IMG/VR virus record: IMGVR_UViG_3300037400_002947 | Coordinates: 54,999-118,998 of that record | Strand: one strand, 5' to 3' | From: a virus | Taxonomy: Duplodnaviria > Caudoviricetes | DNA: 64,000 nucleotides | In this document: piece by piece, positions 1-64,000 of the stretch | Layout of the letters: every line of letters starts with the position of its first letter | How positions within the stretch are numbered: position 1 is the first letter of the stretch | Translations under genes and position numbers: made by a program | Notes under the pieces: generated by a model | Seen by the model: the letters and a program-made list of their open reading frames with translations, nothing else | What the model was told of the DNA's origin: nothing | Databases searched by the model: none

Positions 1-85
1 TAAGAAGCCAAAAAATCTTATTGTGCAACTTATCTTTATATTCGGAGAATTGTAAATCTCCGTACTTACCGTAAAGCGTTTTCAT
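1..85 (-). CDS. 5' part of a virion-morphogenesis-region hypothetical protein (runs off window)
   Basis: ATG at 85 overlaps the TGA of the upstream gene (ATGA); open frame MKTLYGKYGDLQFSEY... to the window edge. Confidence 0.6.
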   Translation of the reverse strand, partial: MKTLYGKYGDLQFSEYKDKLHNKIFWLL

Positions 86-576
86 GTGCGCCCCAGTATT
101 TTTGCGGACGCAGCCTTACCGTCAAGGTAGATATTGTTAAGGTATCCTCGGTCTGATGGTAAGCTTCTCATCTTTTTTTCTGAGTCATCGCGTAAACCGC
201 GAAGTTGAGCAAGATGGGCCGCTTGCGAATACCATTTTGTATCCGTCTCGCCAAAATGATTTACAATATTTGTAATACTATTTATCTTTGGCTCAGTCCA
301 GTTGTACACAATACCCCATGCAAGCAAGTCAATAACAAATTCCTTGTCGCTTACCTCATCAATGGAGTATCTCATCTCGAAAGAAACAACTTCTTCTTCC
401 TCGTCAATACTGACTTCAGAGAATACCTTGCGGACATGCGGATAGAACAGAGTTGCGCGGAGCCAGTTGCACATGAACTCCGCTACAAAATCTGAACTTT
501 CAATATCTAACAAATCGTATGCCTCGACCTTTGTATAAAAACGAGAATAAATCTCATCAAAACTTATTGAGGTCAT
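82..576 (-). CDS. Putative head-completion/head-tail connector protein
   Basis: 164 aa, GGAGG RBS, second gene after the major capsid gene; function inferred from position only. Confidence 0.5.
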   Translation of the reverse strand: MTSISFDEIYSRFYTKVEAYDLLDIESSDFVAEFMCNWLRATLFYPHVRKVFSEVSIDEEEEVVSFEMRYSIDEVSDKEFVIDLLAWGIVYNWTEPKINSITNIVNHFGETDTKWYSQAAHLAQLRGLRDDSEKKMRSLPSDRGYLNNIYLDGKAASAKILGRT

Positions 577-590
577 TTGGCATCCTCCAA

Positions 591-1115
591 TTACTGCGTC
601 ATCTTTAAAAGCATTTGTGTGCCGAAGATTTCGTCGAGAGCCTTAATACGCTGAATCGAATCAAGAACACCGTCTTCGATTTCGCGGCAAGCGATGTCCC
701 TAATGGCTTCTTTTGCGCCAAGCGGGAGAGACTCGATAGCTTCCTTCATCTTCGATGCCGGATATGTCAATATAGCGCGAAGATCGGCAGGAGAGTAGAG
801 GTCTCCATAAATCTTCTCAAGTTCTTTGTGTTCAGCAAGGAAATCCTTGTCCTGAATTACAAAGCGAGGCTTATAGACACAGGGCTTTCTGGAACGAATG
901 AAACTTTTAAGGTCGCGATATTCAACCTCTGTTTCATCGCCAAAGTCTATCCAACGATAGAGATTTTCGCTCTTGTCACCGACCACCAGAAGCTTGCCGT
1001 ACGTGATAGACACACAAGGTATCATGTCGGTATCTTTAAATACTTTCTTTGTAGGCTTCTTTTCTGCAACTACTTCTTCAACTTCAGTTGCTTTTTTTGT
1101 TGTATTAGTAGGCAT
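591..1115 (-). CDS. Virion-region hypothetical protein (position of SPbeta yonA)
   Basis: 174 aa, AAGGAG RBS, directly after the capsid gene. Confidence 0.55.
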   Translation of the reverse strand: MPTNTTKKATEVEEVVAEKKPTKKVFKDTDMIPCVSITYGKLLVVGDKSENLYRWIDFGDETEVEYRDLKSFIRSRKPCVYKPRFVIQDKDFLAEHKELEKIYGDLYSPADLRAILTYPASKMKEAIESLPLGAKEAIRDIACREIEDGVLDSIQRIKALDEIFGTQMLLKMTQ

Positions 1116-1147
1116 TTTGCAATTCTCCTTTTATTCCAAAGATTAGA

Positions 1148-2263
1148 TTATTCCAGCGTCCATTCGCCGAAGTACTGTCCAAGAACAGTCGCAACGCCGT
1201 AAGCCATCTGAACTTCGTGAGTCTGGAAGTCATCCTTGAGATCGTGCTTCTCAGTAATGTCATAGATAGCCGTCTCGCCTTCATGAACGAGTTTGACAAA
1301 TTTATCATCGGTCATCGGAACAATGAGAAGTTTGTCGTTCGGGATAAGCTTGTCAAAAGAACCGTCGAGTTTCAGGCGCTGCGGGACTTCAATAAGGCGC
1401 GTGCCTTCATACATGCCGAGGCGTCCAGTCTCTGATACGGATTCTTTCTGATCAGGAGTAGCCCAATCAACATCGGCCAGACCAGTAATCTTCTTCAGAG
1501 CGGTCTTCGTACCCATAACTGCGACATCGCTGTCGTTGACAATGCTGACTTCTTCAATAAGTGCATCGAAATCTTCCTTGGTGGAAGCACTAAGGGCACC
1601 AGTATCCTTGAAGTTAGACGGAAGGTCATCAGCAGCATCATAAACAGCTGCAAACACTTCTTCCTTGATGTCGCGAACGAATGCTTCGGAAACCTTTGCT
1701 ACCCAATCAGAATAATTGATACGACCAAGAACGATAAGATCAATATCTTTACCAATCTTGATGGCATGATTCTTCATCTGAACCGGGAATGTTTCACCTT
1801 CGCCAAGCTGCTGCATCGTGACATCGTGATGGTCGCCAGACACATCGCCAACGATGAAATACTGTCTTGCCGCTGAATAAAACTCGATGGAGTCGCCAAG
1901 AGCAATGTTACGCTCTTCAACAAACTGATCGAACCATTCAGAATTCTGGAATCCTTCATTAATGCGGAAGATGATGTCTTCTTCAATCAGTTCGTAAAGC
2001 TCGGCGCCGTGCAGTTTCTGCGCACGTTCGCGTTTCTTCTTGGAACGAAGGTCGTCTTCAGAAAGACCAAGAACTTCCATAAAGATTTTGCGGATTGCTT
2101 CGTTTGCCTGACGCTTCGTAACCTGACGCTCATTACCGTTGTCGTCAAGTTCATAGATAGCGTTGCCGCGAACAAGGTTAGAGGCTACGCTTCTGAAATT
2201 ATCGTATTTATTTTCCTCTGCAAAGATATTGCGGAGATATTCAGTTGAGAAAACTTTAAGCAT
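1148..2263 (-). CDS. Major capsid protein
   Basis: 371 aa, strong AAGGAGG RBS, position after protease/scaffold and accessory head gene; HK97-like C-terminal pattern (VMGTKTAL...GRLGMYEGTRLIEVPQ). Confidence 0.8.
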   Translation of the reverse strand: MLKVFSTEYLRNIFAEENKYDNFRSVASNLVRGNAIYELDDNGNERQVTKRQANEAIRKIFMEVLGLSEDDLRSKKKRERAQKLHGAELYELIEEDIIFRINEGFQNSEWFDQFVEERNIALGDSIEFYSAARQYFIVGDVSGDHHDVTMQQLGEGETFPVQMKNHAIKIGKDIDLIVLGRINYSDWVAKVSEAFVRDIKEEVFAAVYDAADDLPSNFKDTGALSASTKEDFDALIEEVSIVNDSDVAVMGTKTALKKITGLADVDWATPDQKESVSETGRLGMYEGTRLIEVPQRLKLDGSFDKLIPNDKLLIVPMTDDKFVKLVHEGETAIYDITEKHDLKDDFQTHEVQMAYGVATVLGQYFGEWTLE

Positions 2264-2289
2264 GATTTTTATCCTCCTTCCTTATAAAA

Positions 2290-2775
2290 TTACGAACCAA
2301 TGGTCATCTTCTTAGAAGAGACGCCAGTGATAGCTTTTCCAGCAGCCGGATTACCGTTGAAGTTGCTTGCGGAAACTTCGATTCTGTCGAATTTGGACAG
2401 GACATAGCAACGAACGATGTCGCCTGCTTTGTTGTAGAAAGCTTTTTCCTGAAGCAGTTCGCGCGGAGATTCATACGGTGTAAGCGGTTTCTGATAAACA
2501 AGAAGAGCATCGCCCGGGTTCGTTACGAGAACGAGCCAGTTGCCATTCGGCATCTGTTGTTCAATAACGCCAGTAAAAGTAGTAACAGCAGCTTCATCAA
2601 AAACATCGAAGTCCGCCCATTTCTTTGAAACGTCAGCTGCAACAAGCATGCCGTTATCCGTGTTTGATGCAAGTTTAACGTTCAGAATGTGGTTGCCATA
2701 TTCCTGCGCCAGAGTATTAGACGGGAAACCAGTACCATGTTCGCTAATGGCCCAGTTAATAGACATATAAGCCAT
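2290..2775 (-). CDS. Head decoration/accessory capsid protein
   Basis: Likely start ATG 2775 (MAYMSIN) after GGAGG; lies between scaffold and capsid genes (SPbeta yonC position). Confidence 0.6.
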   Translation of the reverse strand: MAYMSINWAISEHGTGFPSNTLAQEYGNHILNVKLASNTDNGMLVAADVSKKWADFDVFDEAAVTTFTGVIEQQMPNGNWLVLVTNPGDALLVYQKPLTPYESPRELLQEKAFYNKAGDIVRCYVLSKFDRIEVSASNFNGNPAAGKAITGVSSKKMTIGS

Positions 2776-2805
2776 AATTGTTATTCCTCCTATATATTTT
2801 TGTGC

Positions 2806-2832
2806 AATAAAAAAGAGCCTATGCACAGGCCC
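2806..2832 (-). terminator. Intrinsic terminator after the protease/scaffold gene
   Basis: Minus strand GGGCCT-GTGCAT-AGGCTC hairpin followed by TTTTTTATT. Confidence 0.7.
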
Positions 2833-2836
2833 GTAA

Positions 2837-4420
2837 TTATTTTACGATTCCATCAAATAAAGAACCGTACCGTTTAGTTTTCTTTGCATTCGGCGCAAGC
2901 GGTTTAACACTAGCACCTTTCTTGCCTTGTTCCGACAGAGAGAACTTATGCGCCTTTGCGGCGTTTGTAAGAATCTCGTCCGCTCGTTTCGTCACTTCTT
3001 CAACAGAAAGATTAAAATGATTCTTTTGCTCCATAAGACTTTGGAATTCTTCACTGTCAGCAACTAAAGAATAGTCGTCAGAATTCAGAATTTCCATCTT
3101 TTGCGGCTCTGCCTCATATTTTGCAAGCTTGTCCGCATTGTCATCATATGTTGACTTCATTCTATCAAGCTTGGCAATTTCATCAGAAGTAAGCCATCGA
3201 GCAAAAACTTCAACACGGTCTCCAGTGAGTGTGTACGCATCGTTCTTAACCTTGAAAGACTGTTTGTAACCTTTGTTGTTGTACCAGTCAATCATGATTA
3301 CGTATCTGTCCTCATCATACACGGTAACTTCGTACCAAGTCCCATCATCTGCATATGTATCGTTGACCAGTTGATAAAGGGCGTTAATCTTGTCCTGAAG
3401 GGACACGCTCATATTTACCGTTCTATCGTTGAATGTAACAGAATAATTTACGGCAAACTGTTCACCTTCGTCTTCGGAATCTTCTTCGTCATCGTCGTTA
3501 GAGTCAAAATCTTCTTCGTCTTCCGGTTTCGCTTGACCTTCTTCATCCGGATCGTCGCCTTCGTCCGGATCACCTTCGGAAGACCCGAACACCTCTTCGA
3601 ACTTCGCCTCCAGCTCTTCGTCGGAAAGTCCTTCGTAATCGAAGTCAACTTCCTCGGCCGTCTTGCCATACTTTTCAAGAAGTTCTGCAAACTTGTCCAT
3701 TGCGGTATTTCCTCCTTCCTTAGATTTTTGGTCGCCCATAAGAGCAGTATAGTTATTGAGCGCCTCTGTCAGTTCGCTCATTACTATCATTAACTGAGAC
3801 TGAATATTGTCACCCTCTGTAGAAAACATTTGAGCATTCGCGCCTTGCATACCTGGGCGTATATCGTCACCAAGCAAGGTTACTCCAGACATACGCATCT
3901 TCCCGACTTCTATCACCTGAGTTTGTGCATTGACAGACAATTCGTCACAATAAATCTCAGCTGACACGTCTGTAATTCCGCCCTTTGCCTCAAGGATGTC
4001 AGCCGCGTAGCCGCCGTATTCACGATAGAGATAACCGTCGACGTATACATAGTCGACGCCTCTTTCGTCGTCACGTACGATTTCAAAATTGTTTGTCTCA
4101 GGAATAATTCCGACGACGCGTTCTTCATAAATCATCTTCTGTTCACCGGGATGCATCAGGTCTTCCTCAAGATGCATGTCGTGCGAGTGATAGTCTAAAA
4201 TTATATTTCCGTCTTCGTCTTCATAGGAAACAACGGTCGCCAAAATCGGAATGTTTGCAAATGTGTTCTTTGCGTCACGAATGACTTTGGTTGAGAATGA
4301 TGACTTGTTGCGGTTTTCTCCAGAATGCATAACTGCAATTCTGACTTTCATATAACGCTCATCGTCAAAAGCATTATCAACCTTGAACAGAGAGGGAGTA
4401 TGGATTATGAGTTTTTCCAT
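2837..4420 (-). CDS. Prohead protease/scaffold protein
   Basis: 527 aa; N-terminal HSGENRNKS, VSAEI and SGVTLLG motifs typical of phage head proteases; acidic linker and helical C-terminal scaffold. Confidence 0.7.
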   Translation of the reverse strand: MEKLIIHTPSLFKVDNAFDDERYMKVRIAVMHSGENRNKSSFSTKVIRDAKNTFANIPILATVVSYEDEDGNIILDYHSHDMHLEEDLMHPGEQKMIYEERVVGIIPETNNFEIVRDDERGVDYVYVDGYLYREYGGYAADILEAKGGITDVSAEIYCDELSVNAQTQVIEVGKMRMSGVTLLGDDIRPGMQGANAQMFSTEGDNIQSQLMIVMSELTEALNNYTALMGDQKSKEGGNTAMDKFAELLEKYGKTAEEVDFDYEGLSDEELEAKFEEVFGSSEGDPDEGDDPDEEGQAKPEDEEDFDSNDDDEEDSEDEGEQFAVNYSVTFNDRTVNMSVSLQDKINALYQLVNDTYADDGTWYEVTVYDEDRYVIMIDWYNNKGYKQSFKVKNDAYTLTGDRVEVFARWLTSDEIAKLDRMKSTYDDNADKLAKYEAEPQKMEILNSDDYSLVADSEEFQSLMEQKNHFNLSVEEVTKRADEILTNAAKAHKFSLSEQGKKGASVKPLAPNAKKTKRYGSLFDGIVK

Positions 4421-4432
4421 ATATTTCCTCCA

Positions 4433-4609
4433 TCAGATTTCTATTTTATTTGTATACACTAATCCTTTTGTTTGCTCGAAGCCCTGTGGCTTGTTGACAT
4501 CGTTAATAAATGTAGTAACGCCATTTTCTTCGGAGTAAACAATAAAGCCAAGCTTTTTCAGCTTGGCCGCAGACTCCGGATCGGAGCATCGTATAAACGT
4601 TTTATTCAT
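4433..4609 (-). CDS. Small hypothetical protein (58 aa, below the ORF-track cutoff)
   Basis: AGGTGAG RBS; ORF MNKTFIRCSDPES...NKIEI fills the portal-protease gap. Confidence 0.7.
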   Translation of the reverse strand: MNKTFIRCSDPESAAKLKKLGFIVYSEENGVTTFINDVNKPQGFEQTKGLVYTNKIEI

Positions 4610-4620
4610 TTTTGCTCACC

Positions 4621-6174
4621 TTAATTCATGTTATCAATCTTGTCTCTTGAAGCCTCGCCGTCATCAGTAAGGCTCGAATCGTCAGACTTCGGTCTGCCAG
4701 AGGTATTATTGGAAGACGTATAACTCGAACGAAGTGGGGTAACAAACTTGTCGCCAAGCTTGAGAATCCCGTCCTCAAGATGATTTAGGCTAAGAGAATC
4801 TAATTCAGTCAGACCACTAAGAGCCAACACAGCAAGCTTAGTAGGAAGAGAGTACTGCGCATTTTCAAGCAGTTCCTTTCTTACATCTTCTCGGTTAAGT
4901 CGTCCAACATGGTAGAAATGAATCTTACTCGGATTTGATACTTCAAATCCAACAACACGATTGAACCACCCCTCGATTTGTGGCAGAAGGTTCGAGATTG
5001 CAAATTCAGTATCAGCAAGAATCGCCGCTTTGAACGCCGTCGTTCCAGATACTTCAGCCGAATTCAAAATCTGCGCACCGCCAGAAGTGTTTAGAACAGA
5101 CTTAGTTGCTTTCAACACTTTGTTGGTTTCGTTTGTTTTGTCCGAACTTGAAAAGTCAATTACTCCGAGATCTTCACTCCCAGGAACAATTGCAGCGGAA
5201 GCGTATGATGGAAGTGCTTCTTCGACCATGCGGTTAAAATACTCAACTGCAACATCCGGCGAAACTTCGTAGTCGTCCGGCACCTTCGTTCCGGTAAGCG
5301 TCTTAAGCTTCATGTAAACAAGTTTGTAAATCTCAAGCTTGTCTGCAATTGCTTGGACATCTCCAATGTCATTAAGATTAATCAAATCACAGAGTAAGCC
5401 GCTGAACGGCGGCATAATAGTTGCCCAATCGTCGTTGCGATATTTAAAGCAGGCTGCATATTCATCGGGAACGCGTTGCCATCTTGCCTTGATAGTTTTT
5501 CCCTGGCGCTCATATTCACGCCACATTGACGTGAATGGTTCGCCCCATTCTTCAAGAAGATATGCGCGCTGACCAGTAAAGTAATCCATTGAAATACTAA
5601 ACGCAAAATCGCCAGTAGGATACTGACCATATATCCGACAGTACTCAGGCGGTAGTGCCAAGAAAAACAATCCGGTTTCATCGTAATAGGCTATATTGTA
5701 GCTTACGTCTTGAATAAAACACGTTTTAATAACTTTAAGAAATTCATTCTGAATATTCCATTTGTTAATCAGCTTAACAGTGTCATTATACGATTTAAGA
5801 ATCTTATCATCACTGTCCGGATTAACGAGGTCGTAAGTAGGAATCACAGAACGAGCTTCTAGACAAAACAGAGTAGAGAAGTAGTGGATTATTCTCTGGT
5901 ATATCTGGTTGCGATAATAAATGTACCAACTTGCATTACGAATATTATTCTCGTTTACAGATGGGTTCTGTAAAAACGTTACAATCCTATCTTTTGTGAT
6001 AGAATCAATCCTTTTATTAATTGATGAAGATTTTGTAATATCTCGTAAAGCAAGAAGAGGATTGTGAGAAGCGGCGTATTTACTTAGCTGCTCCTCATGT
6101 GTTTCAATCCATTGCTGCATTTCAGCAGCGGTCATTTTCTTAGGTGCAAGAGCACCAGTGCTTTCTTGTGCCAT
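4621..6174 (-). CDS. Portal protein
   Basis: ~517 aa directly after the terminase large subunit; C-terminal SSYTSS...GRP tail typical of portals; start ATG 6174 by RBS spacing. Confidence 0.8.
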   Translation of the reverse strand: MAQESTGALAPKKMTAAEMQQWIETHEEQLSKYAASHNPLLALRDITKSSSINKRIDSITKDRIVTFLQNPSVNENNIRNASWYIYYRNQIYQRIIHYFSTLFCLEARSVIPTYDLVNPDSDDKILKSYNDTVKLINKWNIQNEFLKVIKTCFIQDVSYNIAYYDETGLFFLALPPEYCRIYGQYPTGDFAFSISMDYFTGQRAYLLEEWGEPFTSMWREYERQGKTIKARWQRVPDEYAACFKYRNDDWATIMPPFSGLLCDLINLNDIGDVQAIADKLEIYKLVYMKLKTLTGTKVPDDYEVSPDVAVEYFNRMVEEALPSYASAAIVPGSEDLGVIDFSSSDKTNETNKVLKATKSVLNTSGGAQILNSAEVSGTTAFKAAILADTEFAISNLLPQIEGWFNRVVGFEVSNPSKIHFYHVGRLNREDVRKELLENAQYSLPTKLAVLALSGLTELDSLSLNHLEDGILKLGDKFVTPLRSSYTSSNNTSGRPKSDDSSLTDDGEASRDKIDNMN

Positions 6175-6186
6175 TCGCACCTCCCA

Positions 6187-8217
6187 TTATATAGTTTTTC
6201 CGCCGTATGAGCCGCGGCGAATAGTTAATTGTTGCACCAAAGACTTGGAGTTGGTCTTTGGCTTTTGATTGAGAAGAAGTTTGCGCCGCTCTTGTGCAAG
6301 GCCGTAACTGGCCATTGCCAATGTATAACTGCGGTCGTCGTGTAGAACATGCTCTTTTTCAGGAGTGAGTTCAAAGCTATCTCTACCAGAGTCGCGCTTC
6401 TTTCGAATCATGTTCACGACCTCTTCCTTCATGGCGTCTATATTTGCAAGAGCCAACTCTTCTTGCCAAGTGAGCCTAATAGTCCTTGTATTAACCGACT
6501 GGACCTTCCCTAGCTCTTCTTTGAGCTGCTCTTCAAATTGTTCCTGATTCAGTTTCTTCTTTTTGAGTTCAGCAGAAATTCTTTCTCGCTCCTCATCAAG
6601 TAGCTTCTGATCTATATCAAAGACGGTAAGATATTGTTTGTTATCATATGTAGCCGTAAAACTAATCTTGTCCTGATTGAGCATTTCAATCATTGCTTCA
6701 TAAATAATAGATTTATAACCAGATGGAGAGAGAAGTCTAACCTTATCTACTGCGTTTGGAAACCTCGAAACATATTCGGAAGAATACTCTTTATCTATGA
6801 GTCCTCTATGAACAATGCCGTCGGCAGTTTCCCAATCTTGCATCAGGTAGTCTGCAATATTGACGCCGCCTCCGCCAGAACCAGCATCAATATAGACTCC
6901 AAGAATATTGCCATAAGCATCCGCTCCACCATTGTAGTCAAGTATCATCTGCTTAAGGTATTTAATCTGGTCTGGCGTTTGCATAGGAGATTTCGTCTTC
7001 TTACCAACGTCCATCAAATTGACACAGTTTACAATTCTGGCACGAAGATCTTCGCTGCCATCGACCTGTGTTACACTATACACCTCAAACACGGTGATTA
7101 CGGAGTTATCCATGCTTCTAGCCGGATCGTATGCCAGTATAAACTTCTTATCACCAGTATCATTATATAAAAGAGGTTTTCGAGTTTCTTCGTTTCTTGT
7201 AATAACACCGCGCTTAACAATGGCGTTGGTCCCGGCCTCAGTTGTGAATATACAATAATATTCTCTACGAGCCTTCTCAGGGTTGATTCTCATTTCTGAT
7301 TCCACCTGAGACTTTTGTAGAAGAGGAGCAATCACTTCTCCGTGTAGAGTCGGATGAAACGCTTGTTCGCAGTCAATATGAAGCACGCAATAATCAGGAT
7401 CTCCCTCGATTTGCTTTTTGGCGAAATCTCTATACAATTTAAAAAAGCGCATGTCCACAGAACTTGCGCTTCCTATATAAAACTTTTGGTTTGGAACATC
7501 AGTAGCGAAAGTGCGCTGTCTAATAGGATCAATTGATTTGCCAGAAGCATCTTTACCAGTACGCAGGTTTTTGTCGACGATGGCAAACGCACTGTAAACG
7601 TTCATCATCTCGTCTGAGAGATGCTGCGCCTCATCAAATATTACAGAGCCGCGCATTCCGCGCTTTTTGTCTATGTTGGAGTTCAATGTCCACGTAGCAC
7701 TTCCATTATAGCAGGAATACGTAAAGCCATTTGAGCCATGACTGAAACCATCTCCGGCAGCGTTCTTTATCTCGACTTCGTCCTTGAATATTTTTCCGGT
7801 CGACCCTTGAAACGTATCTATGTTATCATTGGCGAGTCTCTCAAGCGTCGTAAAGGTTTGCTCCGCCTGAGAGCCAGATCCGCTTGCAATATAACTCCAA
7901 AGATTGCACCACAGCATGTCCTTGCTCATTGTCTCTAGACCTATGACTGTCGACTTGCCGTAACCACGAGCACAGCACACAAGAACATTAGGACAATTCC
8001 AGGAGCGCTGAACAATCAGAGCTTGTCCATCAAGCAACTCGATATTAAACATGATGTCAATAAAACGAATCGGATTGCACTGAAAATATCTCTGGAGATT
8101 CGCAATGCTGACTAGAGAATCAATTTTTTTACTAGACATAATATAGTCTACAGGCTTAATAAAGACTCCATAGTCATTATAGAATTCCTCATCATAAGGA
8201 AGAATTATCTGACTCAT
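6187..8217 (-). CDS. terL: Terminase large subunit
   Basis: Walker A ARGYGKST, Walker B VIFDEA, nuclease motifs YDPARS and HDDRSY. Confidence 0.9.
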   Translation of the reverse strand: MSQIILPYDEEFYNDYGVFIKPVDYIMSSKKIDSLVSIANLQRYFQCNPIRFIDIMFNIELLDGQALIVQRSWNCPNVLVCCARGYGKSTVIGLETMSKDMLWCNLWSYIASGSGSQAEQTFTTLERLANDNIDTFQGSTGKIFKDEVEIKNAAGDGFSHGSNGFTYSCYNGSATWTLNSNIDKKRGMRGSVIFDEAQHLSDEMMNVYSAFAIVDKNLRTGKDASGKSIDPIRQRTFATDVPNQKFYIGSASSVDMRFFKLYRDFAKKQIEGDPDYCVLHIDCEQAFHPTLHGEVIAPLLQKSQVESEMRINPEKARREYYCIFTTEAGTNAIVKRGVITRNEETRKPLLYNDTGDKKFILAYDPARSMDNSVITVFEVYSVTQVDGSEDLRARIVNCVNLMDVGKKTKSPMQTPDQIKYLKQMILDYNGGADAYGNILGVYIDAGSGGGGVNIADYLMQDWETADGIVHRGLIDKEYSSEYVSRFPNAVDKVRLLSPSGYKSIIYEAMIEMLNQDKISFTATYDNKQYLTVFDIDQKLLDEERERISAELKKKKLNQEQFEEQLKEELGKVQSVNTRTIRLTWQEELALANIDAMKEEVVNMIRKKRDSGRDSFELTPEKEHVLHDDRSYTLAMASYGLAQERRKLLLNQKPKTNSKSLVQQLTIRRGSYGGKTI

Positions 8218-9493
8218 AGTCATTCTCCTCCTCGCCAGTAAATTCTATATCTCCGCTAAATACGGAATACAAGTCTCTAAGATTCTTAAGACTACCTTTT
8301 GGTTTGATTCCCTTTTCATCAAGATAGTCTTTAAGGTCAAGATTTTCTTTAAGTAGAATACGATTGATCTCTTTATAACTATCCTTCTCTTTGCGTAACC
8401 GCTGATTGGTCTCGCGCATGTTCGCAACAATGTCAGACCATTCCGATTCGTCAAGGGCAAGCTGTTTCATAATGGATGCGTCGCTGATTTCCTGCACCTG
8501 CTGCATTCCTTTGCAAGTAGCAACATCAAACCCATTCATCTCGCCTTCGCGAAGATTCAGATCTTTAATACGTTTAATTTTTCCAGTCCAGGTGTTCTCG
8601 CCTTTAACCTGACGTTTACTATTTTTTAAGCTTAGACAACTTTCCGCCGCAAGATTAGTAATCATACTTGTGATTTTCTGTTTAGAATCTTGCAGAGACT
8701 TGATGGTAGCAGAGTTGTCCTGCACCTCGTTTATATTCCCCATCAGTTTTGCCATCGTATCATCAATTTTCTGAAGCTGTAAAAAACCTCTGACAATCTG
8801 AATAGCAGAAGAGACGCGCATCATATCATCGTTGGCGTCTTCAGAAGCGTCCAGCATTCCAAGAAGCTGAGAGTATAAGAATGGCTGATCGCTGACTGGC
8901 TCTTTTTCAAACGGGTCATAGTCAAGCAGACGAATAACGTCTTCTTTATTCTTTATATAACTATCATACGTATCCATTCCGGCGTGTTCTTCGACTATCT
9001 CCTGTTCGGTTTTTTCATCCTCGTATTTAATCCGAACTTTAAACATGTCGGAATCTTTCCAACCAAGACCGTTGTATTGCCCCATTTGGATATTTTTCAT
9101 ATAGGCTCTATAGGCATTGGTCTTGACCTTGCCAGATGCCAGATTTTCACTTTCCTGAATACTTGCATTCCATACCGTCTCAATAAACGGCTTATCCAAA
9201 TATCTTAGGGCGAGCTGTGCAGATTCTTTGGTCGGCTCGTGAGAGTCACCAAACTTATCAACACGCTCCGCAATCTTTCGAGCGCATTCTTTACAAATCG
9301 GAGTAACGCCACCTTTGCACATAGGATCGGTACTCACATAAAACTTTGACCTATCCTTGATAGAATCGCACATCCGACAGTAAGCGCTTTCCTTCAGTTT
9401 CGCAATTTCCTCACGCATCTTTACGTTTTCGGCGCGAATCTGCGCAATCGGAACCTTCTTATCAGTGATAGGCTCTATTTTTTTTGTAGCCAT
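8192..9493 (-). CDS. Putative terminase small subunit with N-terminal Zn finger
   Basis: Start ATG 9493 (MATKKIEP) after AAGGAG; CxxC...CxxC near the N-terminus; immediately upstream of terL (SPbeta yonG position). Confidence 0.6.
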   Translation of the reverse strand: MATKKIEPITDKKVPIAQIRAENVKMREEIAKLKESAYCRMCDSIKDRSKFYVSTDPMCKGGVTPICKECARKIAERVDKFGDSHEPTKESAQLALRYLDKPFIETVWNASIQESENLASGKVKTNAYRAYMKNIQMGQYNGLGWKDSDMFKVRIKYEDEKTEQEIVEEHAGMDTYDSYIKNKEDVIRLLDYDPFEKEPVSDQPFLYSQLLGMLDASEDANDDMMRVSSAIQIVRGFLQLQKIDDTMAKLMGNINEVQDNSATIKSLQDSKQKITSMITNLAAESCLSLKNSKRQVKGENTWTGKIKRIKDLNLREGEMNGFDVATCKGMQQVQEISDASIMKQLALDESEWSDIVANMRETNQRLRKEKDSYKEINRILLKENLDLKDYLDEKGIKPKGSLKNLRDLYSVFSGDIEFTGEEENDYESDNSSL

Positions 9494-9519
9494 ATCATCT
9501 TTCTCCTTTTCTTTCCAAT

Positions 9520-9596
9520 TGCCCGCGGCAGGATTTGAACCTGTGAACCCCCGCTTTAGAAGGCGGTGCTCTAGACCGAACTGAGCTACGTCGGGC
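9520..9596 (-). tRNA. Atypical tRNA (Arg-TCT-like; 8-nt anticodon loop CTTCTAAA), possibly pseudo
   Basis: TAGCTCAGTTCGGTCTAGAGC D-arm, CAGG-TTCAAAT-CCTG T-arm, acceptor GCCCGACG/CGCGGGC with one bulge; no encoded CCA. Confidence 0.75.
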
Positions 9597-9670
9597 ACAT
9601 AGACCTGTCGCCATAATGGCACTCTAGGGTGGCAGGTAACCCTTTCCGGTTTAGTAGCTCCGGCAAGCTT

Positions 9671-10852
9671 TTATAATTGAATCGGATAAAACGCTTTTAT
9701 CCCATCGTCATTAATGACTGCAACCGCCTGTGAAGGCGAGCCAACAAGTCTATGCTCAATACAATAATTCGATCCACTCCCAGCAAATGTTCCGGACTGA
9801 ATAACCTTAACCCCACTTATTTCGGAATAAGCTGTACTGTGTCTATGCCCGATGACAATTGCATACGGGACTTCTCCAATCATCATAGTTAATTTCTGAA
9901 CACCAGAAGCATCGGCCGTGTCATAATCTCCGTGGCAAAGAATGAATTGCAGTCCACAAATATTAAAAAAGGCTATTGTTGGGTCATATTTACAATGATC
10001 GAAAAACTTAACATTCGACACATTAGCAAGTTTTGCCTTCGCATACCAGCAGACAATAGAGTCAAGCCGTTCGCCACGCATGACTTCATTTTTCTTTCCA
10101 AGGCGAGAATGATTGCCAGATACATCGTTTACATAGACAACATTTACCAGCTTGCTCATTTTGAATATAAATTCAGAAATAAGTTCGCTGACAGTCTGAA
10201 CTTGCTGTATAACATTTTCGCCGTTTTCAAGTATTGTCGTGTAATGAATGATTCCGTTAACAGAATCGCCAAGTAAAGCAATGTATGCTTTATCAACATC
10301 ATGCTTTTTCACAATGTCGCAAATCTGAAGATAATACTTGTCGAATGTTTCCTTGGCGATTTTTACATTATACTCGCCAAAAAAAGAATCACCCGTGTCC
10401 AGACCGAGATGAACGTCTGACAGACATATAAGAATGTCGTTAACGCCAGAAGAGGAGATAACTATATTAGAAGACTCATAGGGCGATGTTTCCCTGATAA
10501 GCGATTCAAGATAATCTAGCTTTTCTTCTATCCGTGCAGAATCGCGATTCTGTCTCTGCCAAGCGTTGCGCTCGTCTCTGAATTTTACTTTTTCACGTTC
10601 AAGCATTCTCCGCTGATTTTCCATATCCTTCAGCTGATCTTCAGATTCAGTGAACAATTTTTGATTAGCAACGAACATTTTCTGAAATGCAGCGTATTTT
10701 TTGCGATATGTGCTTTCTCCGTAGTCATTGCCCAGAAGCTCGTTTAGAATGTCAGCGACATCCTGCCACGATCCAATTATTTCCTTGTCTTTACAAATTC
10801 GAAAAATCAGTTCATCGTCTGACTCTCCAAGATATCTTTTGTATTCAGCCAT
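9671..10852 (-). CDS. Calcineurin-like metallophosphoesterase (SPbeta YonJ-like)
   Basis: Motifs SDVHLG, LLGD, GNHSR, CHGD, GHRH. Confidence 0.85.
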   Translation of the reverse strand: MAEYKRYLGESDDELIFRICKDKEIIGSWQDVADILNELLGNDYGESTYRKKYAAFQKMFVANQKLFTESEDQLKDMENQRRMLEREKVKFRDERNAWQRQNRDSARIEEKLDYLESLIRETSPYESSNIVISSSGVNDILICLSDVHLGLDTGDSFFGEYNVKIAKETFDKYYLQICDIVKKHDVDKAYIALLGDSVNGIIHYTTILENGENVIQQVQTVSELISEFIFKMSKLVNVVYVNDVSGNHSRLGKKNEVMRGERLDSIVCWYAKAKLANVSNVKFFDHCKYDPTIAFFNICGLQFILCHGDYDTADASGVQKLTMMIGEVPYAIVIGHRHSTAYSEISGVKVIQSGTFAGSGSNYCIEHRLVGSPSQAVAVINDDGIKAFYPIQL

Positions 10853-10871
10853 TCATTATTCTCCATAAAAC

Positions 10872-11502
10872 AATGCAGCATTTTATAACAGCCATAAATA
10901 GGATTTCTCCTTACAAGCAAATAACGTCGTAATATTCAGTCATGGTGTCAACAAGTCCGAGCCACGCCAGCGTCCCAGCGAGACTTCTTGCCGAACAAAC
11001 CAATCAACCGATGCAAAACACCAGTCAAACGATTCGCAAATCACCAAAGAGATTGATACTCTCAACTTTCACCCGTCATTCGGAAAGAAGTCATCCCAAT
11101 GACAAATGTGCTACACGTCATAATTTCCGTTGGTTGAGCTACTCGTCCGGCAAACAGTTCTTATAGTCGCATTTCTGCAACGTCACAACGGTAGTAGCGG
11201 CTTATTTGGATTTCCCTTACTTACCACTCCAACAGTTTTCCACACCGTTGGCATCAGGGTTGTTCTCACACAGTGAGCGTCTATTGTGCCGCCGAACTGA
11301 ATCCGACTTTTTACGGTCATATTTGTTTGTGCCAGAGCTTGGCTTTTGCGGTTTCCGCATTTCCTATACAGGCATCACTGCCACTCGGAGATCACCAACT
11401 CAAAGTATCCCATGAATCAACGACCCGTCATACGCTCTGCCTCGGCACGGTGACTAACCGATCTTCACCGAGGTATTAATGGATGTTATAAAATGCTGCA
11501 TT
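10872..11502 (-). ncRNA. Large structured ncRNA (~630 nt), ROOL-like
   Basis: Intergenic; perfect 19-bp inverted repeat at 10872-10890 and 11484-11502; GNRA-capped hairpins on the minus strand (GGCA-GTGA-TGCC, GTTGCA-GAAA-TGCGAC, AGGA-GAAA-TCCT); size and phage/tRNA context fit ROOL. Confidence 0.75.
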
Positions 11503-11511
11503 CACAGCTAG

Positions 11512-12111
11512 TTAAATTATTTCATCAACAATTCCGAGCCGAAGCATTTCATCGGCATCAAGCCATAATTCTTTACGCTCAATCTTGTCGTAGTATTCTT
11601 CGTCAATTTTAGTATGAGAGAGTATATAGTCTTTGATTTTATCCTCATAGTGTTGACTAAAATCAAAGGTGTCTTTAACGGCGTGTGCCGAACCTTCCAT
11701 ATACTGCGAACCACTATGAATGAGGCCAACGCTAAACGGATGGCACACTGTTTTAACGTTCGGATTACTTCTGCCTGCCATTGCAATCAACGTACCCATC
11801 GAAGCAGCAAGCCCAACAATATGAATTGTCGTTGGGGTTTTGGCTTTTTCGATTGCGTCAACTAGCGCAAATCCAGCGTAAATATCACCACCAACCGTAG
11901 ATACAATGATTTCGATAGGCTTTCCACTTCCATCTGAATCCATTTCAATAAATGGAAGGATGGCCATTTCTAGAATCGAATCATCAATTTCCTGGTTAAT
12001 AATGATTCTTCTGTTGTTCAGATTGTTATAATACTGATATGACACAGGATCCGGAAGACATCCGTTGTCAAATACAGTGCTTAGAAGCTCACCTACTCCT
12101 ACTACATTCAT
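11512..12111 (-). CDS. clpP: ClpP-family protease
   Basis: STVGG, catalytic AASMG, GLIH and ELWLDADEMLRLGIVDEII; likely start ATG 12111. Confidence 0.85.
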   Translation of the reverse strand: MNVVGVGELLSTVFDNGCLPDPVSYQYYNNLNNRRIIINQEIDDSILEMAILPFIEMDSDGSGKPIEIIVSTVGGDIYAGFALVDAIEKAKTPTTIHIVGLAASMGTLIAMAGRSNPNVKTVCHPFSVGLIHSGSQYMEGSAHAVKDTFDFSQHYEDKIKDYILSHTKIDEEYYDKIERKELWLDADEMLRLGIVDEII

Positions 12112-12316
12112 TCCTTTTTTTCTCCTTATATTGAAATGTGGAGAGCACAGCACGCACTCTCTTTGACGGACCCCAATCACAATCAATCAGACCTTGTATG
12201 CATAATCTGACGTATATTATTTTCCAATCGGAATCCATCAACTTTGTAATCGCACGAATAACACAATCCCCAGTACGTTTGTACCGGGGATTGGGATTAT
12301 AAAAAACATATGCCAT
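12089..12316 (-). pseudogene. Truncated phage protein of the NPNP...GDCVIRAI family
   Basis: N-terminus matches a common ~130-aa phage family (from memory) but similarity ends after ~48 aa and the frame runs into clpP. Confidence 0.4.
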
Positions 12317-12594
12317 TATCTTACATAGTCTCTAAAAGATCTGCTTACCAGAACTTTGATTCTTGTGATTGGTTCGGAACGCTGCATGCAATTTTCTTTT
12401 GGATTGCGCACCATTCTTTCGCCTAGCCTATCACCCCGAATACCAAGTCCTTCAAACAGTTTCACCTCGTCACATTTTCTAACATGATCGTAAACCAAAT
12501 CCTTCATTGTGCCGATGATAAATTTCAATTCGCCTAACGTGTAACCAGTTCGATCACGGATCTCTCTGATCAAATCATCATTACTTATATACAT
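12316..12594 (-). CDS. HU/IHF-like DNA-binding protein (SPbeta YonN position)
   Basis: 92 aa; DLIREIRDRTG...EVKLFEGLG...RMVRNPK HU pattern. Confidence 0.75.
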   Translation of the reverse strand: MYISNDDLIREIRDRTGYTLGELKFIIGTMKDLVYDHVRKCDEVKLFEGLGIRGDRLGERMVRNPKENCMQRSEPITRIKVLVSRSFRDYVR

Positions 12595-12669
12595 TTAACT
12601 CCTTTTGCTCTGAAAAGGTCTCCTTTCTCTCATAAGGGAACCTTGACCGACTTAAAAATAGAACAATAA

Positions 12670-15303
12670 TTATTGAACTGACAATTTGTCAGAATCGTTC
12701 AGGTGTACAGATTTTGAGGCATTTTTTGAAAAAACCTGAAGGAATTGCCGCGGACTAACATCGTATAAAACCTTCATCAGTAAAGAACGGTTCTTATTTA
12801 ATGTCGTTTTAATTTCTCTTTGATTCTTTTGAATACTTGGTGTGATTGAGAAGGCTCGATTGATAAGCCATGATATGAGAGGAAGATAATTGTTTGAGAG
12901 GTATACGCCACGAATATCTGAAATCATTTCATCAAAGTCTTGTCGTAGCAATAAATATTCTTCCTCGTCTGAAATGTCATCTGCGTTGTATTTATAAAGA
13001 TTGAATGAATACTTTTGAATTAATTCTTCGACCTTCTTGCACTTCCGGCGATCGCCAGTCATTTCGTAACGATTGTAAAAGGTGTCGATCGGAAGAGTGG
13101 ATTCGTCCGAGCGGTTCAGTGGTGATCTGTACATAAACAGGCAATTCATCGGACATTGTAAATCTGGATTTATTAGGTGGATTGCTTTTTCTTTAGTGTA
13201 TCTAATCGGGCTGAACTCCGGCTTAATAATTCGCCAGAAACTCGGATAGAGATTCTCGTTGAGTTCCATGGCCCGTTTTATTCTTTTTATCTCCGAAGGT
13301 ATGTCACAATCATAAGTGCGTTTTGCATTGTCAATTGCCGCCTGGGCAAGAACCGACAAAATACAAACAAAGTCCTCGAACTTTTGTTCTGAAAAATTGT
13401 AAGTATACGTCAGAGCTATCTGCGCCAGATTGCTAGACTCACCGATTGCGAGCTGTGCCTTTGCCAGTTTGTTATCAATTGCCGCAAAATTTTCAAGCGT
13501 ATTGTTGTAGTGGTTCTTTTCTTTTGGTATATTGTTTACTATTGTTGGATAGTCAAACTTACATAGTTTTGCGTGTGCGACTATCTGCGGTTGGTTTGTT
13601 ACATACAGACTGTCAGAGTCTTGATCGCTTCCGTTCGCGCGATCCTGAAAGTCTGTGTGATTTAAATTCACTGCAATTATCTGCTTGCCAAAATTAAAAT
13701 ATCTATCAAAGAGTTCATGATAGTGGTTGCGCAGAGAAATAATATTATTACACGAGTTATGCGGAGATCTGAATCCCGCAATGCTTTCCCCATTCTTAAA
13801 CCTGCCAGTGAAGCATTGTATTGCATCCTCTTCTTGTAAGAATGTTGGGTCATCATCTGGATTAAGACCAACCGTATACATCAACATTGCGTACGGGCTA
13901 CCTACGATTACAAGATTGTCCGCATTCTGGATCAGCTTCCCAGACTTCATGTTCGTTACATATGTGTTTATGATTTTTTTCTTTCTCTCGCGAAAATAAT
14001 CGCATCGCAAGAAGTCCCTGTCTTGATTCACAAGCGCAATAAGCACTTCAAAGTCGTTGCTGAAATTTTTGTTATTGTCGAGATAACGAAGAAACTCGTC
14101 GTCATCTGTCTGTAACTTTTGCAAATACAAATCGGTTTCGGCAATTACCTCTGTCATATTATTAATATCAAGAGTGTTGACCATTTGATAGCTCATCTTC
14201 TGAACATCGCCAAGCTTAGAAGGATGGGCGGTCTTAACTATGCCAAACAGCGAATCATTTTTTCGAACCCATTCACACCAGTAATCGTATGAGATATCAA
14301 ACTTTAGCCACTTGATTGCATTGTCCGTGGTAACCATCTTTATATCTTTGACGAGATGATCGTTACCCCACATATCTTTGATGGTGGCGTCTTGATAATC
14401 ACCGCCATAATGATCTCGGAAGAACTCTTGCAGGTTCGTGCTAAATGCGGCGGCTTTGAACATGTGTTGCCGAAGCAGAATGTATCCGTCGCCCCAGGGC
14501 GGAAACACACTTGAGTCAATCAATGCCTGCCCATCGAACATCGTATTCTTTAGACGGTAATTGTCTTTATGAATTGCAACACACTCTCTGTTTTCGTTTG
14601 TTTCAATGCTCACAACATTTGTTTCAAAAAATGAATCTACGTCTTCGAGAATTAGAATGTTTTCCGGCTCAATTTTTACTCGCCCAACAATAGTACTCGT
14701 GATGAGAGAAGAGTAGGCACCAATCTCTACAATTTGCGCATTCTCTTTTGGTAGTTTGATTCCCATATACAAGAAGTCACGCGCCTTGTTGTAAAGCCTA
14801 TCACATATAAAATACACCGTGCCTTTTTTTGCTTTACCTGGGGTCCGGTACAGCATTTTATAATGTATTGATTCTTTTTTGATCACGTCGCCATGTTTAT
14901 TGTGAGTTTTATATGTTACTGAAACACCATTGACGTAGAACATGGTTCTTAATTCGGCTTTTGACTTTTTGTCGTAACGATGTTCGTTCCGCTTTGCCTC
15001 AGCAATTAAATTGGTTATACGTTCAATCCGAGCCTCATCATCCGGATTGGTTTCGCCTAAAAGCTTTTCCAGATGTTTTATCTCATCTTCGTAACTGCGA
15101 GACCCGTATCCGAATTCAAGACATACGACGTCGCGCGTTGATCCATCCTTCCATATTCGTATGCCATTGTCCATGAGAAAGTCCAGAAACAATGAGTTTG
15201 TCAACATTGCATCCTTGGTGTCAAGATTATCTCTAACACCAAGGTTGCATTCATAAATAGAAGAGGCTTGGATGTTTTTTATCTTAAGTCCATACTCATT
15301 CAA
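12670..15303 (-). CDS. YonO-like single-subunit RNA polymerase (double-psi-barrel, RdRP-homologous)
   Basis: FDGQALID, RSPHN and metal-binding GSDQDSD motifs; synteny with HU and terminase as in SPbeta; probable TTG start at 15303 (ORF track 15345). Confidence 0.85.
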   Translation of the reverse strand: MNEYGLKIKNIQASSIYECNLGVRDNLDTKDAMLTNSLFLDFLMDNGIRIWKDGSTRDVVCLEFGYGSRSYEDEIKHLEKLLGETNPDDEARIERITNLIAEAKRNEHRYDKKSKAELRTMFYVNGVSVTYKTHNKHGDVIKKESIHYKMLYRTPGKAKKGTVYFICDRLYNKARDFLYMGIKLPKENAQIVEIGAYSSLITSTIVGRVKIEPENILILEDVDSFFETNVVSIETNENRECVAIHKDNYRLKNTMFDGQALIDSSVFPPWGDGYILLRQHMFKAAAFSTNLQEFFRDHYGGDYQDATIKDMWGNDHLVKDIKMVTTDNAIKWLKFDISYDYWCEWVRKNDSLFGIVKTAHPSKLGDVQKMSYQMVNTLDINNMTEVIAETDLYLQKLQTDDDEFLRYLDNNKNFSNDFEVLIALVNQDRDFLRCDYFRERKKKIINTYVTNMKSGKLIQNADNLVIVGSPYAMLMYTVGLNPDDDPTFLQEEDAIQCFTGRFKNGESIAGFRSPHNSCNNIISLRNHYHELFDRYFNFGKQIIAVNLNHTDFQDRANGSDQDSDSLYVTNQPQIVAHAKLCKFDYPTIVNNIPKEKNHYNNTLENFAAIDNKLAKAQLAIGESSNLAQIALTYTYNFSEQKFEDFVCILSVLAQAAIDNAKRTYDCDIPSEIKRIKRAMELNENLYPSFWRIIKPEFSPIRYTKEKAIHLINPDLQCPMNCLFMYRSPLNRSDESTLPIDTFYNRYEMTGDRRKCKKVEELIQKYSFNLYKYNADDISDEEEYLLLRQDFDEMISDIRGVYLSNNYLPLISWLINRAFSITPSIQKNQREIKTTLNKNRSLLMKVLYDVSPRQFLQVFSKNASKSVHLNDSDKLSVQ

Positions 15304-16459
15304 GCTTACATATTCCCCCTTCAATGTGTTTGCGGATTGAGTCAACCAGTAACTTTACTTCGTAAGGTTTAGTGTCCGGTTCAAAACTGATGCGCACCGT
15401 CTGCCTTGCCTTTTCGTCGCTGTACATCATTGCTTTAAGAATGCGGCTAGGCTTATTTTCTCCTGTCGAACACGCCGATCCGGCTGAAAGTGCAAAGCCA
15501 TCCATGTTGAGAGCGGCGACCAGTTTGTTTGCGTCGACACCGTCAAAGCTTACGGACAGAATATTTGGCGCACTGCCAACGACGAATGGCGGCAAAGACA
15601 GGGCCTCAATGCGACTATCATGCAACTCGCAATAAAGCAGCTTCTTAAGGTGATTGAGATTCCACAAGTTTTGTTCTACAGAATCTCTGTAGCTCTTAAG
15701 CGCTTTCGACATTGCAACAATTGCCGCTACGTTTTCGGTCCCAGGGCGTAGACCGCCCTCTTGATGTCCACCGTACATAAACGGCCGGAGAGAAGATGGA
15801 TCTTTTGCATATAAGAATCCGCATCCTTTGAAGCCGCCGAACTTATGGGCGCTGGCAAATGCGTAGTCAACGCCCAGATTGACTTTGCGGTCATATGCAA
15901 TACTCTGCGTCATGTCACAAAGAAACAACACTTCGGAATCCATCTCGACCATCTCAACGATTTTGTCGACAGGCTGAATTACGCCTGTCTCGTTATTGAC
16001 GCTCATTACGCAGATAAGAACATGCTTTTTATACATCGATGGATCTAACAGAATTGCCGCAATTTCTTCGTGCGACACGCGACCGCGCTCATCGACCGAG
16101 AGCCATCGTGTAAGAACGCCGCAGCTTTCCATATATTTGACAGTGTTGTAAACACATGGATGTTCAATAGGAGAGCAGATGATGAGCCAGTCGTCTTCTT
16201 CACCACGAGGAATCTGCCCCTGAATAATCCAGTTTGCAGCTTCAGTCGAACCGGAAGTAAAGAATATCTGCTCCGGATTAGCACCTATGCTGTCTGCTAT
16301 CGTACGCCGCGCATCTTCAAGGGCGACTCGTGCATCCAGTCCGCCGTCATAAACGGTAGAAGACGGATTGTACCATTTACCAAAGCTGATATCAGCAAAC
16401 GCATCGATTGCTTCAGTAGAAGGTGCAGTTGTGGCGGCATTGTCAAAATAGTAAAGCAT
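15296..16459 (-). CDS. iscS: Cysteine desulfurase (IscS/NifS family)
   Basis: YFDNAATT, FTSGSTEA, VNNETG, PLP lysine SAHKFGG, RPGTEN, catalytic Cys in SAGSACST. Confidence 0.92.
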   Translation of the reverse strand: MLYYFDNAATTAPSTEAIDAFADISFGKWYNPSSTVYDGGLDARVALEDARRTIADSIGANPEQIFFTSGSTEAANWIIQGQIPRGEEDDWLIICSPIEHPCVYNTVKYMESCGVLTRWLSVDERGRVSHEEIAAILLDPSMYKKHVLICVMSVNNETGVIQPVDKIVEMVEMDSEVLFLCDMTQSIAYDRKVNLGVDYAFASAHKFGGFKGCGFLYAKDPSSLRPFMYGGHQEGGLRPGTENVAAIVAMSKALKSYRDSVEQNLWNLNHLKKLLYCELHDSRIEALSLPPFVVGSAPNILSVSFDGVDANKLVAALNMDGFALSAGSACSTGENKPSRILKAMMYSDEKARQTVRISFEPDTKPYEVKLLVDSIRKHIEGGICKLE

Positions 16460-16719
16460 CAGTTCTGTACCCTTTCGAGAGTGTATACGCTGTTTTCGGT
16501 AACTACGGTAATTGTTCGTGTAGCCTGATCCATAGCGTCCATGACCACGGGAGATGTCAGCATCGCCTTACCAACCCGTTCGCCAACGGCATACTCCGCA
16601 TACATGCGCTCCTCGCCGTCTGAACAAAGCTTGAACTCAGGATCATAAATTATTTCACCAATCCGCTCCGGCTTTTGGGTTTTGCCAGAGCGGTCGGTAA
16701 CGTTTGCTATTCTGTACAT
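16459..16719 (-). CDS. Hypothetical protein
   Basis: 86 aa, AAGGAG RBS, coupled to iscS. Confidence 0.65.
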   Translation of the reverse strand: MYRIANVTDRSGKTQKPERIGEIIYDPEFKLCSDGEERMYAEYAVGERVGKAMLTSPVVMDAMDQATRTITVVTENSVYTLERVQN

Positions 16720-16722
16720 TAA

Positions 16723-17061
16723 CTACTCCTTATATTCATCTATCCGAAATAGAACGCCGTTGTCTGCTACGGATTTGAAGGTTATACTAACGTCGCAGCC
16801 TCTGCTGATTACAATCCTAGCCAATTTATTTTCATGTGCGTCAAAAGCACATACTTCATCTTCGTGCAACTCAATTGATGTCTCACCACCAACAACGACC
16901 TTTGACGTAAATACTGCTCCGTTAAACTTTAATTTAAGGAAGAACGGTTCGTCGCATCCGATGTCTATGGCTGTAAGGTCAAAATAACTTGTCTTGCAAT
17001 ACGGACATGTATCAGCATTAATGTCGTATGGCGCTCCACAGTTTGGACAGTTGCGGTTCAT
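16723..17061 (-). CDS. Zn-ribbon hypothetical protein
   Basis: CPNCGAP...CPYC; AAGGAG RBS. Confidence 0.7.
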   Translation of the reverse strand: MNRNCPNCGAPYDINADTCPYCKTSYFDLTAIDIGCDEPFFLKLKFNGAVFTSKVVVGGETSIELHEDEVCAFDAHENKLARIVISRGCDVSITFKSVADNGVLFRIDEYKE

Positions 17062-17073
17062 AGCTACTCCTTA

Positions 17074-18237
17074 TTAATGATATTTCAATAAATAATCGTT
17101 GCTTACAGCCTTGAATGACTGCTTGCCGTCCATGCTGCGGAACACAATTCCTTCGCGCATGCCGTCGTATAGCTGGGACTTGCCGTCCGCCATTGCAACA
17201 ACAGCATCAACGTCGTCCGGCAGTTCAACGCCAAAATCAAGAATCGGCACACATGGAATTCCAAACCTGTCCATTACGCGCACCATCTCGACAGAGCTTA
17301 CACGACCACACGAAGAATAAATCAGATTAAACACAGCAAGCCGACGCTCGTGCAGTCCATATGTTGTTTTTTGAACGCCCTCTCCGTAAACTTCTCCCTG
17401 AATCGTAATATATGATTCGTTAGAATTCTCTTCGAGAAGCTTTCCAAGAACCTCGCGCATCTTGTACTTTTCAGCCATTTCGGTATAGATGTTCGTATCA
17501 TAGTAACAAGATTCTTTTCCGGTCTCGAAACAAACGTTGCGAGAGCACACGAGAAATTCCGGCTTGCTCCACACATGCTTGCCACGACGGATAGTAAATG
17601 TGCTGCTTGAGCCGTCAATCTTCTCTGTGGCAATCCAATGAGTGTCTCCGTGGAGAATATATGGTACGTTTTGGATTCGATCCTCGTCTGTTTTGCGCAC
17701 CCAGTCCGGCCATCCGTGATCCTTTTTCTTTTTGCCAAAAAACAGGAACAGCAGTTTCCTTCCCCAGGTCCTTTTCATCATCCACCGGAACGGCTGTTTG
17801 GCAAACAGCTTTCCGTGACGTTGTGCCATCTTTTTGTACTTGTCGCCAGAAGGAGCCTTGCGAATGTTGTCCTGCGGCTCGTAATATTTGACACCAAGTT
17901 TTTCGGTTACATAATCTCCGACGGCGCACGACGCAAGCTCCGGAAATTCTGAGAGCGGCATCAGCAGTCCTTGGGAAATAACTTTGCCTTTGCACATCCG
18001 CTGAGTCTTCACGCGGTATTTATACTTCTCGCAGAATGCGAAGCGCTCGTCGGTAGCGGGAAGGAGAGAGTCGATCTCAAAATATACGGCGGCGTCTCCG
18101 GCTCTCATTTCTTTACCAACGACGCAGTGCCAACCATTTACTGTGGCAAGAGCAATGCGGTCGTACCCTTCAATCGGCTCGACAGCATCGACAGTGACGA
18201 TGTATGCGAGTTCGCGCTCGCCTTTTTTGTTAAGCAT
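17074..18237 (-). CDS. ATP-dependent RNA ligase (DRB0094/Rnl5-like)
   Basis: N-terminal OB-like domain (YFEIDSLLP); motif I TEKIDGSS, IQGE, EGIVFR, SFKAVS. Confidence 0.85.
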   Translation of the reverse strand: MLNKKGERELAYIVTVDAVEPIEGYDRIALATVNGWHCVVGKEMRAGDAAVYFEIDSLLPATDERFAFCEKYKYRVKTQRMCKGKVISQGLLMPLSEFPELASCAVGDYVTEKLGVKYYEPQDNIRKAPSGDKYKKMAQRHGKLFAKQPFRWMMKRTWGRKLLFLFFGKKKKDHGWPDWVRKTDEDRIQNVPYILHGDTHWIATEKIDGSSSTFTIRRGKHVWSKPEFLVCSRNVCFETGKESCYYDTNIYTEMAEKYKMREVLGKLLEENSNESYITIQGEVYGEGVQKTTYGLHERRLAVFNLIYSSCGRVSSVEMVRVMDRFGIPCVPILDFGVELPDDVDAVVAMADGKSQLYDGMREGIVFRSMDGKQSFKAVSNDYLLKYH

Positions 18238-18394
18238 CTACTTCATCCTCCCTTACAAGCTTTGCCTCTTTTAGCTTGTTCCGCATATCACGCATCTGCG
18301 CGACGTTGTATGCGTTAAGGTCAAACATATAATGAGGAATTGTCTTGAAGTGTCTGCGCTGACTTCTCTTCTTGTGCTTCTGTGCTGTAGCCAT
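18230..18394 (-). CDS. Small basic hypothetical protein
   Basis: ATG 18394 (MATAQKHKKRS) after AAGGAG. Confidence 0.6.
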   Translation of the reverse strand: MATAQKHKKRSQRRHFKTIPHYMFDLNAYNVAQMRDMRNKLKEAKLVREDEVDA

Positions 18395-18405
18395 AAACTC
18401 TCCTT

Positions 18406-18567
18406 TCACCCGCAATTCGGGCACTCATAATAGCTGAAAGATTCCATGTGTTCGCCAATATCAAAAAACTCGGTGCATCGGTGCATCACCGCGCCGCAAA
18501 CAGGGCAGTAGTGAACGCGGCCTTCTGCATCGGCAATTTCGAAAGGACTCATATCATATTCATTCAT
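18406..18567 (-). CDS. Small Zn-ribbon protein (53 aa, not in ORF track)
   Basis: MNEYDMS...YCPVCG...YECPNCG; overlaps the dUTPase stop. Confidence 0.6.
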   Translation of the reverse strand: MNEYDMSPFEIADAEGRVHYCPVCGAVMHRCTEFFDIGEHMESFSYYECPNCG

Positions 18568-19054
18568 CGGTACTTCCTATACCCCCCTTGCGCTTGCCAG
18601 TCGAAGAGTCGTCCTCGACGGTCTCGTACTTCACAATGATGCCCTGGGCAATTCGATTACCAGAATCGAGATACTTCCACTCGTCGTCTCTGTTGTAGAC
18701 ACAAAGAATAATGTGTCCCTCGTTGTCAGAGTTATCATAGTAATCAGCATCGATGACTCCGATGGTGTTGGCCAGAGATAACCCGCGCTTGATTCCGATG
18801 CTTGAACGAATATCAAGAAGTAGAACGCAGTCGTTGTCGAGTCTGCACTTTACTCCGGTATAAATTTTCTTTGTGCCGCGCGGCGGAATTGACACGTCAT
18901 ATGGTAAATAAAAGTCATATCCGGCAGAGTGTGCCGTTAACCGTTTCGGCAGGATGATGCCGCTCCAGCAGTGACCGACCCAGTCTTCGTCGTTTTCGGA
19001 CGGCGCAAGGTCGGCAAGAAATTGGCTTTTTGTTACTCTTTCAAATTTATTCAT
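18560..19054 (-). CDS. dut: Trimeric dUTPase
   Basis: SAGYDF, RSS, GVIDADY, RIAQG, RKGGIGST. Confidence 0.92.
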   Translation of the reverse strand: MNKFERVTKSQFLADLAPSENDEDWVGHCWSGIILPKRLTAHSAGYDFYLPYDVSIPPRGTKKIYTGVKCRLDNDCVLLLDIRSSIGIKRGLSLANTIGVIDADYYDNSDNEGHIILCVYNRDDEWKYLDSGNRIAQGIIVKYETVEDDSSTGKRKGGIGSTDE

Positions 19055-21476
19055 TGATATCCTCCACTGTTATATTGACATCTATTCGACGCGCCAAATC
19101 ATAGACTACGTCTACGGTTACTCCATTTCCGGCTTGTTTGTAGAGCTGCGAATCGCTGTTGACCAACTCAGCCTTTACAAAATAGTCATCGCTCCAACCC
19201 TGAAGTCTGAAACACTCTTTGGGAGTTAGTTTACGAATGGCAATGTAGCAATCATACTTTGGATACCAAATTGCACTTACAGTCTCACCATTCGGAAGCT
19301 CGACATCGATTATGTTGTGCTCTCCATCCCCATCAATACCGATTGCAACACCATGCCTGTCTATGCTTGTAAGCGTAAAAGAGCACTCGCCATCCTCTTT
19401 GAATCTGCGACCATTTTGGCGCTTAACGCTTCGCTCTGGAGTCAGAACAGGAATTACGACACGGTTCATAGTCTGGTGCGTCCTCATTCCTTCTTTGGCA
19501 GGTCCACTTGAAGAAAGACATTGGGCAACGTCCGACTCATCTCCAATTATTCCGTTTGCGAATTTTACGAGGACTGCACTCGCACCGCGATCGCCGTCCA
19601 TAGTGAAATTAGTCAGACTGTTTTTCTGGTACTGGTATTTGAGAGTACGACACGTTCCGTCGGGCATTGTATTAAACCCGACAGGAAGAGCGGTGTAGTG
19701 TTCTCGTCCGCCGCCTTGACATGTCGAGAGAGCCTCTGTAATTCCGTCCTGGGCAAATATCTGCGTATTCCTACGGTACGCTTTATGGTGACCAAGTATT
19801 TTTACTGGAACACTATTCGCTTCATTTGCTGAGCAGAGAGGAAATACTTCGCGTCCGCCTCTCGATCTAAGATGTCCGACAAGATATACGCGTTCCCTGT
19901 TTTGGGGGACGAAATATTTCGAGTTGTACATCTGCCATTCGCAGTCGTACCCTAGGTCATCCATTTCAGACAGAATGGCAAGGAAGTCAAATCCGTTATT
20001 GCTGCTAAGCATGCCTTTAACGTTTTCATACACAAGCCATTCGGGGCGATCGTCTTCGCCGATTTCTTTAAGGATGCGAAAGACTTCTCGGACAAGAGAG
20101 CTTCGATTTCCTTCGAGACCTGCTCGCTTTCCGGCGACGCTAAAATCCTGGCAATTGTGCGCTGCAAGTCCGTTTGCCGTGTAGCTGTGGTCATCCTCAA
20201 CCTCCATGTTGTAAACAATTTCTTTCTCTTTTGGGTGGTAATCAATTTGTTTTAATGGCATCCAAAGATTTCCATCAACAATATATCCATTATTCTGCTT
20301 TTTAATTTCCTTATGGAATTGCAAACAGTACTGATCTTTCTGATTTACCAGTCGCCCTTCAATAATATGCTGATCTTTTGTTTTATAATGATGAATGGAA
20401 AACGGAGTGGCGTATGCCTTAAGCACGCATTGTCCCATTTGATAAATTAAGCCTTCGCTAACGCTCTGAGCCTTGAAGTATCCGTCCTTTTCGCATCCAT
20501 CGCCACTCATGTATCCATCAATAAACACGGTTAGTTTTTCCGGAGGCAAATCCATAACGAACTGAGGAATGCGTTTATTTTCTGCGCCCCTTCCACATTC
20601 CGAGCAAAGACCAAAGAGCCGTTTATCCGTTGTGGTATATTTCAAACATGTTCCCGCACTGCTGTCGACGGCAAAGCTGTACGTCTCAATGTGCTTATTG
20701 AATTCTGTACTCTTGTCAGAACCAATACAAAATGCGGTTCTTCGTGCAAGCGTATTCCTGTCTTTGCGCTCATATTCCTGGAGATAACCATCGGCAACAA
20801 ATCTTCCAAGAAACCAACACTCTTCGTCGGTAAGATTCATTGCATTACAAGAATTCTCGTTATGCGGGAACATGATATATTCGTCTCCAGAGAAATCTTC
20901 GACTGCCTTCCATTCTGGGGATGTCCATATAACGTCGTAATTTCTTGTAGCACTATTAAACTTCCTTTTCTTATAGCGCACGTAAAACCTATGGTTTCCG
21001 GTTACTTTTGTGCTCGGAGAACCTTGAACCTTAATCGTGTACAGGTTGCCTTTGTAGTTGATCATCTTCTCGGTGACCCGCTTAAACCTATTTGTATGAG
21101 TAAGAACAAAATCACCAACACAAATATCTTCAATGGGTACAAGACCGCGGTGTGTAGAAACTAAAGTGCCAGCAACAAAGCAAGGCGCTCCGAAGCACCA
21201 GCAGTCCGCTTTCGGGATAGTGTCTCCGGTAATGCTCCGGACGTCGTCGCAGTACCATTCTCCGTTTCGGTATTTCTCATTCAGTATCTCCTTGACTCTT
21301 TTATTTTTAGGAAGCGACGCAATATATGAGAGCTGATCATCAGAACATAGGTGCATCGCCGTATATGACGCCGTCGCATATTTGTCAAACTCGCAGAAGC
21401 CGACGCACTCGTGTCCGGCCATCTCCATGCCGCGCCTAAAGCCGCCAATTCCGGCAAATAGGTCTATAAATTTCAT
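19047..21476 (-). CDS. dcm: DNA (cytosine-5) methyltransferase, intein-containing, probably multispecific
   Basis: DLFAGIGG, GAP|CQDFS split by the intein, ENVKG, QNRERVY, RKLTPKEC, QAGNGV. Confidence 0.93.
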   Translation of the reverse strand: MKFIDLFAGIGGFRRGMEMAGHECVGFCEFDKYATASYTAMHLCSDDQLSYIASLPKNKRVKEILNEKYRNGEWYCDDVRSITGDTIPKADCWCFGAPCFVAGTLVSTHRGLVPIEDICVGDFVLTHTNRFKRVTEKMINYKGNLYTIKVQGSPSTKVTGNHRFYVRYKKRKFNSATRNYDVIWTSPEWKAVEDFSGDEYIMFPHNENSCNAMNLTDEECWFLGRFVADGYLQEYERKDRNTLARRTAFCIGSDKSTEFNKHIETYSFAVDSSAGTCLKYTTTDKRLFGLCSECGRGAENKRIPQFVMDLPPEKLTVFIDGYMSGDGCEKDGYFKAQSVSEGLIYQMGQCVLKAYATPFSIHHYKTKDQHIIEGRLVNQKDQYCLQFHKEIKKQNNGYIVDGNLWMPLKQIDYHPKEKEIVYNMEVEDDHSYTANGLAAHNCQDFSVAGKRAGLEGNRSSLVREVFRILKEIGEDDRPEWLVYENVKGMLSSNNGFDFLAILSEMDDLGYDCEWQMYNSKYFVPQNRERVYLVGHLRSRGGREVFPLCSANEANSVPVKILGHHKAYRRNTQIFAQDGITEALSTCQGGGREHYTALPVGFNTMPDGTCRTLKYQYQKNSLTNFTMDGDRGASAVLVKFANGIIGDESDVAQCLSSSGPAKEGMRTHQTMNRVVIPVLTPERSVKRQNGRRFKEDGECSFTLTSIDRHGVAIGIDGDGEHNIIDVELPNGETVSAIWYPKYDCYIAIRKLTPKECFRLQGWSDDYFVKAELVNSDSQLYKQAGNGVTVDVVYDLARRIDVNITVEDINE
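20154..21182 (-). mobile_element. Intein (343 aa) with LAGLIDADG homing endonuclease
   Basis: Starts CFVAGTLV, ends YTANGLAAHN followed by Cys; LAGLIDADG-like FLGRFVADG and FIDGYMSGDG. Confidence 0.92.
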
Positions 21477-21715
21477 TCGTTCTCCATACTCTCCTGATTA
21501 AATCCGTAGCGCTTTTCAAGCTTCAGCCGCTCGTACGCATCGATCAGCTTGGTCGCCTGCTCCGCGCGCATCGTCGCCTCGCAGTACTGACAGCGCATGC
21601 ATTTCGAAAAATCCTTCTCCTTACATCTTAAGAACCAGATCGCAGCGGTCGGGTCGTAGCATCTGTAGTTGATGGTAAACCCAGATCTGGTGATAGTTCC
21701 TCCGCCCCGGCTCAT
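21473..21715 (-). CDS. Hypothetical Cys-containing protein
   Basis: 80 aa, coupled to both neighbours. Confidence 0.6.
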   Translation of the reverse strand: MSRGGGTITRSGFTINYRCYDPTAAIWFLRCKEKDFSKCMRCQYCEATMRAEQATKLIDAYERLKLEKRYGFNQESMENE

Positions 21716-22188
21716 CGGCCGTTCCTCCTAACTATGTATACTCGCTGAGGAACCCGCTCGGCAAACGCCAGAATGAGCGGCTCGACGGCACTCCAGTCGC
21801 CCCCGGCCAGTCCGCACCCCATTCCGTACGGGAATGCGACGACCTTCGAATGCTCAAGATTCTCGACGCAGAATTCGGCGAAAGCGTCGAGACACTTTTG
21901 AAGCTGTCGATAATTCGTATGGATTGCACCGCGACCAAAGCCGTACTGGGCGTACATGTTCACACACGTTCTGCCGTCACCTGTCTTGATGCAGCGGATC
22001 GTGCCGTACAGCTCGTCGGCTCCAAGAAGGCGGTACAGCCTGCGGTCGGTGTTCGCAACCTCCGGATATTTCTTTGCAATCTGTTTCGCCAGTCCGGCGC
22101 CCATCGTGCCGAAGCAGTTGGTCTGATGACAGAAGACGTCGAACCGGTTGTCTTTAACCAAATCGCCGTAAATATATTCAGCCTTCAC
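21712..22188 (-). CDS. Macro-domain protein (ADP-ribose hydrolase-like)
   Basis: GDL, HQTNCFGTMGAGLAKQI, FPYGMGCGLAGGDW. Confidence 0.88.
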   Translation of the reverse strand: MKAEYIYGDLVKDNRFDVFCHQTNCFGTMGAGLAKQIAKKYPEVANTDRRLYRLLGADELYGTIRCIKTGDGRTCVNMYAQYGFGRGAIHTNYRQLQKCLDAFAEFCVENLEHSKVVAFPYGMGCGLAGGDWSAVEPLILAFAERVPQRVYIVRRNGR

Positions 22189-22445
22189 CGCTTAACTCCT
22201 TTCATCCGCTCGCGAAGCTTCTCGCGCTGCTCGTCCGAAATCTTCCGCGGCGCTGAAATCTTTATATATGAGAGAGGGATGGTTGCAAAGACCGAGCCGT
22301 CCTCGTTATTAGTTAAGGTAACTTCTGCCGGATTTGCTTTGGCTAGCCTTCGCAGCCTGTTGATCCATTTCGTCTGCGAGACGGTTGCTGCGGCGCTGTC
22401 AGATCCGGTAATCCACTCAATTGCGTTTTCCTGACTTCGCTCCAT
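22185..22445 (-). CDS. Hypothetical protein, first gene of the leftward operon
   Basis: 86 aa, AAAGGAG RBS downstream of the promoter. Confidence 0.75.
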   Translation of the reverse strand: MERSQENAIEWITGSDSAAATVSQTKWINRLRRLAKANPAEVTLTNNEDGSVFATIPLSYIKISAPRKISDEQREKLRERMKGVKR

Positions 22446-22467
22446 ACAAATTCTCCTTTCTGAAACC

Positions 22468-22495
22468 AGTATACCAATAACAGTTATATTGTCAA
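22468..22495 (-). promoter_or_regulatory. Leftward sigma-A promoter overlapping the AATATAAC motif
   Basis: TTGACA-ATATAACTGTTATTGG-TATACT (16-bp spacer, extended TG). Confidence 0.8.
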
Positions 22496-22527
22496 GCGGC
22501 GGAGAAGCCGGGATGGGGGAGAGGAGA

Positions 22528-22875
22528 ATCTACTATTATATTATATAAATAATATATAGTAGTAATATTATATATAATAATATATTGAAGCCAGATAATT
22601 ATTAATAGAAGCCTATTAATATATTGAAGCTATATATTATATATAATAAATAGAAGCCAAATAGAAATTATATATGGAAGCCATATTGTAATATGTATTA
22701 ATACAATATTGCAGTATGGCTTTAATACTATTTTTATATATTGTATTAATACTATTATTCAGTATTGTTTTAATACAATACCGTTATATGTATTTATATC
22801 TATTAGAAAAGTATTTTATATTCAACATATTGTAGTTATATCTATATTGCTTACTACCATATAAAATACTTTTCG
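22528..22875. repeat. Extremely AT-rich tract with GAAGC(C) repeats and palindromes; candidate replication origin
   Basis: GAAGC at 22587, 22608, 22626, 22653, 22677; repeated palindromes TATTATATATAATA and GTATTAATAC; lies at the divergence point of the two arms. Confidence 0.55.
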
Positions 22876-23194
22876 TTTTGCCGATCTGATTTATCCCTCT
22901 GGCATTCAAATTTAATGATCAACTGTACTGAGTGTGATAGTACAGTATGACACGCGAAAATCAGGAATGATTACTGAGTTGTAATAATTATTGCAGTGTC
23001 GATGTGCCGGGGGAAGGAAGAATTTGAAGTCAGTGTGGGTGTGGAACACCCGTATGGTGGGGCAGAAAAAATGCCGACTTTTTAGGTTTAAAATACCCCC
23101 AAACTTTAGCACTTTAAAGTGCGCTTAAAGCCGCATAGATACTGGCAAAAATGAACATTTTTGACATTATTTCCAGCATATGTTTTTATATAAT

Positions 23195-23510
23195 TGTCCA
23201 AAGGGACAGGCGAACAGGAAACGGTCAGACCGCCCTGCTCGGAATATATCGAAGCGGAAACAGTCCGACTGCCCGTTTCACCTCTACCCGTCAACCAGTC
23301 ACCGTAGCACGCTACGAGTATGTCCTTTGACAGTCGAATAAAAGGTGGCACACGACCGGAAAAGTGCGCTCATTTTGCGGGATTTTTACGCAATGAGTCT
23401 GTGTAAACCTATGGCGGAAGTTCAGGAGAGTTCAGGGTAACCATAGTCTGTGAAGGGTGAAGTATGCGATGACCGCAGAATAATGACGGTGCAATTCCGT
23501 CCACGAGCCG
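23195..23510 (+). ncRNA. Structured non-coding leader upstream of the ribozyme
   Basis: Helices TGTCCAAAGGGACA/TGTCCTTTGACA, GAAACGG/CCGTTTC, CGTAGC/GCTACG, CTCATT/AATGAG, CTATGG/CCATAG and a T-loop hairpin GACGG-TGCAATT-CCGTC. Confidence 0.55.
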
Positions 23511-23514
23511 ATAG

Positions 23515-23569
23515 ATGCTAATGCTACCATTATGACGGTGACAAGTCCGTGTAAAAGCAGAGTCAGCAC
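23515..23569 (+). ncRNA. Twister self-cleaving ribozyme (P1 type)
   Basis: TGC-TAA-TGCT-ACC-attatg-ACGG-T-GAC-AAGT-CCGT-gtaaa-AGCA-GA-GTC-A-GCA: P1, P2, P4 and both pseudoknots (GAC/GTC, AC/GT) can pair. Confidence 0.85.
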
Positions 23570-23611
23570 AAAAATCATGTATCGCCCAAAATGGGCAGAA
23601 AGGGGGACATT

Positions 23612-24232
23612 ATGTCCAAAAACGCTAACATGAAATCCGCAGACCGTACCATGAACGAGAGAGTCAGCGAGTACGCTACCGTACGACTCAGCGACATCAC
23701 GGACAAAACGCGCCACAAGGCCGCCGTCGAAGCAATCGAGAACTCTATCAGAGGTCTCGAAAACTGCAAGGGTTCTGTGCTGTCGTCTGACGACATCGAC
23801 CTTGCCATTGCTGCGAAACGTGACGAACTTGTCAAACTTGAAGAGGACTACAAGGAAGCGCTCAAAAAGCGTGAGCGCTTTGTCTACACCAAGGAAGACA
23901 TCGAACTGTACAATGCGTACAAGAACAATGAGAATCTGGAGACCGCCCTGTATAATTGGGCAATGGCATGGAATCTCGATTTGTCTGGCACGAAACAGTT
24001 GAGCCAAATGGCAGTAGATGTCTCTGGCAAACAGGGCAAGGCGTCTGCCCGTACCATGATTAACACCGGATTCGGCACAATGACCAGAGACCGCAGTAAG
24101 CAGAACTTCTTAGACCTCGTATACGGTCTCATGACCGAGGCGTGCGTCAAGCAGGGTCTCAAAATGGACATTCCGGACGACATTCGTGTAGCTTATGCGC
24201 CGAAAAGGGCACAGAAAAAGGCTGACAAATAA
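23612..24232 (+). CDS. Hypothetical early protein, first rightward gene
   Basis: ATG 23612 after AAAGGGGG; followed by two hairpins. Confidence 0.75.
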   Translation: MSKNANMKSADRTMNERVSEYATVRLSDITDKTRHKAAVEAIENSIRGLENCKGSVLSSDDIDLAIAAKRDELVKLEEDYKEALKKRERFVYTKEDIELYNAYKNNENLETALYNWAMAWNLDLSGTKQLSQMAVDVSGKQGKASARTMINTGFGTMTRDRSKQNFLDLVYGLMTEACVKQGLKMDIPDDIRVAYAPKRAQKKADK

Positions 24233-24298
24233 TATCAGCCTTTCCGCATAGCATAGCGCATAGATTGGGGCGACAAGTGGCAGCTTGTCGCTCTTATT
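24217..24298 (+). terminator. Tandem hairpins/terminator after the first early gene
   Basis: AAAGGCTGA/TCAGCCTTT and GGGCGACAAG/CTTGTCGCTC-TTATT. Confidence 0.65.
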
Positions 24299-24337
24299 GT
24301 ATGCACTATCATTATATCACTACGAAAGGAGTATGCA

Positions 24338-24742
24338 ATGAGTAGAGGATGGTGTGCGGAAAAAATCCGCAAAGTCAAGATGTACGATGCGCAAATTGCC
24401 CGTCGTCAGGCAGATTCTGAGGTGTGGTGGGATCACGTCGAGGGTCGCAAAATCTTTCCGATGACCGCATCGTCGGAAGAGGAGTACGATGCGTTTCAAG
24501 AGGCACATCCGTTCACATCGCACGACAAGTGGGCCGTAACCGTAATGACTAAAGCCGGTGTGCATGTCAATATTGCGCCAAAACAGCGCAAGAAGCACGT
24601 TGGCTTGAGGTTTCCCGTATACTTCGACAACGGCTGCAGAGTGCTCTTTGACAACGTCGACGCCGCTCTTGAACGGCTGTGCTGCGACGAGCACGCCGTC
24701 AAAATGTGGGACGGCACAACCAAGACATATCTGACGAAATAA
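24338..24742 (+). CDS. Hypothetical protein
   Basis: 134 aa, AAAGGAG RBS. Confidence 0.7.
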   Translation: MSRGWCAEKIRKVKMYDAQIARRQADSEVWWDHVEGRKIFPMTASSEEEYDAFQEAHPFTSHDKWAVTVMTKAGVHVNIAPKQRKKHVGLRFPVYFDNGCRVLFDNVDAALERLCCDEHAVKMWDGTTKTYLTK

Positions 24743-24770
24743 GCACAGATTCGAGAGGGGGAGTATAACT

Positions 24771-24938
24771 ATGAAGCGCTTCATCTTAAAGACGCTGAAC
24801 TGGACCGCTGGCATAACGCTTGCGATTTGCGCATGTAGCATGGACTCTGAGGATTTGCGTCCGTTTGCAATTGCCGCCGTAATTTCGGTCGCATGGCTTG
24901 CGCTGTCGTACTACGCCAACTACGGTCGCAGAGAATGA
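24771..24938 (+). CDS. Small membrane protein (55 aa, not in ORF track)
   Basis: GGGGAG RBS; two hydrophobic stretches. Confidence 0.6.
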   Translation: MKRFILKTLNWTAGITLAICACSMDSEDLRPFAIAAVISVAWLALSYYANYGRRE

Positions 24939-24961
24939 CAATATAACATACGAGGTGCGAT

Positions 24962-25192
24962 ATGACTGCGACTATTCTTGCTGTGGCTATGTTTATGCTG
25001 TTTGCAAAGCCTGCATCCGTTGTCGAGGTGAACGCTCTCACAGATACTGTTGTTTATGAGGATTCGTGCGGACATATGTTCGCAACCACATATAACGGCA
25101 CGTCTGTGGGCGATGACGCTGTACTTCTTATGAACGGGAACTGCACAGTATCACCAAACGACGACATCATTCTAGGTATTAAAGTTAGGTAA
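24962..25192 (+). CDS. Small exported/membrane-anchored protein
   Basis: Hydrophobic N-terminus; GAGGTG RBS. Confidence 0.6.
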   Translation: MTATILAVAMFMLFAKPASVVEVNALTDTVVYEDSCGHMFATTYNGTSVGDDAVLLMNGNCTVSPNDDIILGIKVR

Positions 25193-25198
25193 GCAAAA

Positions 25199-25417
25199 AT
25201 GAACGATGAGCATATTCTGATTCGTCCGTGCGTAAACGGACTACAAATCTACCATGAGCGAAACCGCGAATGGTATCTCATCCAGAAGGGAAACCTTCTC
25301 CCGTATATTGAGCACGAAGAGTTCGACCCGTTCTGGCATGTCTACGTGAAGGTAAGGGAGTATCTCCGCGAAAATCAGATCAACGCATATGACAAAGCGG
25401 TAAAAATCTTTAAATAG
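25199..25417 (+). CDS. Hypothetical protein
   Basis: 72 aa within the operon. Confidence 0.55.
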   Translation: MNDEHILIRPCVNGLQIYHERNREWYLIQKGNLLPYIEHEEFDPFWHVYVKVREYLRENQINAYDKAVKIFK

Positions 25418-25420
25418 TGC

Positions 25421-25449
25421 TTTACAATATAACTGCAAACATCTACAAT
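25421..25449 (+). promoter_or_regulatory. Sigma-A promoter overlapping the AATATAAC motif
   Basis: TTTACA-17 bp-TACAAT; the spacer begins ATATAACTG as in the promoters at 22495 and 63351. Confidence 0.6.
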
Positions 25450-25468
25450 AAGAAAGGAAACGAAAACC

Positions 25469-25633
25469 ATGATTCGAATCGAAATCACGCCTTGCGACGT
25501 CGGCGAATACAAGTTCCGCGCCGCCAAGGCAAAGCTGTTTCACAACGGAAACTGGTATCACGTCGGTTTCCCGAAGTTCTTCGCAACGCTTGCGGAAGCT
25601 CTGGCGTACTCTCGAAGTGCGTCCAAGGCATGA
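25469..25633 (+). CDS. Small hypothetical protein (54 aa, not in ORF track)
   Basis: AGAAAGGA RBS; MIRIEITPCDV... Confidence 0.55.
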   Translation: MIRIEITPCDVGEYKFRAAKAKLFHNGNWYHVGFPKFFATLAEALAYSRSASKA

Positions 25634-25728
25634 CAATATAACGGATTCTTGCCAGACCACGCTCATAAGCGAAACGGTTTGTGGGTGTGAGTGTAGCAAT
25701 AATTGCTTCTAAGCGAAAGGAGACCACT

Positions 25729-25875
25729 ATGAGCGAAATGATCAAAATGTATAACTATGTCTGCGAAATGCGCGACGAGAACGCCGCACAGGCAACGGAA
25801 CAGCAGAAGGCTGCATACTACATGTATGCGCTCCTTGCGAGAGCATACGCAAGGGAAATCGAGGCGATGGCGTAA
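25729..25875 (+). CDS. Small hypothetical protein
   Basis: AAAGGAG RBS; MSEMIKMYNY... Confidence 0.6.
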   Translation: MSEMIKMYNYVCEMRDENAAQATEQQKAAYYMYALLARAYAREIEAMA

Positions 25876-25888
25876 GCGAAGGGAGCTG

Positions 25889-26371
25889 ATGCAAATGAAA
25901 ATAAACATGTACCGCTCATGCCTTGAGCGGAACGGCTATGTCTCTGTCGTAGCCGAAAAGGGAAAGCAGTACGTTTGCGACGGGCGGAAGCAGTTCAGCA
26001 ACCCGGAGATCATAGCAAACTTCTGCCGAACGCAACTGAAAATTGACGAGTGCGCCGAGGAGCACGTTTTCGTGTTCGCGCTCAACAACCGAAACCATCT
26101 GATGGGTGTGTTCGAAGCGTCGATAGGAACCGCGGACGGAAGCATAGTCCCCGTAAGGGAGATCCTGCGCAACCTGCTTGCGCTCAACGCTGTGCGGTTT
26201 GCCTTGGTTCACAATCATCCTACAGGATATCCGTTTCCGTCTGGCGATGACGTCGCTGTAACGGAACGGCTGAAGCGGGCAGGAGAGGATGTCGGTGTCG
26301 GAATCCTCGACCACGTAATTATAGGAAATTACGGAAACTATTACAGTTTCCAGGAAGAAGGGGTGATGTAA
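25889..26371 (+). CDS. radC: RadC-like JAB-domain protein
   Basis: EEHVFV, HNHPTG...PSGDD, ILDHVIIG. Confidence 0.85.
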   Translation: MQMKINMYRSCLERNGYVSVVAEKGKQYVCDGRKQFSNPEIIANFCRTQLKIDECAEEHVFVFALNNRNHLMGVFEASIGTADGSIVPVREILRNLLALNAVRFALVHNHPTGYPFPSGDDVAVTERLKRAGEDVGVGILDHVIIGNYGNYYSFQEEGVM

Positions 26372-26599
26372 ATGACCGACGAAAGGGCGGTGCGCTACGC
26401 AGAACAGCACGGCATCATCGAGTACCATCTGGAAGAAGGGAAGATGATTTTCTACACTTCCTTCCCGATGGAGCACATGACATACAAGGCAACGGTTGAT
26501 TTAAATCAACTGACGGAAACAAGAGAACCGCTTGACAGATACTACGTCGCATACGTAGACCTCGTCGAAGGCAAATATGCAGCCAACTATATGGCGTAA
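26372..26599 (+). CDS. Hypothetical protein
   Basis: 75 aa abutting radC. Confidence 0.6.
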   Translation: MTDERAVRYAEQHGIIEYHLEEGKMIFYTSFPMEHMTYKATVDLNQLTETREPLDRYYVAYVDLVEGKYAANYMA

Positions 26600-26625
26600 T
26601 CACAGGATAAAAAGGAAACGATACT

Positions 26626-27915
26626 ATGACAAATGAACTTCTGAAACAGCTTGCGCTTGAAGCGCGCGAACTCACCGGAGAGGCAACAAAGACGGCCGCA
26701 ACGCCAAAGGCAAAGCCGAGCGTCGAATTCACAATCACGCTCGCCGAGTATCCTGACCTCATCGTCACTCGCAAACAGCCGAAGGTAACGAAGCACCTCG
26801 TAATCCTGTTCACTGCCGGAACTGCGTTCATCAAAACGGAAAGCACAGGTAAATCTGTCCTACTTACGCCACAGAACTATGCGGCCTTTGTATCTGGCAT
26901 GGATGATCTCGCCCTTCCGGACGGTTACTGGACGGCGAGATTGAAGAAGGGAAAGGCTTTCGGCGAACTCCTGTGCGACGCAATAGGCGACAAAGTGGTC
27001 TGCGAAGCGGCAAAGCGTGGTTACCTGAATGAGTTCGGCTGCATCGACACGTACGTTGGGGGAAATCTATATAGTGTGTTTAAGCATATCCCGAAACTCC
27101 TTGAGGAGTTCCATGACAAACCGAAATGCATGGCACTTATGAAGAATAACTGGATTTTCTGCGCCGACATTGTTCACCGCTTCGGCATTCAGAACGCAAG
27201 GGACTTCATGAACAGCTTCGAGGAATCGCTTCTTGTGCCACCCGAAAATCGTTGGAACGCATTGGAGCGCGACGCAATAAACTTCGGCGAAAACGCCGTG
27301 ATTGCCTACAACGGAAACAAGAACAGAGACAGCTGGAGAGAGCAGTACTCTGCGATTCCGGCATACAAGATGACGTACGACTCTTTTAAGAACTACGTAC
27401 TTTATTCCTCTGTGCGATTTGGCTACGGAGACAGCATGAAGAGCTTCTTCCGTGAGTGGGAAGATACCCTGTATATGCAGAATCAGATTTACGGCAAGGT
27501 AAAGGAAAAGTATCCGGATAACCTGCCGACATACCACAATCAGCTTGCGTATAAGGCACGGCTGATGCGTGAAGAGATTGACGAACGCAACTTTGCGAAG
27601 CAGGTCGAGGTCGCAAAGGCATACGAGGGAAGCGTCGGCGACTACGTATTCCTTGCGCCGAAACAGAAGCAGGATTTCTACGACGAAGCGACCGCTCAGG
27701 CGAACTGCCTTGCAAGCTACATCAGGTCCTTCACGGACGGCAGATGTATCATCCTGTTCATGCGCAGAACAAGTGAACCGGAACGCTCATACATCACCAT
27801 CGAGGTTTCGAACGGAATCGTCCGGCAGGCGAAGCTCGCCTTTAACAAGAATCCGGATCGGGCCACAAGAGAACTCATTGACGCTTATGTTGCGATGAAA
27901 GCCGCAGAAGCATAA
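26626..27915 (+). CDS. PcfJ-like domain protein
   Basis: C-terminal KYPDNL..YH, EATAQANCLASY, ILFMRR..P...YITIEV. Confidence 0.7.
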   Translation: MTNELLKQLALEARELTGEATKTAATPKAKPSVEFTITLAEYPDLIVTRKQPKVTKHLVILFTAGTAFIKTESTGKSVLLTPQNYAAFVSGMDDLALPDGYWTARLKKGKAFGELLCDAIGDKVVCEAAKRGYLNEFGCIDTYVGGNLYSVFKHIPKLLEEFHDKPKCMALMKNNWIFCADIVHRFGIQNARDFMNSFEESLLVPPENRWNALERDAINFGENAVIAYNGNKNRDSWREQYSAIPAYKMTYDSFKNYVLYSSVRFGYGDSMKSFFREWEDTLYMQNQIYGKVKEKYPDNLPTYHNQLAYKARLMREEIDERNFAKQVEVAKAYEGSVGDYVFLAPKQKQDFYDEATAQANCLASYIRSFTDGRCIILFMRRTSEPERSYITIEVSNGIVRQAKLAFNKNPDRATRELIDAYVAMKAAEA

Positions 27916-27957
27916 GCAGAGCATAACAATATAACATATAAAGAAAGGAAAACAACC

Positions 27958-29694
27958 ATGACAAAAACAGAAACAATCAACGAAATGATCAAATTCCTCA
28001 GCCGCTACGAGTACGAGGACGGATACAACTACACGCCGACCGAGTACGGCTGCGGTGTCATCTTCGACACCGAGATGCGTAACAAGGGAGCGCTCATCTC
28101 GAAGCTTGAGAAGCATCCGCGCTACAACGGACGCTTCCAGATTGTGCTCGACGAGAGCTTCCACCGCGACGTCGACCGCTGTGCTGTCAATAGATTTAAA
28201 GATTACATCTCGGGTTTCACGGTGAAAAGTTTCCATTACACCTTTGTACAGGGCGAAGTAGTCCGCGTCAAGAGCGAAATCCCCGTCAAACCCAGCAACT
28301 GGGTCGAGCCGATGGATGATTGGGTTGGAAAGGAAGTGGTTACGATTGACGACGGGAATACTTCTGTCCGGTGCAAGCTTGTCGATGACCCTGACACTTC
28401 AACATGGGCAGAGTCATGGTGGTTCCAGATCGACACGCTTGAGCGCCTTGACGGAAGTAGCTATGTTACGGAAAGCGCCGACAAGAAGATAACCAGAGAC
28501 GACTGGTACTTCGTCTGCGACCTCATCGATGATGGGCAGTACCTGTCTCCGGAAATGACCGAGAAGGCAAACGAACGTTTCGACTGGCTCCGTGCGCACT
28601 CCGGTCAGAAAATGAGCCGCATCGTCAAGAAGATCTGCGACCACTTCGGAATCTCGAAGGATGGCGCATGGAATCGGCAGTACACGCGGTTCGCCGACGC
28701 CTGCAATCCGCTCGAAGTTAAGACCTGGACAATTATCTCTTGGCATCCGGTTGACTACTGGGCAATGTCGTTCGGCAATTCGTGGACGTCTTGCCATTCC
28801 GTCGACAAGACCGACCTCAACGGAGTCTACTCAGGCTCTTATCACGGGTGCTATTCCGGCGGAACGGAAAGCTACATGCTCGACCCGTCGTCCGTGGTCG
28901 TCTACGTGGTCGACCGCAGTTACGAAGGGAACGAGTTCGAGCTTCAGCCGAAGGTGCTGCGGCAGATGTTCCACATCGCCGAGGACGGAACGTCCTTTGT
29001 TCAGGGTCGGCTGTATCCGCAGGACAACGACTGCGGCTCGAAAGAGAAGTACGACAAGATGAGAGCCATTATGCAGAGAGTCATCTCTGAATGCTTCGGC
29101 ACCCTGAATTACTGGGACGTCAAGAAGGGAACCAGCACATGCTCCAGAGCAATCTGTTCCTGCGGTGTCCACTACCGTGATTACGAGTACTTCGATAACT
29201 GCACGCTCTCGACCTTAAAGGAAGGATACACCGGAGCCTGCATCACAGTCGGTCACGACCCGATCTGCCCGAACTGCGGCGAAGAGCACGGTGACGAGGA
29301 GTGCGTCCAGTGCTCGGACTGCCGCGAAGAGGGACCGCGCTGTGAAGAGTGCGGCGATCCGGTTGATTTGGACGGAAATGGAATCCGCACCGCCGATGAC
29401 CACTACTTCTGCAGCACATACTGCGCAGAGCGGGCAGGCTATGTCTGGTGCTCTAACGACGAAGAGTGGCACTACAACAACAACGAGGTGTGCTATGACG
29501 ACTGGCTTGGCGAGTATGTCTATGACTACTACGAGGATTTCGTAAGAACGGAAGACGGTCATACATATCTGGATGCGGATAATGCCGAGGCTGACGGGTA
29601 CCGCTACGTCGAAGGAGACGGCTGGTATTATGTGGACGAAGTTAAATGGAACGAAGAAACATGCGAATACGAACTCAGCGAGGAGGTGGCGTAA
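27958..29694 (+). CDS. Large hypothetical protein with Cys-rich repeated C-terminus
   Basis: 578 aa; MSFGNSWTSCH and QGRLYP core; CxxC repeats. Confidence 0.75.
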   Translation: MTKTETINEMIKFLSRYEYEDGYNYTPTEYGCGVIFDTEMRNKGALISKLEKHPRYNGRFQIVLDESFHRDVDRCAVNRFKDYISGFTVKSFHYTFVQGEVVRVKSEIPVKPSNWVEPMDDWVGKEVVTIDDGNTSVRCKLVDDPDTSTWAESWWFQIDTLERLDGSSYVTESADKKITRDDWYFVCDLIDDGQYLSPEMTEKANERFDWLRAHSGQKMSRIVKKICDHFGISKDGAWNRQYTRFADACNPLEVKTWTIISWHPVDYWAMSFGNSWTSCHSVDKTDLNGVYSGSYHGCYSGGTESYMLDPSSVVVYVVDRSYEGNEFELQPKVLRQMFHIAEDGTSFVQGRLYPQDNDCGSKEKYDKMRAIMQRVISECFGTLNYWDVKKGTSTCSRAICSCGVHYRDYEYFDNCTLSTLKEGYTGACITVGHDPICPNCGEEHGDEECVQCSDCREEGPRCEECGDPVDLDGNGIRTADDHYFCSTYCAERAGYVWCSNDEEWHYNNNEVCYDDWLGEYVYDYYEDFVRTEDGHTYLDADNAEADGYRYVEGDGWYYVDEVKWNEETCEYELSEEVA

Positions 29695-30590
29695 TGAAGT
29701 ACAAAAACTTTATCAAACTTTGCAGAATGTCTCAGGAAGAACTGCGGATTCACCTTGCGGAACAGCTTGCGCTATATGGATATCTTCCGGTAATCGGCGA
29801 CGGATTTGTGTACGCAAAGGGAGATGTGTGCGACGTCCTGCTCACAGCGCATCTTGATACCGTCCATCAGGAAAAGCCGAAAGACATCGTGATCAAGAAG
29901 GGAACTATCTCGTCTCCACAGGGAATAGGCGGTGATGACAGATGTGGAATTTACATCATCCTTCGAATCTTAAGCGAAACAGATTACAGACCAAGCATCC
30001 TGTTCTGTGAGGACGAGGAGATCGGCGGCGTAGGCTCGTCGAAGTTCGTAGACTCAGACTACATCACCGACCTGTCGCTTATGAAATTCCTTGTTGAGAT
30101 CGACCGTCATGGAAACAACGATGCGGTGTTCTACTCCTGCGACAATCCGGACTTTACAGACTTCATTCTGGACACGACCGGATACAAAGAGAACTGGGGA
30201 ACGTTTTCTGACATCGGCAACCTGTCTCCGGCGAGCGGTGCGGCCTCGGTGAATCTCTCGTGCGGATATTACAAAGAGCACACAAAGGAAGAGTACGTCG
30301 TTTATGACGAGATGATGCACACGAAGAATGTGGTTGTGAAGCTGCTCAAGGCGGCGAAGTCGTGTGACTTCTTTGAGTACATCGAAGAGGAAATCACATG
30401 GTCGACGAGTCCGAAGACATACGGATACAGCATGGAACAGCAGGTATGGATTATGTATCAGGACGGCGGACAGGATCTTGAGGAGTTCTACACCGGAAGC
30501 AGTATGTACGAGGCGTTCGGGATGTTCTTCTATGACCATCCACACCTCAGATTCAATGACATTCTCGACTACGACGTATATCTCGTATGA
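29694..30590 (+). CDS. M20/M28-family zinc peptidase
   Basis: AHLDTVH, GGDDRCG, DEEIG, IDR, GYYKEHT. Confidence 0.85.
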   Translation: MKYKNFIKLCRMSQEELRIHLAEQLALYGYLPVIGDGFVYAKGDVCDVLLTAHLDTVHQEKPKDIVIKKGTISSPQGIGGDDRCGIYIILRILSETDYRPSILFCEDEEIGGVGSSKFVDSDYITDLSLMKFLVEIDRHGNNDAVFYSCDNPDFTDFILDTTGYKENWGTFSDIGNLSPASGAASVNLSCGYYKEHTKEEYVVYDEMMHTKNVVVKLLKAAKSCDFFEYIEEEITWSTSPKTYGYSMEQQVWIMYQDGGQDLEEFYTGSSMYEAFGMFFYDHPHLRFNDILDYDVYLV

Positions 30591-30976
30591 GAAAGGAGAC
30601 GATGGAAATGATTACGGTTTATTACGAGGAGTACGTAAACGACTATAACCGCCGAAACAAGACAAGAGACTTCCTTACACTTGGCGGGTTTGAAGACTGG
30701 TTCTTCGGGCTGTGTAAGGGAGATTACAAGAGAGACATCTCAGTTCCAGATCCGGAGAGCAAAATCTTCAAGCCAGCGGAGCTTCCATACTCGCTCGATG
30801 TAAACGCAATGTGGACGGATGGATGTTGTTACTGGATTCACATGATTCGCAATAAGGGAATCGTATTCTCCGACGGCAAATATACGAATCGTCAGAAACA
30901 CTGGAACGACGACATGAAGGATATGTGCCGTCGCATGCTTGAGCGGCGTAACAACCCTAAGTTTGACTTCGTATGA
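30587..30976 (+). CDS. Hypothetical protein
   Basis: 129-aa ORF; start may be ATG ~30602. Confidence 0.65.
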   Translation: MRKETMEMITVYYEEYVNDYNRRNKTRDFLTLGGFEDWFFGLCKGDYKRDISVPDPESKIFKPAELPYSLDVNAMWTDGCCYWIHMIRNKGIVFSDGKYTNRQKHWNDDMKDMCRRMLERRNNPKFDFV

Positions 30977-30992
30977 AAGGTGGTGAAGAAGG

Positions 30993-31163
30993 ATGTATGG
31001 AATTACAGGCATTCAGATGAAGGTGATTGACGTTCATGGAACCGATGCTATGGACGTTAATCTCTTTCTTGAAGAGTATGACGGAAACATCATTGACATC
31101 CGGACGGAGCAGATGCTCTATGGTGTAACTCGGTACGTAATTATTTACAAGGCAAAGGAGTGA
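30993..31163 (+). CDS. Small protein, loosely Cse60/DUF2758-like (56 aa, not in ORF track)
   Basis: MKVIDV...VNLFLEE...IIDIR...YVIIYK pattern. Confidence 0.4.
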   Translation: MYGITGIQMKVIDVHGTDAMDVNLFLEEYDGNIIDIRTEQMLYGVTRYVIIYKAKE

Positions 31164-31492
31164 TGCAAATGGCGTACAAGGTAAAAGACCCCTGGTTTGG
31201 TCAGACGATTGATGTGGAGCTTGAAATTGCGGAGTATTGCAGCCCGAGAGGAAGGGTTGCACTCCAGCTTTGGTGCGACGACGGCCCATACGCAACGCTC
31301 TCGGTTAACCTGCCGGACGAGCGGTGCGGCGAGAACGAGTTCTTTGTTGACGTCAACAACTGCCCGTGGGCTTGCGGTTTTCTGGAAGAGAACGGAATCG
31401 CCGAGGATACATACATATTCGGGTTCAGCGGATTCTGCTGTTATCCGAAGTACAAGCTGATCAGAAAGGAGTTAGAAGAAGATGGACGATGA
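31163..31492 (+). CDS. DUF4313-like protein
   Basis: GPYATLSVNL, FVDVNN, FLEENGIA, SGFCCYP. Confidence 0.7.
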   Translation: MQMAYKVKDPWFGQTIDVELEIAEYCSPRGRVALQLWCDDGPYATLSVNLPDERCGENEFFVDVNNCPWACGFLEENGIAEDTYIFGFSGFCCYPKYKLIRKELEEDGR

Positions 31493-31664
31493 AAGGAAGG
31501 TCGCAATCGTAATGGCTTTGATTGCCATTGGTTTTGTTGCACTAATCATAATTGCTTACATGTGCGACAAAGGAACTGGAGCGGCGTACGAACAGAATCC
31601 GGCACAATGGGTTTCTAATCCGTCTAATCCTGCAAGTCCACTGTATTGGTTATTGTTTGGTTAA
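31482..31664 (+). CDS. Small membrane protein
   Basis: One transmembrane helix; C-terminal NPSNPASPLYW. Confidence 0.6.
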   Translation: MDDERKVAIVMALIAIGFVALIIIAYMCDKGTGAAYEQNPAQWVSNPSNPASPLYWLLFG

Positions 31665-31685
31665 TTGTTTGAAAGGAGAACTGAT

Positions 31686-32216
31686 ATGGAAATCACAAAA
31701 GAATTCATCTACAAAAACGCAACCATCGGCTTTCAGCGCGCAACGGAGAACGACTTGGTTAAGCGCCAGACTGACTTTGACGGAATCGAGCAGTACATCT
31801 GGGTTCTCGTTGACAGCACGAAATCATTCAAGCTGAATCGCTCCACACTTGACGCTCTCGGTCTCGACGAAATGGAACTGTGGGATGCCGCAGAGCGCAG
31901 CCTGCTTGGGTCTACAACCGTAATGACAATGCAGGATGCCATTGGTGCGCCTTCTGGACCCATGCCGATGTTTGTCGTAACTACTCATCTTGGCTATCGC
32001 GGAGCCGCCGCTGTTCTCGACACAGAAATGCTGAGGGGTAGACTTGGTAAAGGTAAATATGTAATGTTACCGTCTTCGATTCACGAAGTCATTCTCGTGC
32101 CGTACGAAAGCGATACGAATCTTAACGCTCTCAAAGAAATGGTTATGAGCATCAACGCTTCAATGGTTGACGGCGAGGAACAGCTTGGAAACGAAGCGTA
32201 TTTGATTGAACTCTAA
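31686..32216 (+). CDS. DUF5688-like protein
   Basis: GAAAVL...LPSSIHEVILVP...MVMSIN. Confidence 0.7.
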   Translation: MEITKEFIYKNATIGFQRATENDLVKRQTDFDGIEQYIWVLVDSTKSFKLNRSTLDALGLDEMELWDAAERSLLGSTTVMTMQDAIGAPSGPMPMFVVTTHLGYRGAAAVLDTEMLRGRLGKGKYVMLPSSIHEVILVPYESDTNLNALKEMVMSINASMVDGEEQLGNEAYLIEL

Positions 32217-32454
32217 TCGAAAGGAGTTTGTAGCATGAAATTATTAATGGCATTGTCCAATCCGCATCAGATTGGATCTCTCGTCGAAATAGACGAGGAA
32301 GGCAAAATCACAGTAACTAGGACGATTATTTGCGACGGAACGCTCGCCGCAATGAAGGTAGGGAAATCATGGCGAGAGGTATCAGCGTAAGAAATCACAT
32401 CAAATTACAACAGTAATTATCGTGATTTGAAAAATTCTAAAGGAGATATAAGAC

Positions 32455-33141
32455 ATGGGTTGGAAGGAGAAGTACAACGAAGTGTTCCTGTCGGGCAATT
32501 ATCACGGCAGAAAGGAAAAGATTGTGAGGCTCGCACAGCTTAACTACCGCCACAATAGAGCGGATCCGAAAGTATACGCATTGTGCGAAGCACTTGAACA
32601 GTATGAGGCAATGAGCGGCGACTGGCTTGACCCGACCGCAGATGAACTTGATGAGATGCTTATGGAAGTCTATTAATCAACGGAAAGGAAAATAACTTAT
32701 GACAATCGATCTGAAGAAAATGTATGAAGCTTTCGGCGAAAACCTTGCGTACGGCATGATTGAGAACGGCGGTGACTATCTCGATCTCTACAATGAAGCC
32801 GGAGAACTGGTCGCAATGGACGGAGACGAGGTTGACATCTGGCGGTGCGACGACAAGAAAATCATCCTCGAAAACATGTTTGACGGAAAGCATTTCGCCA
32901 TCAGTGCCGATGAGTTCGGTGCGTCGGTATTTGCGTAATGCGTACCGTAATCGCAAGGTGGTTGGTAAGCTTGGCGAAAAAGAACTCGCTGGGCGGAAAG
33001 TTCTATGTAGCATTCGAAGTTGTTGCGCAGAAATTCGGAAAACCCAAGTCATGGGTAAAGGCAAATGCCAAAAAGATAGTCGCCGAGTGCGGAGTAACTG
33101 CGGATGTTAGCGAAAACGATTTTGAAATAATAGTGAGGTAA
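32455..33141 (+). other. Three small hypothetical CDS (32455-32676, 32699-32938, 32938-33141)
   Basis: Consecutive plus-strand ORFs with RBS or translational coupling. Confidence 0.6.
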
Positions 33142-33146
33142 AGCGA

Positions 33147-33671
33147 ATGGGAATGATTGATATTCAGAAACTGAATGCAGAAGTTGAGCAGATGATTGCG
33201 AGCCAGCAGAAGGAAATCGAAGCGTACAAGTCAGCCGCTCTTGTTGCAAGAGAAGAAAAATTCTACAAGTTTATAAGCGACATGGCAAAGTACTCCGCTG
33301 ATGCGAAAACAATTTCAGGAGTTGGAAGCATCTTCGTAGGATCTTACGACGATGGATATGGAAGCATGCGTGGCTACGATGTCAACTTCAGGAAGCGAAA
33401 CGGTCGGATTGTGTTCTCGTACTCGACGACATTAGGAGACACTTATGACCACTTCTCTGTAGGTTATGCGGCAAACTACAAAGAGGTAATTGGCGGACAC
33501 GCAAGGATTATTGATAACATTGTCGACTGGTACATAAATAATCCGGATGTATTCCGTCAACGCTTTGAAGAAGCATGTATCAAAGCCATTAAGGCAAAAG
33601 CAGAGAAGGCAAATGCGGCGTATGCTGCGGCGAAAGGAGAGTATGAGAGGGCGACACATTCCAATCAGTAA
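33147..33671 (+). CDS. Hypothetical protein
   Basis: 174 aa, GAGGT RBS. Confidence 0.7.
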   Translation: MGMIDIQKLNAEVEQMIASQQKEIEAYKSAALVAREEKFYKFISDMAKYSADAKTISGVGSIFVGSYDDGYGSMRGYDVNFRKRNGRIVFSYSTTLGDTYDHFSVGYAANYKEVIGGHARIIDNIVDWYINNPDVFRQRFEEACIKAIKAKAEKANAAYAAAKGEYERATHSNQ

Positions 33672-33846
33672 CTGTATATGTCCGACGTGCGGAAGCGCTT
33701 TCCCGATTCCGAGAAGGCCAGGAAGAGCAAGGGAACGGAATCATCTCAAGCGACTGTACTGTCCGTTTTGCGGAGTAGTGCAGAATATGACTGAGATTAG
33801 GGAAAATGATTTCACATTAGGATGCAAATATAACAGAAAGGCGTAA
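33643..33846 (+). CDS. Zn-ribbon protein resembling ribosomal protein bL33
   Basis: ATG 33643 after AAGGAG; CPTC...basic loop...LKRLYCPFC...MTEIR. Confidence 0.5.
   Translation: MRGRHIPISNCICPTCGSAFPIPRRPGRARERNHLKRLYCPFCGVVQNMTEIRENDFTLGCKYNRKA
33821..33836 (+). promoter_or_regulatory. Repeated motif GATGCAAATATAACAG (putative operator)
   Basis: Identical at 34517 and 48521, 15/16 at 35830; variants at 19067(-), 24935, 25630, 27923, 46005. Confidence 0.7.
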
Positions 33847-33847
33847 T

Positions 33848-34546
33848 ATGAAAGTATTAGTAGCATGCGAAGAATCACAACGTGTGGCAAAAGCATTTAG
33901 AGAACTTGGTCAAGAGGCGTACAGTTGCGATATTCAAGAGCCGTCTGGAGAAATGCCGGAGATACACATCATGCATGATGTACTTCCTTATATCAACGGA
34001 AACTGTGTTTTTAAGACCATGGATGGAGTTGAACATCGCATTGATAAAAAATGGGATTTAATTGTTGCGCATCCTAGCTGTCAATACCTCACGTCGTCGG
34101 GAAATCGTTGGTTCAACGTTGAGCGGTACGGAGACAAGGCAAGGGAAAGGATGAAGAGACGCGACGAAGCCGCCGAATTCTTTATGAAGATTGCCAACGC
34201 AGATTGCGACCATATTGCAATCGAGAATCCGTCCGGATTCATGTCGAGCATCTGGCGCAAACCGGATCAGACGATTCAGCCGTGGATGTTCGGCGACCCG
34301 TTCGAGAAGCGAACCTGCCTGTGGCTGAAAAATCTGCCGCAGCTTGTTCCGACCGACATTGTTGAACCGCCGCCAAGACAGGTTCTGTCGTCGGGGAAAA
34401 CGATGCCGCGATGGTATTCAAACTGTGGCGGTGACCGTCCGAAGGCAAGGAGCAAAACCTTCCCTGGAATTGCGAAGGCAATCGCAACACAGTGGACGAA
34501 TTTTTTATTAACAAAGGATGCAAATATAACAGAGGAGTATAAATAA
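33848..34546 (+). CDS. Short phage DNA cytosine methyltransferase-like protein
   Basis: MKVLVACEES, YSCDI, AHPSCQYL, IENP, KRTCLWL, RSKTFPGIA. Confidence 0.75.
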   Translation: MKVLVACEESQRVAKAFRELGQEAYSCDIQEPSGEMPEIHIMHDVLPYINGNCVFKTMDGVEHRIDKKWDLIVAHPSCQYLTSSGNRWFNVERYGDKARERMKRRDEAAEFFMKIANADCDHIAIENPSGFMSSIWRKPDQTIQPWMFGDPFEKRTCLWLKNLPQLVPTDIVEPPPRQVLSSGKTMPRWYSNCGGDRPKARSKTFPGIAKAIATQWTNFLLTKDANITEEYK

Positions 34547-35016
34547 TGCCGAGAAGATCAAGTATTGTAATTGGGGATGTATATGGAAGCCTGACGGTAG
34601 AAAAAGACCTTGGTCTTAGAAGAGGGAAGAACGGGAGAAACGCCCGTTACTTCCTCTGCCGATGCAAGTGCGGAAACTCAACGGAAGTTAGGGGAGAAAA
34701 TCTGAAGAGTGGAAACACGAAGTCATGCGGATGCAGTTACAAAGAAGACAAAATCTATGACTGCATTGCCGGAATCGACGACGCATACGACAGACTGCGG
34801 TATGCGATTGTGATTGACGCAATCGAAACGGCGAAATCTGCAACGAAAAAACTTGACGACATCAAATCGGGAAAGCGAAAGCTGAAGTACAAGGATCAGG
34901 CCGTTGAAGAATGTAAGGAAAGCATCGACGAAGCAATACGCTTTATCAAGAGCGACTGGTTCGCCGAGCTTTGCGATATAGATGCAGACACAATCATTAG
35001 AAGAATAGGAGCGTGA
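34546..35016 (+). CDS. Chimeric protein: homing-endonuclease-type Zn module plus helical phage domain
   Basis: YGSLTV...LCRCKCGN...LKSGNTKSCGC, then FIKSDWFAELCDID; no nuclease motif. Confidence 0.6.
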   Translation: MPRRSSIVIGDVYGSLTVEKDLGLRRGKNGRNARYFLCRCKCGNSTEVRGENLKSGNTKSCGCSYKEDKIYDCIAGIDDAYDRLRYAIVIDAIETAKSATKKLDDIKSGKRKLKYKDQAVEECKESIDEAIRFIKSDWFAELCDIDADTIIRRIGA

Positions 35017-35891
35017 TAAGAATGAAGGGAACTGAATTCAAGTTCAAAGGTATGACATTCATCACCGGGATCAGCGTGAAATTCGACAGAGATCTTAAAA
35101 GGGTTGTTGAACTTCTTTCAAACGGCGAGCCGAATGCAAAAGAAAGATTGGAACTTCTTTCAATCTACCATGTCGCGTTTCACGACGACGGAAAGATCGA
35201 AGGGATTTCATCCTGCGATTCTTCCTGCACGAACTGCGAATTCTGCCAGAGCATGCTGAAGGCAGCCGAGGGTGATATGTCTATCATCTGTGCGCTCTGC
35301 TACGACAAGGCGCAGGAAGCGTACAAGATCCACGGGCGTAATCGGCACAGCCTTGACATGCTGATTATGTCTTCGGTCGAGTTTACGGAAAGCGAACTCG
35401 CCCGAATTCCTCTTACGGGAATCACTCGAATTAATTCATCGGGTGACACGCCGAATCTTACATACGCAAGAAACATGATTAAGCTTGCCAAGGTAAACGG
35501 CTGGGTTCATGTAGGCTACTGGGCTAAGAACACCGGCCCTGTCGTCAGAGCTTGCGACGAACTTGGCAAGCCGTCAAACCTCGTGTTGATTCAGTCGAGC
35601 GTTCACATCGGCAAGCCTGCAAAGCTGTGCAAATACTTCGATTACACATTCACGGTGTATCCGGATGACGAGACGACGGAAGCGGCGATTCGTTCAGGCT
35701 CGGCAGAGTGTAACGGAAAGAAGTGTAGAGAGTGCGGCTTCAAGTGCTACTACGGAACGCATCTGTCGACGGACATCGCAGAGGTACTGCGCGGAGTCAA
35801 CAAGACAAAACGTAAAGCCATAATTGAAGCATGCAAATATAACAGAAAGGAGAACGCATGCAGAGATTTACATCAGCAAATACCAGCGTGA
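35013..35891 (+). CDS. GP88-like Cys-rich protein
   Basis: C..C..C...CALCY, RINSSGD, YWAKN, terminal CNGKKCRECGFKCY. Confidence 0.6.
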   Translation: MIRMKGTEFKFKGMTFITGISVKFDRDLKRVVELLSNGEPNAKERLELLSIYHVAFHDDGKIEGISSCDSSCTNCEFCQSMLKAAEGDMSIICALCYDKAQEAYKIHGRNRHSLDMLIMSSVEFTESELARIPLTGITRINSSGDTPNLTYARNMIKLAKVNGWVHVGYWAKNTGPVVRACDELGKPSNLVLIQSSVHIGKPAKLCKYFDYTFTVYPDDETTEAAIRSGSAECNGKKCRECGFKCYYGTHLSTDIAEVLRGVNKTKRKAIIEACKYNRKENACRDLHQQIPA

Positions 35892-36334
35892 ACAGCGGCA
35901 GGATGCCGAAGATTTATTCTCTGGCGTCCGACCTTATCAAAGGCAAATCAGTGATCGACTACGGTTGCGGAAAGTACTTTGACAACTACGTCGGAAATGT
36001 CGACTGCGACCTGCACGGATACGACAAGTACAACCGACCGGATGAGAACGAAATCGAGGGCGAGTACGACATCGCTCTTTGCTCGAATGTGCTGAATGTA
36101 ATCGCCGAAAGAGACGAACGCATCAAGGTTTTAAGGGAACTCAAGCGGCTTGCACCGAAGGTGTTGATAACCGTCTACGAGGGTGACCGGAGCGGAAACG
36201 GAAGAGAAACAAAGGCAGATTGCTACCAGCTTAACCGAAACGCAAGCGAATACAATCCTGAGATTTCTCAGGTGTTCGAAAAGGTCACATGGTCGCGCAA
36301 AAGATTTTGGATTTGTGAGAGGAGAACTGCTTAA
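35858..36334 (+). CDS. Small class I SAM-dependent methyltransferase
   Basis: IDYGCGK, GYDKY, CSNVLNVI. Confidence 0.8.
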   Translation: MQRFTSANTSVNSGRMPKIYSLASDLIKGKSVIDYGCGKYFDNYVGNVDCDLHGYDKYNRPDENEIEGEYDIALCSNVLNVIAERDERIKVLRELKRLAPKVLITVYEGDRSGNGRETKADCYQLNRNASEYNPEISQVFEKVTWSRKRFWICERRTA

Positions 36335-37602
36335 TGAAAGTACTTGAGTTATTCGCCGGAACAAGATCGATAGGGAAAGCGTTTGAGGCGAGAGGGCACG
36401 AAGTCTTCTCGGTCGAATGGAACAAAGACTTCGAAAACATCGACCTGTATGCAGATATTGGTCAGCTTCCAGCAAGCGAAATCATCGAGAAGTTCGGACA
36501 TCCGGACGTTATCTGGGCATCACCAGACTGCACGTCTTATTCGGTTGCGGCAATCAGTAAGCACCGCAGAAAGAATCCTGTTACCGGATCTCTCGACCCG
36601 ATCAGTGATTACGCAAAGTTCTGCGACAAGGTAAATCAGCATGTGCTCGAACTGATTCGAGAATTGAAGCCGACCTACTGGTTCATCGAGAATCCTCGTG
36701 GCGGTATGCGGAAAATGGAGTGGATGCAAGGGTTGCCGAGATATACGGTTACTTACAACAATTATGACAAACTATACGAAAGAGAGATACTAAATAATAT
36801 GCAAGAGAAGAAATGTCCACAATGTGGACTTATTAAACCGCTTGATCAGTTTTATAAGAACTCGCATAGGAAGGACGGCCTTACGACATATTGTAAAGAG
36901 TGTATAGCACACAACAGTCACGATTATTATGTCAGAAACAAAGAGGAGTGCAGAGATAGACTTAACAAATGGAGAGCGGAAAATAGAGAGCGTGTTAGAG
37001 AGCGAGATAAGAAATATAGGGAGGAAAACCCTGAAGTAGAGTTTAAGAAACAGCAAAGATACAGGGAGACCCATAAAGAACAACTGTATTTAAAAGGAAA
37101 AAGGTATCGCGAAGAAAACAAAGAATATTTTTATGACAAGATGAAAGAAAGAAAGGAACAGATAGCGAAGGTTGACGATGGCACCGTAACGAAAGAGTTT
37201 AAACAGTATCTTTTCGATGAACAGGATGGCAAGTGTGCATATTGTGGCTGTGATTTAAACGAAAGCGGAAAACACATCGACCACATCATCCCTATTTCTC
37301 GTGGAGGAAAACATACAGCAAATAATGTTCAGTGGACATGCCCTACGTGTAATCTTTCGAAAGGAGACAAGTTGGAAGAAGAGTGGCTTGTAATGGGACG
37401 TCTTAAACCTACCGACCTGTGGACCAATCATCCTGACCCGAAGTTCTTGCCGCCGAGCAAGAACGGAGATCCTGACCACGTTGCTGCGCCAAGAGGTGCG
37501 AGAACAGGAACCCAGGGGTTAAAGGGAAGTGTCGAGCGGTCGAAGATTCCGGTGCTTCTGTGTGAACACATTGTAGATATATGCGAGGAGGGATGCAAAT
37601 GA
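36334..37602 (+). CDS. DNA cytosine methyltransferase with in-frame HNH endonuclease insertion
   Basis: ELFAGT, ASPDCTSYS, IENPRG, then the insert, then KPTDLWTN...ERSKIP. Confidence 0.85.
   Translation: MKVLELFAGTRSIGKAFEARGHEVFSVEWNKDFENIDLYADIGQLPASEIIEKFGHPDVIWASPDCTSYSVAAISKHRRKNPVTGSLDPISDYAKFCDKVNQHVLELIRELKPTYWFIENPRGGMRKMEWMQGLPRYTVTYNNYDKLYEREILNNMQEKKCPQCGLIKPLDQFYKNSHRKDGLTTYCKECIAHNSHDYYVRNKEECRDRLNKWRAENRERVRERDKKYREENPEVEFKKQQRYRETHKEQLYLKGKRYREENKEYFYDKMKERKEQIAKVDDGTVTKEFKQYLFDEQDGKCAYCGCDLNESGKHIDHIIPISRGGKHTANNVQWTCPTCNLSKGDKLEEEWLVMGRLKPTDLWTNHPDPKFLPPSKNGDPDHVAAPRGARTGTQGLKGSVERSKIPVLLCEHIVDICEEGCK
36769..37395 (+). mobile_element. HNH endonuclease insert inside the methyltransferase ORF
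   Basis: Visibly A/T-richer than its flanks; Zn finger CPQC..YCKEC; CAYC...HIDHIIPISRGG.H..NN...CPTCNLSKG. Confidence 0.85.
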
Positions 37603-38753
37603 AGAACTACGTAGTAAAAGTTGTCCGTAACACAGTTGATGTAGGGTACATCACCATCAAGGCAGATAGCGCCGCAGAAGCTGTGCGGAAATATTATTAT
37701 CCAATCGCCGGAGTTGAAGACATTGTCTTTGACGATGAGATTGATTGGGAAGAAACGGAAATGGAATATACGGCAACAGCTGAGGAGGATTGATCATGGA
37801 AAACAGAATCGAGTTTATCAAGGAAATGGAAACATTCTGCCGTAAGTGTCGCGCACTCGAAGACCTTGTCATTGAGCGTGGTTATGTAGCGTATCACTTC
37901 GACCGCCCCGAGTGGGAACAGAAAGAGTTCGTTAAGACAAACGGAGAGATTCCGGTCGGAAATGACGAGTGCATCTGCATCAGATGGAAGGATCAGTCGC
38001 CGAAGTTCGGAATCATTCAGCCGATTAACGGAGACAGCTGCTACGGAATTCTGATTGATGCGATGAAACATATCACTAGGATTGGCTGATTGCCAAGAAA
38101 GGGGACAATGTTATGAAGAATTATTTGTTAGATGCGGTAAAGGAGTTCGCGGAGTACAACTTTAATCTTCCGGACGAAGAACAGGTGACGGTAGAAACAG
38201 AATTTGTCAACCTGTCAAATCCGTGGATGGATCAGTCGGGGCGCTTCGAACTGACCGACTACGAAGCAGTGAAGGAATGGGGATTACCTGCCGTTGTTGC
38301 TTTCTACGAGAAAGCGATGTCGTTAAGGCAAATGGTGAAGTGGATTGCGGAAAGGATGGAAATGAATGGCTAATTACAGAACTGTTCGTGAACTGAAACC
38401 GTATAAAGGAGCCGAGATTACTCGGCTTCACAAGGATGGAATCTTTAGTTACTTCGCATTCATGGGTGACGGAACGACTCTTCGGGCGAGGACATTAAAA
38501 GAACTGAAGGGAAAGGTAAGAGAGTATGACAAAGCGGAGCTGTGCTAACTGTGAACATCGTGCGTGGAGCAGTTGGAGTGGCATCGATTACTGTATGTGG
38601 TACGAGATGGTGACGACAGATGAGGAGTACGAAAAAGAAGCGGCGGTTTGCCAGAAGTATGAAGAAGGAACACCATACTGCTTAACGGAAGAGGCGCTGC
38701 ATGAGAATGACCGTGACGAGTGGGATTACTACTGGTCGACACGGGGTGTCTAA
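37599..38753 (+). other. Run of small hypothetical CDS (to 37793, 37790-38089, 38113-38373, 38366-38548, 38526-38753)
   Basis: Tightly packed plus-strand ORFs with RBS or overlapping stops and starts. Confidence 0.6.
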
Positions 38754-38771
38754 GCGAAAGGAGATTTAATT

Positions 38772-39314
38772 ATGGCATCTATCAACGGTATTGAAATTAA
38801 GAACCTCAAAACATTTCGTGACCACGAAGGAGCGCAGATTGCACAGGGAGACGTATGGTGTGATGGAAAGAAGGTCGGCTTCTGGTCGCAGGATTCCTGG
38901 GGCGGACCCGATTTATTCGACGGTTGCGAGAAGATTGTTGCGCAGCGAGCGAAACTGTTTGCGGAAGGGTATCCGAAGGAAGATAAATACGCAGACTTTC
39001 AAGATGATCCAGCCATCTTTATGGGTCATCTTTTGGCACTCAAAGAGGACGAGAAGACCTACAACAAGTATTTCAAGAAAGGATATCCGAGCCTTGTATG
39101 TGTAACTGATGGTTGGCATTACAGCGCACAGGCTTTTGCGCAACGTCTCACAAAAGCAAGTCTCGAATCTGATGTGCTGAAGCCGTACATCGACGAGATG
39201 TTAAAGGGAATGTTTATGGGTAGCGACAAGAAAGTGTATATGTATACAGCCAAAACAGATTTCAAGATTGTGTGCGACAAGAATCATCCGGTTCCAGATC
39301 GGTTTGTCGGATAA
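38772..39314 (+). CDS. Hypothetical protein
   Basis: 180 aa, AAAGGAG RBS. Confidence 0.75.
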   Translation: MASINGIEIKNLKTFRDHEGAQIAQGDVWCDGKKVGFWSQDSWGGPDLFDGCEKIVAQRAKLFAEGYPKEDKYADFQDDPAIFMGHLLALKEDEKTYNKYFKKGYPSLVCVTDGWHYSAQAFAQRLTKASLESDVLKPYIDEMLKGMFMGSDKKVYMYTAKTDFKIVCDKNHPVPDRFVG

Positions 39315-39333
39315 TAGGCAGAAGGGAGCACCA

Positions 39334-39705
39334 ATGAAAGTCATTACCATAAGGGAACCGTATGTGACACCGATCATGCTGGGACTGAAGCATTACGAAA
39401 CCAGAAGCTGGAAGACGAACTACCGAGGAGAGATTTACGTCCACACGGCAAAGACGCTTTTACACAGTGACGTAACTGTAGTTCCGCAATTGCCACTTGG
39501 TCATATTGTATTGAAGGCAAAGCTGACTGATTGTATCTACATGGACGATGAATTTGTAAACGCCATTAAGAAAAATGAAACAGAATACAATCTCGGCTTT
39601 TACGAAGTTGGTCGATATGCATGGAAGCTTGAAGATGTCGAATTAATTACGCCAATTGAGGCAAAAGGAAAGCTAGGTGTATGGAATTTTTACAAGCAGA
39701 TGTAA
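39334..39705 (+). CDS. ASCH-domain protein
   Basis: ITIREPY..I..GLKHYETRSWKTNYRG...AKGKLGVW. Confidence 0.85.
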   Translation: MKVITIREPYVTPIMLGLKHYETRSWKTNYRGEIYVHTAKTLLHSDVTVVPQLPLGHIVLKAKLTDCIYMDDEFVNAIKKNETEYNLGFYEVGRYAWKLEDVELITPIEAKGKLGVWNFYKQM

Positions 39706-39729
39706 AACGCAGACAGAGGAGAAAAACAT

Positions 39730-42700
39730 ATGACGATTTATGTGGTAAGTAAAACGCTTTACGGAAAAGATGTTGTAGATGATCTCGGCTACAGAGGATG
39801 CTCAACGGAAATCATCGGCGCTTTTCTCAACGAGGATTATGCGCGAGACTTGCAGGAAGACACACTGAACGCAAGCGACTTAAATATCTATCCGTATGAA
39901 GGCGAAGCGGATCCGGACGAGACGTACATTGACGTCGTCCTTGAAGAAGTGGAGGTGGGCGAATGATTGATTATATTGAATACAACGGAAAGTGCTGGCG
40001 TGTCGAATGGGTATATGTCGAAGGTTGGGGCAACCGCTTAATCGGAACCGAATCTTTAGAGCGAGAGTTAATCCCCAATGGAAAGTACAGGGACGAAGAG
40101 GCAGAGCATATTGATGATTCTATCTTCTATTATGTGCCAGACAAAGAGATCAATAGAAAGGATCTTGGGCAATATGTCTCGCAGGAAGTTGGATGAATAA
40201 TTATGCATAAAGAGAAAACGTTGTGCACATTTAACAAAAGGAGAGGGTGCATATGTATAAGGAAATGAAGCTGATGGATCTGGCAAAACTCGTATACGAA
40301 ATGCGAAGCGGAGAAACAATCGACTTCGCAAACGGAACGGCTGATGAAGCTAATTTGTATGGTGGATGGTGCGGCGTCAAGATGATCGAAGATTTCGGTC
40401 AGGACAATCTTCAGTACTTAATTGGGCATTACGGCGGACAGGCCTATGTAAAACATTACGCCATCAGCGAGTATGATGAAAGAATTGGAGATTTTTGCGA
40501 ATCTCACACGAGAGATGTTGATTGCATCGCTCGAATGCTTGCCGACTTCATCATCTTCTATGATGACGTTGTAAGCGAAACCGTCACCGTTGACCTTCCG
40601 GATACGGAACTAGTTGAGATTTGCCCACACTGCTACCATGAAAACCACGTCTTAAACTGGGACGTTGAAAAGCGCGGTTATATTGCGGAATGTGATGAAT
40701 GCGGAAAGAAAATGTTCCTTTGCGACGCATGCTTACATGCTGACGATAATCCTCAACAGACATGTGACTGGCACACGGAAACAATGTGCGGAGTAACGTT
40801 TAGCAGCTGCAAAAGAGGGAGATATAAAGAATGAGAGTAAAAGAACTTAAGAAAATCCTTGATGGGATGAACGAAGAAGCGATCGTATATATCAGTAATC
40901 CTAATCTTTACGGAAGTGATTATCAGACGGCGCATGAGACGTGCGGCATCCGGTATGTTGTCAGCGCAAACGAAGAAGTCTGGTTCGAAACGTACGCAGA
41001 CGAGAACATCGGCGACGAGGTAGAAGCGGTTGCAGATATGATAATCGAAAACGGAATGAGTGATAATGACTATGTCGACGAGCTGTTTGCGCCGGACGGA
41101 CACGCATACACGATGGAAGACATCCGAAAGAATTGCGAGCCGAGCGTCTATTACTGGCTGCGCGACAACGAGTACAGAAAGGAAATGTATCCAGATGTTT
41201 AATAAAGAAGGAAAGCTTGAGGTAACCATCTACTGCGATTCTACCGGACTATTCAGCGAAAGCGAATGCAATGCAGATAACGTGTGTGACATGATGTTCG
41301 ACGAAGCGGTCGTTGAAGAGTGGTTCGAAGAGAGAATTTCGCCGCATGTCGATTATGGGTTTGAAGTCTGGTATTTGGAAGAATATACCTGCGATGATAC
41401 AGATGGGTTATACGATTACGCTGTTGCTAAAGGAGACCATCCGTACTTTGACATTGGAAACCTCTGCAATGTGTTCTACAGAGATCCTTATAATTACAAG
41501 TATGTTGTGTTCACCGGAGACTTGACCGAGTGCCGTGAGTTTGGAAGGGAGAACGAGTGGGTTTGGCGGTGTGACGACGATTACTATGATGTTCATGAAG
41601 AATATGAATTGGAGGTGTGCTAATGATTACAGCAAACGCATATACAATAGTTGAATTTGATAACGATGGAAGGGAAAGAATTGAATCGGCAATCTTTACG
41701 ATTCGCGACGTCGTTGATGCGCTGAGAAAAGTCGGCGGTCAGACTTCCGGTCTTGAAGACGAACTTGAAACTGGAGCAAGTTGTTTACAGGCTATACTTG
41801 ATAATACGAGGTGGTAATATGACGTACTATGAAAATGAAAAAGGAGAGTATGTATATGAATAATAACAAAGTTAAAGAAATCATCAACGCAGAATTCGAC
41901 GGGCGTCTTGGACTTGCTGTTGTCAGCTATTTGCTTGGGCAGGTTGGAATGGACAACGCAAAAGAAATCACTGACAAAGAAATCGAATCCGTGAAAGGCA
42001 ATGCGCTCATGACCGACTCGTTTTCTCAGGCGATGGTTCGGTGTGCTCGGCGAATCGCCCAGGAATGTAGCCTCATCAATGACGTTATTCCGTACATCAT
42101 TACGGAATACGGATATCTCGCCAGGGGAATCACGCAGGAACGGACGGCGGATATTCTGCGAGACTATATTGATAGAGATTTGGGCTATACAGACGTGGGA
42201 TATGTAAGGGAAACGCTTACAGACTACTGTGGTTGCGACGAAAAGGAACTGGTCGCTCTTGAACTCTTTGATTGGCTTGGGTTTGACAAGGAGGATGAAG
42301 ATTATGAATAAGTTTTACATTATAAATTACAGACTTCCCAACGGATATCTGATTAGCTGCCATACATTTTGGAATTATTATGAAGCGAAACAGATGATGG
42401 TTGAGGCTTGTAACTGGGATTACGAACTTGTTGAGTCAAACGACACGCATATGATTTGGGAGGCGGAATAATATGAGAATTTTAGTTGATGACACAATTA
42501 AAGAATTTAATGAAATTTCCACTGGCAAGGGATGGGGTGACGGGAACAATCCCGACATTGATCCCCCAACAGCTTATTGGGTCGACTTTTTTGTGTTCGG
42601 GGGAACTGAATTTGATTTTGACGGATATTACGTTTTAGACGGTACTGCGGAGTCCTATAGAAAAGCAGAGCAGAATTACAAATTCGTGCTTAATAAGCTG

Positions 42701-43594
42701 TTAAAGCATGGGTTCTGTGAAGAAAGCGATTTTGAAAACTTTGAATTCAATTGGTAAGGAAAGGAGATGTACAGATGATAATTGACATCGACGACAGAGA
42801 GGAATTAGCAAAGTGGACCTGGGAGGCCATCACCGCAGCAATGGATTTCTCGCCGAGCGAGCAGACTCATTTCTGCTATAAAGGAAACGAATTGCTTTGC
42901 GACACGGAGCAGAGAGCCGAAGTGATTGCCGACTTCTTTGATGCGCTTGGCTTCTTTTATGTCAGAACCGGATACTACGATCCAATTGAAGATGAGAGAA
43001 ACGGCGAGGTCGACGAGTATACCGGCTGGTACTATGTGGATTTTGATTAAGAAGGAGGTATTATAATGAGCACTCTTGATAAGCTCTATGGTCTTAAACC
43101 GTACACACTTGAGGATGAGCTGAACCTTCCGGATGCGCAGCGGTGCACCAGAAACAACAAAGTTTTTATGATCGATTGCCTGTCGAACATGAAAAATCAG
43201 TGTGAATTTATCAAAGACTGGGTTCGCACCATTCCCGAAATCGACGACGAGCGACATGCGGATCTCGTAGATAAACTCGCCACTACTGTAAAGGAAGCAC
43301 GTCATACATTTGATTTGATTTATGCTTGCATGGAAGGAGATGGAAGATAATATGATTGGAGAAGTTGTAAAAATCATCGTTGATTATCCTGCCGGATGCG
43401 GCATTAACGAATATGTACAGGGTGCAATCGGTGTAGTTGACGAGTATGATGCGGAAGGTAATTGTTTCAAAGTACGCACAAGTAAAAGCGAAACTGATGG
43501 GTGGTGGTTTGATGCAGGCGAATTTGTTATGGCGAATGACGACGAGTGCAGAGCTGCGCTTAGGGACGCTCTAACAAGTGCTGGACATATTTAA
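39730..43594 (+). other. Run of ~12 small, mostly acidic hypothetical CDS
   Basis: Consecutive ORFs 39730-39966, 39963-40196, 40247-40834, 40831-41202, to 41623, 41617-41817, 41829-42311, to 42471, 42473-42757, to 43050, 43066-43350, to 43594. Confidence 0.65.
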
Positions 43595-43610
43595 AGGTTA
43601 TAGATATAAT
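43582..43610 (+). promoter_or_regulatory. Sigma-A promoter for the 43636-48447 unit
   Basis: TGGACA-17 bp-TATAAT followed by AGAAAGGAG. Confidence 0.65.
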
Positions 43611-43635
43611 TTGTGTAGAAAGGAGACGAGGTTGA

Positions 43636-44244
43636 ATGTTTGTTGTGTATATGATACTTATTTCTATAGTTGTATATGTTGTGAGATCGTCGCGTAACAT
43701 CTCGGGCGAAAAACGTAGCAAGCGAAACGCAATCGAAAATGGATACAAAACATATACAACTCGTAACGGGTATCAAGCAAGGGTTTCAGATGATGTCGTG
43801 GTTGCCTATAAACATGATCTATTTACAGGTGATACCATCGAATATAACCCCATGACTGGACGAACTTATAGAAATGTTACACGGGATTTAAGGAAGAGAT
43901 ACGACGAAGATGGTCGAAAAAAAGCAATTGCGAAAGGAGAAACGCTTTATTGTTACGATCCTAGAGATAATTGGAGATGCCATCCGGACGGATATGCCGG
44001 AAAGCATTGGAAAGACATGGAGACGGGAAAGTGTTATGTTAAGAGATATGTTGATCTTGGAGCGGCAATAGCATTAGTGAACATTCAGGATGCTAAATTT
44101 GAAAGAATTATTAATATAGAAGAATTAAATGAAACACAGTTAAGAAATGCTAAGAAATATATGGAAATGCACAATGGTTTTTCGAAAGCAATACGTGAAT
44201 CAATAAAGAAATACGCCAATGTATACGAAGGAGATGACAATTAA
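43636..44244 (+). CDS. Membrane-anchored hypothetical protein (AT-rich)
   Basis: Hydrophobic N-terminus followed by a basic domain. Confidence 0.7.
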   Translation: MFVVYMILISIVVYVVRSSRNISGEKRSKRNAIENGYKTYTTRNGYQARVSDDVVVAYKHDLFTGDTIEYNPMTGRTYRNVTRDLRKRYDEDGRKKAIAKGETLYCYDPRDNWRCHPDGYAGKHWKDMETGKCYVKRYVDLGAAIALVNIQDAKFERIINIEELNETQLRNAKKYMEMHNGFSKAIRESIKKYANVYEGDDN

Positions 44245-44764
44245 GATGTTTTATGTTCTTACTTGCGATGGAGCAGTAGCGTATTTGCTCGTTTTTGAAG
44301 AGAAACCAAAAGCAGATGAGTTCTTTATGGAAACATGCAATGCGTTCATCTCGGAGATGGCGAATGATTGTGACGCATTATACTCAATTGATGAATTTGG
44401 TTTTAAAAATGAAAACATAAAGAAACAATTCTTTCTTAAACATTTAGATGGTGATTGGTTCTATATTGAATGCGGTCAAAACAACATACAAAATGGATAC
44501 TTTGTAGGTGTATTTAATGGAATTAAAAATACGAGAATAAAATGCTTTAATGAGGAATTTAAGGCAAAATGTTATGCGCATTTGTTGTATAAAATAATGT
44601 TAAGAAATGGCGAAGACATTAAAAAGGAATGCTTTGAATTAATAGAAGATGGCAACTATGCAATCATACAGTATCTCGATGGAACAGAACTAACTATGAT
44701 GATAAACAAAGTTCTTACAACTAATAAGAAAAATTATTTTTCTTTTATAAAGGAGATGTCGTAA
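44219..44764 (+). CDS. Hypothetical protein (AT-rich)
   Basis: 181-aa ORF; start may be ~44234 after AAGGAG. Confidence 0.65.
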   Translation: MYTKEMTIKMFYVLTCDGAVAYLLVFEEKPKADEFFMETCNAFISEMANDCDALYSIDEFGFKNENIKKQFFLKHLDGDWFYIECGQNNIQNGYFVGVFNGIKNTRIKCFNEEFKAKCYAHLLYKIMLRNGEDIKKECFELIEDGNYAIIQYLDGTELTMMINKVLTTNKKNYFSFIKEMS

Positions 44765-44994
44765 TGAATAGAGAAAGACGTAAAAAGATTATGAATATAC
44801 ATGATGAACTCGAAAACGTAGTTTGCAAGTTAAACGATATACTAGATGACGAACAAATGGCATTCGATTCCATGCCAGAAGGCTTGCAAAGCTCTCAAAG
44901 AGGAGAAGATTCGGAAGAGTCGATTGACAATATGTCTGAGGCGATTGAATATATTGAAAGAGCAATCGAAATGTTAGATGATATATGTATATAA
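44764..44994 (+). CDS. Small acidic helical protein
   Basis: MNRERRKKI...MPEGLQSSQRGE, a common phage family. Confidence 0.7.
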   Translation: MNRERRKKIMNIHDELENVVCKLNDILDDEQMAFDSMPEGLQSSQRGEDSEESIDNMSEAIEYIERAIEMLDDICI

Positions 44995-45008
44995 GGAAGG
45001 AGTCTAAA

Positions 45009-46001
45009 ATGAACGGACGAATTGACAACGAACTAAGAATCGAACGCACGGCGGAAGCGAAACTGAAAACGATGCCAGACTACGTAAATTCCTGGTATCT
45101 AAACATGAAGGCGTCAAAGAAAACTGCGGCCACAAGATGCGATTATGTCAATAAAATCAACAACTTCTTAACATCTATCGATTCGAACACGAAGGATTTA
45201 GCCGCATCAAAAATAACGGAAACGGCGGTGGCTAAATTCTTCATGTCGATTCAGACAAAGAATGTAAACGGAGAGATAAGTTACACATCAGATTCTTATC
45301 AGGCAACAGTCTGGTGCTGCCTTAATAGTTTTCTCGGATACCTTGCAGACCATGGAATGATTGAACAGAACTACGCGAAGTTTATTGACAAGCCAAAGAA
45401 CCACGACCTTGATCGGATTAACGAGCACAGGATTCGCCTTGATGCAAATGACTTCCGCAAAATTATTTCGTCAGTGGATGACGAAATAAATCTTACGCGC
45501 CGTAACAGAGACAGGGCCATACTTATTCTGTTTATGAACACCGGAATGAGAAAGACTGCACTTGCCAACATTATGATTGATGACATTGACTTTGATAAAA
45601 AGGAATTAATCATCATAGATAAGGGAAGTAAACGGCACCAGTACGTTCTCTCTGACGAAGTGATTGATGCAATATCTGAATGGCTAGATGTCCGAAGCGA
45701 CTTTGACAAGGGAATGGGCGACAAACATCTGTTTATCTCCGACCACGGCAATCGTATGGCGAGTTCAACGATGTATGATTTGGTAGCAAAATACACAGAA
45801 AGAGCAATAGGGAAACGGATTAGTCCGCACAAGCTCCGCAGTGGATATTGCAGCATTCTTTATGGGGCCACCGGAGACATCGAATTCGTTCGCAGAGCAG
45901 TTGGGCACGCTTCGGCAACAACGACTGCGCGCTATGTAGTAACTGCCGGAGAAGAGAAGAGAAAGGCCGCAGAAATCATGAACGGATTCTTGACAGCTTG
46001 A
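45009..46001 (+). CDS. Tyrosine recombinase (YopP-like)
   Basis: Full catalytic set TGMR, DKG, HKLR, VGH, TARY. Confidence 0.9.
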   Translation: MNGRIDNELRIERTAEAKLKTMPDYVNSWYLNMKASKKTAATRCDYVNKINNFLTSIDSNTKDLAASKITETAVAKFFMSIQTKNVNGEISYTSDSYQATVWCCLNSFLGYLADHGMIEQNYAKFIDKPKNHDLDRINEHRIRLDANDFRKIISSVDDEINLTRRNRDRAILILFMNTGMRKTALANIMIDDIDFDKKELIIIDKGSKRHQYVLSDEVIDAISEWLDVRSDFDKGMGDKHLFISDHGNRMASSTMYDLVAKYTERAIGKRISPHKLRSGYCSILYGATGDIEFVRRAVGHASATTTARYVVTAGEEKRKAAEIMNGFLTA

Positions 46002-46041
46002 GCAGATGCGAATATAATCGAAAATGAAAGGCGGTGAGAGA

Positions 46042-47229
46042 ATGAAGATAACAGATTACGCTTACGACAAAGATAAATCAAGCAGGCTTGTCGAGATTGT
46101 ATCCGAGAAATTTGGAATGCAAGGTGGCAGAGCGATGGATTTTGTGTCCGGAAGAATGAGCATTGAAAACGCGTCTCTTCTAGAAAAGTTCGCTTTGTAT
46201 TACGCAATGGATCAGATTGATGGAAGCCGTCTTGTGAAGAAAAGCTTTGCCGAAGAACAGATTAATCTGTTAAGTAAACAGAAGTTTAGCAAGGAGAGGG
46301 TAAAGTTCCCTATGAAATTCCACTGCATCCAAATAACAGAAGATCAGTGGATAGGGAAAATATCAGTAAGCGAACTGGTCGGTTTGTACAACGCACAGCT
46401 GATTCACTATAACGTAAATGCGCAGCGCGTGATGAAAAGAATTGTGCGAGGCGGAAATGTAACATACAGAATTGCAATCAATCAGCATGCGGTAAAGCAA
46501 ATCCATGATTTGATGAAGCTTGGTCGTTATATTCCTAACACTATAACGCTCAACATTCCGGTGGATGCGGATTATTTATATGACAAGCAAAGTGAAACGT
46601 TGTTAATAAAATCAGCTGACTACTTCGACATTGCAGACGGATACCATAGACTTCTTGCGCTGCGTAAACTGTACGAAGAAGATGGAGCTGACTTTAATAT
46701 GGAACTGCGTCTCGTTAGTTTTCGAGATGACAAAACTCAGCAGTTCATATTTCAGGAAGATCAGAAAACGAAAATGGCGGCAATTGAGTCTGCTTCGTTA
46801 AATAGGTATGACATCGCAAACAGTGTGGTAAGAGCGCTCAATGAAGAAGACTACAATTTCTGTTGGAGCGGAAACATACGGAGAGACGGCGGACTGGTCA
46901 ACTTCGCTGATCTTGCATGTATAGTTTCATTCTTCTACGTGAAGGGAAAGGATGTTAAGAGCGGACAGGAGCGCCAAACAGTCAATAGAATCAAGAATGA
47001 CTTATATAAGAAGTTAAATACCATATGTGATGCTATTCCGGACATCGGAGAATTGAATTACTCAAAGCTAATGTTGATAGTGTATTGTGCAAGAACATTC
47101 GAAGATAGTGCGGAAATGGTTTTGCATGTACAAAACGGTTTGGCAAGCATGAATCAGCTTGATAAAAACATGTTTTCGGTTAGAAGACCCAGAAAGGCTC
47201 AGGTAAAAGAAATTCAATCCATCATTTAG
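46042..47229 (+). CDS. DGQHR/DndB (ParB-Srx)-domain protein (YopQ-like)
   Basis: YNVNAQR, PNTITLN, IADGYHR. Confidence 0.75.
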   Translation: MKITDYAYDKDKSSRLVEIVSEKFGMQGGRAMDFVSGRMSIENASLLEKFALYYAMDQIDGSRLVKKSFAEEQINLLSKQKFSKERVKFPMKFHCIQITEDQWIGKISVSELVGLYNAQLIHYNVNAQRVMKRIVRGGNVTYRIAINQHAVKQIHDLMKLGRYIPNTITLNIPVDADYLYDKQSETLLIKSADYFDIADGYHRLLALRKLYEEDGADFNMELRLVSFRDDKTQQFIFQEDQKTKMAAIESASLNRYDIANSVVRALNEEDYNFCWSGNIRRDGGLVNFADLACIVSFFYVKGKDVKSGQERQTVNRIKNDLYKKLNTICDAIPDIGELNYSKLMLIVYCARTFEDSAEMVLHVQNGLASMNQLDKNMFSVRRPRKAQVKEIQSII

Positions 47230-47246
47230 AAAGGGTGTACAAACAA

Positions 47247-48179
47247 ATGTACAACAAGGAGCGTAAACTACAATTCATAGAAGAGAAGACGGCGGGCAGT
47301 TCCATCACAGTATCATCGCTGACAACGGCATTTAAATCATCTGCTCCATTTGAAGAATCATTAGAAAAAGATTTATGTAATTTCGTTGCAAGCGAAATAG
47401 AAAATATGTTTCGCACATTAAATTTTACATCATTAGGAAGGGCAATGGTTGTGAAATCATATTACACGGGGTATACGGACTGGTGTTTGCAGCAAGGATA
47501 TGTAATAGATTTTCAGAATCACTTCTTGGAAATACGCAAATCAGATCTTGAGAATATGGTCAACTTCGCGGTGATAGACAAGCGCGAAATTCACAGAGAG
47601 GACGTGATGGAATGGTGCGGACAACTTGACAACCCTTCCGACAAGGCTATTCTTCTCGCCTTGTACGAAGGCATTAAGGGAGAAGGTTATCGTGAAATAT
47701 ATGAAATGAAAGGTGGCGATGTCGATTACGAAAACAAAACAATTTTCATCCCAAGCAGAGGGAAATGTGTTCCGGCATCCAAGGAATTGCTTGCTTTTAT
47801 TCGGAGCGCCGTAGAGGAAACGGAATATATATCTATGAGCGGCAATAGGGGCGTTGTACATCTGCGACCTTCCGATTTGGTCGTTAAGGATGCGGTCAAT
47901 TCATTTGGTGATCAAGAAAGGCAGCGAGTAAACGCGGCACGGAAAGTGCATAATAGAGTTAAAAGGTGCTTCAATGCTCTCGGAATCAGCAAATGGATGT
48001 CTGTCAACGCAATTTGGATTGCTGGATTATGTGACTACATTAACTATGCTGCAAAGGAAAGCGGACAGGATACTAGAACATATCTCAATAACAACGTAGA
48101 TAAAATAAAAGAAAGATTTAATTATAATATCGATCCATACAGCTTCTACAAACAGTATGAATCATATTTGAAAGGATGA
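47247..48179 (+). CDS. MrpR/YopR-like repressor (degenerate tyrosine-recombinase fold)
   Basis: MYNKERKLQFIEE...FEESLEKDLCNF; LYEGIKG in place of TGxR, no HxxR; third gene of a yopPQR-like trio. Confidence 0.7.
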   Translation: MYNKERKLQFIEEKTAGSSITVSSLTTAFKSSAPFEESLEKDLCNFVASEIENMFRTLNFTSLGRAMVVKSYYTGYTDWCLQQGYVIDFQNHFLEIRKSDLENMVNFAVIDKREIHREDVMEWCGQLDNPSDKAILLALYEGIKGEGYREIYEMKGGDVDYENKTIFIPSRGKCVPASKELLAFIRSAVEETEYISMSGNRGVVHLRPSDLVVKDAVNSFGDQERQRVNAARKVHNRVKRCFNALGISKWMSVNAIWIAGLCDYINYAAKESGQDTRTYLNNNVDKIKERFNYNIDPYSFYKQYESYLKG

Positions 48180-48183
48180 AGAA

Positions 48184-48447
48184 TTGCGAGCGTCAGATTT
48201 TCTTAAGAGCTTGGACTGTAATCAAATCGTTGTTTCTGCATATTTTCCAGGAGTGGCTGAGATTAATTTCGACGCCACTCCGGCGGACATCCAATTTTAT
48301 GACGATGACGTTAGAATCGGAACAGAAGATTGCGGCATAAACATATACGGAATTGATAATTACTTATTAACAAAAGATGAATTTGAAGAGGATTACACCA
48401 TTTATAATGAGGCTACCGGAGCGGACATCATGCTCAGTTTGATGTAG
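48184..48447 (+). CDS. Small acidic hypothetical protein
   Basis: 87 aa, TTG start. Confidence 0.55.
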   Translation: MRASDFLKSLDCNQIVVSAYFPGVAEINFDATPADIQFYDDDVRIGTEDCGINIYGIDNYLLTKDEFEEDYTIYNEATGADIMLSLM

Positions 48448-48449
48448 AC

Positions 48450-48477
48450 TTGACAAAGTAAATGTTATTGATATACT
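48450..48477 (+). promoter_or_regulatory. Sigma-A promoter of the replication operon
   Basis: TTGACA-16 bp-TATACT with extended TG; motif copy at 48521. Confidence 0.75.
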
Positions 48478-48555
48478 TAGGACAGAAGGAGAGGATATCT
48501 CCTTTTAACCTAGGTTTGAAGATGCAAATATAACAGATATTATGATTGGAGAAAA

Positions 48556-49263
48556 TTGCTTATGAAATATTATAGCGAAGTAACAAAGAAAATGTACAAT
48601 ACAATTGAGGCACTTCAGAAAGCAGAAAAATCAAATGCCGCGGATCAGCTGGATGTCATTAAGAAGCGCAAAAAGGAACTCGATGTCCTAATGGATGACC
48701 TTTTCAGAATGACCGACGAGTATATTAGGAATGGCGGCGACGCAGACGCCCTCGATGACCTGTTTTTTGAAGGAGCGGGACTCGGATTCCTTTTCAAGGC
48801 AAAAGCAGAACTTAGCAAGAACGAGGACTAATGACGATGTATGTACTTGAAGCCGAGAAGAAAAGAAGCATAGAATTTGAGAAAATCAGAAACGGAACCG
48901 TTTTTACAATGGACGGCATTTCGTATCTGAAGGGTGATGGAAAGTACGCCGTAGATCTTAAGACCGGACACGTTCTTGAGCCGGAAAAGATTGGCGAATG
49001 GAATGAATGCTACATATATCCGAAGGCGTCTCTCAAGTTACATTGAGAGGGGCAGCCAAATGGAACGGATATGTAGCAGTTGCGGAATGCAATTTCATAT
49101 AGAAGAGGCAAAAGCTTGGTGGGACTTTAAGGGTAGCGGATATGACACCAAGCTTTATCGTTGCCCAACGTGTGACAATATAAATGTTATTGGGTATTAT
49201 GAAGAGCCGGACAGAACAGACTGGTATTATGATTATAGGAGGAAATTGAATGGCAGGATTTAA
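48556..49263 (+). other. Three small CDS (48556-48831, 48831-49046, Zn-ribbon ~49060-49263)
   Basis: Coupled ORFs upstream of the ATPase. Confidence 0.6.
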
Positions 49264-50167
49264 GAAAGCCAAACGAGAACAGGTGTGGTTAAAGGTGCTT
49301 CTTACTGGCCCGTCGGGGTCTGGCAAAAGCTATTCGGCACTGAGACTTGCAAAGGGAATCGCAGATAAATGCGGAAGTGATATCGCTTATATAGGAACAG
49401 AAGGATCTCGTGATTTGTATTACAGTAACGAATACGATTATGATTTACTTCAGATTGAAGAGCCGTATACGCCCGAAAAGTACATTGATGCTATCGAAGA
49501 AGCTGTCAATGCCGGATACAAGGTTCTAATTATTGACAGTATTACGCATGAATGGCTCGAACTGAATAAAATCCACGACAGAATGCCTGGAAATTCGTTT
49601 ACGAACTGGGGAAAAATCAAACCGAGACATGAAGCATATACGGAAAAGATTCTGCTTTCACCCATCCACATCATTTCTACTGCAAGAGGAAAAGATCAGT
49701 GGATTCTTGAAGAGCAGAACGGAAAACAGGTCCCGCGCAAGGTGGGTCTCGGCGGTCAGACCGACAAAGACGCCTCATATAATTATACCGTGTCATTTGT
49801 GATTGAACAGTCAACGCACGTCGCTTCGCCGGACAAGGACAACACACACCTCTTCGACGGCCGCTACGATGTGCTGACGGAAAAAGATGGCGAGCGTCTT
49901 TATGAGTGGGCAAACAGTAGCGACATTCCCGCAACTGTAAAGGAACCGAAAAAATTTGAAGAGCAGGAAGTGCTACCTGAAGACGAACTTAAACTGATTA
50001 AGACGGATATTATCGCTCTCTGCAAAGAACTTGGCGGAACGAAGAACGAAAGACTCATGGAAGTCCTTAAGTCATTTGTCGCTTCTGGCAACCCAAACGC
50101 TATCAAATCAATCGACAAGGCAAAGGAGTGTCTTGCGGCAATCAAAGGTGTGCCGCCTCTGTCATGA
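49250..50167 (+). CDS. AAA_24/Sak4-like P-loop ATPase
   Basis: GPSGSGKS, LIIDSITHEW; located next to ssb. Confidence 0.85.
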   Translation: MAGFKKAKREQVWLKVLLTGPSGSGKSYSALRLAKGIADKCGSDIAYIGTEGSRDLYYSNEYDYDLLQIEEPYTPEKYIDAIEEAVNAGYKVLIIDSITHEWLELNKIHDRMPGNSFTNWGKIKPRHEAYTEKILLSPIHIISTARGKDQWILEEQNGKQVPRKVGLGGQTDKDASYNYTVSFVIEQSTHVASPDKDNTHLFDGRYDVLTEKDGERLYEWANSSDIPATVKEPKKFEEQEVLPEDELKLIKTDIIALCKELGGTKNERLMEVLKSFVASGNPNAIKSIDKAKECLAAIKGVPPLS

Positions 50168-50319
50168 AGAAGCGAATTGAAATAATAGTAGACGAATCAA
50201 CATTTGCATCGGCATTCGATGCCTATGAAATTGCATTAAAACAAGAAGGAACGCCACACATAATCTTGTTTTACTCGGCAAACGAGGTGTGGCGAGATGA
50301 TCAAGAGGAGATTTAATAT

Positions 50320-50694
50320 ATGGCTTTTAGAACAGGAGCATATGCTAAGATTTGGGAACTGAAAACGAGCGACAGAGGAACATACACCGACGCAAGGATT
50401 TCCACTTCGCACAAGAGAAAAGACACCGGAGAATACGAGCAGGATTTCGGCGGATATGTACGGTTCATCGGCGAGGCACACCAGATGGCCGCAGGACTGA
50501 AAGTCGGAGACAGCATCCGGCTCGGCGATGTAGCGGCTACTCAAACTTACAACAAACAGCAAGGCAGAACATACACAAACTTCCAGGTGTTCACCTTCGA
50601 AGTACCGGAACAGCAGCAGTCGCAGTCGAGACCGCAGTACGATCCGACAGCGGAAATTGCAGGAACAACAGAGGAAGAACTGCCGTTTAACTAA
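50320..50694 (+). CDS. ssb: Single-stranded DNA-binding protein
   Basis: OB-fold size; acidic tail EEELPFN. Confidence 0.8.
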   Translation: MAFRTGAYAKIWELKTSDRGTYTDARISTSHKRKDTGEYEQDFGGYVRFIGEAHQMAAGLKVGDSIRLGDVAATQTYNKQQGRTYTNFQVFTFEVPEQQQSQSRPQYDPTAEIAGTTEEELPFN

Positions 50695-50713
50695 ACCCCT
50701 CCCCACCTATAAT

Positions 50714-50742
50714 CCCCACGTCAGCAACTTAGCGGCGTGGGG
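50714..50742 (+). terminator. GC-rich hairpin after ssb
   Basis: CCCCACGTC/GGCGTGGGG; no clear U tract. Confidence 0.4.
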
Positions 50743-50775
50743 AAACCTATCTCTAAAGGAAGAAAGGAAATACAA

Positions 50776-51531
50776 ATGAGTCATTATGCAGTTTTAGTCA
50801 TGAGTAAAAATGGCGGCAAAGATATTGAAGATTTGCTTGCACCTTACAACGAAAACATAGAAGTCGAACCGTATGTGAGATACACAAGAGAAGAAGCAAT
50901 CGAGTATCAGAGAGATTCTTCTCTTGAAAATCTGAAATACTGGGCAACGCATCGGGAGCGTGACGATGCAAAAGAAATGGCGGAGCGGTGCTTTAAGCAT
51001 ATCATGAAGTCAGATGAAGAACTGTACCAGGAAATGGTCGATGATTACGACGGAAATGTAGACGCCGACGGCAATATCCTTTCAACGTACAACCCAAAAT
51101 CTAAGTGGGACTGGTGGTCTTACGGCGGACGCTGGGATGGATTGTTAAGAAACAAAGAGGGCGAAGCGGTTGACGAGGGATACGCATCTAAACTTGATCT
51201 GTCTCGGAACAAAGAAGAGTATAAGGAATCTATTGAGTGGTGGGAAGAGAATGTAGAAAAACGGAACGGTGAGATGTGGTATTCGCCGCAGTATTACATT
51301 GACTTCTATAAAGATAAAGAGACATACGCAACCATTCGAAGCCTCCCCATCTTCAGGTCTGTTGTAACTCCGGACGGAGAGTGGCACGAGAAAGGAAAAA
51401 TGGGATGGTTTGCAATGACCTCCGAGACGCCCGAAGAATCTCTGGAGTGGGATTTAAATTTTATGGAGAGGTATATCAAACCTGCCATTGAGAACAACTG
51501 GTATCTTACACTTGTTGACTGCCATATCTAA
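50776..51531 (+). CDS. Conserved phage hypothetical protein
   Basis: MSHYAVLV, YNPKSKWDWW..GGRW, TPDGEWHEKG, terminal VDCHI. Confidence 0.75.
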   Translation: MSHYAVLVMSKNGGKDIEDLLAPYNENIEVEPYVRYTREEAIEYQRDSSLENLKYWATHRERDDAKEMAERCFKHIMKSDEELYQEMVDDYDGNVDADGNILSTYNPKSKWDWWSYGGRWDGLLRNKEGEAVDEGYASKLDLSRNKEEYKESIEWWEENVEKRNGEMWYSPQYYIDFYKDKETYATIRSLPIFRSVVTPDGEWHEKGKMGWFAMTSETPEESLEWDLNFMERYIKPAIENNWYLTLVDCHI

Positions 51532-51540
51532 GGAGTGCAT

Positions 51541-52002
51541 ATGAAGAAATGTAAATATACACACTGCCATCATAACAGCCGCGATGTACCGGATGAAGAG
51601 GCGGTCACGCCGAACGGAACAACCTACTATCATGCAGACTGTTACAAGGAAAAGGAATGTATCGACAATATTCTGAAACTGTGGGCTGACTGCGTTGATC
51701 CTTCACCGATTTTCAATCAGCTACGCAGAATTGTTAACAATATTGTTTTTCAAAACGGAGTTCCGGCAGAGCAGTTGTTATTCTGCTTAAAGTGGTGCAT
51801 TAACAATCGGTGGAATCTGCGGAATCCAGGAGGATTATACTATGTGGCAAAAGACAACGACGCTATTGCCGCATACAAAGAATCGAAGAAACCGAAAATC
51901 ACCGTCCGTCAAGACATGTTTGTTGTTAATGATGACATGACGAAGGTTGATGGATTTAAAAATAAAAACGGAAAGGCCGGATTTAACAGGATACTGAGAT
52001 GA
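51541..52002 (+). CDS. Hypothetical replication-region protein with Cys/His motif
   Basis: CKYTHC...YYHADC; coupled to dnaB. Confidence 0.65.
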   Translation: MKKCKYTHCHHNSRDVPDEEAVTPNGTTYYHADCYKEKECIDNILKLWADCVDPSPIFNQLRRIVNNIVFQNGVPAEQLLFCLKWCINNRWNLRNPGGLYYVAKDNDAIAAYKESKKPKITVRQDMFVVNDDMTKVDGFKNKNGKAGFNRILR

Positions 52003-53351
52003 GAGAAGAGAAACTATTTGATGCACAGCTTGAGGCGACTTATCTTGCTACCGTCATCGCTAATCCTCATTTTCTTCTTGTAGAAAATAATATCCGGCCA
52101 AACTTTTTCTACGCCAAAGATAACCAGTGCATTATGTGGGCTGTGCAAACGCTCGCTAATAAGGGAGTTGAGACCATTGATGCGCTGAATCTTGAGACCG
52201 TTCTTGCCTCCAACAATGCGGTAAAACGGGTAATGGAAGAGCACGACCTTGCTGACATGTCGCGTTATGTAGAGATGAGTAAGTATGCTGCTCGCGGAAG
52301 CTACGAGGAATACAAAATCCTTGAAGAGCAGATTATCACCTACGCATTTCGGCGAGAACTGCGAGATTTTTCGCTTCGACTTGGAAACGAGTGCGAGAAT
52401 CCGAACGTTAACCTAACGGAATTGAATGATTTCTGCAACAAGGGAATCAGCGACATCACGGATCGATACGCATACGGCGCTGATTCGGTTCTTCTGGGCG
52501 AGAAGATTGATTCAATCTGGCAGGACATCTGCGACAAGCGAACTCCGGCAGGATATGGTATTCCGTTTAAAATCGACAGGTTAAACGAGTATCTGACACT
52601 GGTTCCTGGGGAATTGACGCTTGTTGCCGGAGCTACGGGGCGAGGGAAATCGTCGTTTTTCTTGGCTGAGGCGCTGCATAAAGCAGTCAAGCTTGAAGTT
52701 CCTACATTATTAATAGATACGGAGCTGACGGATTCAGTCTGGCTGCCGAGAGCAATCGCTTCGCTGAGCGGAGTAACGGTACACAACGTAAAGACTGGGC
52801 AGTTTGTCGGCAACGAGGAGACCAGAGTAAAGGAAGCAATTAATACTCTTAAAAAAGCTCCGCTGATTCACGAATACGTCAACACGTTTGACAAGTTCAG
52901 AATCGAAGGTCTTGTTCGCAAATGGAAGAATAAAATTGGCCTTGGACTTGTCATCTTTGACTACATAAAACCTGGGGCAATGTATGGCGCGGCAGAGATT
53001 TCGCAGTCACTTGGTCTTTCGACAGACTTTCTGAAGAATGTAATCAGCACTGAAATCAATGTTCCGGTAATTGCAGGACTACAGATGAATGAGCAGACTG
53101 GCGGCGTTGCAGATTCGCAGAAACCAGTCAGATATGCGGATGCGCTGCTCAGATGGGAAGAGAAGACGCCAGAAATGATCGCAAGAGACGGTATTGAGTC
53201 AGGAAATTTCCTGATCCGAGTCGACAAAAACAGAAACGGTATGTCAACAGTCGGCGACGACGATTATTTAGATGTCATTTTCCAGAAGGCTACAATGAAA
53301 ATTAGCGGCGCAGCCCAGCACAAGATTCCTGAGACACTGCCGTTTGATTAA
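51999..53351 (+). CDS. dnaB: DnaB-like replicative helicase
   Basis: AGATGRGKS, IDTE, IFDYIK, GLQMN, DKNRNG. Confidence 0.9.
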   Translation: MREEKLFDAQLEATYLATVIANPHFLLVENNIRPNFFYAKDNQCIMWAVQTLANKGVETIDALNLETVLASNNAVKRVMEEHDLADMSRYVEMSKYAARGSYEEYKILEEQIITYAFRRELRDFSLRLGNECENPNVNLTELNDFCNKGISDITDRYAYGADSVLLGEKIDSIWQDICDKRTPAGYGIPFKIDRLNEYLTLVPGELTLVAGATGRGKSSFFLAEALHKAVKLEVPTLLIDTELTDSVWLPRAIASLSGVTVHNVKTGQFVGNEETRVKEAINTLKKAPLIHEYVNTFDKFRIEGLVRKWKNKIGLGLVIFDYIKPGAMYGAAEISQSLGLSTDFLKNVISTEINVPVIAGLQMNEQTGGVADSQKPVRYADALLRWEEKTPEMIARDGIESGNFLIRVDKNRNGMSTVGDDDYLDVIFQKATMKISGAAQHKIPETLPFD

Positions 53352-53362
53352 AGGAGATAGTA

Positions 53363-54373
53363 ATGCAGTTTGATCGAGATCAGCTTGATGAGATATGTAA
53401 GAAGGTAGATCTTCTGGACTACGCATCGCAGCGGTTCGACTTCAAGCGGTCTGGCAACGACAACTACGTTACGCACTGTCCTCTGCACGTTGATAAGACT
53501 CCGTCGCTTTCAATCACCCCTAGCAAGAACATGTTTTACTGCTTTTCTTGCCATAAAGGCGGCGGAATCATCAACTGGATGATGACTTATGAACACCTAA
53601 CATATTATCAAGCAGTTCAAAAGCTTTGCAAAATAACAGGAACAGAACTGACAGAGAAAAAGCGCAGCAGTTCATTTGGATTTTTTAAAAACTGCGTGAA
53701 AATCAGAGCCGAAGAGGAAGAAAAACCAGTTGAGCGAAAATACTTTGACGCTAATTATTTAGAAAAGTTTGAACGCCAGGATGGCGAGCCGCACGAGTGG
53801 ATTGAAGAAGGAATTCTGCCGGAAGTCATGGACAAATTCGGTGTTCGCATCGACAAGGCGGCAAATCGAATCGTTTATCCGGTGTATGACAATGAAGACA
53901 GATTGATTGGAGTTAAGGGGCGGACGAGATTTAAAAACTATAAGCTGCTCGGCATCGCAAAATACCAGAACTACGAAAAAATAGGCACGACAGACTATTT
54001 CCAGGGTATGCACGAGAATCGCGAGTCAATTCTGTCGTCCAAAACTATGATAATTGTCGAAGGAATTAAGAGCGTTTTCAAGCTTTATGGGTGGGGGTAT
54101 ACCAATTGTGTGTCTGCCGAGACAAGTCACCTAAATGATGCACAAATTGCAATAATTATCAGAATGGGAATTAAGAATGTGATAATTGCATTCGACAGCG
54201 ATGTTCCGGAGGACAAGATTTACGACAATGTTGCCAAACTGAAACCGTTTTGCAACGTTTACTATATAAAGGATCCGAATGTTTCCCCAGACGAGAAGGC
54301 AAGTCCGTGCGACCACGGCAAGGCTCGATGGGATGAGTTGTATAAAGAGAAAAAAAGACTGTGTCTAAGGTGA
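53363..54373 (+). CDS. dnaG: DnaG-like primase
   Basis: CPLH.DKTPS...CFSC Zn finger; Toprim VEG and AFDSD. Confidence 0.9.
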   Translation: MQFDRDQLDEICKKVDLLDYASQRFDFKRSGNDNYVTHCPLHVDKTPSLSITPSKNMFYCFSCHKGGGIINWMMTYEHLTYYQAVQKLCKITGTELTEKKRSSSFGFFKNCVKIRAEEEEKPVERKYFDANYLEKFERQDGEPHEWIEEGILPEVMDKFGVRIDKAANRIVYPVYDNEDRLIGVKGRTRFKNYKLLGIAKYQNYEKIGTTDYFQGMHENRESILSSKTMIIVEGIKSVFKLYGWGYTNCVSAETSHLNDAQIAIIIRMGIKNVIIAFDSDVPEDKIYDNVAKLKPFCNVYYIKDPNVSPDEKASPCDHGKARWDELYKEKKRLCLR

Positions 54374-54533
54374 GTTCTTATGTTTGATGATGAATATATC
54401 ATGACGATTTTATACGTTTTACTGTGCTTTATTGCTGCGTTATGTGCGGCCCTGTCTGTAATTGGCGATTTCAAAGAATGCGCAATTTTATTTATCGCGT
54501 TTCTTTTGTATACATCGATTAAAGGGCGTGTAG

Positions 54534-54719
54534 ATGAGTAGCATCAAGGAAGAGGCATATGCCGTTATTCAAAAGATGCCAGCCAAGGACATAAATGTAC
54601 CTACCATGATGGAAGACGGAACGCTCAGCATCACGGTGGACATGGACATCACACGGGTAAAGCGGATACTTCTGAATCAGAAGGGAACCAACTACGGAGG
54701 ACTGTATTACAAGGAGTAG
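54534..54719 (+). CDS. Hypothetical protein
   Basis: 61 aa. Confidence 0.55.
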   Translation: MSSIKEEAYAVIQKMPAKDINVPTMMEDGTLSITVDMDITRVKRILLNQKGTNYGGLYYKE

Positions 54720-55274
54720 ATGATGGAGAGTGAATATAATTTGAAGCCGTGCCCATTCTGTGGTAATAAGGCCGAATTGATAGTCGCACCGGGCTATTTC
54801 AAATCTGGTCTATCGTCAAGTGGGTGGCTGGTCAAATGTACTAACGGGTGTTGCAATCAAATGCCGTATATGTCTGACCATGATGCGGTTGAAGCATGGA
54901 ACAGGCGAGAAACCGCACAGCTCGACAGGGGATACATGGAGCAGATAAAATGGGAGCGAGACTTAGCCATCCGACAGCTTGCAGACCTTGGATACGGTCT
55001 TGGAGAAAAGCCAAGGACGAACGGGGATACAATCAGCAGACAAGATGCGATTGATGTGCTTGAACGAGACGAAAGTTATAACGAAGACATTCCGCTTCGT
55101 GCGGATGGCATAAGAGATGCAATTATCACGATAAAAGGCTTACCATCATCTGCGCAGCCTAATGACTGGATGGAGAAAAATAAGTACAAGATTCTACAAG
55201 CCGGAAAAGAAGGACGAGAATATGAGTTCAGAATTGGCGGCAGATTGTTCGCCATAAGGGAAAAAGCACAATGA
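54720..55274 (+). CDS. Lar-family domain fused to additional modules
   Basis: LKPCPFCG...AVEAWNRR, then DTISRQDAID module. Confidence 0.7.
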   Translation: MMESEYNLKPCPFCGNKAELIVAPGYFKSGLSSSGWLVKCTNGCCNQMPYMSDHDAVEAWNRRETAQLDRGYMEQIKWERDLAIRQLADLGYGLGEKPRTNGDTISRQDAIDVLERDESYNEDIPLRADGIRDAIITIKGLPSSAQPNDWMEKNKYKILQAGKEGREYEFRIGGRLFAIREKAQ

Positions 55275-56849
55275 AGAACGATACTATTAGCCGACAGGCG
55301 GCAATTAATCTTGTCGAAAGTCGTAGCTACGACCTCTCAGAAAGAGAGGACGAGTGGGCAATGGTGCATGATGTGGAAGAACTGCCACCCGCACAGCCGG
55401 AACTGTCAACTGATATACAGGATGTTCTTGGATATCTTGATGACGTATTACATCCTCTAATATCCCCAGATAATTGGAACGTATATTCTGAGCTACACAA
55501 TATGGTATCAAGTTTGTCGTCCGCACAGTCAGATCTTGACACCAGTTTGTACACGGACGGATTCACTGACGGATACAAGCAAGCGCAGATGGATGCACAG
55601 GAAATTATAAGGTGCAAGGATTGCAAACACTGGCTTGATATAGATGATGGACGGCAGAAGCACCGTATGTGTGCTGACGTTTATGGGAATTGGTTTTGTG
55701 CAGATGCAGAAAGGCGGTGAAGTGGGAATGAAGACTAACAAATATCAGATTGCTGAATATGATGACTTAGAGATGCCATCCGATGACATGGACAGCGACA
55801 TCAGAAATTGGCATAGCCACCTCGTCAAAGTTCGAAAGGATACGAAGTGCGTTTATTGCGAGGCGCCGATCAGCAAGGGAGACTTCGCCTTATCTGAACG
55901 AGGATTCTGCGATGGAGAACCGTTTCTGATTCATGACTGCATTGACTGCGCTGATGACTTAATTGCTTTTCACAAAGGCGAAATTGACAGCGATGAATAT
56001 TTCGGGAGATGGGAAAAACGCTACAAAAAATATGCAGAAAGGAGAACCGATGAGGCTGATTGATGCGGATGAATTAATGGAGCATGTTTACAGGGATAAG
56101 CTTGACAGCAGAGAACTGATAGCTGAAATGGTAAAAAACGCTCCAACCATTGAAGACTTTAGATTGGTGTGCGAAGAGTTGAACGAGGGAATCGAACGTT
56201 ACAGAAAAGAAAATGATAGATTGAAAGGAGAAATCAAAGCGCTGGCATTTGCTGTCAGATGCAACGTTGTAAGAGGGAACGAGGTACGCTATGAGATTGA
56301 TTGATGGGGATACGTTGGGTCTGTCTGATATGGAAATCGTCATGTGTAATGGGGATTATAAAGAGGCACTTAAAATGCTAATAGATAAGATCGAACATGC
56401 TCCGACCATCGAAGAGCGCAAGACAGGGACTTGGCTTTTTATTGATGACGAGGAGTTTGCCAGATATCACATTTGTTCAAACTGCAAAGAACGTGCAGTA
56501 GTTGATCTTTATGGAGAGGAAGTATTGGCAAATTTCTGTCTGAACTGTGGAGCGGATATGATGGGTAAACAGAATGATTGATGCGGGTACGATTTTGAAA
56601 GTTACAAGAAGTTTGATAGGCGATACCGAACCATACGGCGATTCTGACATTGATAGAGAGCGGACGCAGAATCTCGACAAACTGATTTATATTATCGATG
56701 AACTTCTCTATGACGTTGAGAAGGTGGCAGTCAATAAAGATTGCCACGAAGGCTCTATGCGGATGATGGGCGAAAAGGCACATAAAGCATTAAATGATTA
56801 TTGGAGTTGGATTGAAGCCTACTTGAGAGGTGAACAGGATGATTCATGA
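55271..56849 (+). other. Five small mosaic CDS (55271-55720, 55728-56063, 56050-56304, 56291-56581, 56574-56849)
   Basis: ISRQAAI, MRLIDAD and NFC.NCGADM modules typical of Clostridia phages. Confidence 0.65.
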
Positions 56850-57123
56850 GCTTAAAATACTCCCACAATACTTCGATGCAGTATGTTCAAGAGAAAAAAC
56901 ATTTGAATTGCGAAAGAATGACAGGGAATTTAAAGTCGGAGATTATCTGCATTTAAAAGAATGGGATGGAGAAAAATACACAGGGCGAGAGGTGACGAGA
57001 TATGTTAATTACATCCTGTATGATTGGACAGGCGGTTTACAGGATGGATGGTGCATTATGAATTTAAAAATGAGTCACCTTGAAGCAACGTTAGATCAAA
57101 CGAGAGGAAAACAGAATGAGTGA
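56839..57123 (+). CDS. DUF3850 (ASCH/PUA-like) protein
   Basis: MIHELKILPQYF...KTFELRKNDREFKVGD.L.L.EW...YTGR. Confidence 0.8.
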   Translation: MIHELKILPQYFDAVCSREKTFELRKNDREFKVGDYLHLKEWDGEKYTGREVTRYVNYILYDWTGGLQDGWCIMNLKMSHLEATLDQTRGKQNE

Positions 57124-57310
57124 TTTGAAACCGTGCCCGTTTTGCGGAGATACGTACATACAGATTCATGCAATAAATAGCCATTCGAGAGGACGCTTTA
57201 CAGTCGGATGTAATACTTTAGACTGCGTGGGACTACATTGCGAAAGTAAGCTATTCAAAACGGAAGAAGAAGCAATCAAGTCATGGAACAGGAGGGTGAA
57301 GGATGATTGA
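57116..57310 (+). CDS. Lar-family protein
   Basis: LKPCPFCG...AIKSWNRR. Confidence 0.75.
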   Translation: MSDLKPCPFCGDTYIQIHAINSHSRGRFTVGCNTLDCVGLHCESKLFKTEEEAIKSWNRRVKDD

Positions 57311-57560
57311 CTTTTCGGACAAGTACAATTTGCTGCCCTGTCCATTTTGCGGCGGCAAAGCTTATATGGAAGCGCGTGACAGACTTGAGAATATCGGTTG
57401 TCGCGCTTGCAACTATCATATGTACGGACATGGAATTGTTCAGAGCGAGATTGTGACTAACGTAGTTGCTAGTTATGATTCAGAAGGCAATCCGCTTGAA
57501 TGGTATGATTCCCATGCGTCCGAGAAACTTGTGGCAAAGTGGAACAGGAGAAATGGATGA
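57303..57560 (+). CDS. Lar-family protein
   Basis: LLPCPFCGG...KWNRR. Confidence 0.7.
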   Translation: MIDFSDKYNLLPCPFCGGKAYMEARDRLENIGCRACNYHMYGHGIVQSEIVTNVVASYDSEGNPLEWYDSHASEKLVAKWNRRNG

Positions 57561-57820
57561 GGATAATAGGCGAATCAAAAGACAATTACATCGTAGAGGT
57601 TCCGTTTGATGAAATGGCTAACATCCAGGGGTTGCATAGCCGCTTCAGTTATGTAAGAGAAAACATTAAAAAGCCTGAATGTGGAGACGTTATCAACATC
57701 GAGCAACTATATAATTTAATCACTAGAATAAAATCGACAATTGGAAATATCGAAAAGTTCCGACAAGACCTATCTTTTACAATTAAAAGAATTGACGACT
57801 TTCACTACACCGCAGATAAC

Positions 57821-57848
57821 TTGACAAAATAAATGTTAATGATAATAT
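57821..57848 (+). promoter_or_regulatory. Probable promoter similar to the one at 48450
   Basis: TTGACAAAATAAATGTTAATGATAATAT versus TTGACAAAGTAAATGTTATTGATATACT. Confidence 0.55.
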
Positions 57849-58239
57849 GTGCTTGCAAAGGAGGATGCAGCAATGATGACGTGGGATGAGTTTACAAGTC
57901 AAAAGAAATACACGGTTAATTCCGGTTACACTGCAACAGATATTACGTGCCCAAAATGCGGAAAGCCGATATATAAGAGAACAGACATTGTTCTGGCGTC
58001 TTATCCGCCGAAGTATGAATATAGATGTTTCAATTGTCAATGGAGTGATTATGCATATTAAAGGAGATTTTAGATGACAACACTTGAGGCTCTCGGTGCG
58101 CAAGTAGTAAAAGCAATGGAAGTTGAATTGCTTCATGACATTGGTGTTAAAGATGTCAATATCGACGAGAGGATATTGAATATCATGCGTGTGCAAGCTG
58201 TATTCGACGGCGAATTAGACCAGTTCGAAAGGTGGGTAA

Positions 58240-59067
58240 ATGAAAGAAAATGACTTTATCTTAGATACAATGACTTGGTCTTTTTCTAGACTGGAGAGCT
58301 TTGACCAGTGTCCTTACGGATGGTATCAAAAGTACGTCATGTGCGAAGACGGCGAGAATAATGCGTTCGCCGAGTACGGATCGCTTTGTCACTCACTTCT
58401 GGAAGGGTACAGCAAAGGTGAAATTGATGCGTTTGATCTGGCAAGCGAGTATGAGCGGCGCTTCGACGAGGAAGTGGTCGATGATTTTCCACCGAATAAG
58501 TATGTGGACATGCGCGAGTCGTATTTTTACAAGGGCCTCGATTATTTTGAAAGCTTCAGCGGAATTCTTGACGGCGACTACGAAGTGATTGGCGTCGAGC
58601 AAAAGGTTGATTTCGAGATAGACGGTAAAAAGTTTATAGGATACGTTGACTTGCTTGTCAGGGACCATGAAGGAAAGATTATTTGCTGCGACCACAAGTC
58701 GGCAAATCTAAAGTTTAAGAAAAATGGAGACGTAACAAAAGGCGACGCTGAAAAACTTCAGATGTACAAGCGCCAGCAGTATCTTTACAGTAAATGCCTG
58801 ATTGAAGAGGGGTACAAACCAGACTATTTGTGTTGGAACTTCTTTAACAACGGAACGGTTTACAAGATTCCGTTCGACGAATGCGAATATAACGAAGCGT
58901 TGCAGTGGGCGGCAGATACAATTAAAAGGATTGAAGCCGTCAAAGAGTTCGAGCCAAAGCAGGATTACTATTTCTGTCATAACATTTGTGACCAGAGGAA
59001 TAGTTGCCCGTACAATCAGCCAGAAAGTGTGGACAAAGACGTGGAGTGGGATACCGATGAGCCTTAA
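58240..59067 (+). CDS. PD-(D/E)XK (RecB/Cas4-like) exonuclease
   Basis: SFSRL..F.QCP, GYVDL, DHKS, QQYLY, C-terminal C...C....C. Confidence 0.85.
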   Translation: MKENDFILDTMTWSFSRLESFDQCPYGWYQKYVMCEDGENNAFAEYGSLCHSLLEGYSKGEIDAFDLASEYERRFDEEVVDDFPPNKYVDMRESYFYKGLDYFESFSGILDGDYEVIGVEQKVDFEIDGKKFIGYVDLLVRDHEGKIICCDHKSANLKFKKNGDVTKGDAEKLQMYKRQQYLYSKCLIEEGYKPDYLCWNFFNNGTVYKIPFDECEYNEALQWAADTIKRIEAVKEFEPKQDYYFCHNICDQRNSCPYNQPESVDKDVEWDTDEP

Positions 59068-59379
59068 TAAAGCTATTGAGCATGGTAAAGAACATAGGGA
59101 AAAGTATAGGGGAAGTAAAGCGTTCGATTGTAGTTGCCGGAACCATGGCGGCTGCGATTGGTGTCGTGAGAATCGCATGATTCAGAAGCTTCGGCGCGAA
59201 GAGGCGATGCGCCGAGACGAGGAAGAATGGTATGAGGAAGACGAAATTCTTTGAAGTTGTTTGTCCATTCTGTGCAAACAAGATGTGTATTTCGGAAGGA
59301 TGGAAATACTGTATGTTCACACAGGAGTGTCCAGAATGCGGACGGGTTTTCACAGTAAACTTCGGCGAGGTAGAGAAGG

Positions 59380-60045
59380 ATGTATGACGATTATTGGGAT
59401 GGTCCAGGCGAATATGACGAAATGATACTGGAGATGAAAGATGCTTTAAAAGAATCGGTCAGACAGGAAGTCAAGGACGAACTCGATTCTCTTAGGAAGA
59501 AGCTCGCCGAGCTGACTGACTTGCAGAAGAACTGGTCTGAAAAGCTTCGTGAGCTTGAAGACGAGAAATATAAATATAAAGAAGCCCTAAGAAACGCGAA
59601 GCAGGAAGCCAATAAAACAAAGTTGACCGAGCTGATGGAGAGTATTGAACATGAAGCTTGGACTGTAAAGGGCAACTATGAATATGTCAGACCAAAGTGC
59701 GACAAATGTGATAAGGATCGCAAGATTCACTTCAAGTCTCCGAGCGGCAAAGACATGACAGAAGACTGTGAGTGCGCAAAAAGAAAGTATATCTATTACG
59801 TTAAGCCGCTTAAGCTGTACAAGATTCATCAGCGGATTAAAACTACCGGAAGGCCGGATGACGTATGGCTGTACTATGCTCTGCATGAAAGCGGCGGTTT
59901 CTTTCCTGGCGAGAAAGACGAAGAACTTGAACTGATTAACATTAAGCTTGGCGAGACGCAGCGCCGCGAAAGATATCACTCCTACTTTTTAAACGAAGAG
60001 GATGCGCAGCAATACTGCGACGAGTTGAATAGCGAGGATAAATGA
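59380..60045 (+). CDS. Hypothetical coiled-coil/Zn-binding protein
   Basis: 221 aa; KCDKCD...CEC. Confidence 0.7.
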   Translation: MYDDYWDGPGEYDEMILEMKDALKESVRQEVKDELDSLRKKLAELTDLQKNWSEKLRELEDEKYKYKEALRNAKQEANKTKLTELMESIEHEAWTVKGNYEYVRPKCDKCDKDRKIHFKSPSGKDMTEDCECAKRKYIYYVKPLKLYKIHQRIKTTGRPDDVWLYYALHESGGFFPGEKDEELELINIKLGETQRRERYHSYFLNEEDAQQYCDELNSEDK

Positions 60046-63000
60046 TGAATTATTATAACTACCATAAACACACTCATGTTTCTTCAATATACACACCGGA
60101 CTCGAACGAACATGCAGAGGCGTATATAAAAGAAATAGCGGAGCGCGGTGGCGGTAGTTATTGTACGCTTGAGCACGGATCTATGGGGGATATCTTCGAG
60201 GCAAAAACGCTGTGTAAAAAGTACGGAGTTAAATGTCTGCCTGGAATTGAAGGATATATTGTACCCAATCCGCTTGAAAAGGACAAAAGTAATTACCATA
60301 TTGTCATTCTTCCGAGAACCGACAAGGCGAGGAAGAAAGTGAATCTGATTTCAAGCCGTGCGAACATAGAAGGTTATTACTACAAGCCGAGAATCTTTCC
60401 GGAAGATTTGCTTGCTTTGGATAAAAACGATGTTTTTATCACAACGGCCTGTGTTGCAGGACTGCTGAAAGACGAGAGCTCTATAACAAACATTTTTTAT
60501 CCGCTGTTCCAACATTTTGAGAACAATATTTTTCTTGAGGTACAAGCACACAATGCCGATGTACAGAAGGATATCAATCGCAAGGCGCTTGCCTTAGCTG
60601 ACGATTTTGGATTAAAAATAGTTGCAGCGAATGATAGTCACTATGTATTTCCAGAGGGGAGAATGGAGCGGCTTGAACTTCTTCGAGGAAAACATATTGA
60701 TTATGGCGATGAAGATACTTTCATCCTTGACTTTCCGACTGAAGAGACGATGGTCGAGAGATTCAAAGAACAAGGTATCCTTTCTGACGAACAAATAACA
60801 TCGGCCATTGAAAACACCTTGTTACTTCAGGAATGCGAAGAAATTGATATTGATTACAGCATCAAGATGCCGACGATTTACCCGCATCTTTCTCTTAATG
60901 AGAGAGTAGATTTGCTGAAATCGGAAGTTAAAAAACGATTCGACGTTATTAAAAAGGAAGAAAACATAACCGGAGATGAACTCAAACGGTATGAGGATGG
61001 AATCGCTGCCGAGATGCAGACGATTGTGGATACAAATGACGTAATCCACACCGCTGACTACTTTCTTTTTAATGAAAAAAACGTTGCTTTAGCCACGAAA
61101 AAATATGGCGGCGTCTTAACTCGCGGAGGTAGGGGATCTTGCGGATCGTTCTATATCAACAGAATTCTTGGCATGACGCAGCTCGACAGATTTAAGATTA
61201 ATCTTCCACTGTTCCCAGAAAGATTTATGTCTACGGCGAGACTGCTTGAAAATCGTGCGCTTCCGGACATCGATTACAATTGTAAGGAGCAAGAGCCGTT
61301 CGTAAAAGCATCTCGTGAATTATTGGGCGAACACGGATGCTATCCTATGGTAGCCTATGGTACGATGCAGCTTGGCGAAGCGTTTAGAAATGTCTGTCGA
61401 TCAAAGGGATTGGAGTTTGAAGACTTTAATGATGTGGCCAAAGATATCGAGAGTCATATGAATGATGCTAAGTGGAAACCGCTGATTGAAGAAGCGCAAA
61501 AATATGTAGGGACAATCGTCAGCGCATCAGTACATCCGTGCGCTCATATTCTTAGCAATGAAGATTTGCGTTCTGAATATGGCGTAGTTAGGCTTGGCGA
61601 TTTTCTTTGTGTCATGATTACTTCGTCCGAGGCCGATGAATACAAGGTTCTAAAGAACGATTATCTCGTTGTTAAAGTTTGGAAATTAATTGACGAAACC
61701 TTTAAAGAAGTCGGAATCCCTATTCCTCCGGCAAAAGAGATTTTAGACAGTATTAAGGATGACAAGCGTATTTGGGACTTGTTTAAGAACGGAATTACGA
61801 CGACATTGAATCAGGTAGACAGCGACAATGGAACCCAGCAAGCCAAGAGATATGGAATATCTTCATTTGAAGAAGGCGCTTTCATAGCTGCCGCAATTAG
61901 GCCATCCTTCGATTCATGGAGAGAACAGTTCCTAAGTAAGAAGCCGTATTCCACAGGCTCGAAAGACTTAGATAACGTTCTGTCTATGACCGATCATTAT
62001 ATTTTATTTCAAGAGAATTTAATGCAGTACTTCGACTGGCTTGGCGTTTCTCCGGCTGAGTCAATTGGTTTAATTAAGAAGATTTCCAAGAAGAAAATCC
62101 ACCAAGAGGATTTTGATTCTCTTGAAGAAAGACTAAAGAAAAACTGGATTGCTCAGACCGGATCGGAAAAAATGTTTTCTGAAACATGGAAGTTGGTCCA
62201 GTCATGCATCTCTTATGGATTTTGCAGCGCACATGCCGCCGCCACGAGCCTTGATATGTGTTACGGAGCATACTGTAAGGTGCATTATCCGTATGAATAC
62301 TACAGTGTTTGCTTTAACAATTACTCAGGAGATGAAGAGCGAACTGCTAAATTAAAAAATGAACTTAAATATTTTGGAATTACTCTTAGAGGAATTAAGT
62401 TTGGACATTCAAACGCCAAGTATTCTTATGATAAAAAAGAACACATTATTTACAAGGGATTAGAGTCGGTCAAATTTATGAACGCCACAGTTGCGGACGA
62501 AATCTATGCTCTTCGCGACAATAATTATCGTAGTTTCACGGATTTATTGTACGACCTGCGAGACAAAACAAGCATCAACTCTCGACAGCTGGACATTTTG
62601 ATTCATCTTGATTTCTTTTCGCAGTTCGGGAGTATTGGCAAGCTTGAATATATGGCAATTAGATTTGACAATCTAGCAGACAAAAAAGTAATTCCGAGAG
62701 ATAAGCTTGAAAGTCTTTGCCTTACGCCGGAAGTATTACGGATGTTCTGCGACAAGGAAACTCCGACAAGAATAGATGAAATTGATGTTGAGCGGTGGGC
62801 TAAAGACACCGGTAACGATGTGTCGGATTGCACAAAGCGCACAGGCGGCTACAGTACGGTGCGCGTGATGAAGAAGTTTAATCTTGAGCAAACGCCGGAT
62901 TTACTGCCGTATGCAACTAAGATTGTAATTGGTAGGTTCTCTGAGATTCATAATCGTGAACTGCTACAATATCTCGAAAACACGAGCGCTGCACAGGAGA

Positions 63001-63362
63001 CGCCGCTTAAGAACAAGTTACTTTATCAGTTAGAGTATCTTGGTTATATTGACTACACAGACCCATCCGAGGATCCGCGCAAGGTTGTGGTGATGAATCT
63101 CGACACAAAGTATTCGCCGAAGTTCACGGCATACTGCATCAAGTCTGGTGCGACCTGCGAGATGAGAGTGCATTCTCGAAAGGACGGACGGCGCAAAGAT
63201 ATTAAGACGACGTTTAAGGACACACCGTTTGGCAATGGTGACATATTATATATGAAGAAATGCGAGAAACGTCCTCGTCAGAAGAAGGTCGGTGACGAGT
63301 GGGTGAAGGTACCGGGAGAATACAACTGGTGGCTCACTGAGTACGAACACTTGACAATATAA
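60042..63362 (+). CDS. dnaE: DNA polymerase III alpha subunit
   Basis: PHP YHKHTH and ANDSHY, GRGS, LPDID, HPCA, LFQE, SYGF..AHA. Confidence 0.93.
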   Translation: MMNYYNYHKHTHVSSIYTPDSNEHAEAYIKEIAERGGGSYCTLEHGSMGDIFEAKTLCKKYGVKCLPGIEGYIVPNPLEKDKSNYHIVILPRTDKARKKVNLISSRANIEGYYYKPRIFPEDLLALDKNDVFITTACVAGLLKDESSITNIFYPLFQHFENNIFLEVQAHNADVQKDINRKALALADDFGLKIVAANDSHYVFPEGRMERLELLRGKHIDYGDEDTFILDFPTEETMVERFKEQGILSDEQITSAIENTLLLQECEEIDIDYSIKMPTIYPHLSLNERVDLLKSEVKKRFDVIKKEENITGDELKRYEDGIAAEMQTIVDTNDVIHTADYFLFNEKNVALATKKYGGVLTRGGRGSCGSFYINRILGMTQLDRFKINLPLFPERFMSTARLLENRALPDIDYNCKEQEPFVKASRELLGEHGCYPMVAYGTMQLGEAFRNVCRSKGLEFEDFNDVAKDIESHMNDAKWKPLIEEAQKYVGTIVSASVHPCAHILSNEDLRSEYGVVRLGDFLCVMITSSEADEYKVLKNDYLVVKVWKLIDETFKEVGIPIPPAKEILDSIKDDKRIWDLFKNGITTTLNQVDSDNGTQQAKRYGISSFEEGAFIAAAIRPSFDSWREQFLSKKPYSTGSKDLDNVLSMTDHYILFQENLMQYFDWLGVSPAESIGLIKKISKKKIHQEDFDSLEERLKKNWIAQTGSEKMFSETWKLVQSCISYGFCSAHAAATSLDMCYGAYCKVHYPYEYYSVCFNNYSGDEERTAKLKNELKYFGITLRGIKFGHSNAKYSYDKKEHIIYKGLESVKFMNATVADEIYALRDNNYRSFTDLLYDLRDKTSINSRQLDILIHLDFFSQFGSIGKLEYMAIRFDNLADKKVIPRDKLESLCLTPEVLRMFCDKETPTRIDEIDVERWAKDTGNDVSDCTKRTGGYSTVRVMKKFNLEQTPDLLPYATKIVIGRFSEIHNRELLQYLENTSAAQETPLKNKLLYQLEYLGYIDYTDPSEDPRKVVVMNLDTKYSPKFTAYCIKSGATCEMRVHSRKDGRRKDIKTTFKDTPFGNGDILYMKKCEKRPRQKKVGDEWVKVPGEYNWWLTEYEHLTI

Positions 63363-63378
63363 CTGCTATTGGTATAAT
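63351..63378 (+). promoter_or_regulatory. Sigma-A promoter nearly identical to the leftward promoter at 22468-22495
   Basis: TTGACAATATAACTGCTATTGGTATAAT, 26/28 identical. Confidence 0.8.
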
Positions 63379-63544
63379 AAGGTTAGAAGAGGTGACAAAT
63401 GCGCCTCGTCCTCGACGGTATTGAGGGACGTCCTTATTGAGTAGGTTTGGCACATACCTCTCTGCGGAGAAAATGTGCCATTATGAAGATTGATTCAGTT
63501 AACGCACATGAACGAGGACGATGAAATGAGGCGAAAGAAAGATA

Positions 63545-64000
63545 ATGCAATCAAAAGTTAAGGCGGAATACCCTTATGACGACTACTATATTTACGTCGT
63601 AAATCATAAAAAAGAAGGAAGGAGATATGCAGTGCTGTATCCTATAGACAGCACAGCCAACAAAAGAACAACTATTAGCTACGCAAGATATTTAATGTCT
63701 GTAAAAGAGGGTAGAATCCTTACTCAGGACGAGCAAGTGGATCATATAGACGAAGACAGAACTAACGATAAACTGGAGAATCTTCAGATATTAACAAAGG
63801 AAGAAAACATTGCGAAGAATAATAAAACAAGAAATAAAATGTTGGTTTTGCTGAAGTGCCCATGCTGCAATAGCTTATTTATTCGACCAAGGAATCAGAC
63901 TCATTTAGTAAAGAATGGCACGTACACTGCCTGTTGCAGACATTGTGCCGGTAGTTTTATTCATAAAATTAATAATGATGATGCAAAGAAAAGAATGGAC
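63545..64000 (+). CDS. HNH homing endonuclease (partial, runs off window)
   Basis: ATG 63545; ISYARYLM...QVDHIDEDRTNDKLENLQIL..EEN, then CPCC. Confidence 0.85.
   Translation, partial: MQSKVKAEYPYDDYYIYVVNHKKEGRRYAVLYPIDSTANKRTTISYARYLMSVKEGRILTQDEQVDHIDEDRTNDKLENLQILTKEENIAKNNKTRNKMLVLLKCPCCNSLFIRPRNQTHLVKNGTYTACCRHCAGSFIHKINNDDAKKRMD

Follow-up and report, generated by a model that had tools for sequence, protein, structure and literature searches.

The window analysed here, the 64 kb at the right-hand end of a 118,998-bp IMG/VR virus contig that is estimated to be 72% complete, has a GC content of 44% and carries portal, terminase, and integrase genes. Its minus strand holds an array in the order yonO, HU, a 75-aa ORF, ClpP, a ROOL RNA, yonJ, a tRNA-like gene, yonG, terminase, and portal, the features of which are as follows.

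12670..15345, minus strand: YonO-like single-subunit RNA polymerase, 891 aa (BLASTP to SPbeta YonO, Asp triad, synteny)
12316..12594, minus strand: HU-like DNA-binding protein in the yonN position (Pfam Bac_DNA_binding, 5.9e-5; yonN at the same place in SPbeta)
11512..12111, minus strand: ClpP-family serine protease, prohead-protease-like (Pfam CLP_protease, 3.3e-27; PHROG head maturation protease, 2.8e-32)
10872..11502, minus strand: ROOL RNA gene including the extended closing helix (cmscan match to RF03087 at 10881-11496, fold z-score, covariation)
11474..11502, minus strand: closing helix P1, 5' strand (29-nt arm, 93% complementary to 10872-10900; covaries)
11004..11028, minus strand: lineage-specific extra hairpin within ROOL (22-nt insert relative to the model; predicted hairpin)
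10872..10900, minus strand: closing helix P1, 3' strand (repeat finder; covaries in relatives)
10860..10865, minus strand: yonJ ribosome-binding site GGAGAA, 5 nt after the closing helix (sequence and fold)
9671..10852, minus strand: YonJ-like metallophosphoesterase/exonuclease (Pfam Metallophos_2; PHROG exonuclease, 2e-59)
9519..9597, minus strand: unusual tRNA-like gene (Rfam tRNA, 31.4 bits; conserved in relatives)
8192..9496, minus strand: YonG-like protein (orthologues carry PF27269, YonG_N)
6187..8223, minus strand: terminase large subunit (PHROG phrog_2, 2.7e-24)
4621..6180, minus strand: portal protein (PHROG phrog_2739, 9.9e-81)

The 891-aa ORF is identified as a YonO-type polymerase by pairwise BLASTP against SPbeta YonO (22% identity over 336 aa, E 4e-6), by retention of the catalytic Asp triad (DQDSD, for DNDGD in SPbeta YonO), and by synteny; it has no Pfam match of its own at threshold and no PDB sequence match. 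Its orthologues in related contigs match Pfam RdRP (PF05183), the family by which YonO-type two-barrel polymerases are detected. The ClpP gene begins with an ATG at 12111 served by an AAGGAGA site, and its 199-aa orthologue in the closely related contig L002 is 97% identical in DNA. The yonJ product shares 23% identity with that of SPbeta yonJ, and its relatives carry YonJ_N (PF27386). SPbeta has the order yonO, yonN (HU), a 1.68-kb gene-free gap, yonK, yonJ, yonG, yonF, and yonE, and the succession from yonO through HU, a non-coding stretch, yonJ, yonG, and terminase to portal, all on one strand, is common to SPbeta and the window. The two differ in that the window has a ClpP gene between HU and the RNA and has no yonK. 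An earlier reading of this DNA from its letters alone (the sequence-only reading) had proposed a YonO-like polymerase, a late-operon setting, and an RNA flanked by clpP and a phosphoesterase gene. The polymerase is borne out by the BLASTP match, the triad, and the RdRP-matching orthologues, the setting by the agreement in gene order with SPbeta from yonO to yonE, and the flanks by a ClpP ORF that ends at 11512 and a YonJ_N-family ORF that starts at 10852.

The phage that carries this array is large and SPbeta-like, and is probably a temperate phage of gut Clostridia. A temperate life is suggested by the integrase gene at 44985-46001, and a Clostridia host range fits the named isolates among GTDB genomes that bear a related prophage, which are Lachnospiraceae (Coprococcus, Konateibacter) and a Clostridium sp. 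Several other genes in the window deserve mention. Just upstream of yonO lie a class-V aminotransferase resembling cysteine desulfurases (15296-16459, minus strand) and an RNA ligase with a PHA02142 OB-fold (17074-18237, minus strand), and RNA-repair or tRNA-modification functions are possible for this pair near the RNA-gene slot. An 809-aa protein (19047-21476, minus strand) combines DNA methyltransferase matches with an N-terminal PHROG match resembling anaerobic ribonucleotide reductase, and a 422-aa protein (36334-37602, plus strand) has a methyltransferase fused to an HNH/endonuclease VII domain.

We used cmscan at the gathering threshold to compare the entire 64-kb window with all 4227 Rfam families. 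There are two matches, a weak tRNA at 9595-9520 and ROOL (RF03087) at 11496-10881 on the minus strand. The ROOL match is untruncated, extends over model positions 1-574 of 574, and scores 308.6 bits (E 4.7e-70), three times the gathering cut-off of 99.1 bits. GOLLD has no match within the window at the gathering threshold, and neither GOLLD, OLE, nor any other large-RNA family was detected in 8000-16500 by a permissive cmscan (E up to 1). GOLLD is, like ROOL, a large ornate phage and prophage RNA that is often found near tRNAs and forms cages, in its case of 14 copies, but it is unrelated in sequence and fold. The gene measures 616 nt by the Rfam match and 631 nt with the extended helix. This length of ~620 nt, the phage context, and the nearby tRNA-like gene are all in keeping with the family, for which a mean length of 581 nt has been reported (Weinberg et al. 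2017, PMC5737381).

The match is equally complete in detail, with all model helices, the GNRA loops, the conserved blocks, and the variable linker of the family present. The blocks (GGGAUACU loop, ACAAUAGACG, UUCxGAAUGA, GGUGAAAG, and UGAAUAUU) align to the upper-case consensus positions and are also conserved across lineages in an alignment of ten copies. Model region 360-410 has low posterior probability in the alignment of the window, and in the ten-copy alignment an internal linker at columns ~385-445 varies in length and is without conservation. The inverted-repeat arms at 10872-10900 and 11474-11502 are 29 nt long, lie 573 nt apart, and contain a perfect 19-bp core, a feature that by our own estimate would be expected by chance ~1e-6 times in 660 nt. 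The minimum-energy structure of a 666-nt stretch includes this closing helix, leaves the yonJ ribosome-binding site single-stranded, and has a z-score of -5.96 relative to dinucleotide shuffles. The sequence-only reading had described a ROOL-like structured RNA of ~630 nt, closed by a 19-bp inverted repeat and containing minus-strand GNRA loops and two further stems. Each of these elements has a counterpart in the covariance model or the repeat: the full-length RF03087 match gives the RNA its class, with GOLLD and OLE absent; the 19-bp repeat is the core of the 29-nt arms; the loops are those of ROOL model helices (GUGA at ~11371-11382, GAAA at ~11166-11181, and GAAA at 10900-10911); and the CCTCGG/CCGAGG and CCAACGG/CTGTTGG stems are model helices in the cmscan alignment.

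We found 22 ROOL copies in the clade (that of the window and 21 others). They comprise 18 different sequences and fall into four lineages, which are 53-66% identical to one another; the copies of the window and L002 are 84% identical. An RNAalifold analysis of ten copies from the four lineages predicts 139 pairs, in agreement with the structure line of the Rfam model, and in 93 of these at least one sequence has changed on both sides with the pair kept, which provides the covariation that a conserved structure should leave in relatives. The ROOL copies of the window and L002 differ by 101 substitutions, yet of the 32 pairs affected, 25 are still canonical. The closing helix is ~26 bp in all four lineages, with many double changes (columns 6-31 with 642-668), and thus differs from the Rfam consensus P1 in being ~10 bp longer; in the window it reaches 29 bp. 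A second departure from the family is the extra hairpin of ~25 nt at 11004-11028, which falls in a stretch of ~30-50 nt that the other lineages do not have (alignment columns 491-520 are occupied by the window and L002 only). A candidate 4-bp complementarity between a hairpin loop (UGGA) and a junction (UCCA) becomes UGGU/ACCA in lineage B, a double change that may correspond to one of the long-range contacts published under the P10/P13/B4 numbering of the cryo-EM structures. The predicted fold is maintained through compensatory changes in the relatives.

Short ORFs of 41-74 aa can be drawn on both strands of the 10872-11502 gap, and one might ask whether the gap holds no functional RNA at all, being instead a decayed coding region, a mobile-element scar, or the site of a chance inverted repeat. 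A full-length covariance-model match at E 4.7e-70, 93 covarying pairs, and a fold z-score of -5.96 stand against such a reading and leave it next to no probability; the match to RF03087 and the covarying pairs rule it out. At the level of sequence, and by all features tested, the minus strand of 10872-11502 is a full-length ROOL proper. The RNA class, its association with phages, and its cage structure have already been published, and the window adds a new copy rather than a new kind of RNA.

What the locus does offer is a setting that can be compared across many relatives. A single YonJ protein used as the query retrieved no related loci; these were recovered with an alignment of homologues, of which metagenomes hold more than 1600. 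Likewise, BLASTN of window positions 9000-13000 against 50,697 phage records gave no match, since ROOL sequences are too diverged for a DNA search. The closest contigs, L002 and L003 (92% YonJ identity), have ROOL at the same site (314 bits). L004-L006 (67%-68% YonJ identity) are without it and have six small genes filling the interval from ClpP to yonJ, and in L007 ClpP abuts yonJ. Among 80 related IMG/VR records, defined by a YonJ of 39%-49% identity, 19 contain a full-length ROOL (290-370 bits), and among records that are at least 90% complete the count is 8 of 24. All 20 GTDB genomes with a related prophage are without ROOL, as are SPbeta and phiCD211. Mapped onto a quick maximum-likelihood tree of YonJ, records with ROOL occupy four separate positions, and at least six gains or losses have to be assumed. 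This patchy presence (19/80), together with the gains and losses, indicates that ROOL is an exchangeable accessory and is dispensable for the late operon.

The position of ROOL is far more constant than its presence. All 22 copies lie on the coding strand of yonJ and between yonO and yonJ, at distances of 19 nt to ~4.2 kb upstream of yonJ. In two lineages a single small gene, overlapping the yonO stop, stands between yonO and ROOL; in one ROOL comes directly after yonO; and in the lineage of the window it comes after HU, the small ORF, and ClpP. The gene overlapping the yonO stop is found in most relatives (for example, L065:608-1462 and L034:1308-2072), encodes 254-284 aa, and has no Pfam match; in two lineages it is the gene immediately ahead of ROOL, and its product could be a partner of the polymerase. 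Other RNA genes occur in the same region. In relatives without ROOL (L009, L045, L048, L051, L052, L059, L102, L106, and L081), same-strand RNA genes are found no more than a few kb from yonJ: tRNA genes, singly or in pairs, and in L081 an RT-18 RNA (L081:1634-1715, 80 bits). The yonN-yonK gap of SPbeta (AF020713.1) contains a DUF3800-VIII RNA (L127:6450-6515, 47.5 bits against a cut-off of 40.2) ~260 nt upstream of yonK. Given these occupants, the yonO-yonJ interval looks like a variable slot for RNA genes, of which ROOL is one.

Comparison with the nearest relatives reveals one edge of the cassette and a recombination boundary. The ROOL-less L004-L006 have in common with the window both the yonJ ribosome-binding region and the final ~12 nt of the closing helix on its 3' strand (L004/L005/L006:4968-5000, corresponding to window 10884-10853), and this shared segment marks the right-hand edge of the ROOL cassette. 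On the ClpP side, DNA identity between the window and L002 falls from 97% in ClpP to 84% in ROOL and yonJ, a drop that marks the ClpP-ROOL junction as a recombination boundary in a mosaic. At this junction L002 is longer by 191 non-coding bases (L002:4134-4324, in place of window 11511-11503), beginning with a hairpin immediately after the ClpP stop. These extra bases raise the possibility that the tight packing of ClpP and ROOL in the window may be a recent deletion and not design.

Unlike family members that stand free in an intergenic region or a tRNA island, the ROOL of the window is wedged between protein genes, with 9 nt from the ClpP stop to the closing helix and 19 nt, containing GGAGAA, from the helix to the yonJ ATG. 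The sequence-only reading had the RNA begin 10 nt past the clpP stop, with no visible promoter and in co-transcription with the packaging genes. The flanks are as it gave them and the gap is 9 nt; we found no sigma-70-like promoter on the minus strand in 12655-10359; and its claim of co-transcription gains support from the tight spacing and from the lack of a flanking sigma-70-like promoter or terminator. No convincing sigma-70-like promoter precedes ROOL in the window, L002, or L065, and the counts of such sites were no higher than in shuffles. Terminator-like matches on the minus strand of 10872-11511 occur only inside ROOL or overlapping its 5' helix arm, and there is no terminator-like hairpin between ROOL and yonJ. 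With 9- and 19-nt spacers, no sigma-70-like promoter, and no terminator before yonJ, it is likely that ROOL and yonJ share a transcript, the start of which would lie far upstream, unless it is at a promoter of a kind invisible to the scan.

Two precedents bear on how such a transcript might be made and processed. In SPbeta, late transcription by YonO begins ahead of yonK and of a non-coding RNA that lacks annotation, and the late genes are expressed as a single operon (Forrest et al. 2017, PMC5467207, a study that gives no consensus for the YonO promoter). The RNA of the window resembles the SPbeta RNA in its strand, in its position after yonO and HU and before yonJ, and in belonging to a phage that encodes a YonO-type polymerase, and differs from it in kind, as the 1.68-kb gap of SPbeta is without ROOL and has the DUF3800-VIII RNA as its only match. 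The second precedent is the ROOL of Lactobacillus salivarius, to our knowledge the only ROOL studied in vivo. Encoded on a megaplasmid, it is a free 520-nt RNA that is extremely abundant and stable, with ends fixed by circular RACE; its promoter was mapped 225-450 nt ahead of the 5' end of the mature RNA (Cousin et al. 2017, PMC5643018). By analogy with these two systems (PMC5467207, PMC5643018), it is reasonable to suppose that YonO would be the transcribing enzyme and that ROOL would be excised at its terminal helix.

The closing helix itself invites a comparison with ribosomal RNA. A helix of 26-29 bp formed by the two ends of an RNA is the type of substrate cut by RNase III in rRNA precursors, and as in those precursor stalks, the double helix here arises from both ends of a structured RNA within a polycistronic transcript. 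The likeness has a limit, in that P1 of ROOL is part of the folded cryo-EM structure, so that only the outer extension would be removable.

The tRNA-like gene lies 75 nt downstream of yonJ and 1.3 kb downstream of ROOL. It is conserved between yonJ and yonG in four relatives (L002:6256-6334, L004:6442-6516, L005:6346-6421, and L006:6346-6421), with compensatory changes among the relatives in both the acceptor and the anticodon stem. The acceptor stem contains one additional, bulged A; in the window the anticodon loop is of 8 nt (CUUCUAAA), and ARAGORN assigned no anticodon to 9519-9597. Counting from the 3' side, the anticodon region reads CUA in the window, UUA in L005, and GUU in L004, and the gene could specify a suppressor-type tRNA or a tRNA-like RNA with a non-translational role. 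This odd gene raised the idea of stop-codon recoding, which we rejected: standard-code ORFs of at least 100 aa already cover 86% of the contig, reading TAG as sense adds almost nothing, and TAG terminates 7 of the 101 long ORFs.

Our preferred explanation combines these observations in a series of steps. Lacking a sigma-70-type promoter and terminator of its own, ROOL would be made within a longer transcript that also carries yonJ, as the spacing suggests. From the SPbeta and L. salivarius precedents, that transcript would be the late transcript of the YonO-type polymerase of the phage, and the ~620-nt RNA would be released from it by nuclease processing at or near the 29-bp closing helix. The released RNA should then fold alone and assemble into a hollow cage of eight copies, as expected from homology with ROOLs of solved structure: ROOL env-120 and two bacterial ROOLs are octameric nanocages in cryo-EM (Kretsch et al. 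2025, PMC12286853; Ling et al. 2025, as summarised in PMC12515178). Our best guess is that the cage would act in trans, as a late-infection particle that sequesters or shields a host or phage macromolecule. For this explanation as a whole, from the minus-strand gene and the YonO late transcript through processing to a trans-acting eight-copy cage, we estimate a probability of roughly 80%.

Two other accounts of the locus need to be weighed against it. According to the one, ROOL is an independent gene with a promoter of an unrecognised type towards the 3' end of the ClpP gene, and read-through into yonJ occurs by chance. The three other lineages lend this some credit, having 150-390 nt of non-coding DNA upstream of ROOL and terminator-like hairpins with T-runs downstream, so that ROOL there looks more like a separate transcription unit; the 191-nt spacer of L002 counts in its favour as well, and the promoter distance of 225-450 nt in L. 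salivarius (PMC5643018) would place a start inside ClpP. Yet no sigma-70-like site occurs on the minus strand anywhere in ClpP, and with no terminator before yonJ the downstream genes would still share the transcript. We regard this account as unlikely for the window. According to the other, ROOL works in cis, and its very stable fold would serve to insulate, stabilise, or time the translation of that part of the late mRNA which spans yonJ, terminase, and portal. Its placement 19 nt before the yonJ start codon would suit such a role, and the head of the late operon holds other folded RNAs elsewhere (DUF3800-VIII in SPbeta, tRNAs or RT-18 in ROOL-less relatives). Against this, the yonJ ribosome-binding site is unpaired with ROOL in the predicted fold; ROOL in other lineages is 0.9-4.2 kb from yonJ, with genes and hairpins between; and ROOL is also found outside operons, as in the free and abundant 520-nt RNA of the L. 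salivarius megaplasmid (PMC5643018). Taken together, these points make a role in cis quite improbable, more so than an independent promoter.

Within the trans-acting explanation, what the cage does can be narrowed somewhat. We know of no ROOL with a known function. A part in head assembly finds no support here, and an accessory, trans-acting role would fit better than a structural one, because most of the relatives that share these packaging genes do not have ROOL. Nor do we think, as a best guess, that ROOL is a component of the virion. A bolder version of the explanation would have the ROOL cassette always land in the yonO-yonJ interval of widespread SPbeta-like gut phages of 100-200 kb, be produced in bulk as a late YonO product, and serve as a late-stage weapon or helper cage, which would, for example, trap ribosomes, tRNAs, or a defence nuclease during virion building. 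We offer this version tentatively, as a possibility that we would bet against at present. If true, such a late, YonO-driven cassette would establish for the first time when and how a ROOL is expressed.

Few natural RNAs are known to form closed cages in the absence of protein, and ROOL is one of them. The published ROOL and SPbeta papers cited here make no mention of a link between ROOL and YonO. Every ROOL found in this clade is encoded on the coding strand and lies after yonO and ahead of the packaging genes, in the slot where the late transcript of SPbeta starts and where SPbeta has a different non-coding RNA. This position points to late expression of ROOL, driven by the phage polymerase, and to its processing from a longer transcript, and comparison of the relatives shows it to be an exchangeable accessory and not a core part of the late operon. 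Its placement between yonO and the packaging genes provides a concrete and testable lead.

Follow-up and report, generated by a model that had tools for sequence, protein, structure and literature searches.

Upstream of the first gene of the rightward operon in an IMG/VR virus record of 118,998 bp, of which a 64-kb part (hereafter the window) was analysed, we found a non-coding leader of ~325 nt (23195-23519) that carries a conserved, covarying RNA module near its 3' end and is directly followed by a variant twister ribozyme. In related phages, the same position holds either such a ribozyme or a tRNA-like minihelix. We consider it reasonably probable that the leader is transcribed, that it is severed from the mRNA by the twister and that it bears the structured 3' module at its end.

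In the mechanism proposed here, transcription would proceed from a promoter at ~23161-23194 and would yield a leader organised as a chain, consisting of a 5' hairpin, two bulged hairpins, a variable middle part and the conserved 115-nt 3' module. The twister would cut between U23519 and A23520, fourteen nt after the three-way junction of this module, which would leave the leader with a 2',3'-cyclic phosphate end and the mRNA with a 5'-OH, followed by the folded ribozyme, a conserved hairpin and the ribosome-binding site. The slot occupied by the ribozyme would serve as 'punctuation', severing leader from mRNA, and the minihelix of those relatives that possess one in this slot would be an expected substrate of host RNase P and RNase Z. 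The module would be a diverged tRNA-like element, forming the structured 3' end of a released and probably stable leader RNA. The biological job of twister ribozymes has been an open question since their discovery, and their role has been called largely speculative (PMC5408937).

Genomic context, promoter and first gene

The sole public run that contains the whole stretch is a bovine gut metagenome, and there is no RNA run among the listed public runs containing it. The leader is situated in a 1.15-kb gene-free divergent region, the left third of which (~22530-22880) has a G+C content of 19-30% and is rich in direct and inverted repeats. The leftward genes end at 22445, and the rightward operon, which is probably early, starts with P0003. 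The features between promoter and first gene that lie outside leader and ribozyme are:

23161..23194, + strand: probable promoter of the rightward operon, with TTGACA at 23161-66 and TATAAT at 23189-94
23584..23606, + strand: hairpin GCCCA-AAA-UGGGC (23584-96), followed by the Shine-Dalgarno sequence AGGGGG (23601-06)
23612..24232, + strand: P0003, first gene of the rightward operon, starting with ATG at 23612 after the AGGGGG ribosome-binding site and encoding an all-helical protein of 206 aa

P0003, the homologues of which fall in ~80 clusters, could not be assigned to a Pfam or PHROG family and gave no fold match. Genes downstream of P0003 include ones with RadC and PcfJ domains, and those upstream encode, among others, a Macro-domain protein and an intein-bearing C5 methyltransferase.

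The two boxes of the probable promoter are spaced by 22 nt, and at the canonical 17-nt spacing the sequence TGt-TTTTAT (23181-89) is present. Owing to this spacing, a consensus promoter scanner made no call on 23161..23194. TTGACA, the TGTG box and TAnAAT are kept in the related leaders L005, L002, L006 and L010, and the more distant L133 has a canonical promoter (TTGACA-17-TATATT), so the sequence of 23161..23194 probably represents the promoter of the operon, from which the start of transcription would follow. The hairpin preceding the Shine-Dalgarno sequence is found in all relatives with either cutter upstream, its GCCC/GGGC stem being invariant and its loop variable; there is no U run after it. 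Within the window, a search for a ribozyme 3' of P0003 returned none, only a hairpin at 24217-24243.

Homologous leaders were obtained by collecting the P0003 homologues together with the DNA upstream of each. Several other searches added nothing to this set. The phage collection gave no DNA match to the window, protein-guided scans of viral and genome collections with P0003/A2 returned nothing, and scans of the viral collection with the twister core, the upstream block, the T-like hairpin or the T arm of the minihelix yielded nothing or a false match (L011). A metagenome scan with GGTGCAAWTCCGTCCACG matched only an unrelated repeat in marine-host metagenomes and was discarded.

A variant twister ribozyme directly 3' of the leader

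At a permissive threshold, Rfam model RF03160 (type-P1 twister) gave one match in the region, scoring 38.4 bits (E=1.6e-6), which is below the gathering score of 67.2. This twister is the only one in its 119-kb record and ends 43 nt before the start codon of P0003. Its elements are:

23516..23568, + strand: variant type-P1 twister (RF03160 match), predicted to cut between U23519 and A23520
23516-19/23565-68, 23522-25/23556-59 and 23535-38/23547-50: twister helices P1, P2 and P4, respectively
23540-42 with 23562-64, and 23545-46 with 23526-27: twister pseudoknots T1 and T2, respectively

Twisters are defined by the helices P1, P2 and P4, the pseudoknots T1 and T2 and a U-A cleavage dinucleotide (PMC5408937). 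The window shares all of these with RF03160, as well as the CAAG, UAAA and GAG core letters, and judged by its sequence, the element at 23516-23568 meets the structural definition of a twister. It differs from RF03160 by the absence of P3 and by T1 and T2 reading GAC/GUC and GU/AC instead of CCC/GGG and GC/GC, with retention of pairing. The low Rfam score is due to these altered but still paired pseudoknot letters and to the missing P3, which implies for annotation in general that a twister match can be genuine despite a score below the threshold and altered pseudoknot letters. Based on the RF03160 alignment and on PMC5408937, cleavage should occur between U23519 and A23520.

Matches to RF03160 upstream of the gene were obtained for the window and for L005, L002, L010, L132, L133, L134 and L138 (31-51 bits), and the twister of L008 was found by hand parsing. 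In a mechanical parse of seven sequences, L138 not included, P2 and P4 are each paired in 4/4 positions throughout, with the variants UGCU/AGCA, UGAC/GUCA and CCAC/GUGG for P2 and ACGG/CCGU, AUCG/CGAU and ACUG/CAGU for P4. P1 comprises 4-5 bp in most of the seven and is weak in L132. T1 occurs as GAC/GUC, GGC/GCC or CAC/GUG in these leaders, with an A-C mismatch in L132, and T2, as GU/AC or GC/GC, is always paired; in L138, read by hand, T1 is UAC/GUA. Hence, the proposal of a first-pass annotation of this DNA that a ribozyme defines the 3' end of the leader can be retained as far as the presence of a genuine twister directly 3' of the leader is concerned, and the cutting itself is a prediction.

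A twister or a minihelix in the slot upstream of the first gene

The slot upstream of the first gene is occupied by a twister-P1 in 8 distinct sequences and by a tRNA-like acceptor/T-arm minihelix in 4, and of the 13 distinct leaders that extend far enough upstream, 12 contain one of these two unrelated cutting devices. In the remaining one, L135, no cutter could be recognised 5' of the gene; L136, with its too short contig, was left out of the count. L006/L007 and L009 lack a twister and contain instead, between the tail of the module and the hairpin preceding the Shine-Dalgarno sequence, an element composed of a 7-bp stem, a connector of 19-21 nt, an arm GUGGG-UUCGAUG-CCCAC and the 3' strand of the stem. 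The IMG/VR relatives L139/L140 and L141 display the same design with unrelated stem letters and with the loops UUCAAGU and UUCGAAU. All four 7-bp stems (AACCAUG/CAUGGUU, AAGUGUG/CACACUA, UAGCAGU/ACUGCUA and AGGGUUG/CAACUCU) are paired and are unrelated to one another, and each of the four elements (L006, L009, L139, L141) combines a 7-bp acceptor with a 5-bp T stem (~12 bp) and a canonical UUCRAnn T loop, with a U immediately 3'. None of the minihelices was called as a tRNA, and L009, the one scanned at E<=10, matched no Rfam family. An HDV-like or theta fold was considered for the L006/L009 element and rejected, as P3 and J4/2 are lacking, the P1 pairing is not a shared feature and no Rfam ribozyme match was obtained.

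RNase P and RNase Z recognise the acceptor/T-arm minihelix shape. Judged by that shape, the minihelices are probable RNase P/Z signals at which the transcript would be cleaved. Since homologous phages hold either a twister-P1 or a minihelix at this place, we regard severing of the leader from the mRNA as the function of the slot, and the sequences suggest selection for this severing. The occurrence of twister and minihelix at one position can be considered as a natural swap experiment, pointing to 'cut here' as the selected function. This alternation is new; we found no report of it in the literature searched. Module and cutter vary separately as well. L009 joins a window-type module to a minihelix, and L133, L134 and L138 contain a twister but no module; therefore, module and cutter are independent units.

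A conserved and covarying 3' module

The module is located at 23403-23515 (~115 nt) and is made up of a hairpin, P-a, and a three-way junction:

23409..23446, + strand: hairpin P-a, with a 6-bp stem (23409-14/23441-46) and a 26-nt loop
23449..23505, + strand: three-way junction ('tRNA-like module') composed of P-b, H1 and a T-loop-like hairpin
U23449-G23452/C23502-G23505, + strand: closing stem P-b, 3 of 4 pairs changed on both sides
23453-58, + strand: conserved junction strand AAGGGU
U23465-G23468/C23474-A23477, + strand: arm H1 (UGCG/CGCA), 4 of 4 pairs changed on both sides
G23485-G23489/C23497-C23501, + strand: T-like hairpin with loop UGCAAUU, 1 of 5 pairs changed on both sides and 3 invariant
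23506..23515, + strand: single-stranded tail AGCCGAUAGA between module and ribozyme

In an alignment of 7 sequences, three of them near-identical, that was fitted to the model, 99.2% of the 123 pair cells of all four helices are standard-paired and 12 of the 19 pairs have changed on both sides. None of 500 shuffles reaches the observed values, and sliding the partners by 1-3 columns leaves 33-48% paired. P-a is paired in 100% of its cells with 4 of its 6 pairs changed on both sides in relatives, an example being the compensatory change U23410C with A23445G between the window and L005. P-b appears as UGUG/CACG, CGCU/AGCG and CUC/GAG. The strand is fixed as + by G-U pairs (for instance U23449-G23505 in 4 sequences). 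A covariance model (R2), built from five sequences with L008 and L010 held out, found both held-out relatives, L008 with 46 bits (E=1.7e-9) and L010, which carries an insertion of ~60 nt inside the T-like loop, with 37 bits (E=4e-7). The minimum free energy (MFE) z-scores of the module, +0.95 and +0.65, are no better than those of shuffles, and thermodynamic folding alone would miss it. The MFE fold, in which the 5' strand of P-a pairs with the tail, is broken by compensatory change in L005 and L002 and was discarded.

Within the tail, GCCGAUA is nearly invariant in 7 relatives and CCGAUAA is also found before the twister of the distant L134; duplex searches across relatives established no pairing partner for 23506..23515. 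The module is restricted to the clade of the window, being absent from the more distant twister-bearing leaders L133, L134 and L138. This RNA motif is in no catalogue, and its covariation is unusually clean given the small number of sequences.

These results bear on several claims of the first-pass annotation. Its suggestion of an undescribed RNA agrees with the leader being conserved and partly structured and itself having no Rfam match at E<=10, and the structures that it expected to recur in relatives do so for the helices of the module. The module also ends, as claimed, just before the twister cut, at a distance of 11 nt with the limits drawn there to 14 nt with ours. From the 7-bp acceptor that had been drawn, the inner four pairs stand as P-b; the outer ones (23446-48/23506-08) contain a C-A mismatch and otherwise invariant letters, and G23446 can equally be assigned to P-a, where it forms the last pair with its natural partner C23409.

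Alternatively, the module could belong to the ribozyme as an accessory or a remnant, having arisen as a P0-like extension or from a decayed second twister in tandem, and could aid or regulate the folding of the twister. The 3' half of the module resembles the P4 region of the twister (ATAATGACGGTG versus ATTATGACGGTG, ~70% identity over 37 nt by eye), module models weakly match the twister of L134, and an optional P0 stem is known for twisters (PMC5408937). We nevertheless judge this origin very unlikely: the module is followed by a tRNA-like element and no twister in L009 and is missing from the leaders of L133, L134 and L138 that do have a twister, the stems of module and twister differ in L008 (CGG/CCG versus AUCG/CGAU), the UAA, UAAA and GAG core is missing from the module, which Rfam does not score as a twister, and 13 nt separate it from P1.

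Resemblance of the module to tRNA

The topology of the module is tRNA-like, with a closing stem, a connector of ~32 nt bearing one arm, and a hairpin with a 7-nt loop that is stacked on the closing stem, the 3' strand of this hairpin running directly into P-b. Compared to tRNA (RF00005), it shares a closing stem that is continuous with a 5-bp stem, as well as a 7-nt loop closed by G:C in which U occupies position 1 and A position 5. In sequence, the loop corresponds to a T loop, having in addition a purine at position 4; it reads UGCAAUU in the window, L002, L005 and L009, UGCAAAU in L008 and UUGGAUU in L132. This topology matches that of the minihelices, which suggests from sequence that the module is a diverged relative of them.

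Contrary to tRNA, which has a D arm, a 7-nt anticodon loop and CCA, the module does not form a cloverleaf. There is no D arm, and H1 is the single arm between closing stem and T-like hairpin. The loops of H1 are 5 nt long and not conserved (AUGAC, UAGCA, GGAGA), so an anticodon loop is lacking. On the acceptor side, only 4 pairs of the closing stem are supported by covariation, and the 3' tail, AGCCGAUAGAUGCU, does not contain CCA. Neither an Rfam tRNA match at E<=10 nor a default ARAGORN call was obtained in 22600-23900. With the ARAGORN threshold at 80%, a 'tRNA-Ser' is called at 23420-23509, one of 20 calls in the 64 kb; we considered it to be background, its acceptor moreover breaking the covarying P-a. 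A reading of GGGUG...ACCGC as a T-box was likewise dropped, the spacing being wrong and an Rfam match absent.

It could still be argued that the module works as a tRNA mimic trimmed by the twister, either as a decoy against tRNA-targeting defences or as a recruiter of tRNA-binding enzymes. The coaxial arrangement of an acceptor and a T-arm-like hairpin would fit such a role, as would the T-loop letters kept in all three loop variants, the imperfect 7-bp stem and the 5-bp stem that would stack as 12 bp, and the true tRNA-like minihelices near the same place in relatives. A mimic without D arm, without an anticodon to decoy and without CCA, that escapes tRNA finders at normal thresholds, that tolerates ~60 nt of inserted sequence in the 'T loop' of L010, and from the stem of which the cut lies 11-14 nt away, compared to +/-5 nt for theta ribozymes (PMC10879173), seems to us a decidedly improbable proposition. 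The earlier view of this element as a tRNA-like module or tRNA mimic accordingly has to be divided: its three helices are real and covarying, but the identity as tRNA or recognisable mimic does not hold for the module, and the tRNA idea is unexpectedly supported by the four relative lineages with real acceptor/T-arm minihelices and UUCRA loops at the place of the twister.

The 5' half and the variable middle of the leader

Upstream of the module, the leader comprises the following parts:

23195..23208, + strand: 5' hairpin UGUCC-AAAG-GGACA, which probably marks the 5' end of the transcript or lies close to it
23215..23279, + strand: two tandem bulged hairpins (23215-37 and 23251-79) in the MFE fold
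23280..23402, + strand: variable middle part, as delimited by alignments

A TTGTCC-N(2-6)-GG..AC sequence is present at the same place as the 5' hairpin in five relatives (L005, L002, L006, L010 and the distant L135), with one added C:G pair in L006 and L010; changes on both sides were not seen among the relatives. If the -10 box is the TG-extended TTTTAT at 17-nt spacing, 23195-23208 would form the 5' end of the transcript, and it may alternatively be read as a DNA palindrome (operator). A second TTGTCC..GGGACA, at 3390 of the window, is situated within apparent coding sequence and was taken as chance. Both bulged hairpins follow one design, consisting of an outer stem, an AAA bulge, a 4-bp inner stem C-N-N-U/A-N-N-G and a triloop. 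This architecture is found twice in L002 and twice in L006, with CGGU/ACCG, CAGU/ACUG, CAAU/AUUG and CGGU/ACUG as inner stems, and we have moderate confidence, on these sequences, that the tandem hairpins are a genuine shared motif.

The middle part contains short conserved blocks, ACGCUAC at 23309-15, CCUUUGACA at 23324-32 and AAUAAAAGG at 23337-45. A duplex search identified no pairing partner for the UAUCG, ACGCUAC, CCUUGACA, AAUAAAAGG and UAAAUC blocks, which are kept. Pairing of UAUCG (23247) with CCGAUA of the tail into a closing helix was dropped, the partners being inconsistent across relatives in duplex searches; masking of the anti-Shine-Dalgarno type by the CCUU block was rejected too, this block being absent in L132 and the cutter being transcribed ahead of the Shine-Dalgarno sequence. 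A long hairpin at ~23369-23397 is specific to the window and L005, RNAalifold gave no consensus structure for 23309-23408, and the MFE z-score of 23195-23575 (+0.66) is not better than that of shuffles. L002 and the window share 87-88% identity on both flanks and are unalignable over most of 23211-23391. The ~140-nt branched domain that had been drawn at 23195-23333 is not closed and dissolves into a series of local hairpins followed by replaceable sequence, and the free replacement of half of the leader between near relatives argues, at the level of sequence, against a single large functional fold.

Possible function of the leader after its predicted release

This replaceability would fit a reading in which the mRNA alone matters, the cut then discarding a dispensable 5' portion and providing the mRNA with a stabilising structured 5'-OH (or tRNA-like) 5' end, and the released module having no function. 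Either cutter leaves a compact fold and a conserved hairpin at the new 5' end, and a Twister-P5, scoring above the gathering score, is also present 3' of the gene in L138, L139 and L141, as in gene-by-gene punctuation. However, this explanation does not account for the compensatory change in four helices over 115 nt, at a protein identity of the first gene of 51-86%, nor for the conserved tail and sequence blocks, and we assign it a low probability.

A similarly low probability is given to a purely cis-acting, co-transcriptional role of the leader, be it that of a riboswitch-like sensor or that of an antitermination RNA that modifies the polymerase, the cut being incidental. The position of the leader at the head of a long operon, the tandem hairpins near its 5' end and the aptamer-like three-way junction with conserved purine-rich joining strands are in line with this possibility. 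Against it, no terminator/antiterminator or platform sequestering the Shine-Dalgarno sequence was found between module and gene, the hairpin at 23584-96 lacking a U run, and there is no Rfam riboswitch, T-box or put-like match. Moreover, the cutter separates the leader from all it could regulate, and two unrelated cutting mechanisms are hard to reconcile with incidental release.

We favour a released leader with a role of its own, because the part 5' of a fast cutter cannot act on the cut mRNA and nonetheless shows compensatory change. More tentatively, and as a possibility well short of an even chance, the leader might represent a new class of stable non-coding phage RNA that would be excised rather than terminated, that would use twister and minihelix as interchangeable 3' ends and that would be capped by a tRNA-like three-way junction. 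Were the leader to persist as a stable RNA after release, it would represent a phage non-coding RNA of a new kind, generated by processing and not by termination, and twister ribozymes would be given a concrete and genetically swappable job.

Comparison with known systems

Self-cleaving hammerhead ribozymes flank genes in prophages (Perreault et al. 2011, PMC3088659), and in the haloviruses HF1/HF2 a hammerhead (HHphage) is located 13 nt before the first early gene, with a mapped 5' end at the cut (PMC3088659). The window contains a twister before its first gene and in L138 twisters flank the homologous gene, so this arrangement is a ribozyme-punctuated phage operon, a known kind, with which it has in common a small ribozyme, presumed to cut the transcript, just 5' of the first gene of the early arm. 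The systems of PMC3088659 possess hammerheads, whereas the window has a twister that is preceded by a covarying structured module. The leader RNA is uncatalogued, and the conserved module 5' of the cut, supported by covariation in the aligned sequences and in no catalogue, is new.

Theta (HDV-like) ribozymes lie within +/-5 nt of the 3' ends of phage tRNAs (Kienbeck et al. 2024, PMC10879173), which they have been proposed to trim (PMC10879173). The window resembles this system in originating from a gut/rumen phage and in having a self-cleaving ribozyme 3' of an acceptor/T-arm shape, by which the 3' end of that element would be defined without host nucleases. It differs in having a twister, at a spacing of 11-14 nt from an upstream element that is no tRNA, and in lacking a link with suppressor tRNAs or recoding; HDV-family Rfam matches at the locus are absent. 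The parallel with theta ribozymes drawn in the first-pass annotation is consequently an analogy only.

With respect to the minihelices, the nearest counterparts are tRNA-like processing signals, such as MALAT1/mascRNA in mammals, the 't-elements' of plant mitochondrial mRNAs and mitochondrial tRNA punctuation; in phages P1/P7, C4 RNA is matured by RNase P. The minihelices of L006, L009, L139 and L141 resemble such signals, as RNase P/Z would be borrowed to produce an upstream 3' and a downstream 5' end. Like in the case of MALAT1, a long structured RNA would be released upstream of the minihelix, and if the leader is indeed a stable RNA, it would be the counterpart of MALAT1/mascRNA in a bacterial virus. 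Unlike the MALAT1-type cases, the setting is that of a bacterial phage, and the window itself uses a (predicted) ribozyme.

Ribozymes and structures around the first gene

Directly downstream of the first-gene homologue, three relatives carry a Twister-P5 ribozyme, scoring 40.6-49.8 bits against a gathering score of 37.6.
L138 2156-2227; L139 2153-2223; L141 2149-2219: Twister-P5, directly 3' of the first-gene homologue
24217-24243 (window): hairpin of 11 perfectly matched pairs that extends across the first gene's stop codon
Because of this position the gene of L138, which also has a type-P1 twister upstream, lies between two twisters that differ in permutation type. The hairpin at 24217-24243 is the sole structure found in the window at the position where these relatives have Twister-P5.

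A leader of about 510 nt precedes the gene in a distant homologue.
L135 400-962: leader region
It retains the start hairpin (TTGTCC-GAA-GGGACA) and carries a second hairpin, UAGGG-UGCGAAG-CCCUA, about 60 nt 5' of the ATG; no recognisable ribozyme or tRNA-like element was found ahead of the gene in this region.

The twister variant of the window is also present at an additional locus, a 151-nt contig from another metagenome (run X2), which has the core in common (match to 23534-23565) within flanks unlike those of the window (GCACTT|AATGCTACC...AGTGC).

Conserved block and repeat array upstream of the promoter

23010-23100: conserved sequence block, 5' of the promoter, GGGGG...GTnAGTGTGGGnGTGGAnCACCC...ACCCCC
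22530-22880: AT-rich repeat array, 19-30% G+C, with direct and inverted repeats
The block is kept even in the distant relatives L006, L010, L132 and L133, and could be either a separate short transcript or a region bound by protein. A small hairpin and a T run (23060-23085) lie 3' of the G- and C-flanked sequence.

The array, possibly an origin or operator array, is composed of direct repeats (ATAGAAGCC-type units, and TGTATTAATAC units with a 24-nt period) and of perfect inverted repeats of 15-16 nt. It sits where the leftward arm changes to the rightward arm, and metagenome contigs of relatives frequently break there.

Other elements of the window

19047-21476, minus strand: C5 cytosine DNA methyltransferase, 809 aa, containing an intein (Pfam Hint_2 and Intein_splicing)
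9520-9595, minus strand: odd tRNA (Rfam tRNA, 31.4 bits, barely over threshold)
10881-11496, minus strand: full-length ROOL RNA (RF03087, 308.6 bits, E=4.7e-70)
The intein sequence of the methyltransferase ends in ...AHNC, and the homologue in the relative L002 is 397 aa long and free of an intein. About 1.3 kb separates the tRNA from the ROOL RNA. Its anticodon loop is abnormal, since ARAGORN labels the tRNA 'tRNA-???' and gives only two letters (ct) for the anticodon, at position 39. The presence of the ROOL RNA fits a phage of the rumen Bacillota type.

Follow-up and report, generated by a model that had tools for sequence, protein, structure and literature searches.

The element described here has its closest known counterpart in the type-P1 twister ribozyme (RF03160; Roth et al. 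2014 as reviewed in PMC5408937 and PMC6154101), with which it shares the order of P1, the U|A cleavage site, P2, P4 and the L4 loop, the two pseudoknots T1 and T2, the conserved AA, AAG, UAAA and GA, and the placement of its termini in P1. It departs from the Rfam consensus in the sequences of T1 and T2, where the changes are compensated, in having neither a P3 nor a proper P0, and in a score that lies below threshold. P0, P3 and P5 occur in 21%, 78% and 1% of twisters and all are optional (PMC6154101; PMC5408937), so that their absence has no bearing on membership of the class; P1 itself is dispensable for cleavage (PMC5408937). The reaction leaves a 2',3'-cyclic phosphate and a 5'-OH (PMC8782182, PMC6154101), and in the rice ribozyme the general base has been assigned to G45 and the general acid to N3 of the adenine 3' of the cut, A7 (PMC6154101). 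That twisters occur near phage genes is already established: many bacterial examples lie among them, with a function that is largely elusive, and a role in processing has been suggested (PMC6765202). What twisters do in bacteria and phages is an open question (PMC6765202, PMC5408937). A second point of comparison is the glmS ribozyme of 5' UTRs in Gram-positive bacteria (PMC6765202), likewise a self-cleaving mRNA leader whose cut yields a message with a 5'-OH end. It differs in needing a metabolite cofactor and in being tied to one gene, whereas twister is ligand-free and nothing at the locus described below suggests that the cut is regulated.

The sequence examined here is IMG/VR virus record IMGVR_UViG_3300037400_002947 (Duplodnaviria; Caudoviricetes), which is 119 kb long and estimated to be 72% complete. 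The window, by which we mean the whole 64-kb stretch of DNA that was analysed, is the right-hand part of that record (record positions 54,999-118,998). According to the ORF maps, a leftward block of genes ends at 22445 and a rightward block begins at 23591 or 23612, and the twister forms the right edge of the non-coding gap of ~1.15 kb that separates them (22446-23611), ahead of the first rightward gene as the original prediction had placed it. The leftward arm encodes a large DNA methyltransferase, a macro-domain protein, a dUTPase, an RNA ligase, a ClpP-like protease and a ROOL RNA, and the rightward arm, which the twister precedes, encodes a RadC-like repair protein, methyltransferases, recombinases and an HNH endonuclease, together with a primase, a DNA polymerase and proteins resembling Sak4 and DnaB (the latter a helicase). 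The first rightward gene (23612-24232, + strand) encodes 206 aa from ATG 23612, 4 nt upstream of which a direct reading finds a Shine-Dalgarno-like G-rich run (23602-23607, + strand); an in-frame alternative, ATG 23591, has no Shine-Dalgarno sequence. Searches of Pfam, PHROG and Atlas returned no family match for the product. No phage record matched 22001-30000 in a blastn search, protein-guided scans of viral contigs and metagenomes recovered no relative of the gene downstream of the twister, and a protein-guided scan of viral contigs recovered none of the RadC-like gene.

The gap between the arms contains no credible ORF, since the small ORFs present have implausible-looking translations and no PHROG or family matches, and a search of the window with all Rfam families found no match in the RNA upstream of the twister. 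Between the divergent blocks there is a 350-nt stretch of 18-23% GC (22520-22870), within which lie four repeats spaced by 24 nt (22694-22813) and four or five repeats with a GAAGCC core (22575-22687), and the gap also holds a perfect 16-nt inverted repeat (22806-22821 with 22859-22874). The AT-rich repeats at 22520-22870 may be origin iterons or operator sites. An origin-derived primer RNA was also considered and rejected, because a 2',3'-cyclic phosphate end cannot be extended.

The twister itself spans 53 nt (23516-23568, + strand), as delimited by a full-length RF03160 match and by manual reading. The 5' strand of P1 (23516-23519), which ends in U23519, the nucleotide 5' of the scissile bond, faces 23565-23568; three base pairs form between 23516-23518 and 23566-23568, and U23519-A23565 provides an optional fourth. 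Alignment to the UAA of the model puts the predicted cleavage site between U23519 and A23520, with A23521 following. P2 consists of four base pairs (23522-23525 with 23556-23559) and is followed directly by the 5' half of T2 (23526-23527), which pairs with 23545-23546 and has an A-U pair in place of the consensus G-C. A 7-nt linker (23528-23534) occupies the place of the optional P3, which is deleted in the model alignment. Manual reading, model and computed fold all yield P4 (23535-23538 with 23547-23550), the two strands of which enclose the 8-nt loop L4 (23539-23546, the whole hairpin thus running from 23535 to 23550). L4 holds both pseudoknot partners and the conserved AAG; its T1 half (23540-23542) is a compensated variant of the consensus triplet that makes three Watson-Crick pairs with 23562-23564. 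The segment 23552-23561, comprising the UAAA at 23552-23555, the 3' strand of P2 and then G23560 and A23561, is identified by the identity line of the model alignment, and the 3' half of T1 and the 3' strand of P1 complete the element (23562-23568; manual reading, model and alignment). We take G23560, the G just after P2, to be the equivalent of G45 in the rice twister construct, and A23520 to be that of its general-acid adenine, A7.

Every unpaired nucleotide that is conserved in the class is intact, and none of the 16 pairs of the helices and pseudoknots is broken. AA, CC, CGGU, CAAG, CCG, GUAAA and GAG are all retained on the identity line of the alignment to the model. Where the element differs from the consensus at conserved positions, it does so at four pseudoknot positions only, and each of these changes is compensated on the partner strand. 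The element therefore has what defines the class, namely P1, P2 and P4, T1 and T2, a U|A step in the P1-P2 junction, of a less conserved U and a highly conserved A, and the roughly ten strongly conserved nucleotides of L1 and L4, among them the catalytic G. As to the optional stems, P3 and P5 are absent, and at the place of P0 there is only a weak and displaced hairpin. Direct reading of the DNA bears out each of the elements that the original prediction had assigned, including the compensated variant of T2, and the model alignment supports its cleavage site; the cut, which had been put ~90 nt upstream of ATG 23612, lies 92 nt from it, and 43 nt separate the end of P1 from the same codon.

At the Rfam gathering threshold for twister-P1 (67.2 bits) no twister is reported in the window. 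With permissive filters, all 68 positions of RF03160 align, with P3 deleted, at 38.4 bits, for which the E-value is 3.7e-7 when 301 nt are searched, 8e-5 for the 64-kb window and all 4227 families, and 3.6e-8 for this one family and the 119-kb genome. The search with this model had been proposed as a check on the ribozyme, the lack of any hit being taken to speak against it, and what it returned is a full-length match. A gathering threshold is a matter of curation, not of biology. When Rfam was run on 20 loci of relatives (described below), the 19 twister-P1 matches scored between 39.5 and 63.2 bits, and none of the 19 reached 67.2. The lowest of these values belongs to the copy in L010, which has the same two pseudoknot variants and also lacks P3, and which at 39.5 bits stands close to the 38.4 bits of the window copy. 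Because all 19 of the other phage twisters that were scored fall short as well, the sub-threshold score stems from the model. Pseudoknots are outside what the covariance model scores, and the compensated T1 and T2 are for that reason additional and independent support. The thermodynamic fold is unremarkable (z -0.56), as expected for a short pseudoknotted 53-mer; the minimum free energy fold of the precursor nonetheless retains P1, three of the four pairs of P2, and P4, and that of the 3' product retains P2 and P4. A second covariance model, trained on phage twisters, finds a single site in the 119-kb genome, the window copy being part of its training set, and neither this model nor that of Rfam finds a further twister in the genome.

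Relatives were collected with patterns derived from the window twister, the first of which fixed the letters of its pseudoknots and left the stems free. This pattern occurs in four other viral contigs and in seven bacterial genomes (five Ruminococcus, one Clostridia and one Chloroflexi MAG), and 11 of the 12 copies have the full twister layout, in which P1, P2 and P4 are altered with pairing kept. In the copy on the Chloroflexi MAG contig (L007, 144-200, + strand), the 3' strand of P1 has been lost and P2 contains one mismatch; to judge from its sequence this copy is probably a dead twister. Scans in which one pseudoknot, T1 or T2, was also left free gave 66 and 36 viral loci, adding ~90 viral loci to those already found, so that overall the twister core is seen in ~100 other viral contigs and in Ruminococcus and Clostridia prophages. 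An exact-core pattern of the version in the window had no match in metagenomes. In the 67 distinct copies first parsed, the T1 triplets that had been left free always pair, in seven combinations, and the free T2 base tracks its partner, U occurring with A and C with G.

To what extent the family covaries was assessed in an alignment of 65 copies, with controls in which the partners were slid by 1-3 columns and with 500 shuffles. Because the sampling was pattern-derived and a filter demanded pairing in P2, independent weight lies only in P1, the outer P4 pairs, T1 and T2. With the pseudoknots included, 93.8% of cells are paired as against 14.6-40.5% with slid partners, and none of the 500 shuffles reaches any of the five measures used. 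T1, T2 and P4 are 99.6-100% paired across the 65 copies, with many double-sided changes. T1 is paired throughout, one of its pairs being CG in 31 copies, GC in 29 and UA in five and the next AU in 57, UA in four, GC in two, and CG and GU in one each; the T2 pair (44 AU, 18 GC, 3 GU) is likewise never unpaired. The outer P4 pair covaries as well (38 AU, 10 GC, 6 GU, 5 CG, 5 UA). In P2, column 12/85 has 42 AU, 17 GC, 5 UA and 1 CG, a pairing that the filter imposed. P1 occurs in two registers, for which reason a count by columns finds only 74% of it paired; when each copy is scored in its own register, at least 3 bp form in 61 of the 65 copies, with highly varied sequences.

The relatives also share a genomic setting. 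Of the 36 loci with 1.5 kb of sequence to either side of the twister, 32 have flanking ORFs predominantly on its strand (p 2e-6). A same-strand ORF terminates no more than 80 nt upstream of the twister in 45 of 64 relatives (median 33 nt), and in 44 of the 64 a start codon preceded by a Shine-Dalgarno sequence follows within 60 nt downstream (median 37 nt). In most copies a stop codon, P0 hairpin, twister and the ribosome-binding site that follows all fit into ~125 nt, an arrangement which points to mRNA processing between genes. The window copy, with 43 nt, has the typical downstream spacing, but no ORF lies upstream of it within ~1.1 kb. It has the catalytic core, the co-orientation and the ~40 nt to the next Shine-Dalgarno sequence and start codon in common with the 64 intercistronic twisters of phages and prophages, which usually sit ~33 nt past an upstream stop codon and have a strong GC hairpin abutting P1, and unlike them it heads a gene block after a 1.15-kb non-coding gap, with a hairpin that is weak and displaced.

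The hairpin of the relatives is evident from the 40 nt 5' of P1, which fold with a mean of -11.95 kcal/mol as against -5.06 in control windows; 67% of these folds lie below the 5th percentile of the controls (p 9e-27), and the stem sequences are unrelated. The possibility that this is a new element was rejected, as P0 is a described optional stem (PMC6154101, PMC5408937), and most likely the hairpin abutting P1 in relatives is just that stem. In Ruminococcus the copies sit in Mu-like prophages, after the gene for a MuB-like transposition ATPase and before Gam-like early genes. The hairpin-plus-twister module keeps this position in L006, L008, L010, L011 and L012 (Ruminococcus and Clostridia MAGs), where the MuB-like ATPase gene is sometimes followed by a DUF6906 gene, and the conserved position could serve as a test bed. 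Several twisters may also occur within a few kb, as in L062 (620-674, 2912-2977 and 3947-4081), L032 (1071-1139 and 1294-1362) and L024 (2304-2370 and 2364-2449), in which the two twisters are on opposite strands and overlap at their ends. In L062 there is, besides, a RAGATH-4-like RNA that at 73.3 bits falls short of its threshold.

Upstream of the window twister there are two features of interest, one inside the other. A weak 5-bp hairpin (23485-23501, + strand; -6.7 kcal/mol) ends 13 nt 5' of P1 and appears terminator-like when read on the minus strand; in comparison with the hairpin of the relatives, which abuts P1 and is much stronger, it is at best a poor counterpart of P0. Around it, 23463-23511 (+ strand) looks like a decayed, partial tandem copy of the twister, without the UAA, UAAA and GAG, as suggested by a 12-nt repeat (D8) and by local alignment to the twister (score 33 against 15.7 +/- 3.3, with 1 of 2000 shuffles as high); the hairpin falls where it mimics P4 and L4 of this copy. 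Neither the Rfam nor the phage-trained covariance model matches at 23463-23511. If it is what it looks like, then twisters can die in this region. Further upstream, the original prediction is not supported in one respect, the ~325-nt upstream RNA that cleavage was to release. That length assumed a start near 23195, where the spacer between TTGACA and TATAAT is 22 nt against a range of 16-18 nt, and a promoter scan made no sigma-70 call for such an RNA. The 325 nt in question (23195-23519) are no better folded than shuffled sequences (z +0.86).

Taken as a whole, these observations are in our view probably best explained by a functional type-P1 twister that cuts the rightward transcript and has a role in mRNA processing. 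Membership of the class, the intactness of the conserved residues, the covariation throughout the family, the co-orientation with the genes and the typical spacing to the start codon are all computed from the sequences; we infer that the whole element is transcribed, that it cleaves in vivo and which way any effect on stability or translation would go. As a rightward transcript into the block of replication and DNA-metabolism genes is made, the RNA would fold into P1, P2 and P4 and be locked by T1 and T2. With G23560 serving as the general base and A23520 as the general acid, the 2'-OH of U23519 would then attack its own 3' phosphate, and by the chemistry of the class the upstream product would be a non-coding RNA with a 2',3'-cyclic phosphate end. 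The downstream product would be an mRNA that opens with a 5'-OH at A23520 and with the compact, 49-nt body of the ribozyme, past which it is 43 nt to the first start codon of the gene block. Most likely the role would be one of processing, in which the coding message is freed from a long and variable leader and gains a fixed, structured 5' end without a phosphate. Were transcription to start downstream of 23520, the twister would not be made intact.

Such an end may stabilise, insulate or destabilise the message. A 5'-OH end can escape 5'-phosphate-dependent decay, and the 5'-OH product of glmS cleavage is a target of RNase J1. In Gram-positive hosts, the cleaved glmS mRNA is degraded by cellular RNases (PMC6765202), a precedent by which the twister cut could lower expression instead of protecting the message.

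The points that speak against a functional twister are the score below threshold, a P1 of only 3-4 bp, the absence of P3 and the weak and displaced P0-like hairpin. All of them would be understandable if the element were a twister by descent that is now inactive, a relic kept by chance in the long non-coding gap. Decayed copies do exist in this family, as L007 with its broken P1 and P2 mismatch shows, and a copy that looks clearly dead lies directly upstream. However, the distance between 38.4 and 67.2 bits loses its force once 19 of 19 other phage twisters are found below the Rfam threshold too, and L010, which looks active with the same pseudoknot variants and without P3, scores much the same; the conserved unpaired nucleotides have, moreover, been kept, together with 16 of 16 pairs, and we regard a relic as quite unlikely. 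The resemblance could in principle be due to chance, or the DNA could have another purpose such as that of a leftward promoter, for which there is a weak promoter-like match of 9 out of 12 on the minus strand (23544-23515) that overlaps the twister. Yet promoter-like matches are not above the level of shuffles (4 found against 5.0 expected), the model E-value of 8e-5 takes no account of a further five pseudoknot pairs, and near-identical cores with covarying stems recur in many unrelated phages, all of which makes this reading extremely improbable. It is effectively refuted by the E-value, by the pairing of pseudoknots that had been left free and by the covariation.

It is also conceivable that the twister is active and that it serves chiefly to define the 3' terminus of a non-coding RNA that is transcribed upstream, from the AT-rich repeats, rather than to shape the mRNA. 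Its position invites the idea, since it stands at the end of a 1.15-kb non-coding gap with repeat arrays and has no upstream ORF, unlike 45 of the 64 relatives, and since the strong hairpin that abuts P1 in the relatives would sit at the 3' end of the upstream product. At this locus, however, there is only a weak hairpin at a distance of 13 nt from P1, the upstream 325 nt are not unusually structured and match no Rfam family, and the spacing to the downstream start codon is typical; such a job is in our estimation unlikely. A more elaborate proposal, to which we would give only a slender chance, is that the twister and the dead tandem copy together define the 3' end of an RNA of several hundred nucleotides with its own role at the switch into the replication genes. 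This RNA would be transcribed out of the AT-rich (origin- or operator-like) repeats and would have a cyclic-phosphate end, and the ends made by the ribozyme would possibly be substrates of the RNA ligase and end-healing enzymes of the phage.

The window copy looks genuine, but it is an ordinary addition to a class of ribozyme whose frequency in phages is well known, and nothing in these results should surprise a specialist. Its modest value lies in being a clean case of a single ribozyme that heads a block of replication genes and would allow active and dead versions to be compared. More useful than the element are three side results: the Rfam threshold missed every phage twister that was scored, the pseudoknots covary freely in phages, and the compact arrangement of most copies between genes points to mRNA processing.

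The same phage carries other RNA-related features. An RNA ligase (17074-18237, - strand; PF09414 with a PHA02142 OB-fold), a macro-domain protein (21712-22188, - strand) and a metallophosphoesterase-like protein (9671-10852, - strand) are all encoded in the window, a set of the RNA-repair type, for which cyclic-phosphate and 5'-OH ends could in principle be substrates. A full-length ROOL RNA (10881-11496, - strand; RF03087, 308.6 bits against a gathering score of 99.1) lies in the leftward arm between the metallophosphoesterase-like gene and that of the ClpP-like protease. A tRNA-like element (9519-9597, - strand) scores 31.4 bits with the Rfam tRNA model, just over threshold, and overlaps the start of the long ORF 8192-9622; it is also called by ARAGORN, which gives a two-base 'anticodon' that it leaves undetermined. 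In the part of the phage outside the window there is a probable group I intron (L108, 16383-16676, - strand, corresponding to G000:C1:36383-36676), which covers the full length of the model at 47.0 bits against a gathering score of 50. A second tRNA lies at L109 7512-7596 (- strand).

Follow-up and report, generated by a model that had tools for sequence, protein, structure and literature searches.

An HNH endonuclease module in frame and without splicing elements inside a small phage C5-cytosine methyltransferase gene

By the usual account, homing endonucleases persist inside genes only if an intron or intein shelters them or if they split the gene that they occupy. How, then, does an HNH endonuclease come to occupy the middle of a phage methyltransferase gene that appears to follow none of these routes? 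The gene lies in a 64,000-nucleotide stretch (the window) of a 118,998-bp IMG/VR virus record with an estimated completeness of 72%, and the window also encodes a terminase, a portal protein, DnaB, a primase, and a PolIII-alpha-type polymerase. A preliminary description of the locus, made from the sequence alone, had offered two readings: a homing element that sits in a tolerant loop and does not splice or a domesticated methylase–nuclease fusion. Our analyses favor the first of these, as the insert has no splicing features, shares identical junctions with its homologues, is patchily distributed, and has close free-standing relatives; the second is disfavored by that patchiness and by the existence of homologues with a decayed HNH domain. 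We consider it probable that a splicing-free homing-endonuclease cassette has been captured in frame and is translated as part of the host enzyme.

Results

Domain Layout of the 422-Residue Protein

The open reading frame at 36334–37602 of the plus strand, on which all the parts described below also lie, encodes 422 amino acids and is open throughout, with zero stops interrupting it. The landmarks given in the preliminary description were all correct, the RYTVTY segment ending at 36756 and Met156, Met354, and Gly355 starting at 36799, 37393, and 37396, and the A/T-rich block that it had noticed was evident in a G+C content of 0.37–0.42 over 36700–37399 in comparison with 0.45–0.53 in the flanks. 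Alignment to homologues, the uninterrupted ones included, had been proposed for fixing the boundaries and refined the insert to 209 residues, aa 147–355 (36772–37398). A linker takes up the first 9 of these residues; Met156, a C4 zinc ribbon, and a long helical hairpin come next, and the HNH core and a tail of 4 residues close the insert. The central claim of an intact HNH domain in frame inside a methyltransferase was confirmed by the 422 open codons, by a strong match to the Pfam family HNH_5, and by a match to phrog_757, a family of small phage proteins labeled "DNA methyltransferase," that is split by the insert: aa 1–155 aligned to profile positions 15–155 and aa 358–422 to positions 159–219.

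The N-terminal part (aa 1–146, 36334–36771; phrog_757, E value 2.8e-27) is that of a small C5-cytosine methyltransferase. It contains motif I (FAGT, 36352–36363), the catalytic PDC with Cys66 (36529–36531), and the ENP motif (residues 119–121, 36688–36696), and it ends with a degenerate first half of motif VIII, reading YNNYDK instead of YCQYGD. The C-terminal part (aa 356–422 and the stop codon, 37399–37602) opens with the second half of motif VIII, R356-L-K358-PTD. It continues with a short Cys/His-rich region that replaces the target-recognition domain, where S375 and D381 stand instead of Cys, and closes with an APRG.TGTQG stretch and a C-terminal helix equivalent to motif X. Together, FAGT, PDC66, ENP119–121, R356.K358, and the motif X helix represent the C5-cytosine methyltransferase motifs. 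The match of the N-terminal part to the dcm model TIGR00675 was weak, and the window protein fell below the Pfam threshold for PF00145, the cut-off of which was passed by the homologues P0005 and P0024.

Behind the linker (LYEREILNN, aa 147–155, 36772–36798) follows the HNH homing-endonuclease module proper (aa 156–355, 36799–37398). The best-scoring Pfam families were HNH_5 (PF14279; E value 2.6e-14, 53.3 bits against a cut-off of 27.5) and HNH (PF01844; E value 2e-11, 44.3 bits against a cut-off of 21.4), both over aa 301–350, and the PHROG "endonuclease VII" family phrog_1035 matched aa 149–353 with an E value of 5e-41. The zinc ribbon is formed by C161, C164, C187, and C190 (36814–36903) and the helical hairpin by aa 196–280. 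The HNH core (aa 285–352, 37186–37389) has, besides H314, the catalytic residues D316-H317, N331, and N340 and the zinc pairs C301/C304 and C336/C339 that define the HNH class. The tail, LVMG, ends the module without a stop codon. The NCBIfam models for Cas9d and IscB gave partial matches to the window protein.

The structure prediction that had been suggested as a check agreed with this layout. An AF2 model of the 422-residue protein (pLDDT 83.3, pTM 0.66) was confident in the methyltransferase, zinc-ribbon, and HNH parts, with a pLDDT of 84–92 in the zinc ribbon and the HNH core. M.HhaI aligned to the model with a Z score of 15.8 over 188 residues, spanning model residues 1–422 and residues 12–323 of the M.HhaI chain; because the alignment extends across both flanks, the model predicts the two methyltransferase halves to make up a single catalytic domain that has no full target-recognition domain. 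The insert site falls between the halves of motif VIII (CQYGD^RMKPTD): in the DYGIPQKRER segment of M.HhaI, we take YG to be the first half and R.K the second. By its position in the sequence, the HNH module would emerge at the DNA-facing motif VIII loop, beside the DNA-binding face. Since the insert interrupts a catalytic loop and not a remote one, the predicted activity of the chimera is uncertain.

No Intein or Intron Signal in the Insert

The preliminary description had seen neither an intein nor an intron, and profile searches bore this out. Hint and Intein_splicing profiles had zero matches in the window ORF at E ≤ 0.1, and a cmscan of 35800–38200 against Rfam retrieved no intron families at E ≤ 1. 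The intein search itself works, as the same profiles picked up both the homologue P0040 and another ORF of the window (19047–21476, minus strand), an 808-residue C5 methyltransferase carrying an intein. The ends of the insert are equally unlike those of an intein. Its first residue is L147, where most homologues have P, and its last are LVMG, where homologues have LKKE; the +1 residue is R356, and the window insert has no Cys, Ser, or Thr at its first residue or at +1 and no His-Asn at its end. The nuclease module fills aa 149–353, which leaves a Hint domain no room. We therefore rejected an intein: the residues and profiles speak against it, and nothing of the insert is left over once the nuclease module is assigned. 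An intron was rejected as well because no intron family matched in Rfam at E ≤ 1, the whole insert is coding, and about 20 homologues preserve the frame across both junctions, something that an intron would not require.

An unrecognized splicing element might be an unusual intein, or an intron with an ORF that is in frame at both ends by chance; the case for it draws on two observations. Inteins with in-frame HNH domains exist, as cited in a preprint (bioRxiv 10.1101/2025.01.02.630785), and inteins use this very site in other alleles: four alleles of the same small methyltransferase family have a LAGLIDADG intein (TVTY^C...HN^CQYGD) five codons before the point of HNH insertion. As classical LAGLIDADG inteins occupy TVTY^CQYGD, the HNH insertion site can be seen as a homing hot spot. 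Set against the missing Cys/Ser/Thr and His-Asn residues, the Arg at +1, the silence of profiles that readily detect the inteins of homologues and of the ORF at 19047–21476, the 209 residues wholly taken by the nuclease, the lack of an Rfam intron, and the two in-frame junctions of the homologues, such an element is very improbable.

Fused Homologues Share Both Junctions

A search of proteins yielded about 20 fused homologues of full length and 44–82% identity in which both junctions are identical and the frame is open; they follow the pattern YCQY(GD/NN)-PLVQELIFK-M..KKCPxCG...EEEWLKKE-R(C/M)KPTD. Uninterrupted homologues are about 232 residues long and read RYTVTY-CQYGD-x-RMKPTD or have a 12-residue loop, CQYTQELPLEQR. 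The consensus that the preliminary description had quoted, YCQYGD.RMKPTD...CKNGDPCH, matches these uninterrupted homologues, and the window indeed has N142, S375, and D381 at its Cys positions. The Cys losses are thus present in the window, but they cannot be read as a consequence of the insertion, since most fused homologues retain all three Cys and the uninterrupted relatives P0052 and P0064 share S375 and D381; the Ser and Asp replacements were therefore not caused by the insert.

Sixteen fused proteins were compared residue by residue. The methyltransferase residues F7, G9, P64, C66, E119–P121, R356, and K358 were invariant in all 16, as were P359, D361, G378, H382, and P386–Q394 of the C-terminal part and, on the nuclease side, Met156, H314, and all catalytic and zinc-binding residues of the HNH module, those of the zinc ribbon included. 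Between the window and the contig encoding the homologue P0004 (JAEIGA010001608.1, here L208), dN was 0.16–0.25 in every segment, while dS was saturated and hence gave no dN/dS ratio; the two loci have zero neighboring genes in common. Another pair of loci, L209 and L210, differed at 4 nucleotides in 1,281, all within five codons at the N junction.

The residues bordering the insert differ between the two kinds of allele. RM follows the insert site in 94 of 94 insert-free alleles and is RC, RL, or RQ in 16 of 25 HNH alleles, the Met that corresponds to Met357 being invariant without the insert and often replaced with it. On the other side, GD is changed to NN or ND, and these flanking-residue changes occur only in HNH alleles, a pattern that fits co-conversion or target-site immunity. 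One idea for the alleles with the 12-residue loop (ending in PLEQR) is that they are scars of lost cassettes, the fused linker having PLVQE; the sequence resemblance amounts to three shared residues.

Not all fused copies retain an intact nuclease. In P0016, the catalytic DH is changed to DY and a large deletion has occurred, and P0023, P0019, and P0014 also have decayed HNH copies; all are still in frame and keep an intact methyltransferase. Furthermore, P0240, an unrelated classical C5 methyltransferase, contains an in-frame HNH between motifs IX and X and represents a second, independent example of the arrangement. The best matches in BFVD included no protein with the fused architecture.

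The Cassette Is Scattered and Has Free-Standing Relatives

Fused alleles are rare, numbering about 25 among the best 120 of 1,354 relatives, a list ranked by similarity to the fused protein and so biased toward the query. None was present among the 80 loci listed from GTDB genomes, and the scans of IMG/VR loci contained none except the window's own record. Nearly all alleles retrieved from IMG/VR and GTDB were uninterrupted, and a near-identical genome with an empty site was not found in these scans; no direct repeats were found flanking the insert.

In a tree computed from the methyltransferase parts (the exteins) only, the HNH alleles were scattered among insert-free ones, with at least 7–9 gains or losses needed to explain their distribution. 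A single HNH clade was rejected by the AU test (delta lnL 171, p = 0.0017). The nearest relative of the window protein, P0002, was sister to the uninterrupted P0052 and P0004 to P0096/P0101, and P0006 was placed inside a long-loop clade. The tree of the HNH modules gave a different picture: the 200-residue cassette formed one clade (SH-aLRT 98), nested among free-standing HNH genes, and this clade reaches exteins that are only 41% identical. About 14 clusters of free-standing HNH proteins, with N and C termini of their own, were 54–66% identical to the cassette. A second cassette type of 215 residues was found at the same site in related exteins, and the homologues P0009 and P0020 combine an identical N terminus with different cassettes. 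The cassette thus shows the sporadic occurrence, at odds with the phylogeny of the host gene, that is expected of a mobile homing gene, although the patchiness could also stem from repeated loss or within-gene recombination instead of gain. HNH-bearing exteins also sat on longer end branches (median 0.50 vs. 0.06–0.15), for which the similarity-ranked sampling may be the cause, and we therefore give this difference no weight as evidence.

The free-standing relatives include one at the corresponding locus. In the Bacillus phages BCP8-2 and BMBsp2, a homologous HNH (54% identity between the window module and BCP8-2 gp180) is a separate gene between two methyltransferase genes, directly upstream of an uninterrupted homologue of the window's methyltransferase; in the Bacillus phage Deep Blue, the same two methyltransferase genes abut without an HNH. 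We considered whether the BCP8-2 locus could be a split gene of the form "methylase I / HNH / methylase II" and rejected this, as the annotation gives two different methyltransferases and the homologue is uninterrupted.

These data bear directly on the possibility of a bifunctional enzyme that has been domesticated, its methyltransferase marking self DNA and its tethered HNH cutting unmodified DNA of the host or a competitor. Single-chain restriction–modification enzymes and marker exclusion by the seg and mob nucleases of T4 are analogues of such a function. The invariance of the catalytic residues of both domains in the 16 fused proteins is what one would expect of it, as are the similarly low dN in both parts, the frame kept through both junctions in all homologues, the nuclease's placement, as it would seem, at a DNA-facing loop, and the in-frame HNH of the unrelated P0240. 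A domesticated enzyme is harder to reconcile with fused alleles that are this rare and scattered among insert-free sisters, with dead or deleted HNH copies persisting next to an intact methyltransferase (P0016 and P0023 being examples), with closest HNH relatives that are free-standing and in one case facultative between sister Bacillus phages, and with a site that inteins also use. We therefore hold domestication to be unlikely, if conceivable.

A Probable Captured Cassette and Its Possible Expression

The preliminary description had pictured three fused cistrons, with internal starts at 36799 and 37393. The second of these has no support from homologues: other fused alleles read LKKER at this position, so that the ATG at 37393 is not a conserved feature, and the stronger Shine–Dalgarno (SD)-like run before it consists of conserved EEEW codons ahead of the non-conserved Met. 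The non-conservation of this ATG points to a nuclease cassette, consisting of leader and start minus the stop, inside one gene and not to three cistrons.

Met156, in turn, aligns with the start of the free-standing HNH relatives. An SD-like sequence, AGAGAG in the window and GGAG in L208, precedes the internal ATG by 12 nucleotides, and the linker is of equal length in the two (PLVQELIFK in L208). The linker is also weakly similar to the 27 nucleotides preceding the start of the free-standing BCP8-2 HNH and probably represents the cassette's own 5′ leader, now translated. The SD-like GAAAGAGAG that precedes 36799, to which the preliminary description had drawn attention, does not stand out: its strength is no better than in a quarter of internal ATGs. 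With an SD this ordinary, separate initiation at Met156 is possible but unproven, and its product would keep a 67-residue methyltransferase tail because no stop codon intervenes. A promoter-like site at 36764–36791 is within chance expectation.

For the captured cassette, we propose the following course of events. A free-standing HNH gene with a short leader and its own ATG would have inserted between the halves of motif VIII and lost its stop codon, and straight-through translation would then yield a methyltransferase/HNH/methyltransferase chimera. The nuclease would be looped out of a catalytic domain that the two methyltransferase halves still form together. The nuclease, acting as the full chimera or as a Met156-started product with its tail, might cut insert-less alleles of co-infecting phages at or near the conserved site, whereupon recombinational repair would copy the cassette into the cut allele. 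The in-frame position would give the nuclease the translation signals of the host gene.

Is the Methyltransferase Still Working?

The window's methyltransferase differs from its relatives in ways that raise the question of decay. The insertion might be tolerated because the enzyme is dispensable and decaying, with the frame kept open only for the nuclease's start signals and a chimera that no longer methylates. C142 of the near-invariant YCQY is lost and RL replaces the invariant RM, these two changes (C142N and M357L) being confined to the window and P0002; in addition, two near-invariant Cys have given way to S375 and D381. The phage also has other methyltransferases (19047–21476, 33848–34546, and perhaps 35858–36334), and the long end branches of the HNH-bearing exteins, were they not open to sampling bias, would point the same way. 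However, the window and P0002 have a C-terminal extein that is in frame and 92% identical, motifs I, IV, and VI are intact, as are R356 and K358, and S375 and D381 are shared with relatives that are uninterrupted and otherwise conserved. Full decay is thus doubtful. As far as the residues tell, the methyltransferase may be weakened in the window lineage by C142N and M357L in addition to the older S375 and D381, the catalytic motifs remaining intact.

At the opposite end, the chimera might be a working two-activity enzyme, its methyltransferase delivering or gating the tethered HNH in phage–phage or phage–host conflict. We see this, too, as a doubtful prospect. If true, it would be a natural methyltransferase-guided nuclease, and the in-frame HNH captures in the window and in P0240 would be live examples of nuclease domains becoming permanent inserts of enzymes, comparable to IscB and Cas9.

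Discussion

The captured cassette that we favor has partial counterparts in several known systems. Splicing-free insertions in phage methylases were recognized only in 2023–2025, with the HNH in another reading frame (Gosselin et al. 2023, PMC9957025; Arsenault, Gosselin & Gogarten 2025, PMC11855218). The ShiLan domain is a stop-free insertion of about 200 residues in a mycobacteriophage methylase, without splicing features, with an HNH hidden in another frame and a disjunct distribution among related methylases (PMC9957025; PMC11855218); in the Pacc40 case, a similar HNH is free-standing upstream of an uninterrupted methylase in other phages (PMC11855218; PMC9957025). The window resembles these in the open host frame, the lack of intein and intron features, the disjunct distribution, an HNH with zinc fingers, the related HNH free-standing just upstream of an uninterrupted methylase, and an intein elsewhere in the gene family. 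It shares with the ShiLan type the insertion in a methylase, the open frame, and the absence of a splicing element, but not the other-frame nuclease with a stop. There, the HNH has its own stop in another frame and the host-frame peptide is a featureless loop, whereas the HNH of the window is read in the host frame without a stop and is predicted to be a folded domain of the methyltransferase polypeptide. Because it shares the host's reading frame, this nuclease should be made together with the methyltransferase as a single translation product. The host enzymes differ as well, the one in the window belonging to a type of about 230 residues without a full target-recognition domain, found in gut and rumen Bacillota phages and interrupted at motif VIII. 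The window is thus a same-frame HNH version of the splicing-free insertion, set in another family of methyltransferases and at motif VIII.

An in-frame homing-endonuclease domain is also known from the Taj_79-type methylases, which have a lone LAGLIDADG domain outside any intein that is predicted to form a domain of its own and was reported to be inherited largely vertically in one phage group (PMC9957025). The window is alike in having a homing-endonuclease domain in frame within a phage methylase, outside an intein and predicted as its own domain; unlike the vertically inherited LAGLIDADG, its HNH is patchily distributed and has close free-standing relatives. Free-standing phage HNH homing endonucleases (T4 mobE type; BCP8-2 gp180) share with the window HNH the protein family, the domain order, a place next to or inside the same methyltransferase gene, and presence or absence between sister phages. 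They have their own stop codons and lie between genes, in contrast to the window HNH, which retains its start at Met156, has no stop, and is situated inside the coding sequence of its target.

Inteins, whether HNH-containing or the LAGLIDADG inteins of the same family, likewise are in frame at a conserved catalytic motif and carry a homing nuclease. The window insert differs from them in lacking the Hint splicing blocks and the C1, HN, and C+1 residues, and for this reason it must remain in the mature protein. Within one gene family, we thus find intein (at the same site), free-standing (next door), empty, and in-frame states. This makes the family a compact natural system for studying the insertion tolerance of a catalytic loop, the expression of selfish nucleases, and the passage from free-standing nucleases to protein domains. 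In IscB and Cas9, an HNH is inserted into RuvC. The window protein is similar in that its HNH belongs to the same Pfam type, follows a helical region, and is likewise lodged in a loop of a different enzyme that acts on nucleic acid. The likeness is at the level of domains only, as the window protein has no RuvC and no guide RNA, and its host is a methyltransferase.

Sequence Variation at the Insertion Site

Fused genes of the 215-aa cassette type are present on two JGI contigs (L209, 284-1567; L210, 1225-2509 on the minus strand). The two genes show four nucleotide differences in all, every one within codons 135-139 (CQYGD T/N), and these differences coincide exactly with the N junction, the boundary between the N-terminal methyltransferase part and the insert. 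Among the uninterrupted alleles, those with the 12-residue loop (e.g., the homologues P0024 and P0026) have six additional residues, ..PLEQR, which have PL.Q in common with the ..PLVQE linker that precedes the nuclease Met in the fused alleles. These additional residues could be a mark of the allele type that was invaded or, alternatively, a scar from cassette loss.

Further Nucleases and Interrupted Genes

The classical C5-cytosine methyltransferase of 808 aa at 19047-21476 on the minus strand of the window (PF00145, E 4.5e-52) contains a real intein, with profile matches to Hint_2 at aa 97-134 and Intein_splicing at aa 138-440. Insertion by way of an intein is thus also represented in this phage, in a methyltransferase other than the one at 36334-37602. 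A second small methyltransferase, at 33848-34546 on the plus strand, has no interruption and reads QPWMFGDPFEKRTCLW at motif VIII; it matches phrog_757 (E 3e-62), the PHROG of the interrupted methyltransferase, but the kinship of the two is only distant (BLASTP E 0.014). The 156-aa protein at 34546-35016 on the plus strand matches, with its residues 1-70, an internal part (profile positions 192-256 of 617) of phrog_374, annotated as "HNH endonuclease", and may be the DNA-binding remnant of another nuclease gene adjoining the methyltransferase cluster.

An uninterrupted homologue in a prophage region of Muriventricola aceti is followed ~1 kb downstream by an HNH-like stretch (L183, 5653-5868) with 32% identity to aa 272-340 of the interrupted methyltransferase. 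Shortly downstream of the methyltransferases in Bacillus phages BCP8-2 (L001, 4146-6312) and Deep Blue (L003, 3437-5648), the annotation splits the DNA polymerase gene into two parts with an "endonuclease" gene between them, a further mobile-nuclease interruption in the same neighbourhood. A second, independent case of an HNH captured in the same frame is P0240, a 584-aa classical C5 methyltransferase among ENA metagenome proteins, in which a zinc-ribbon and HNH module, opened by its own Met, is inserted in frame after motif IX (RLQGF) and before motif X (GNGW).
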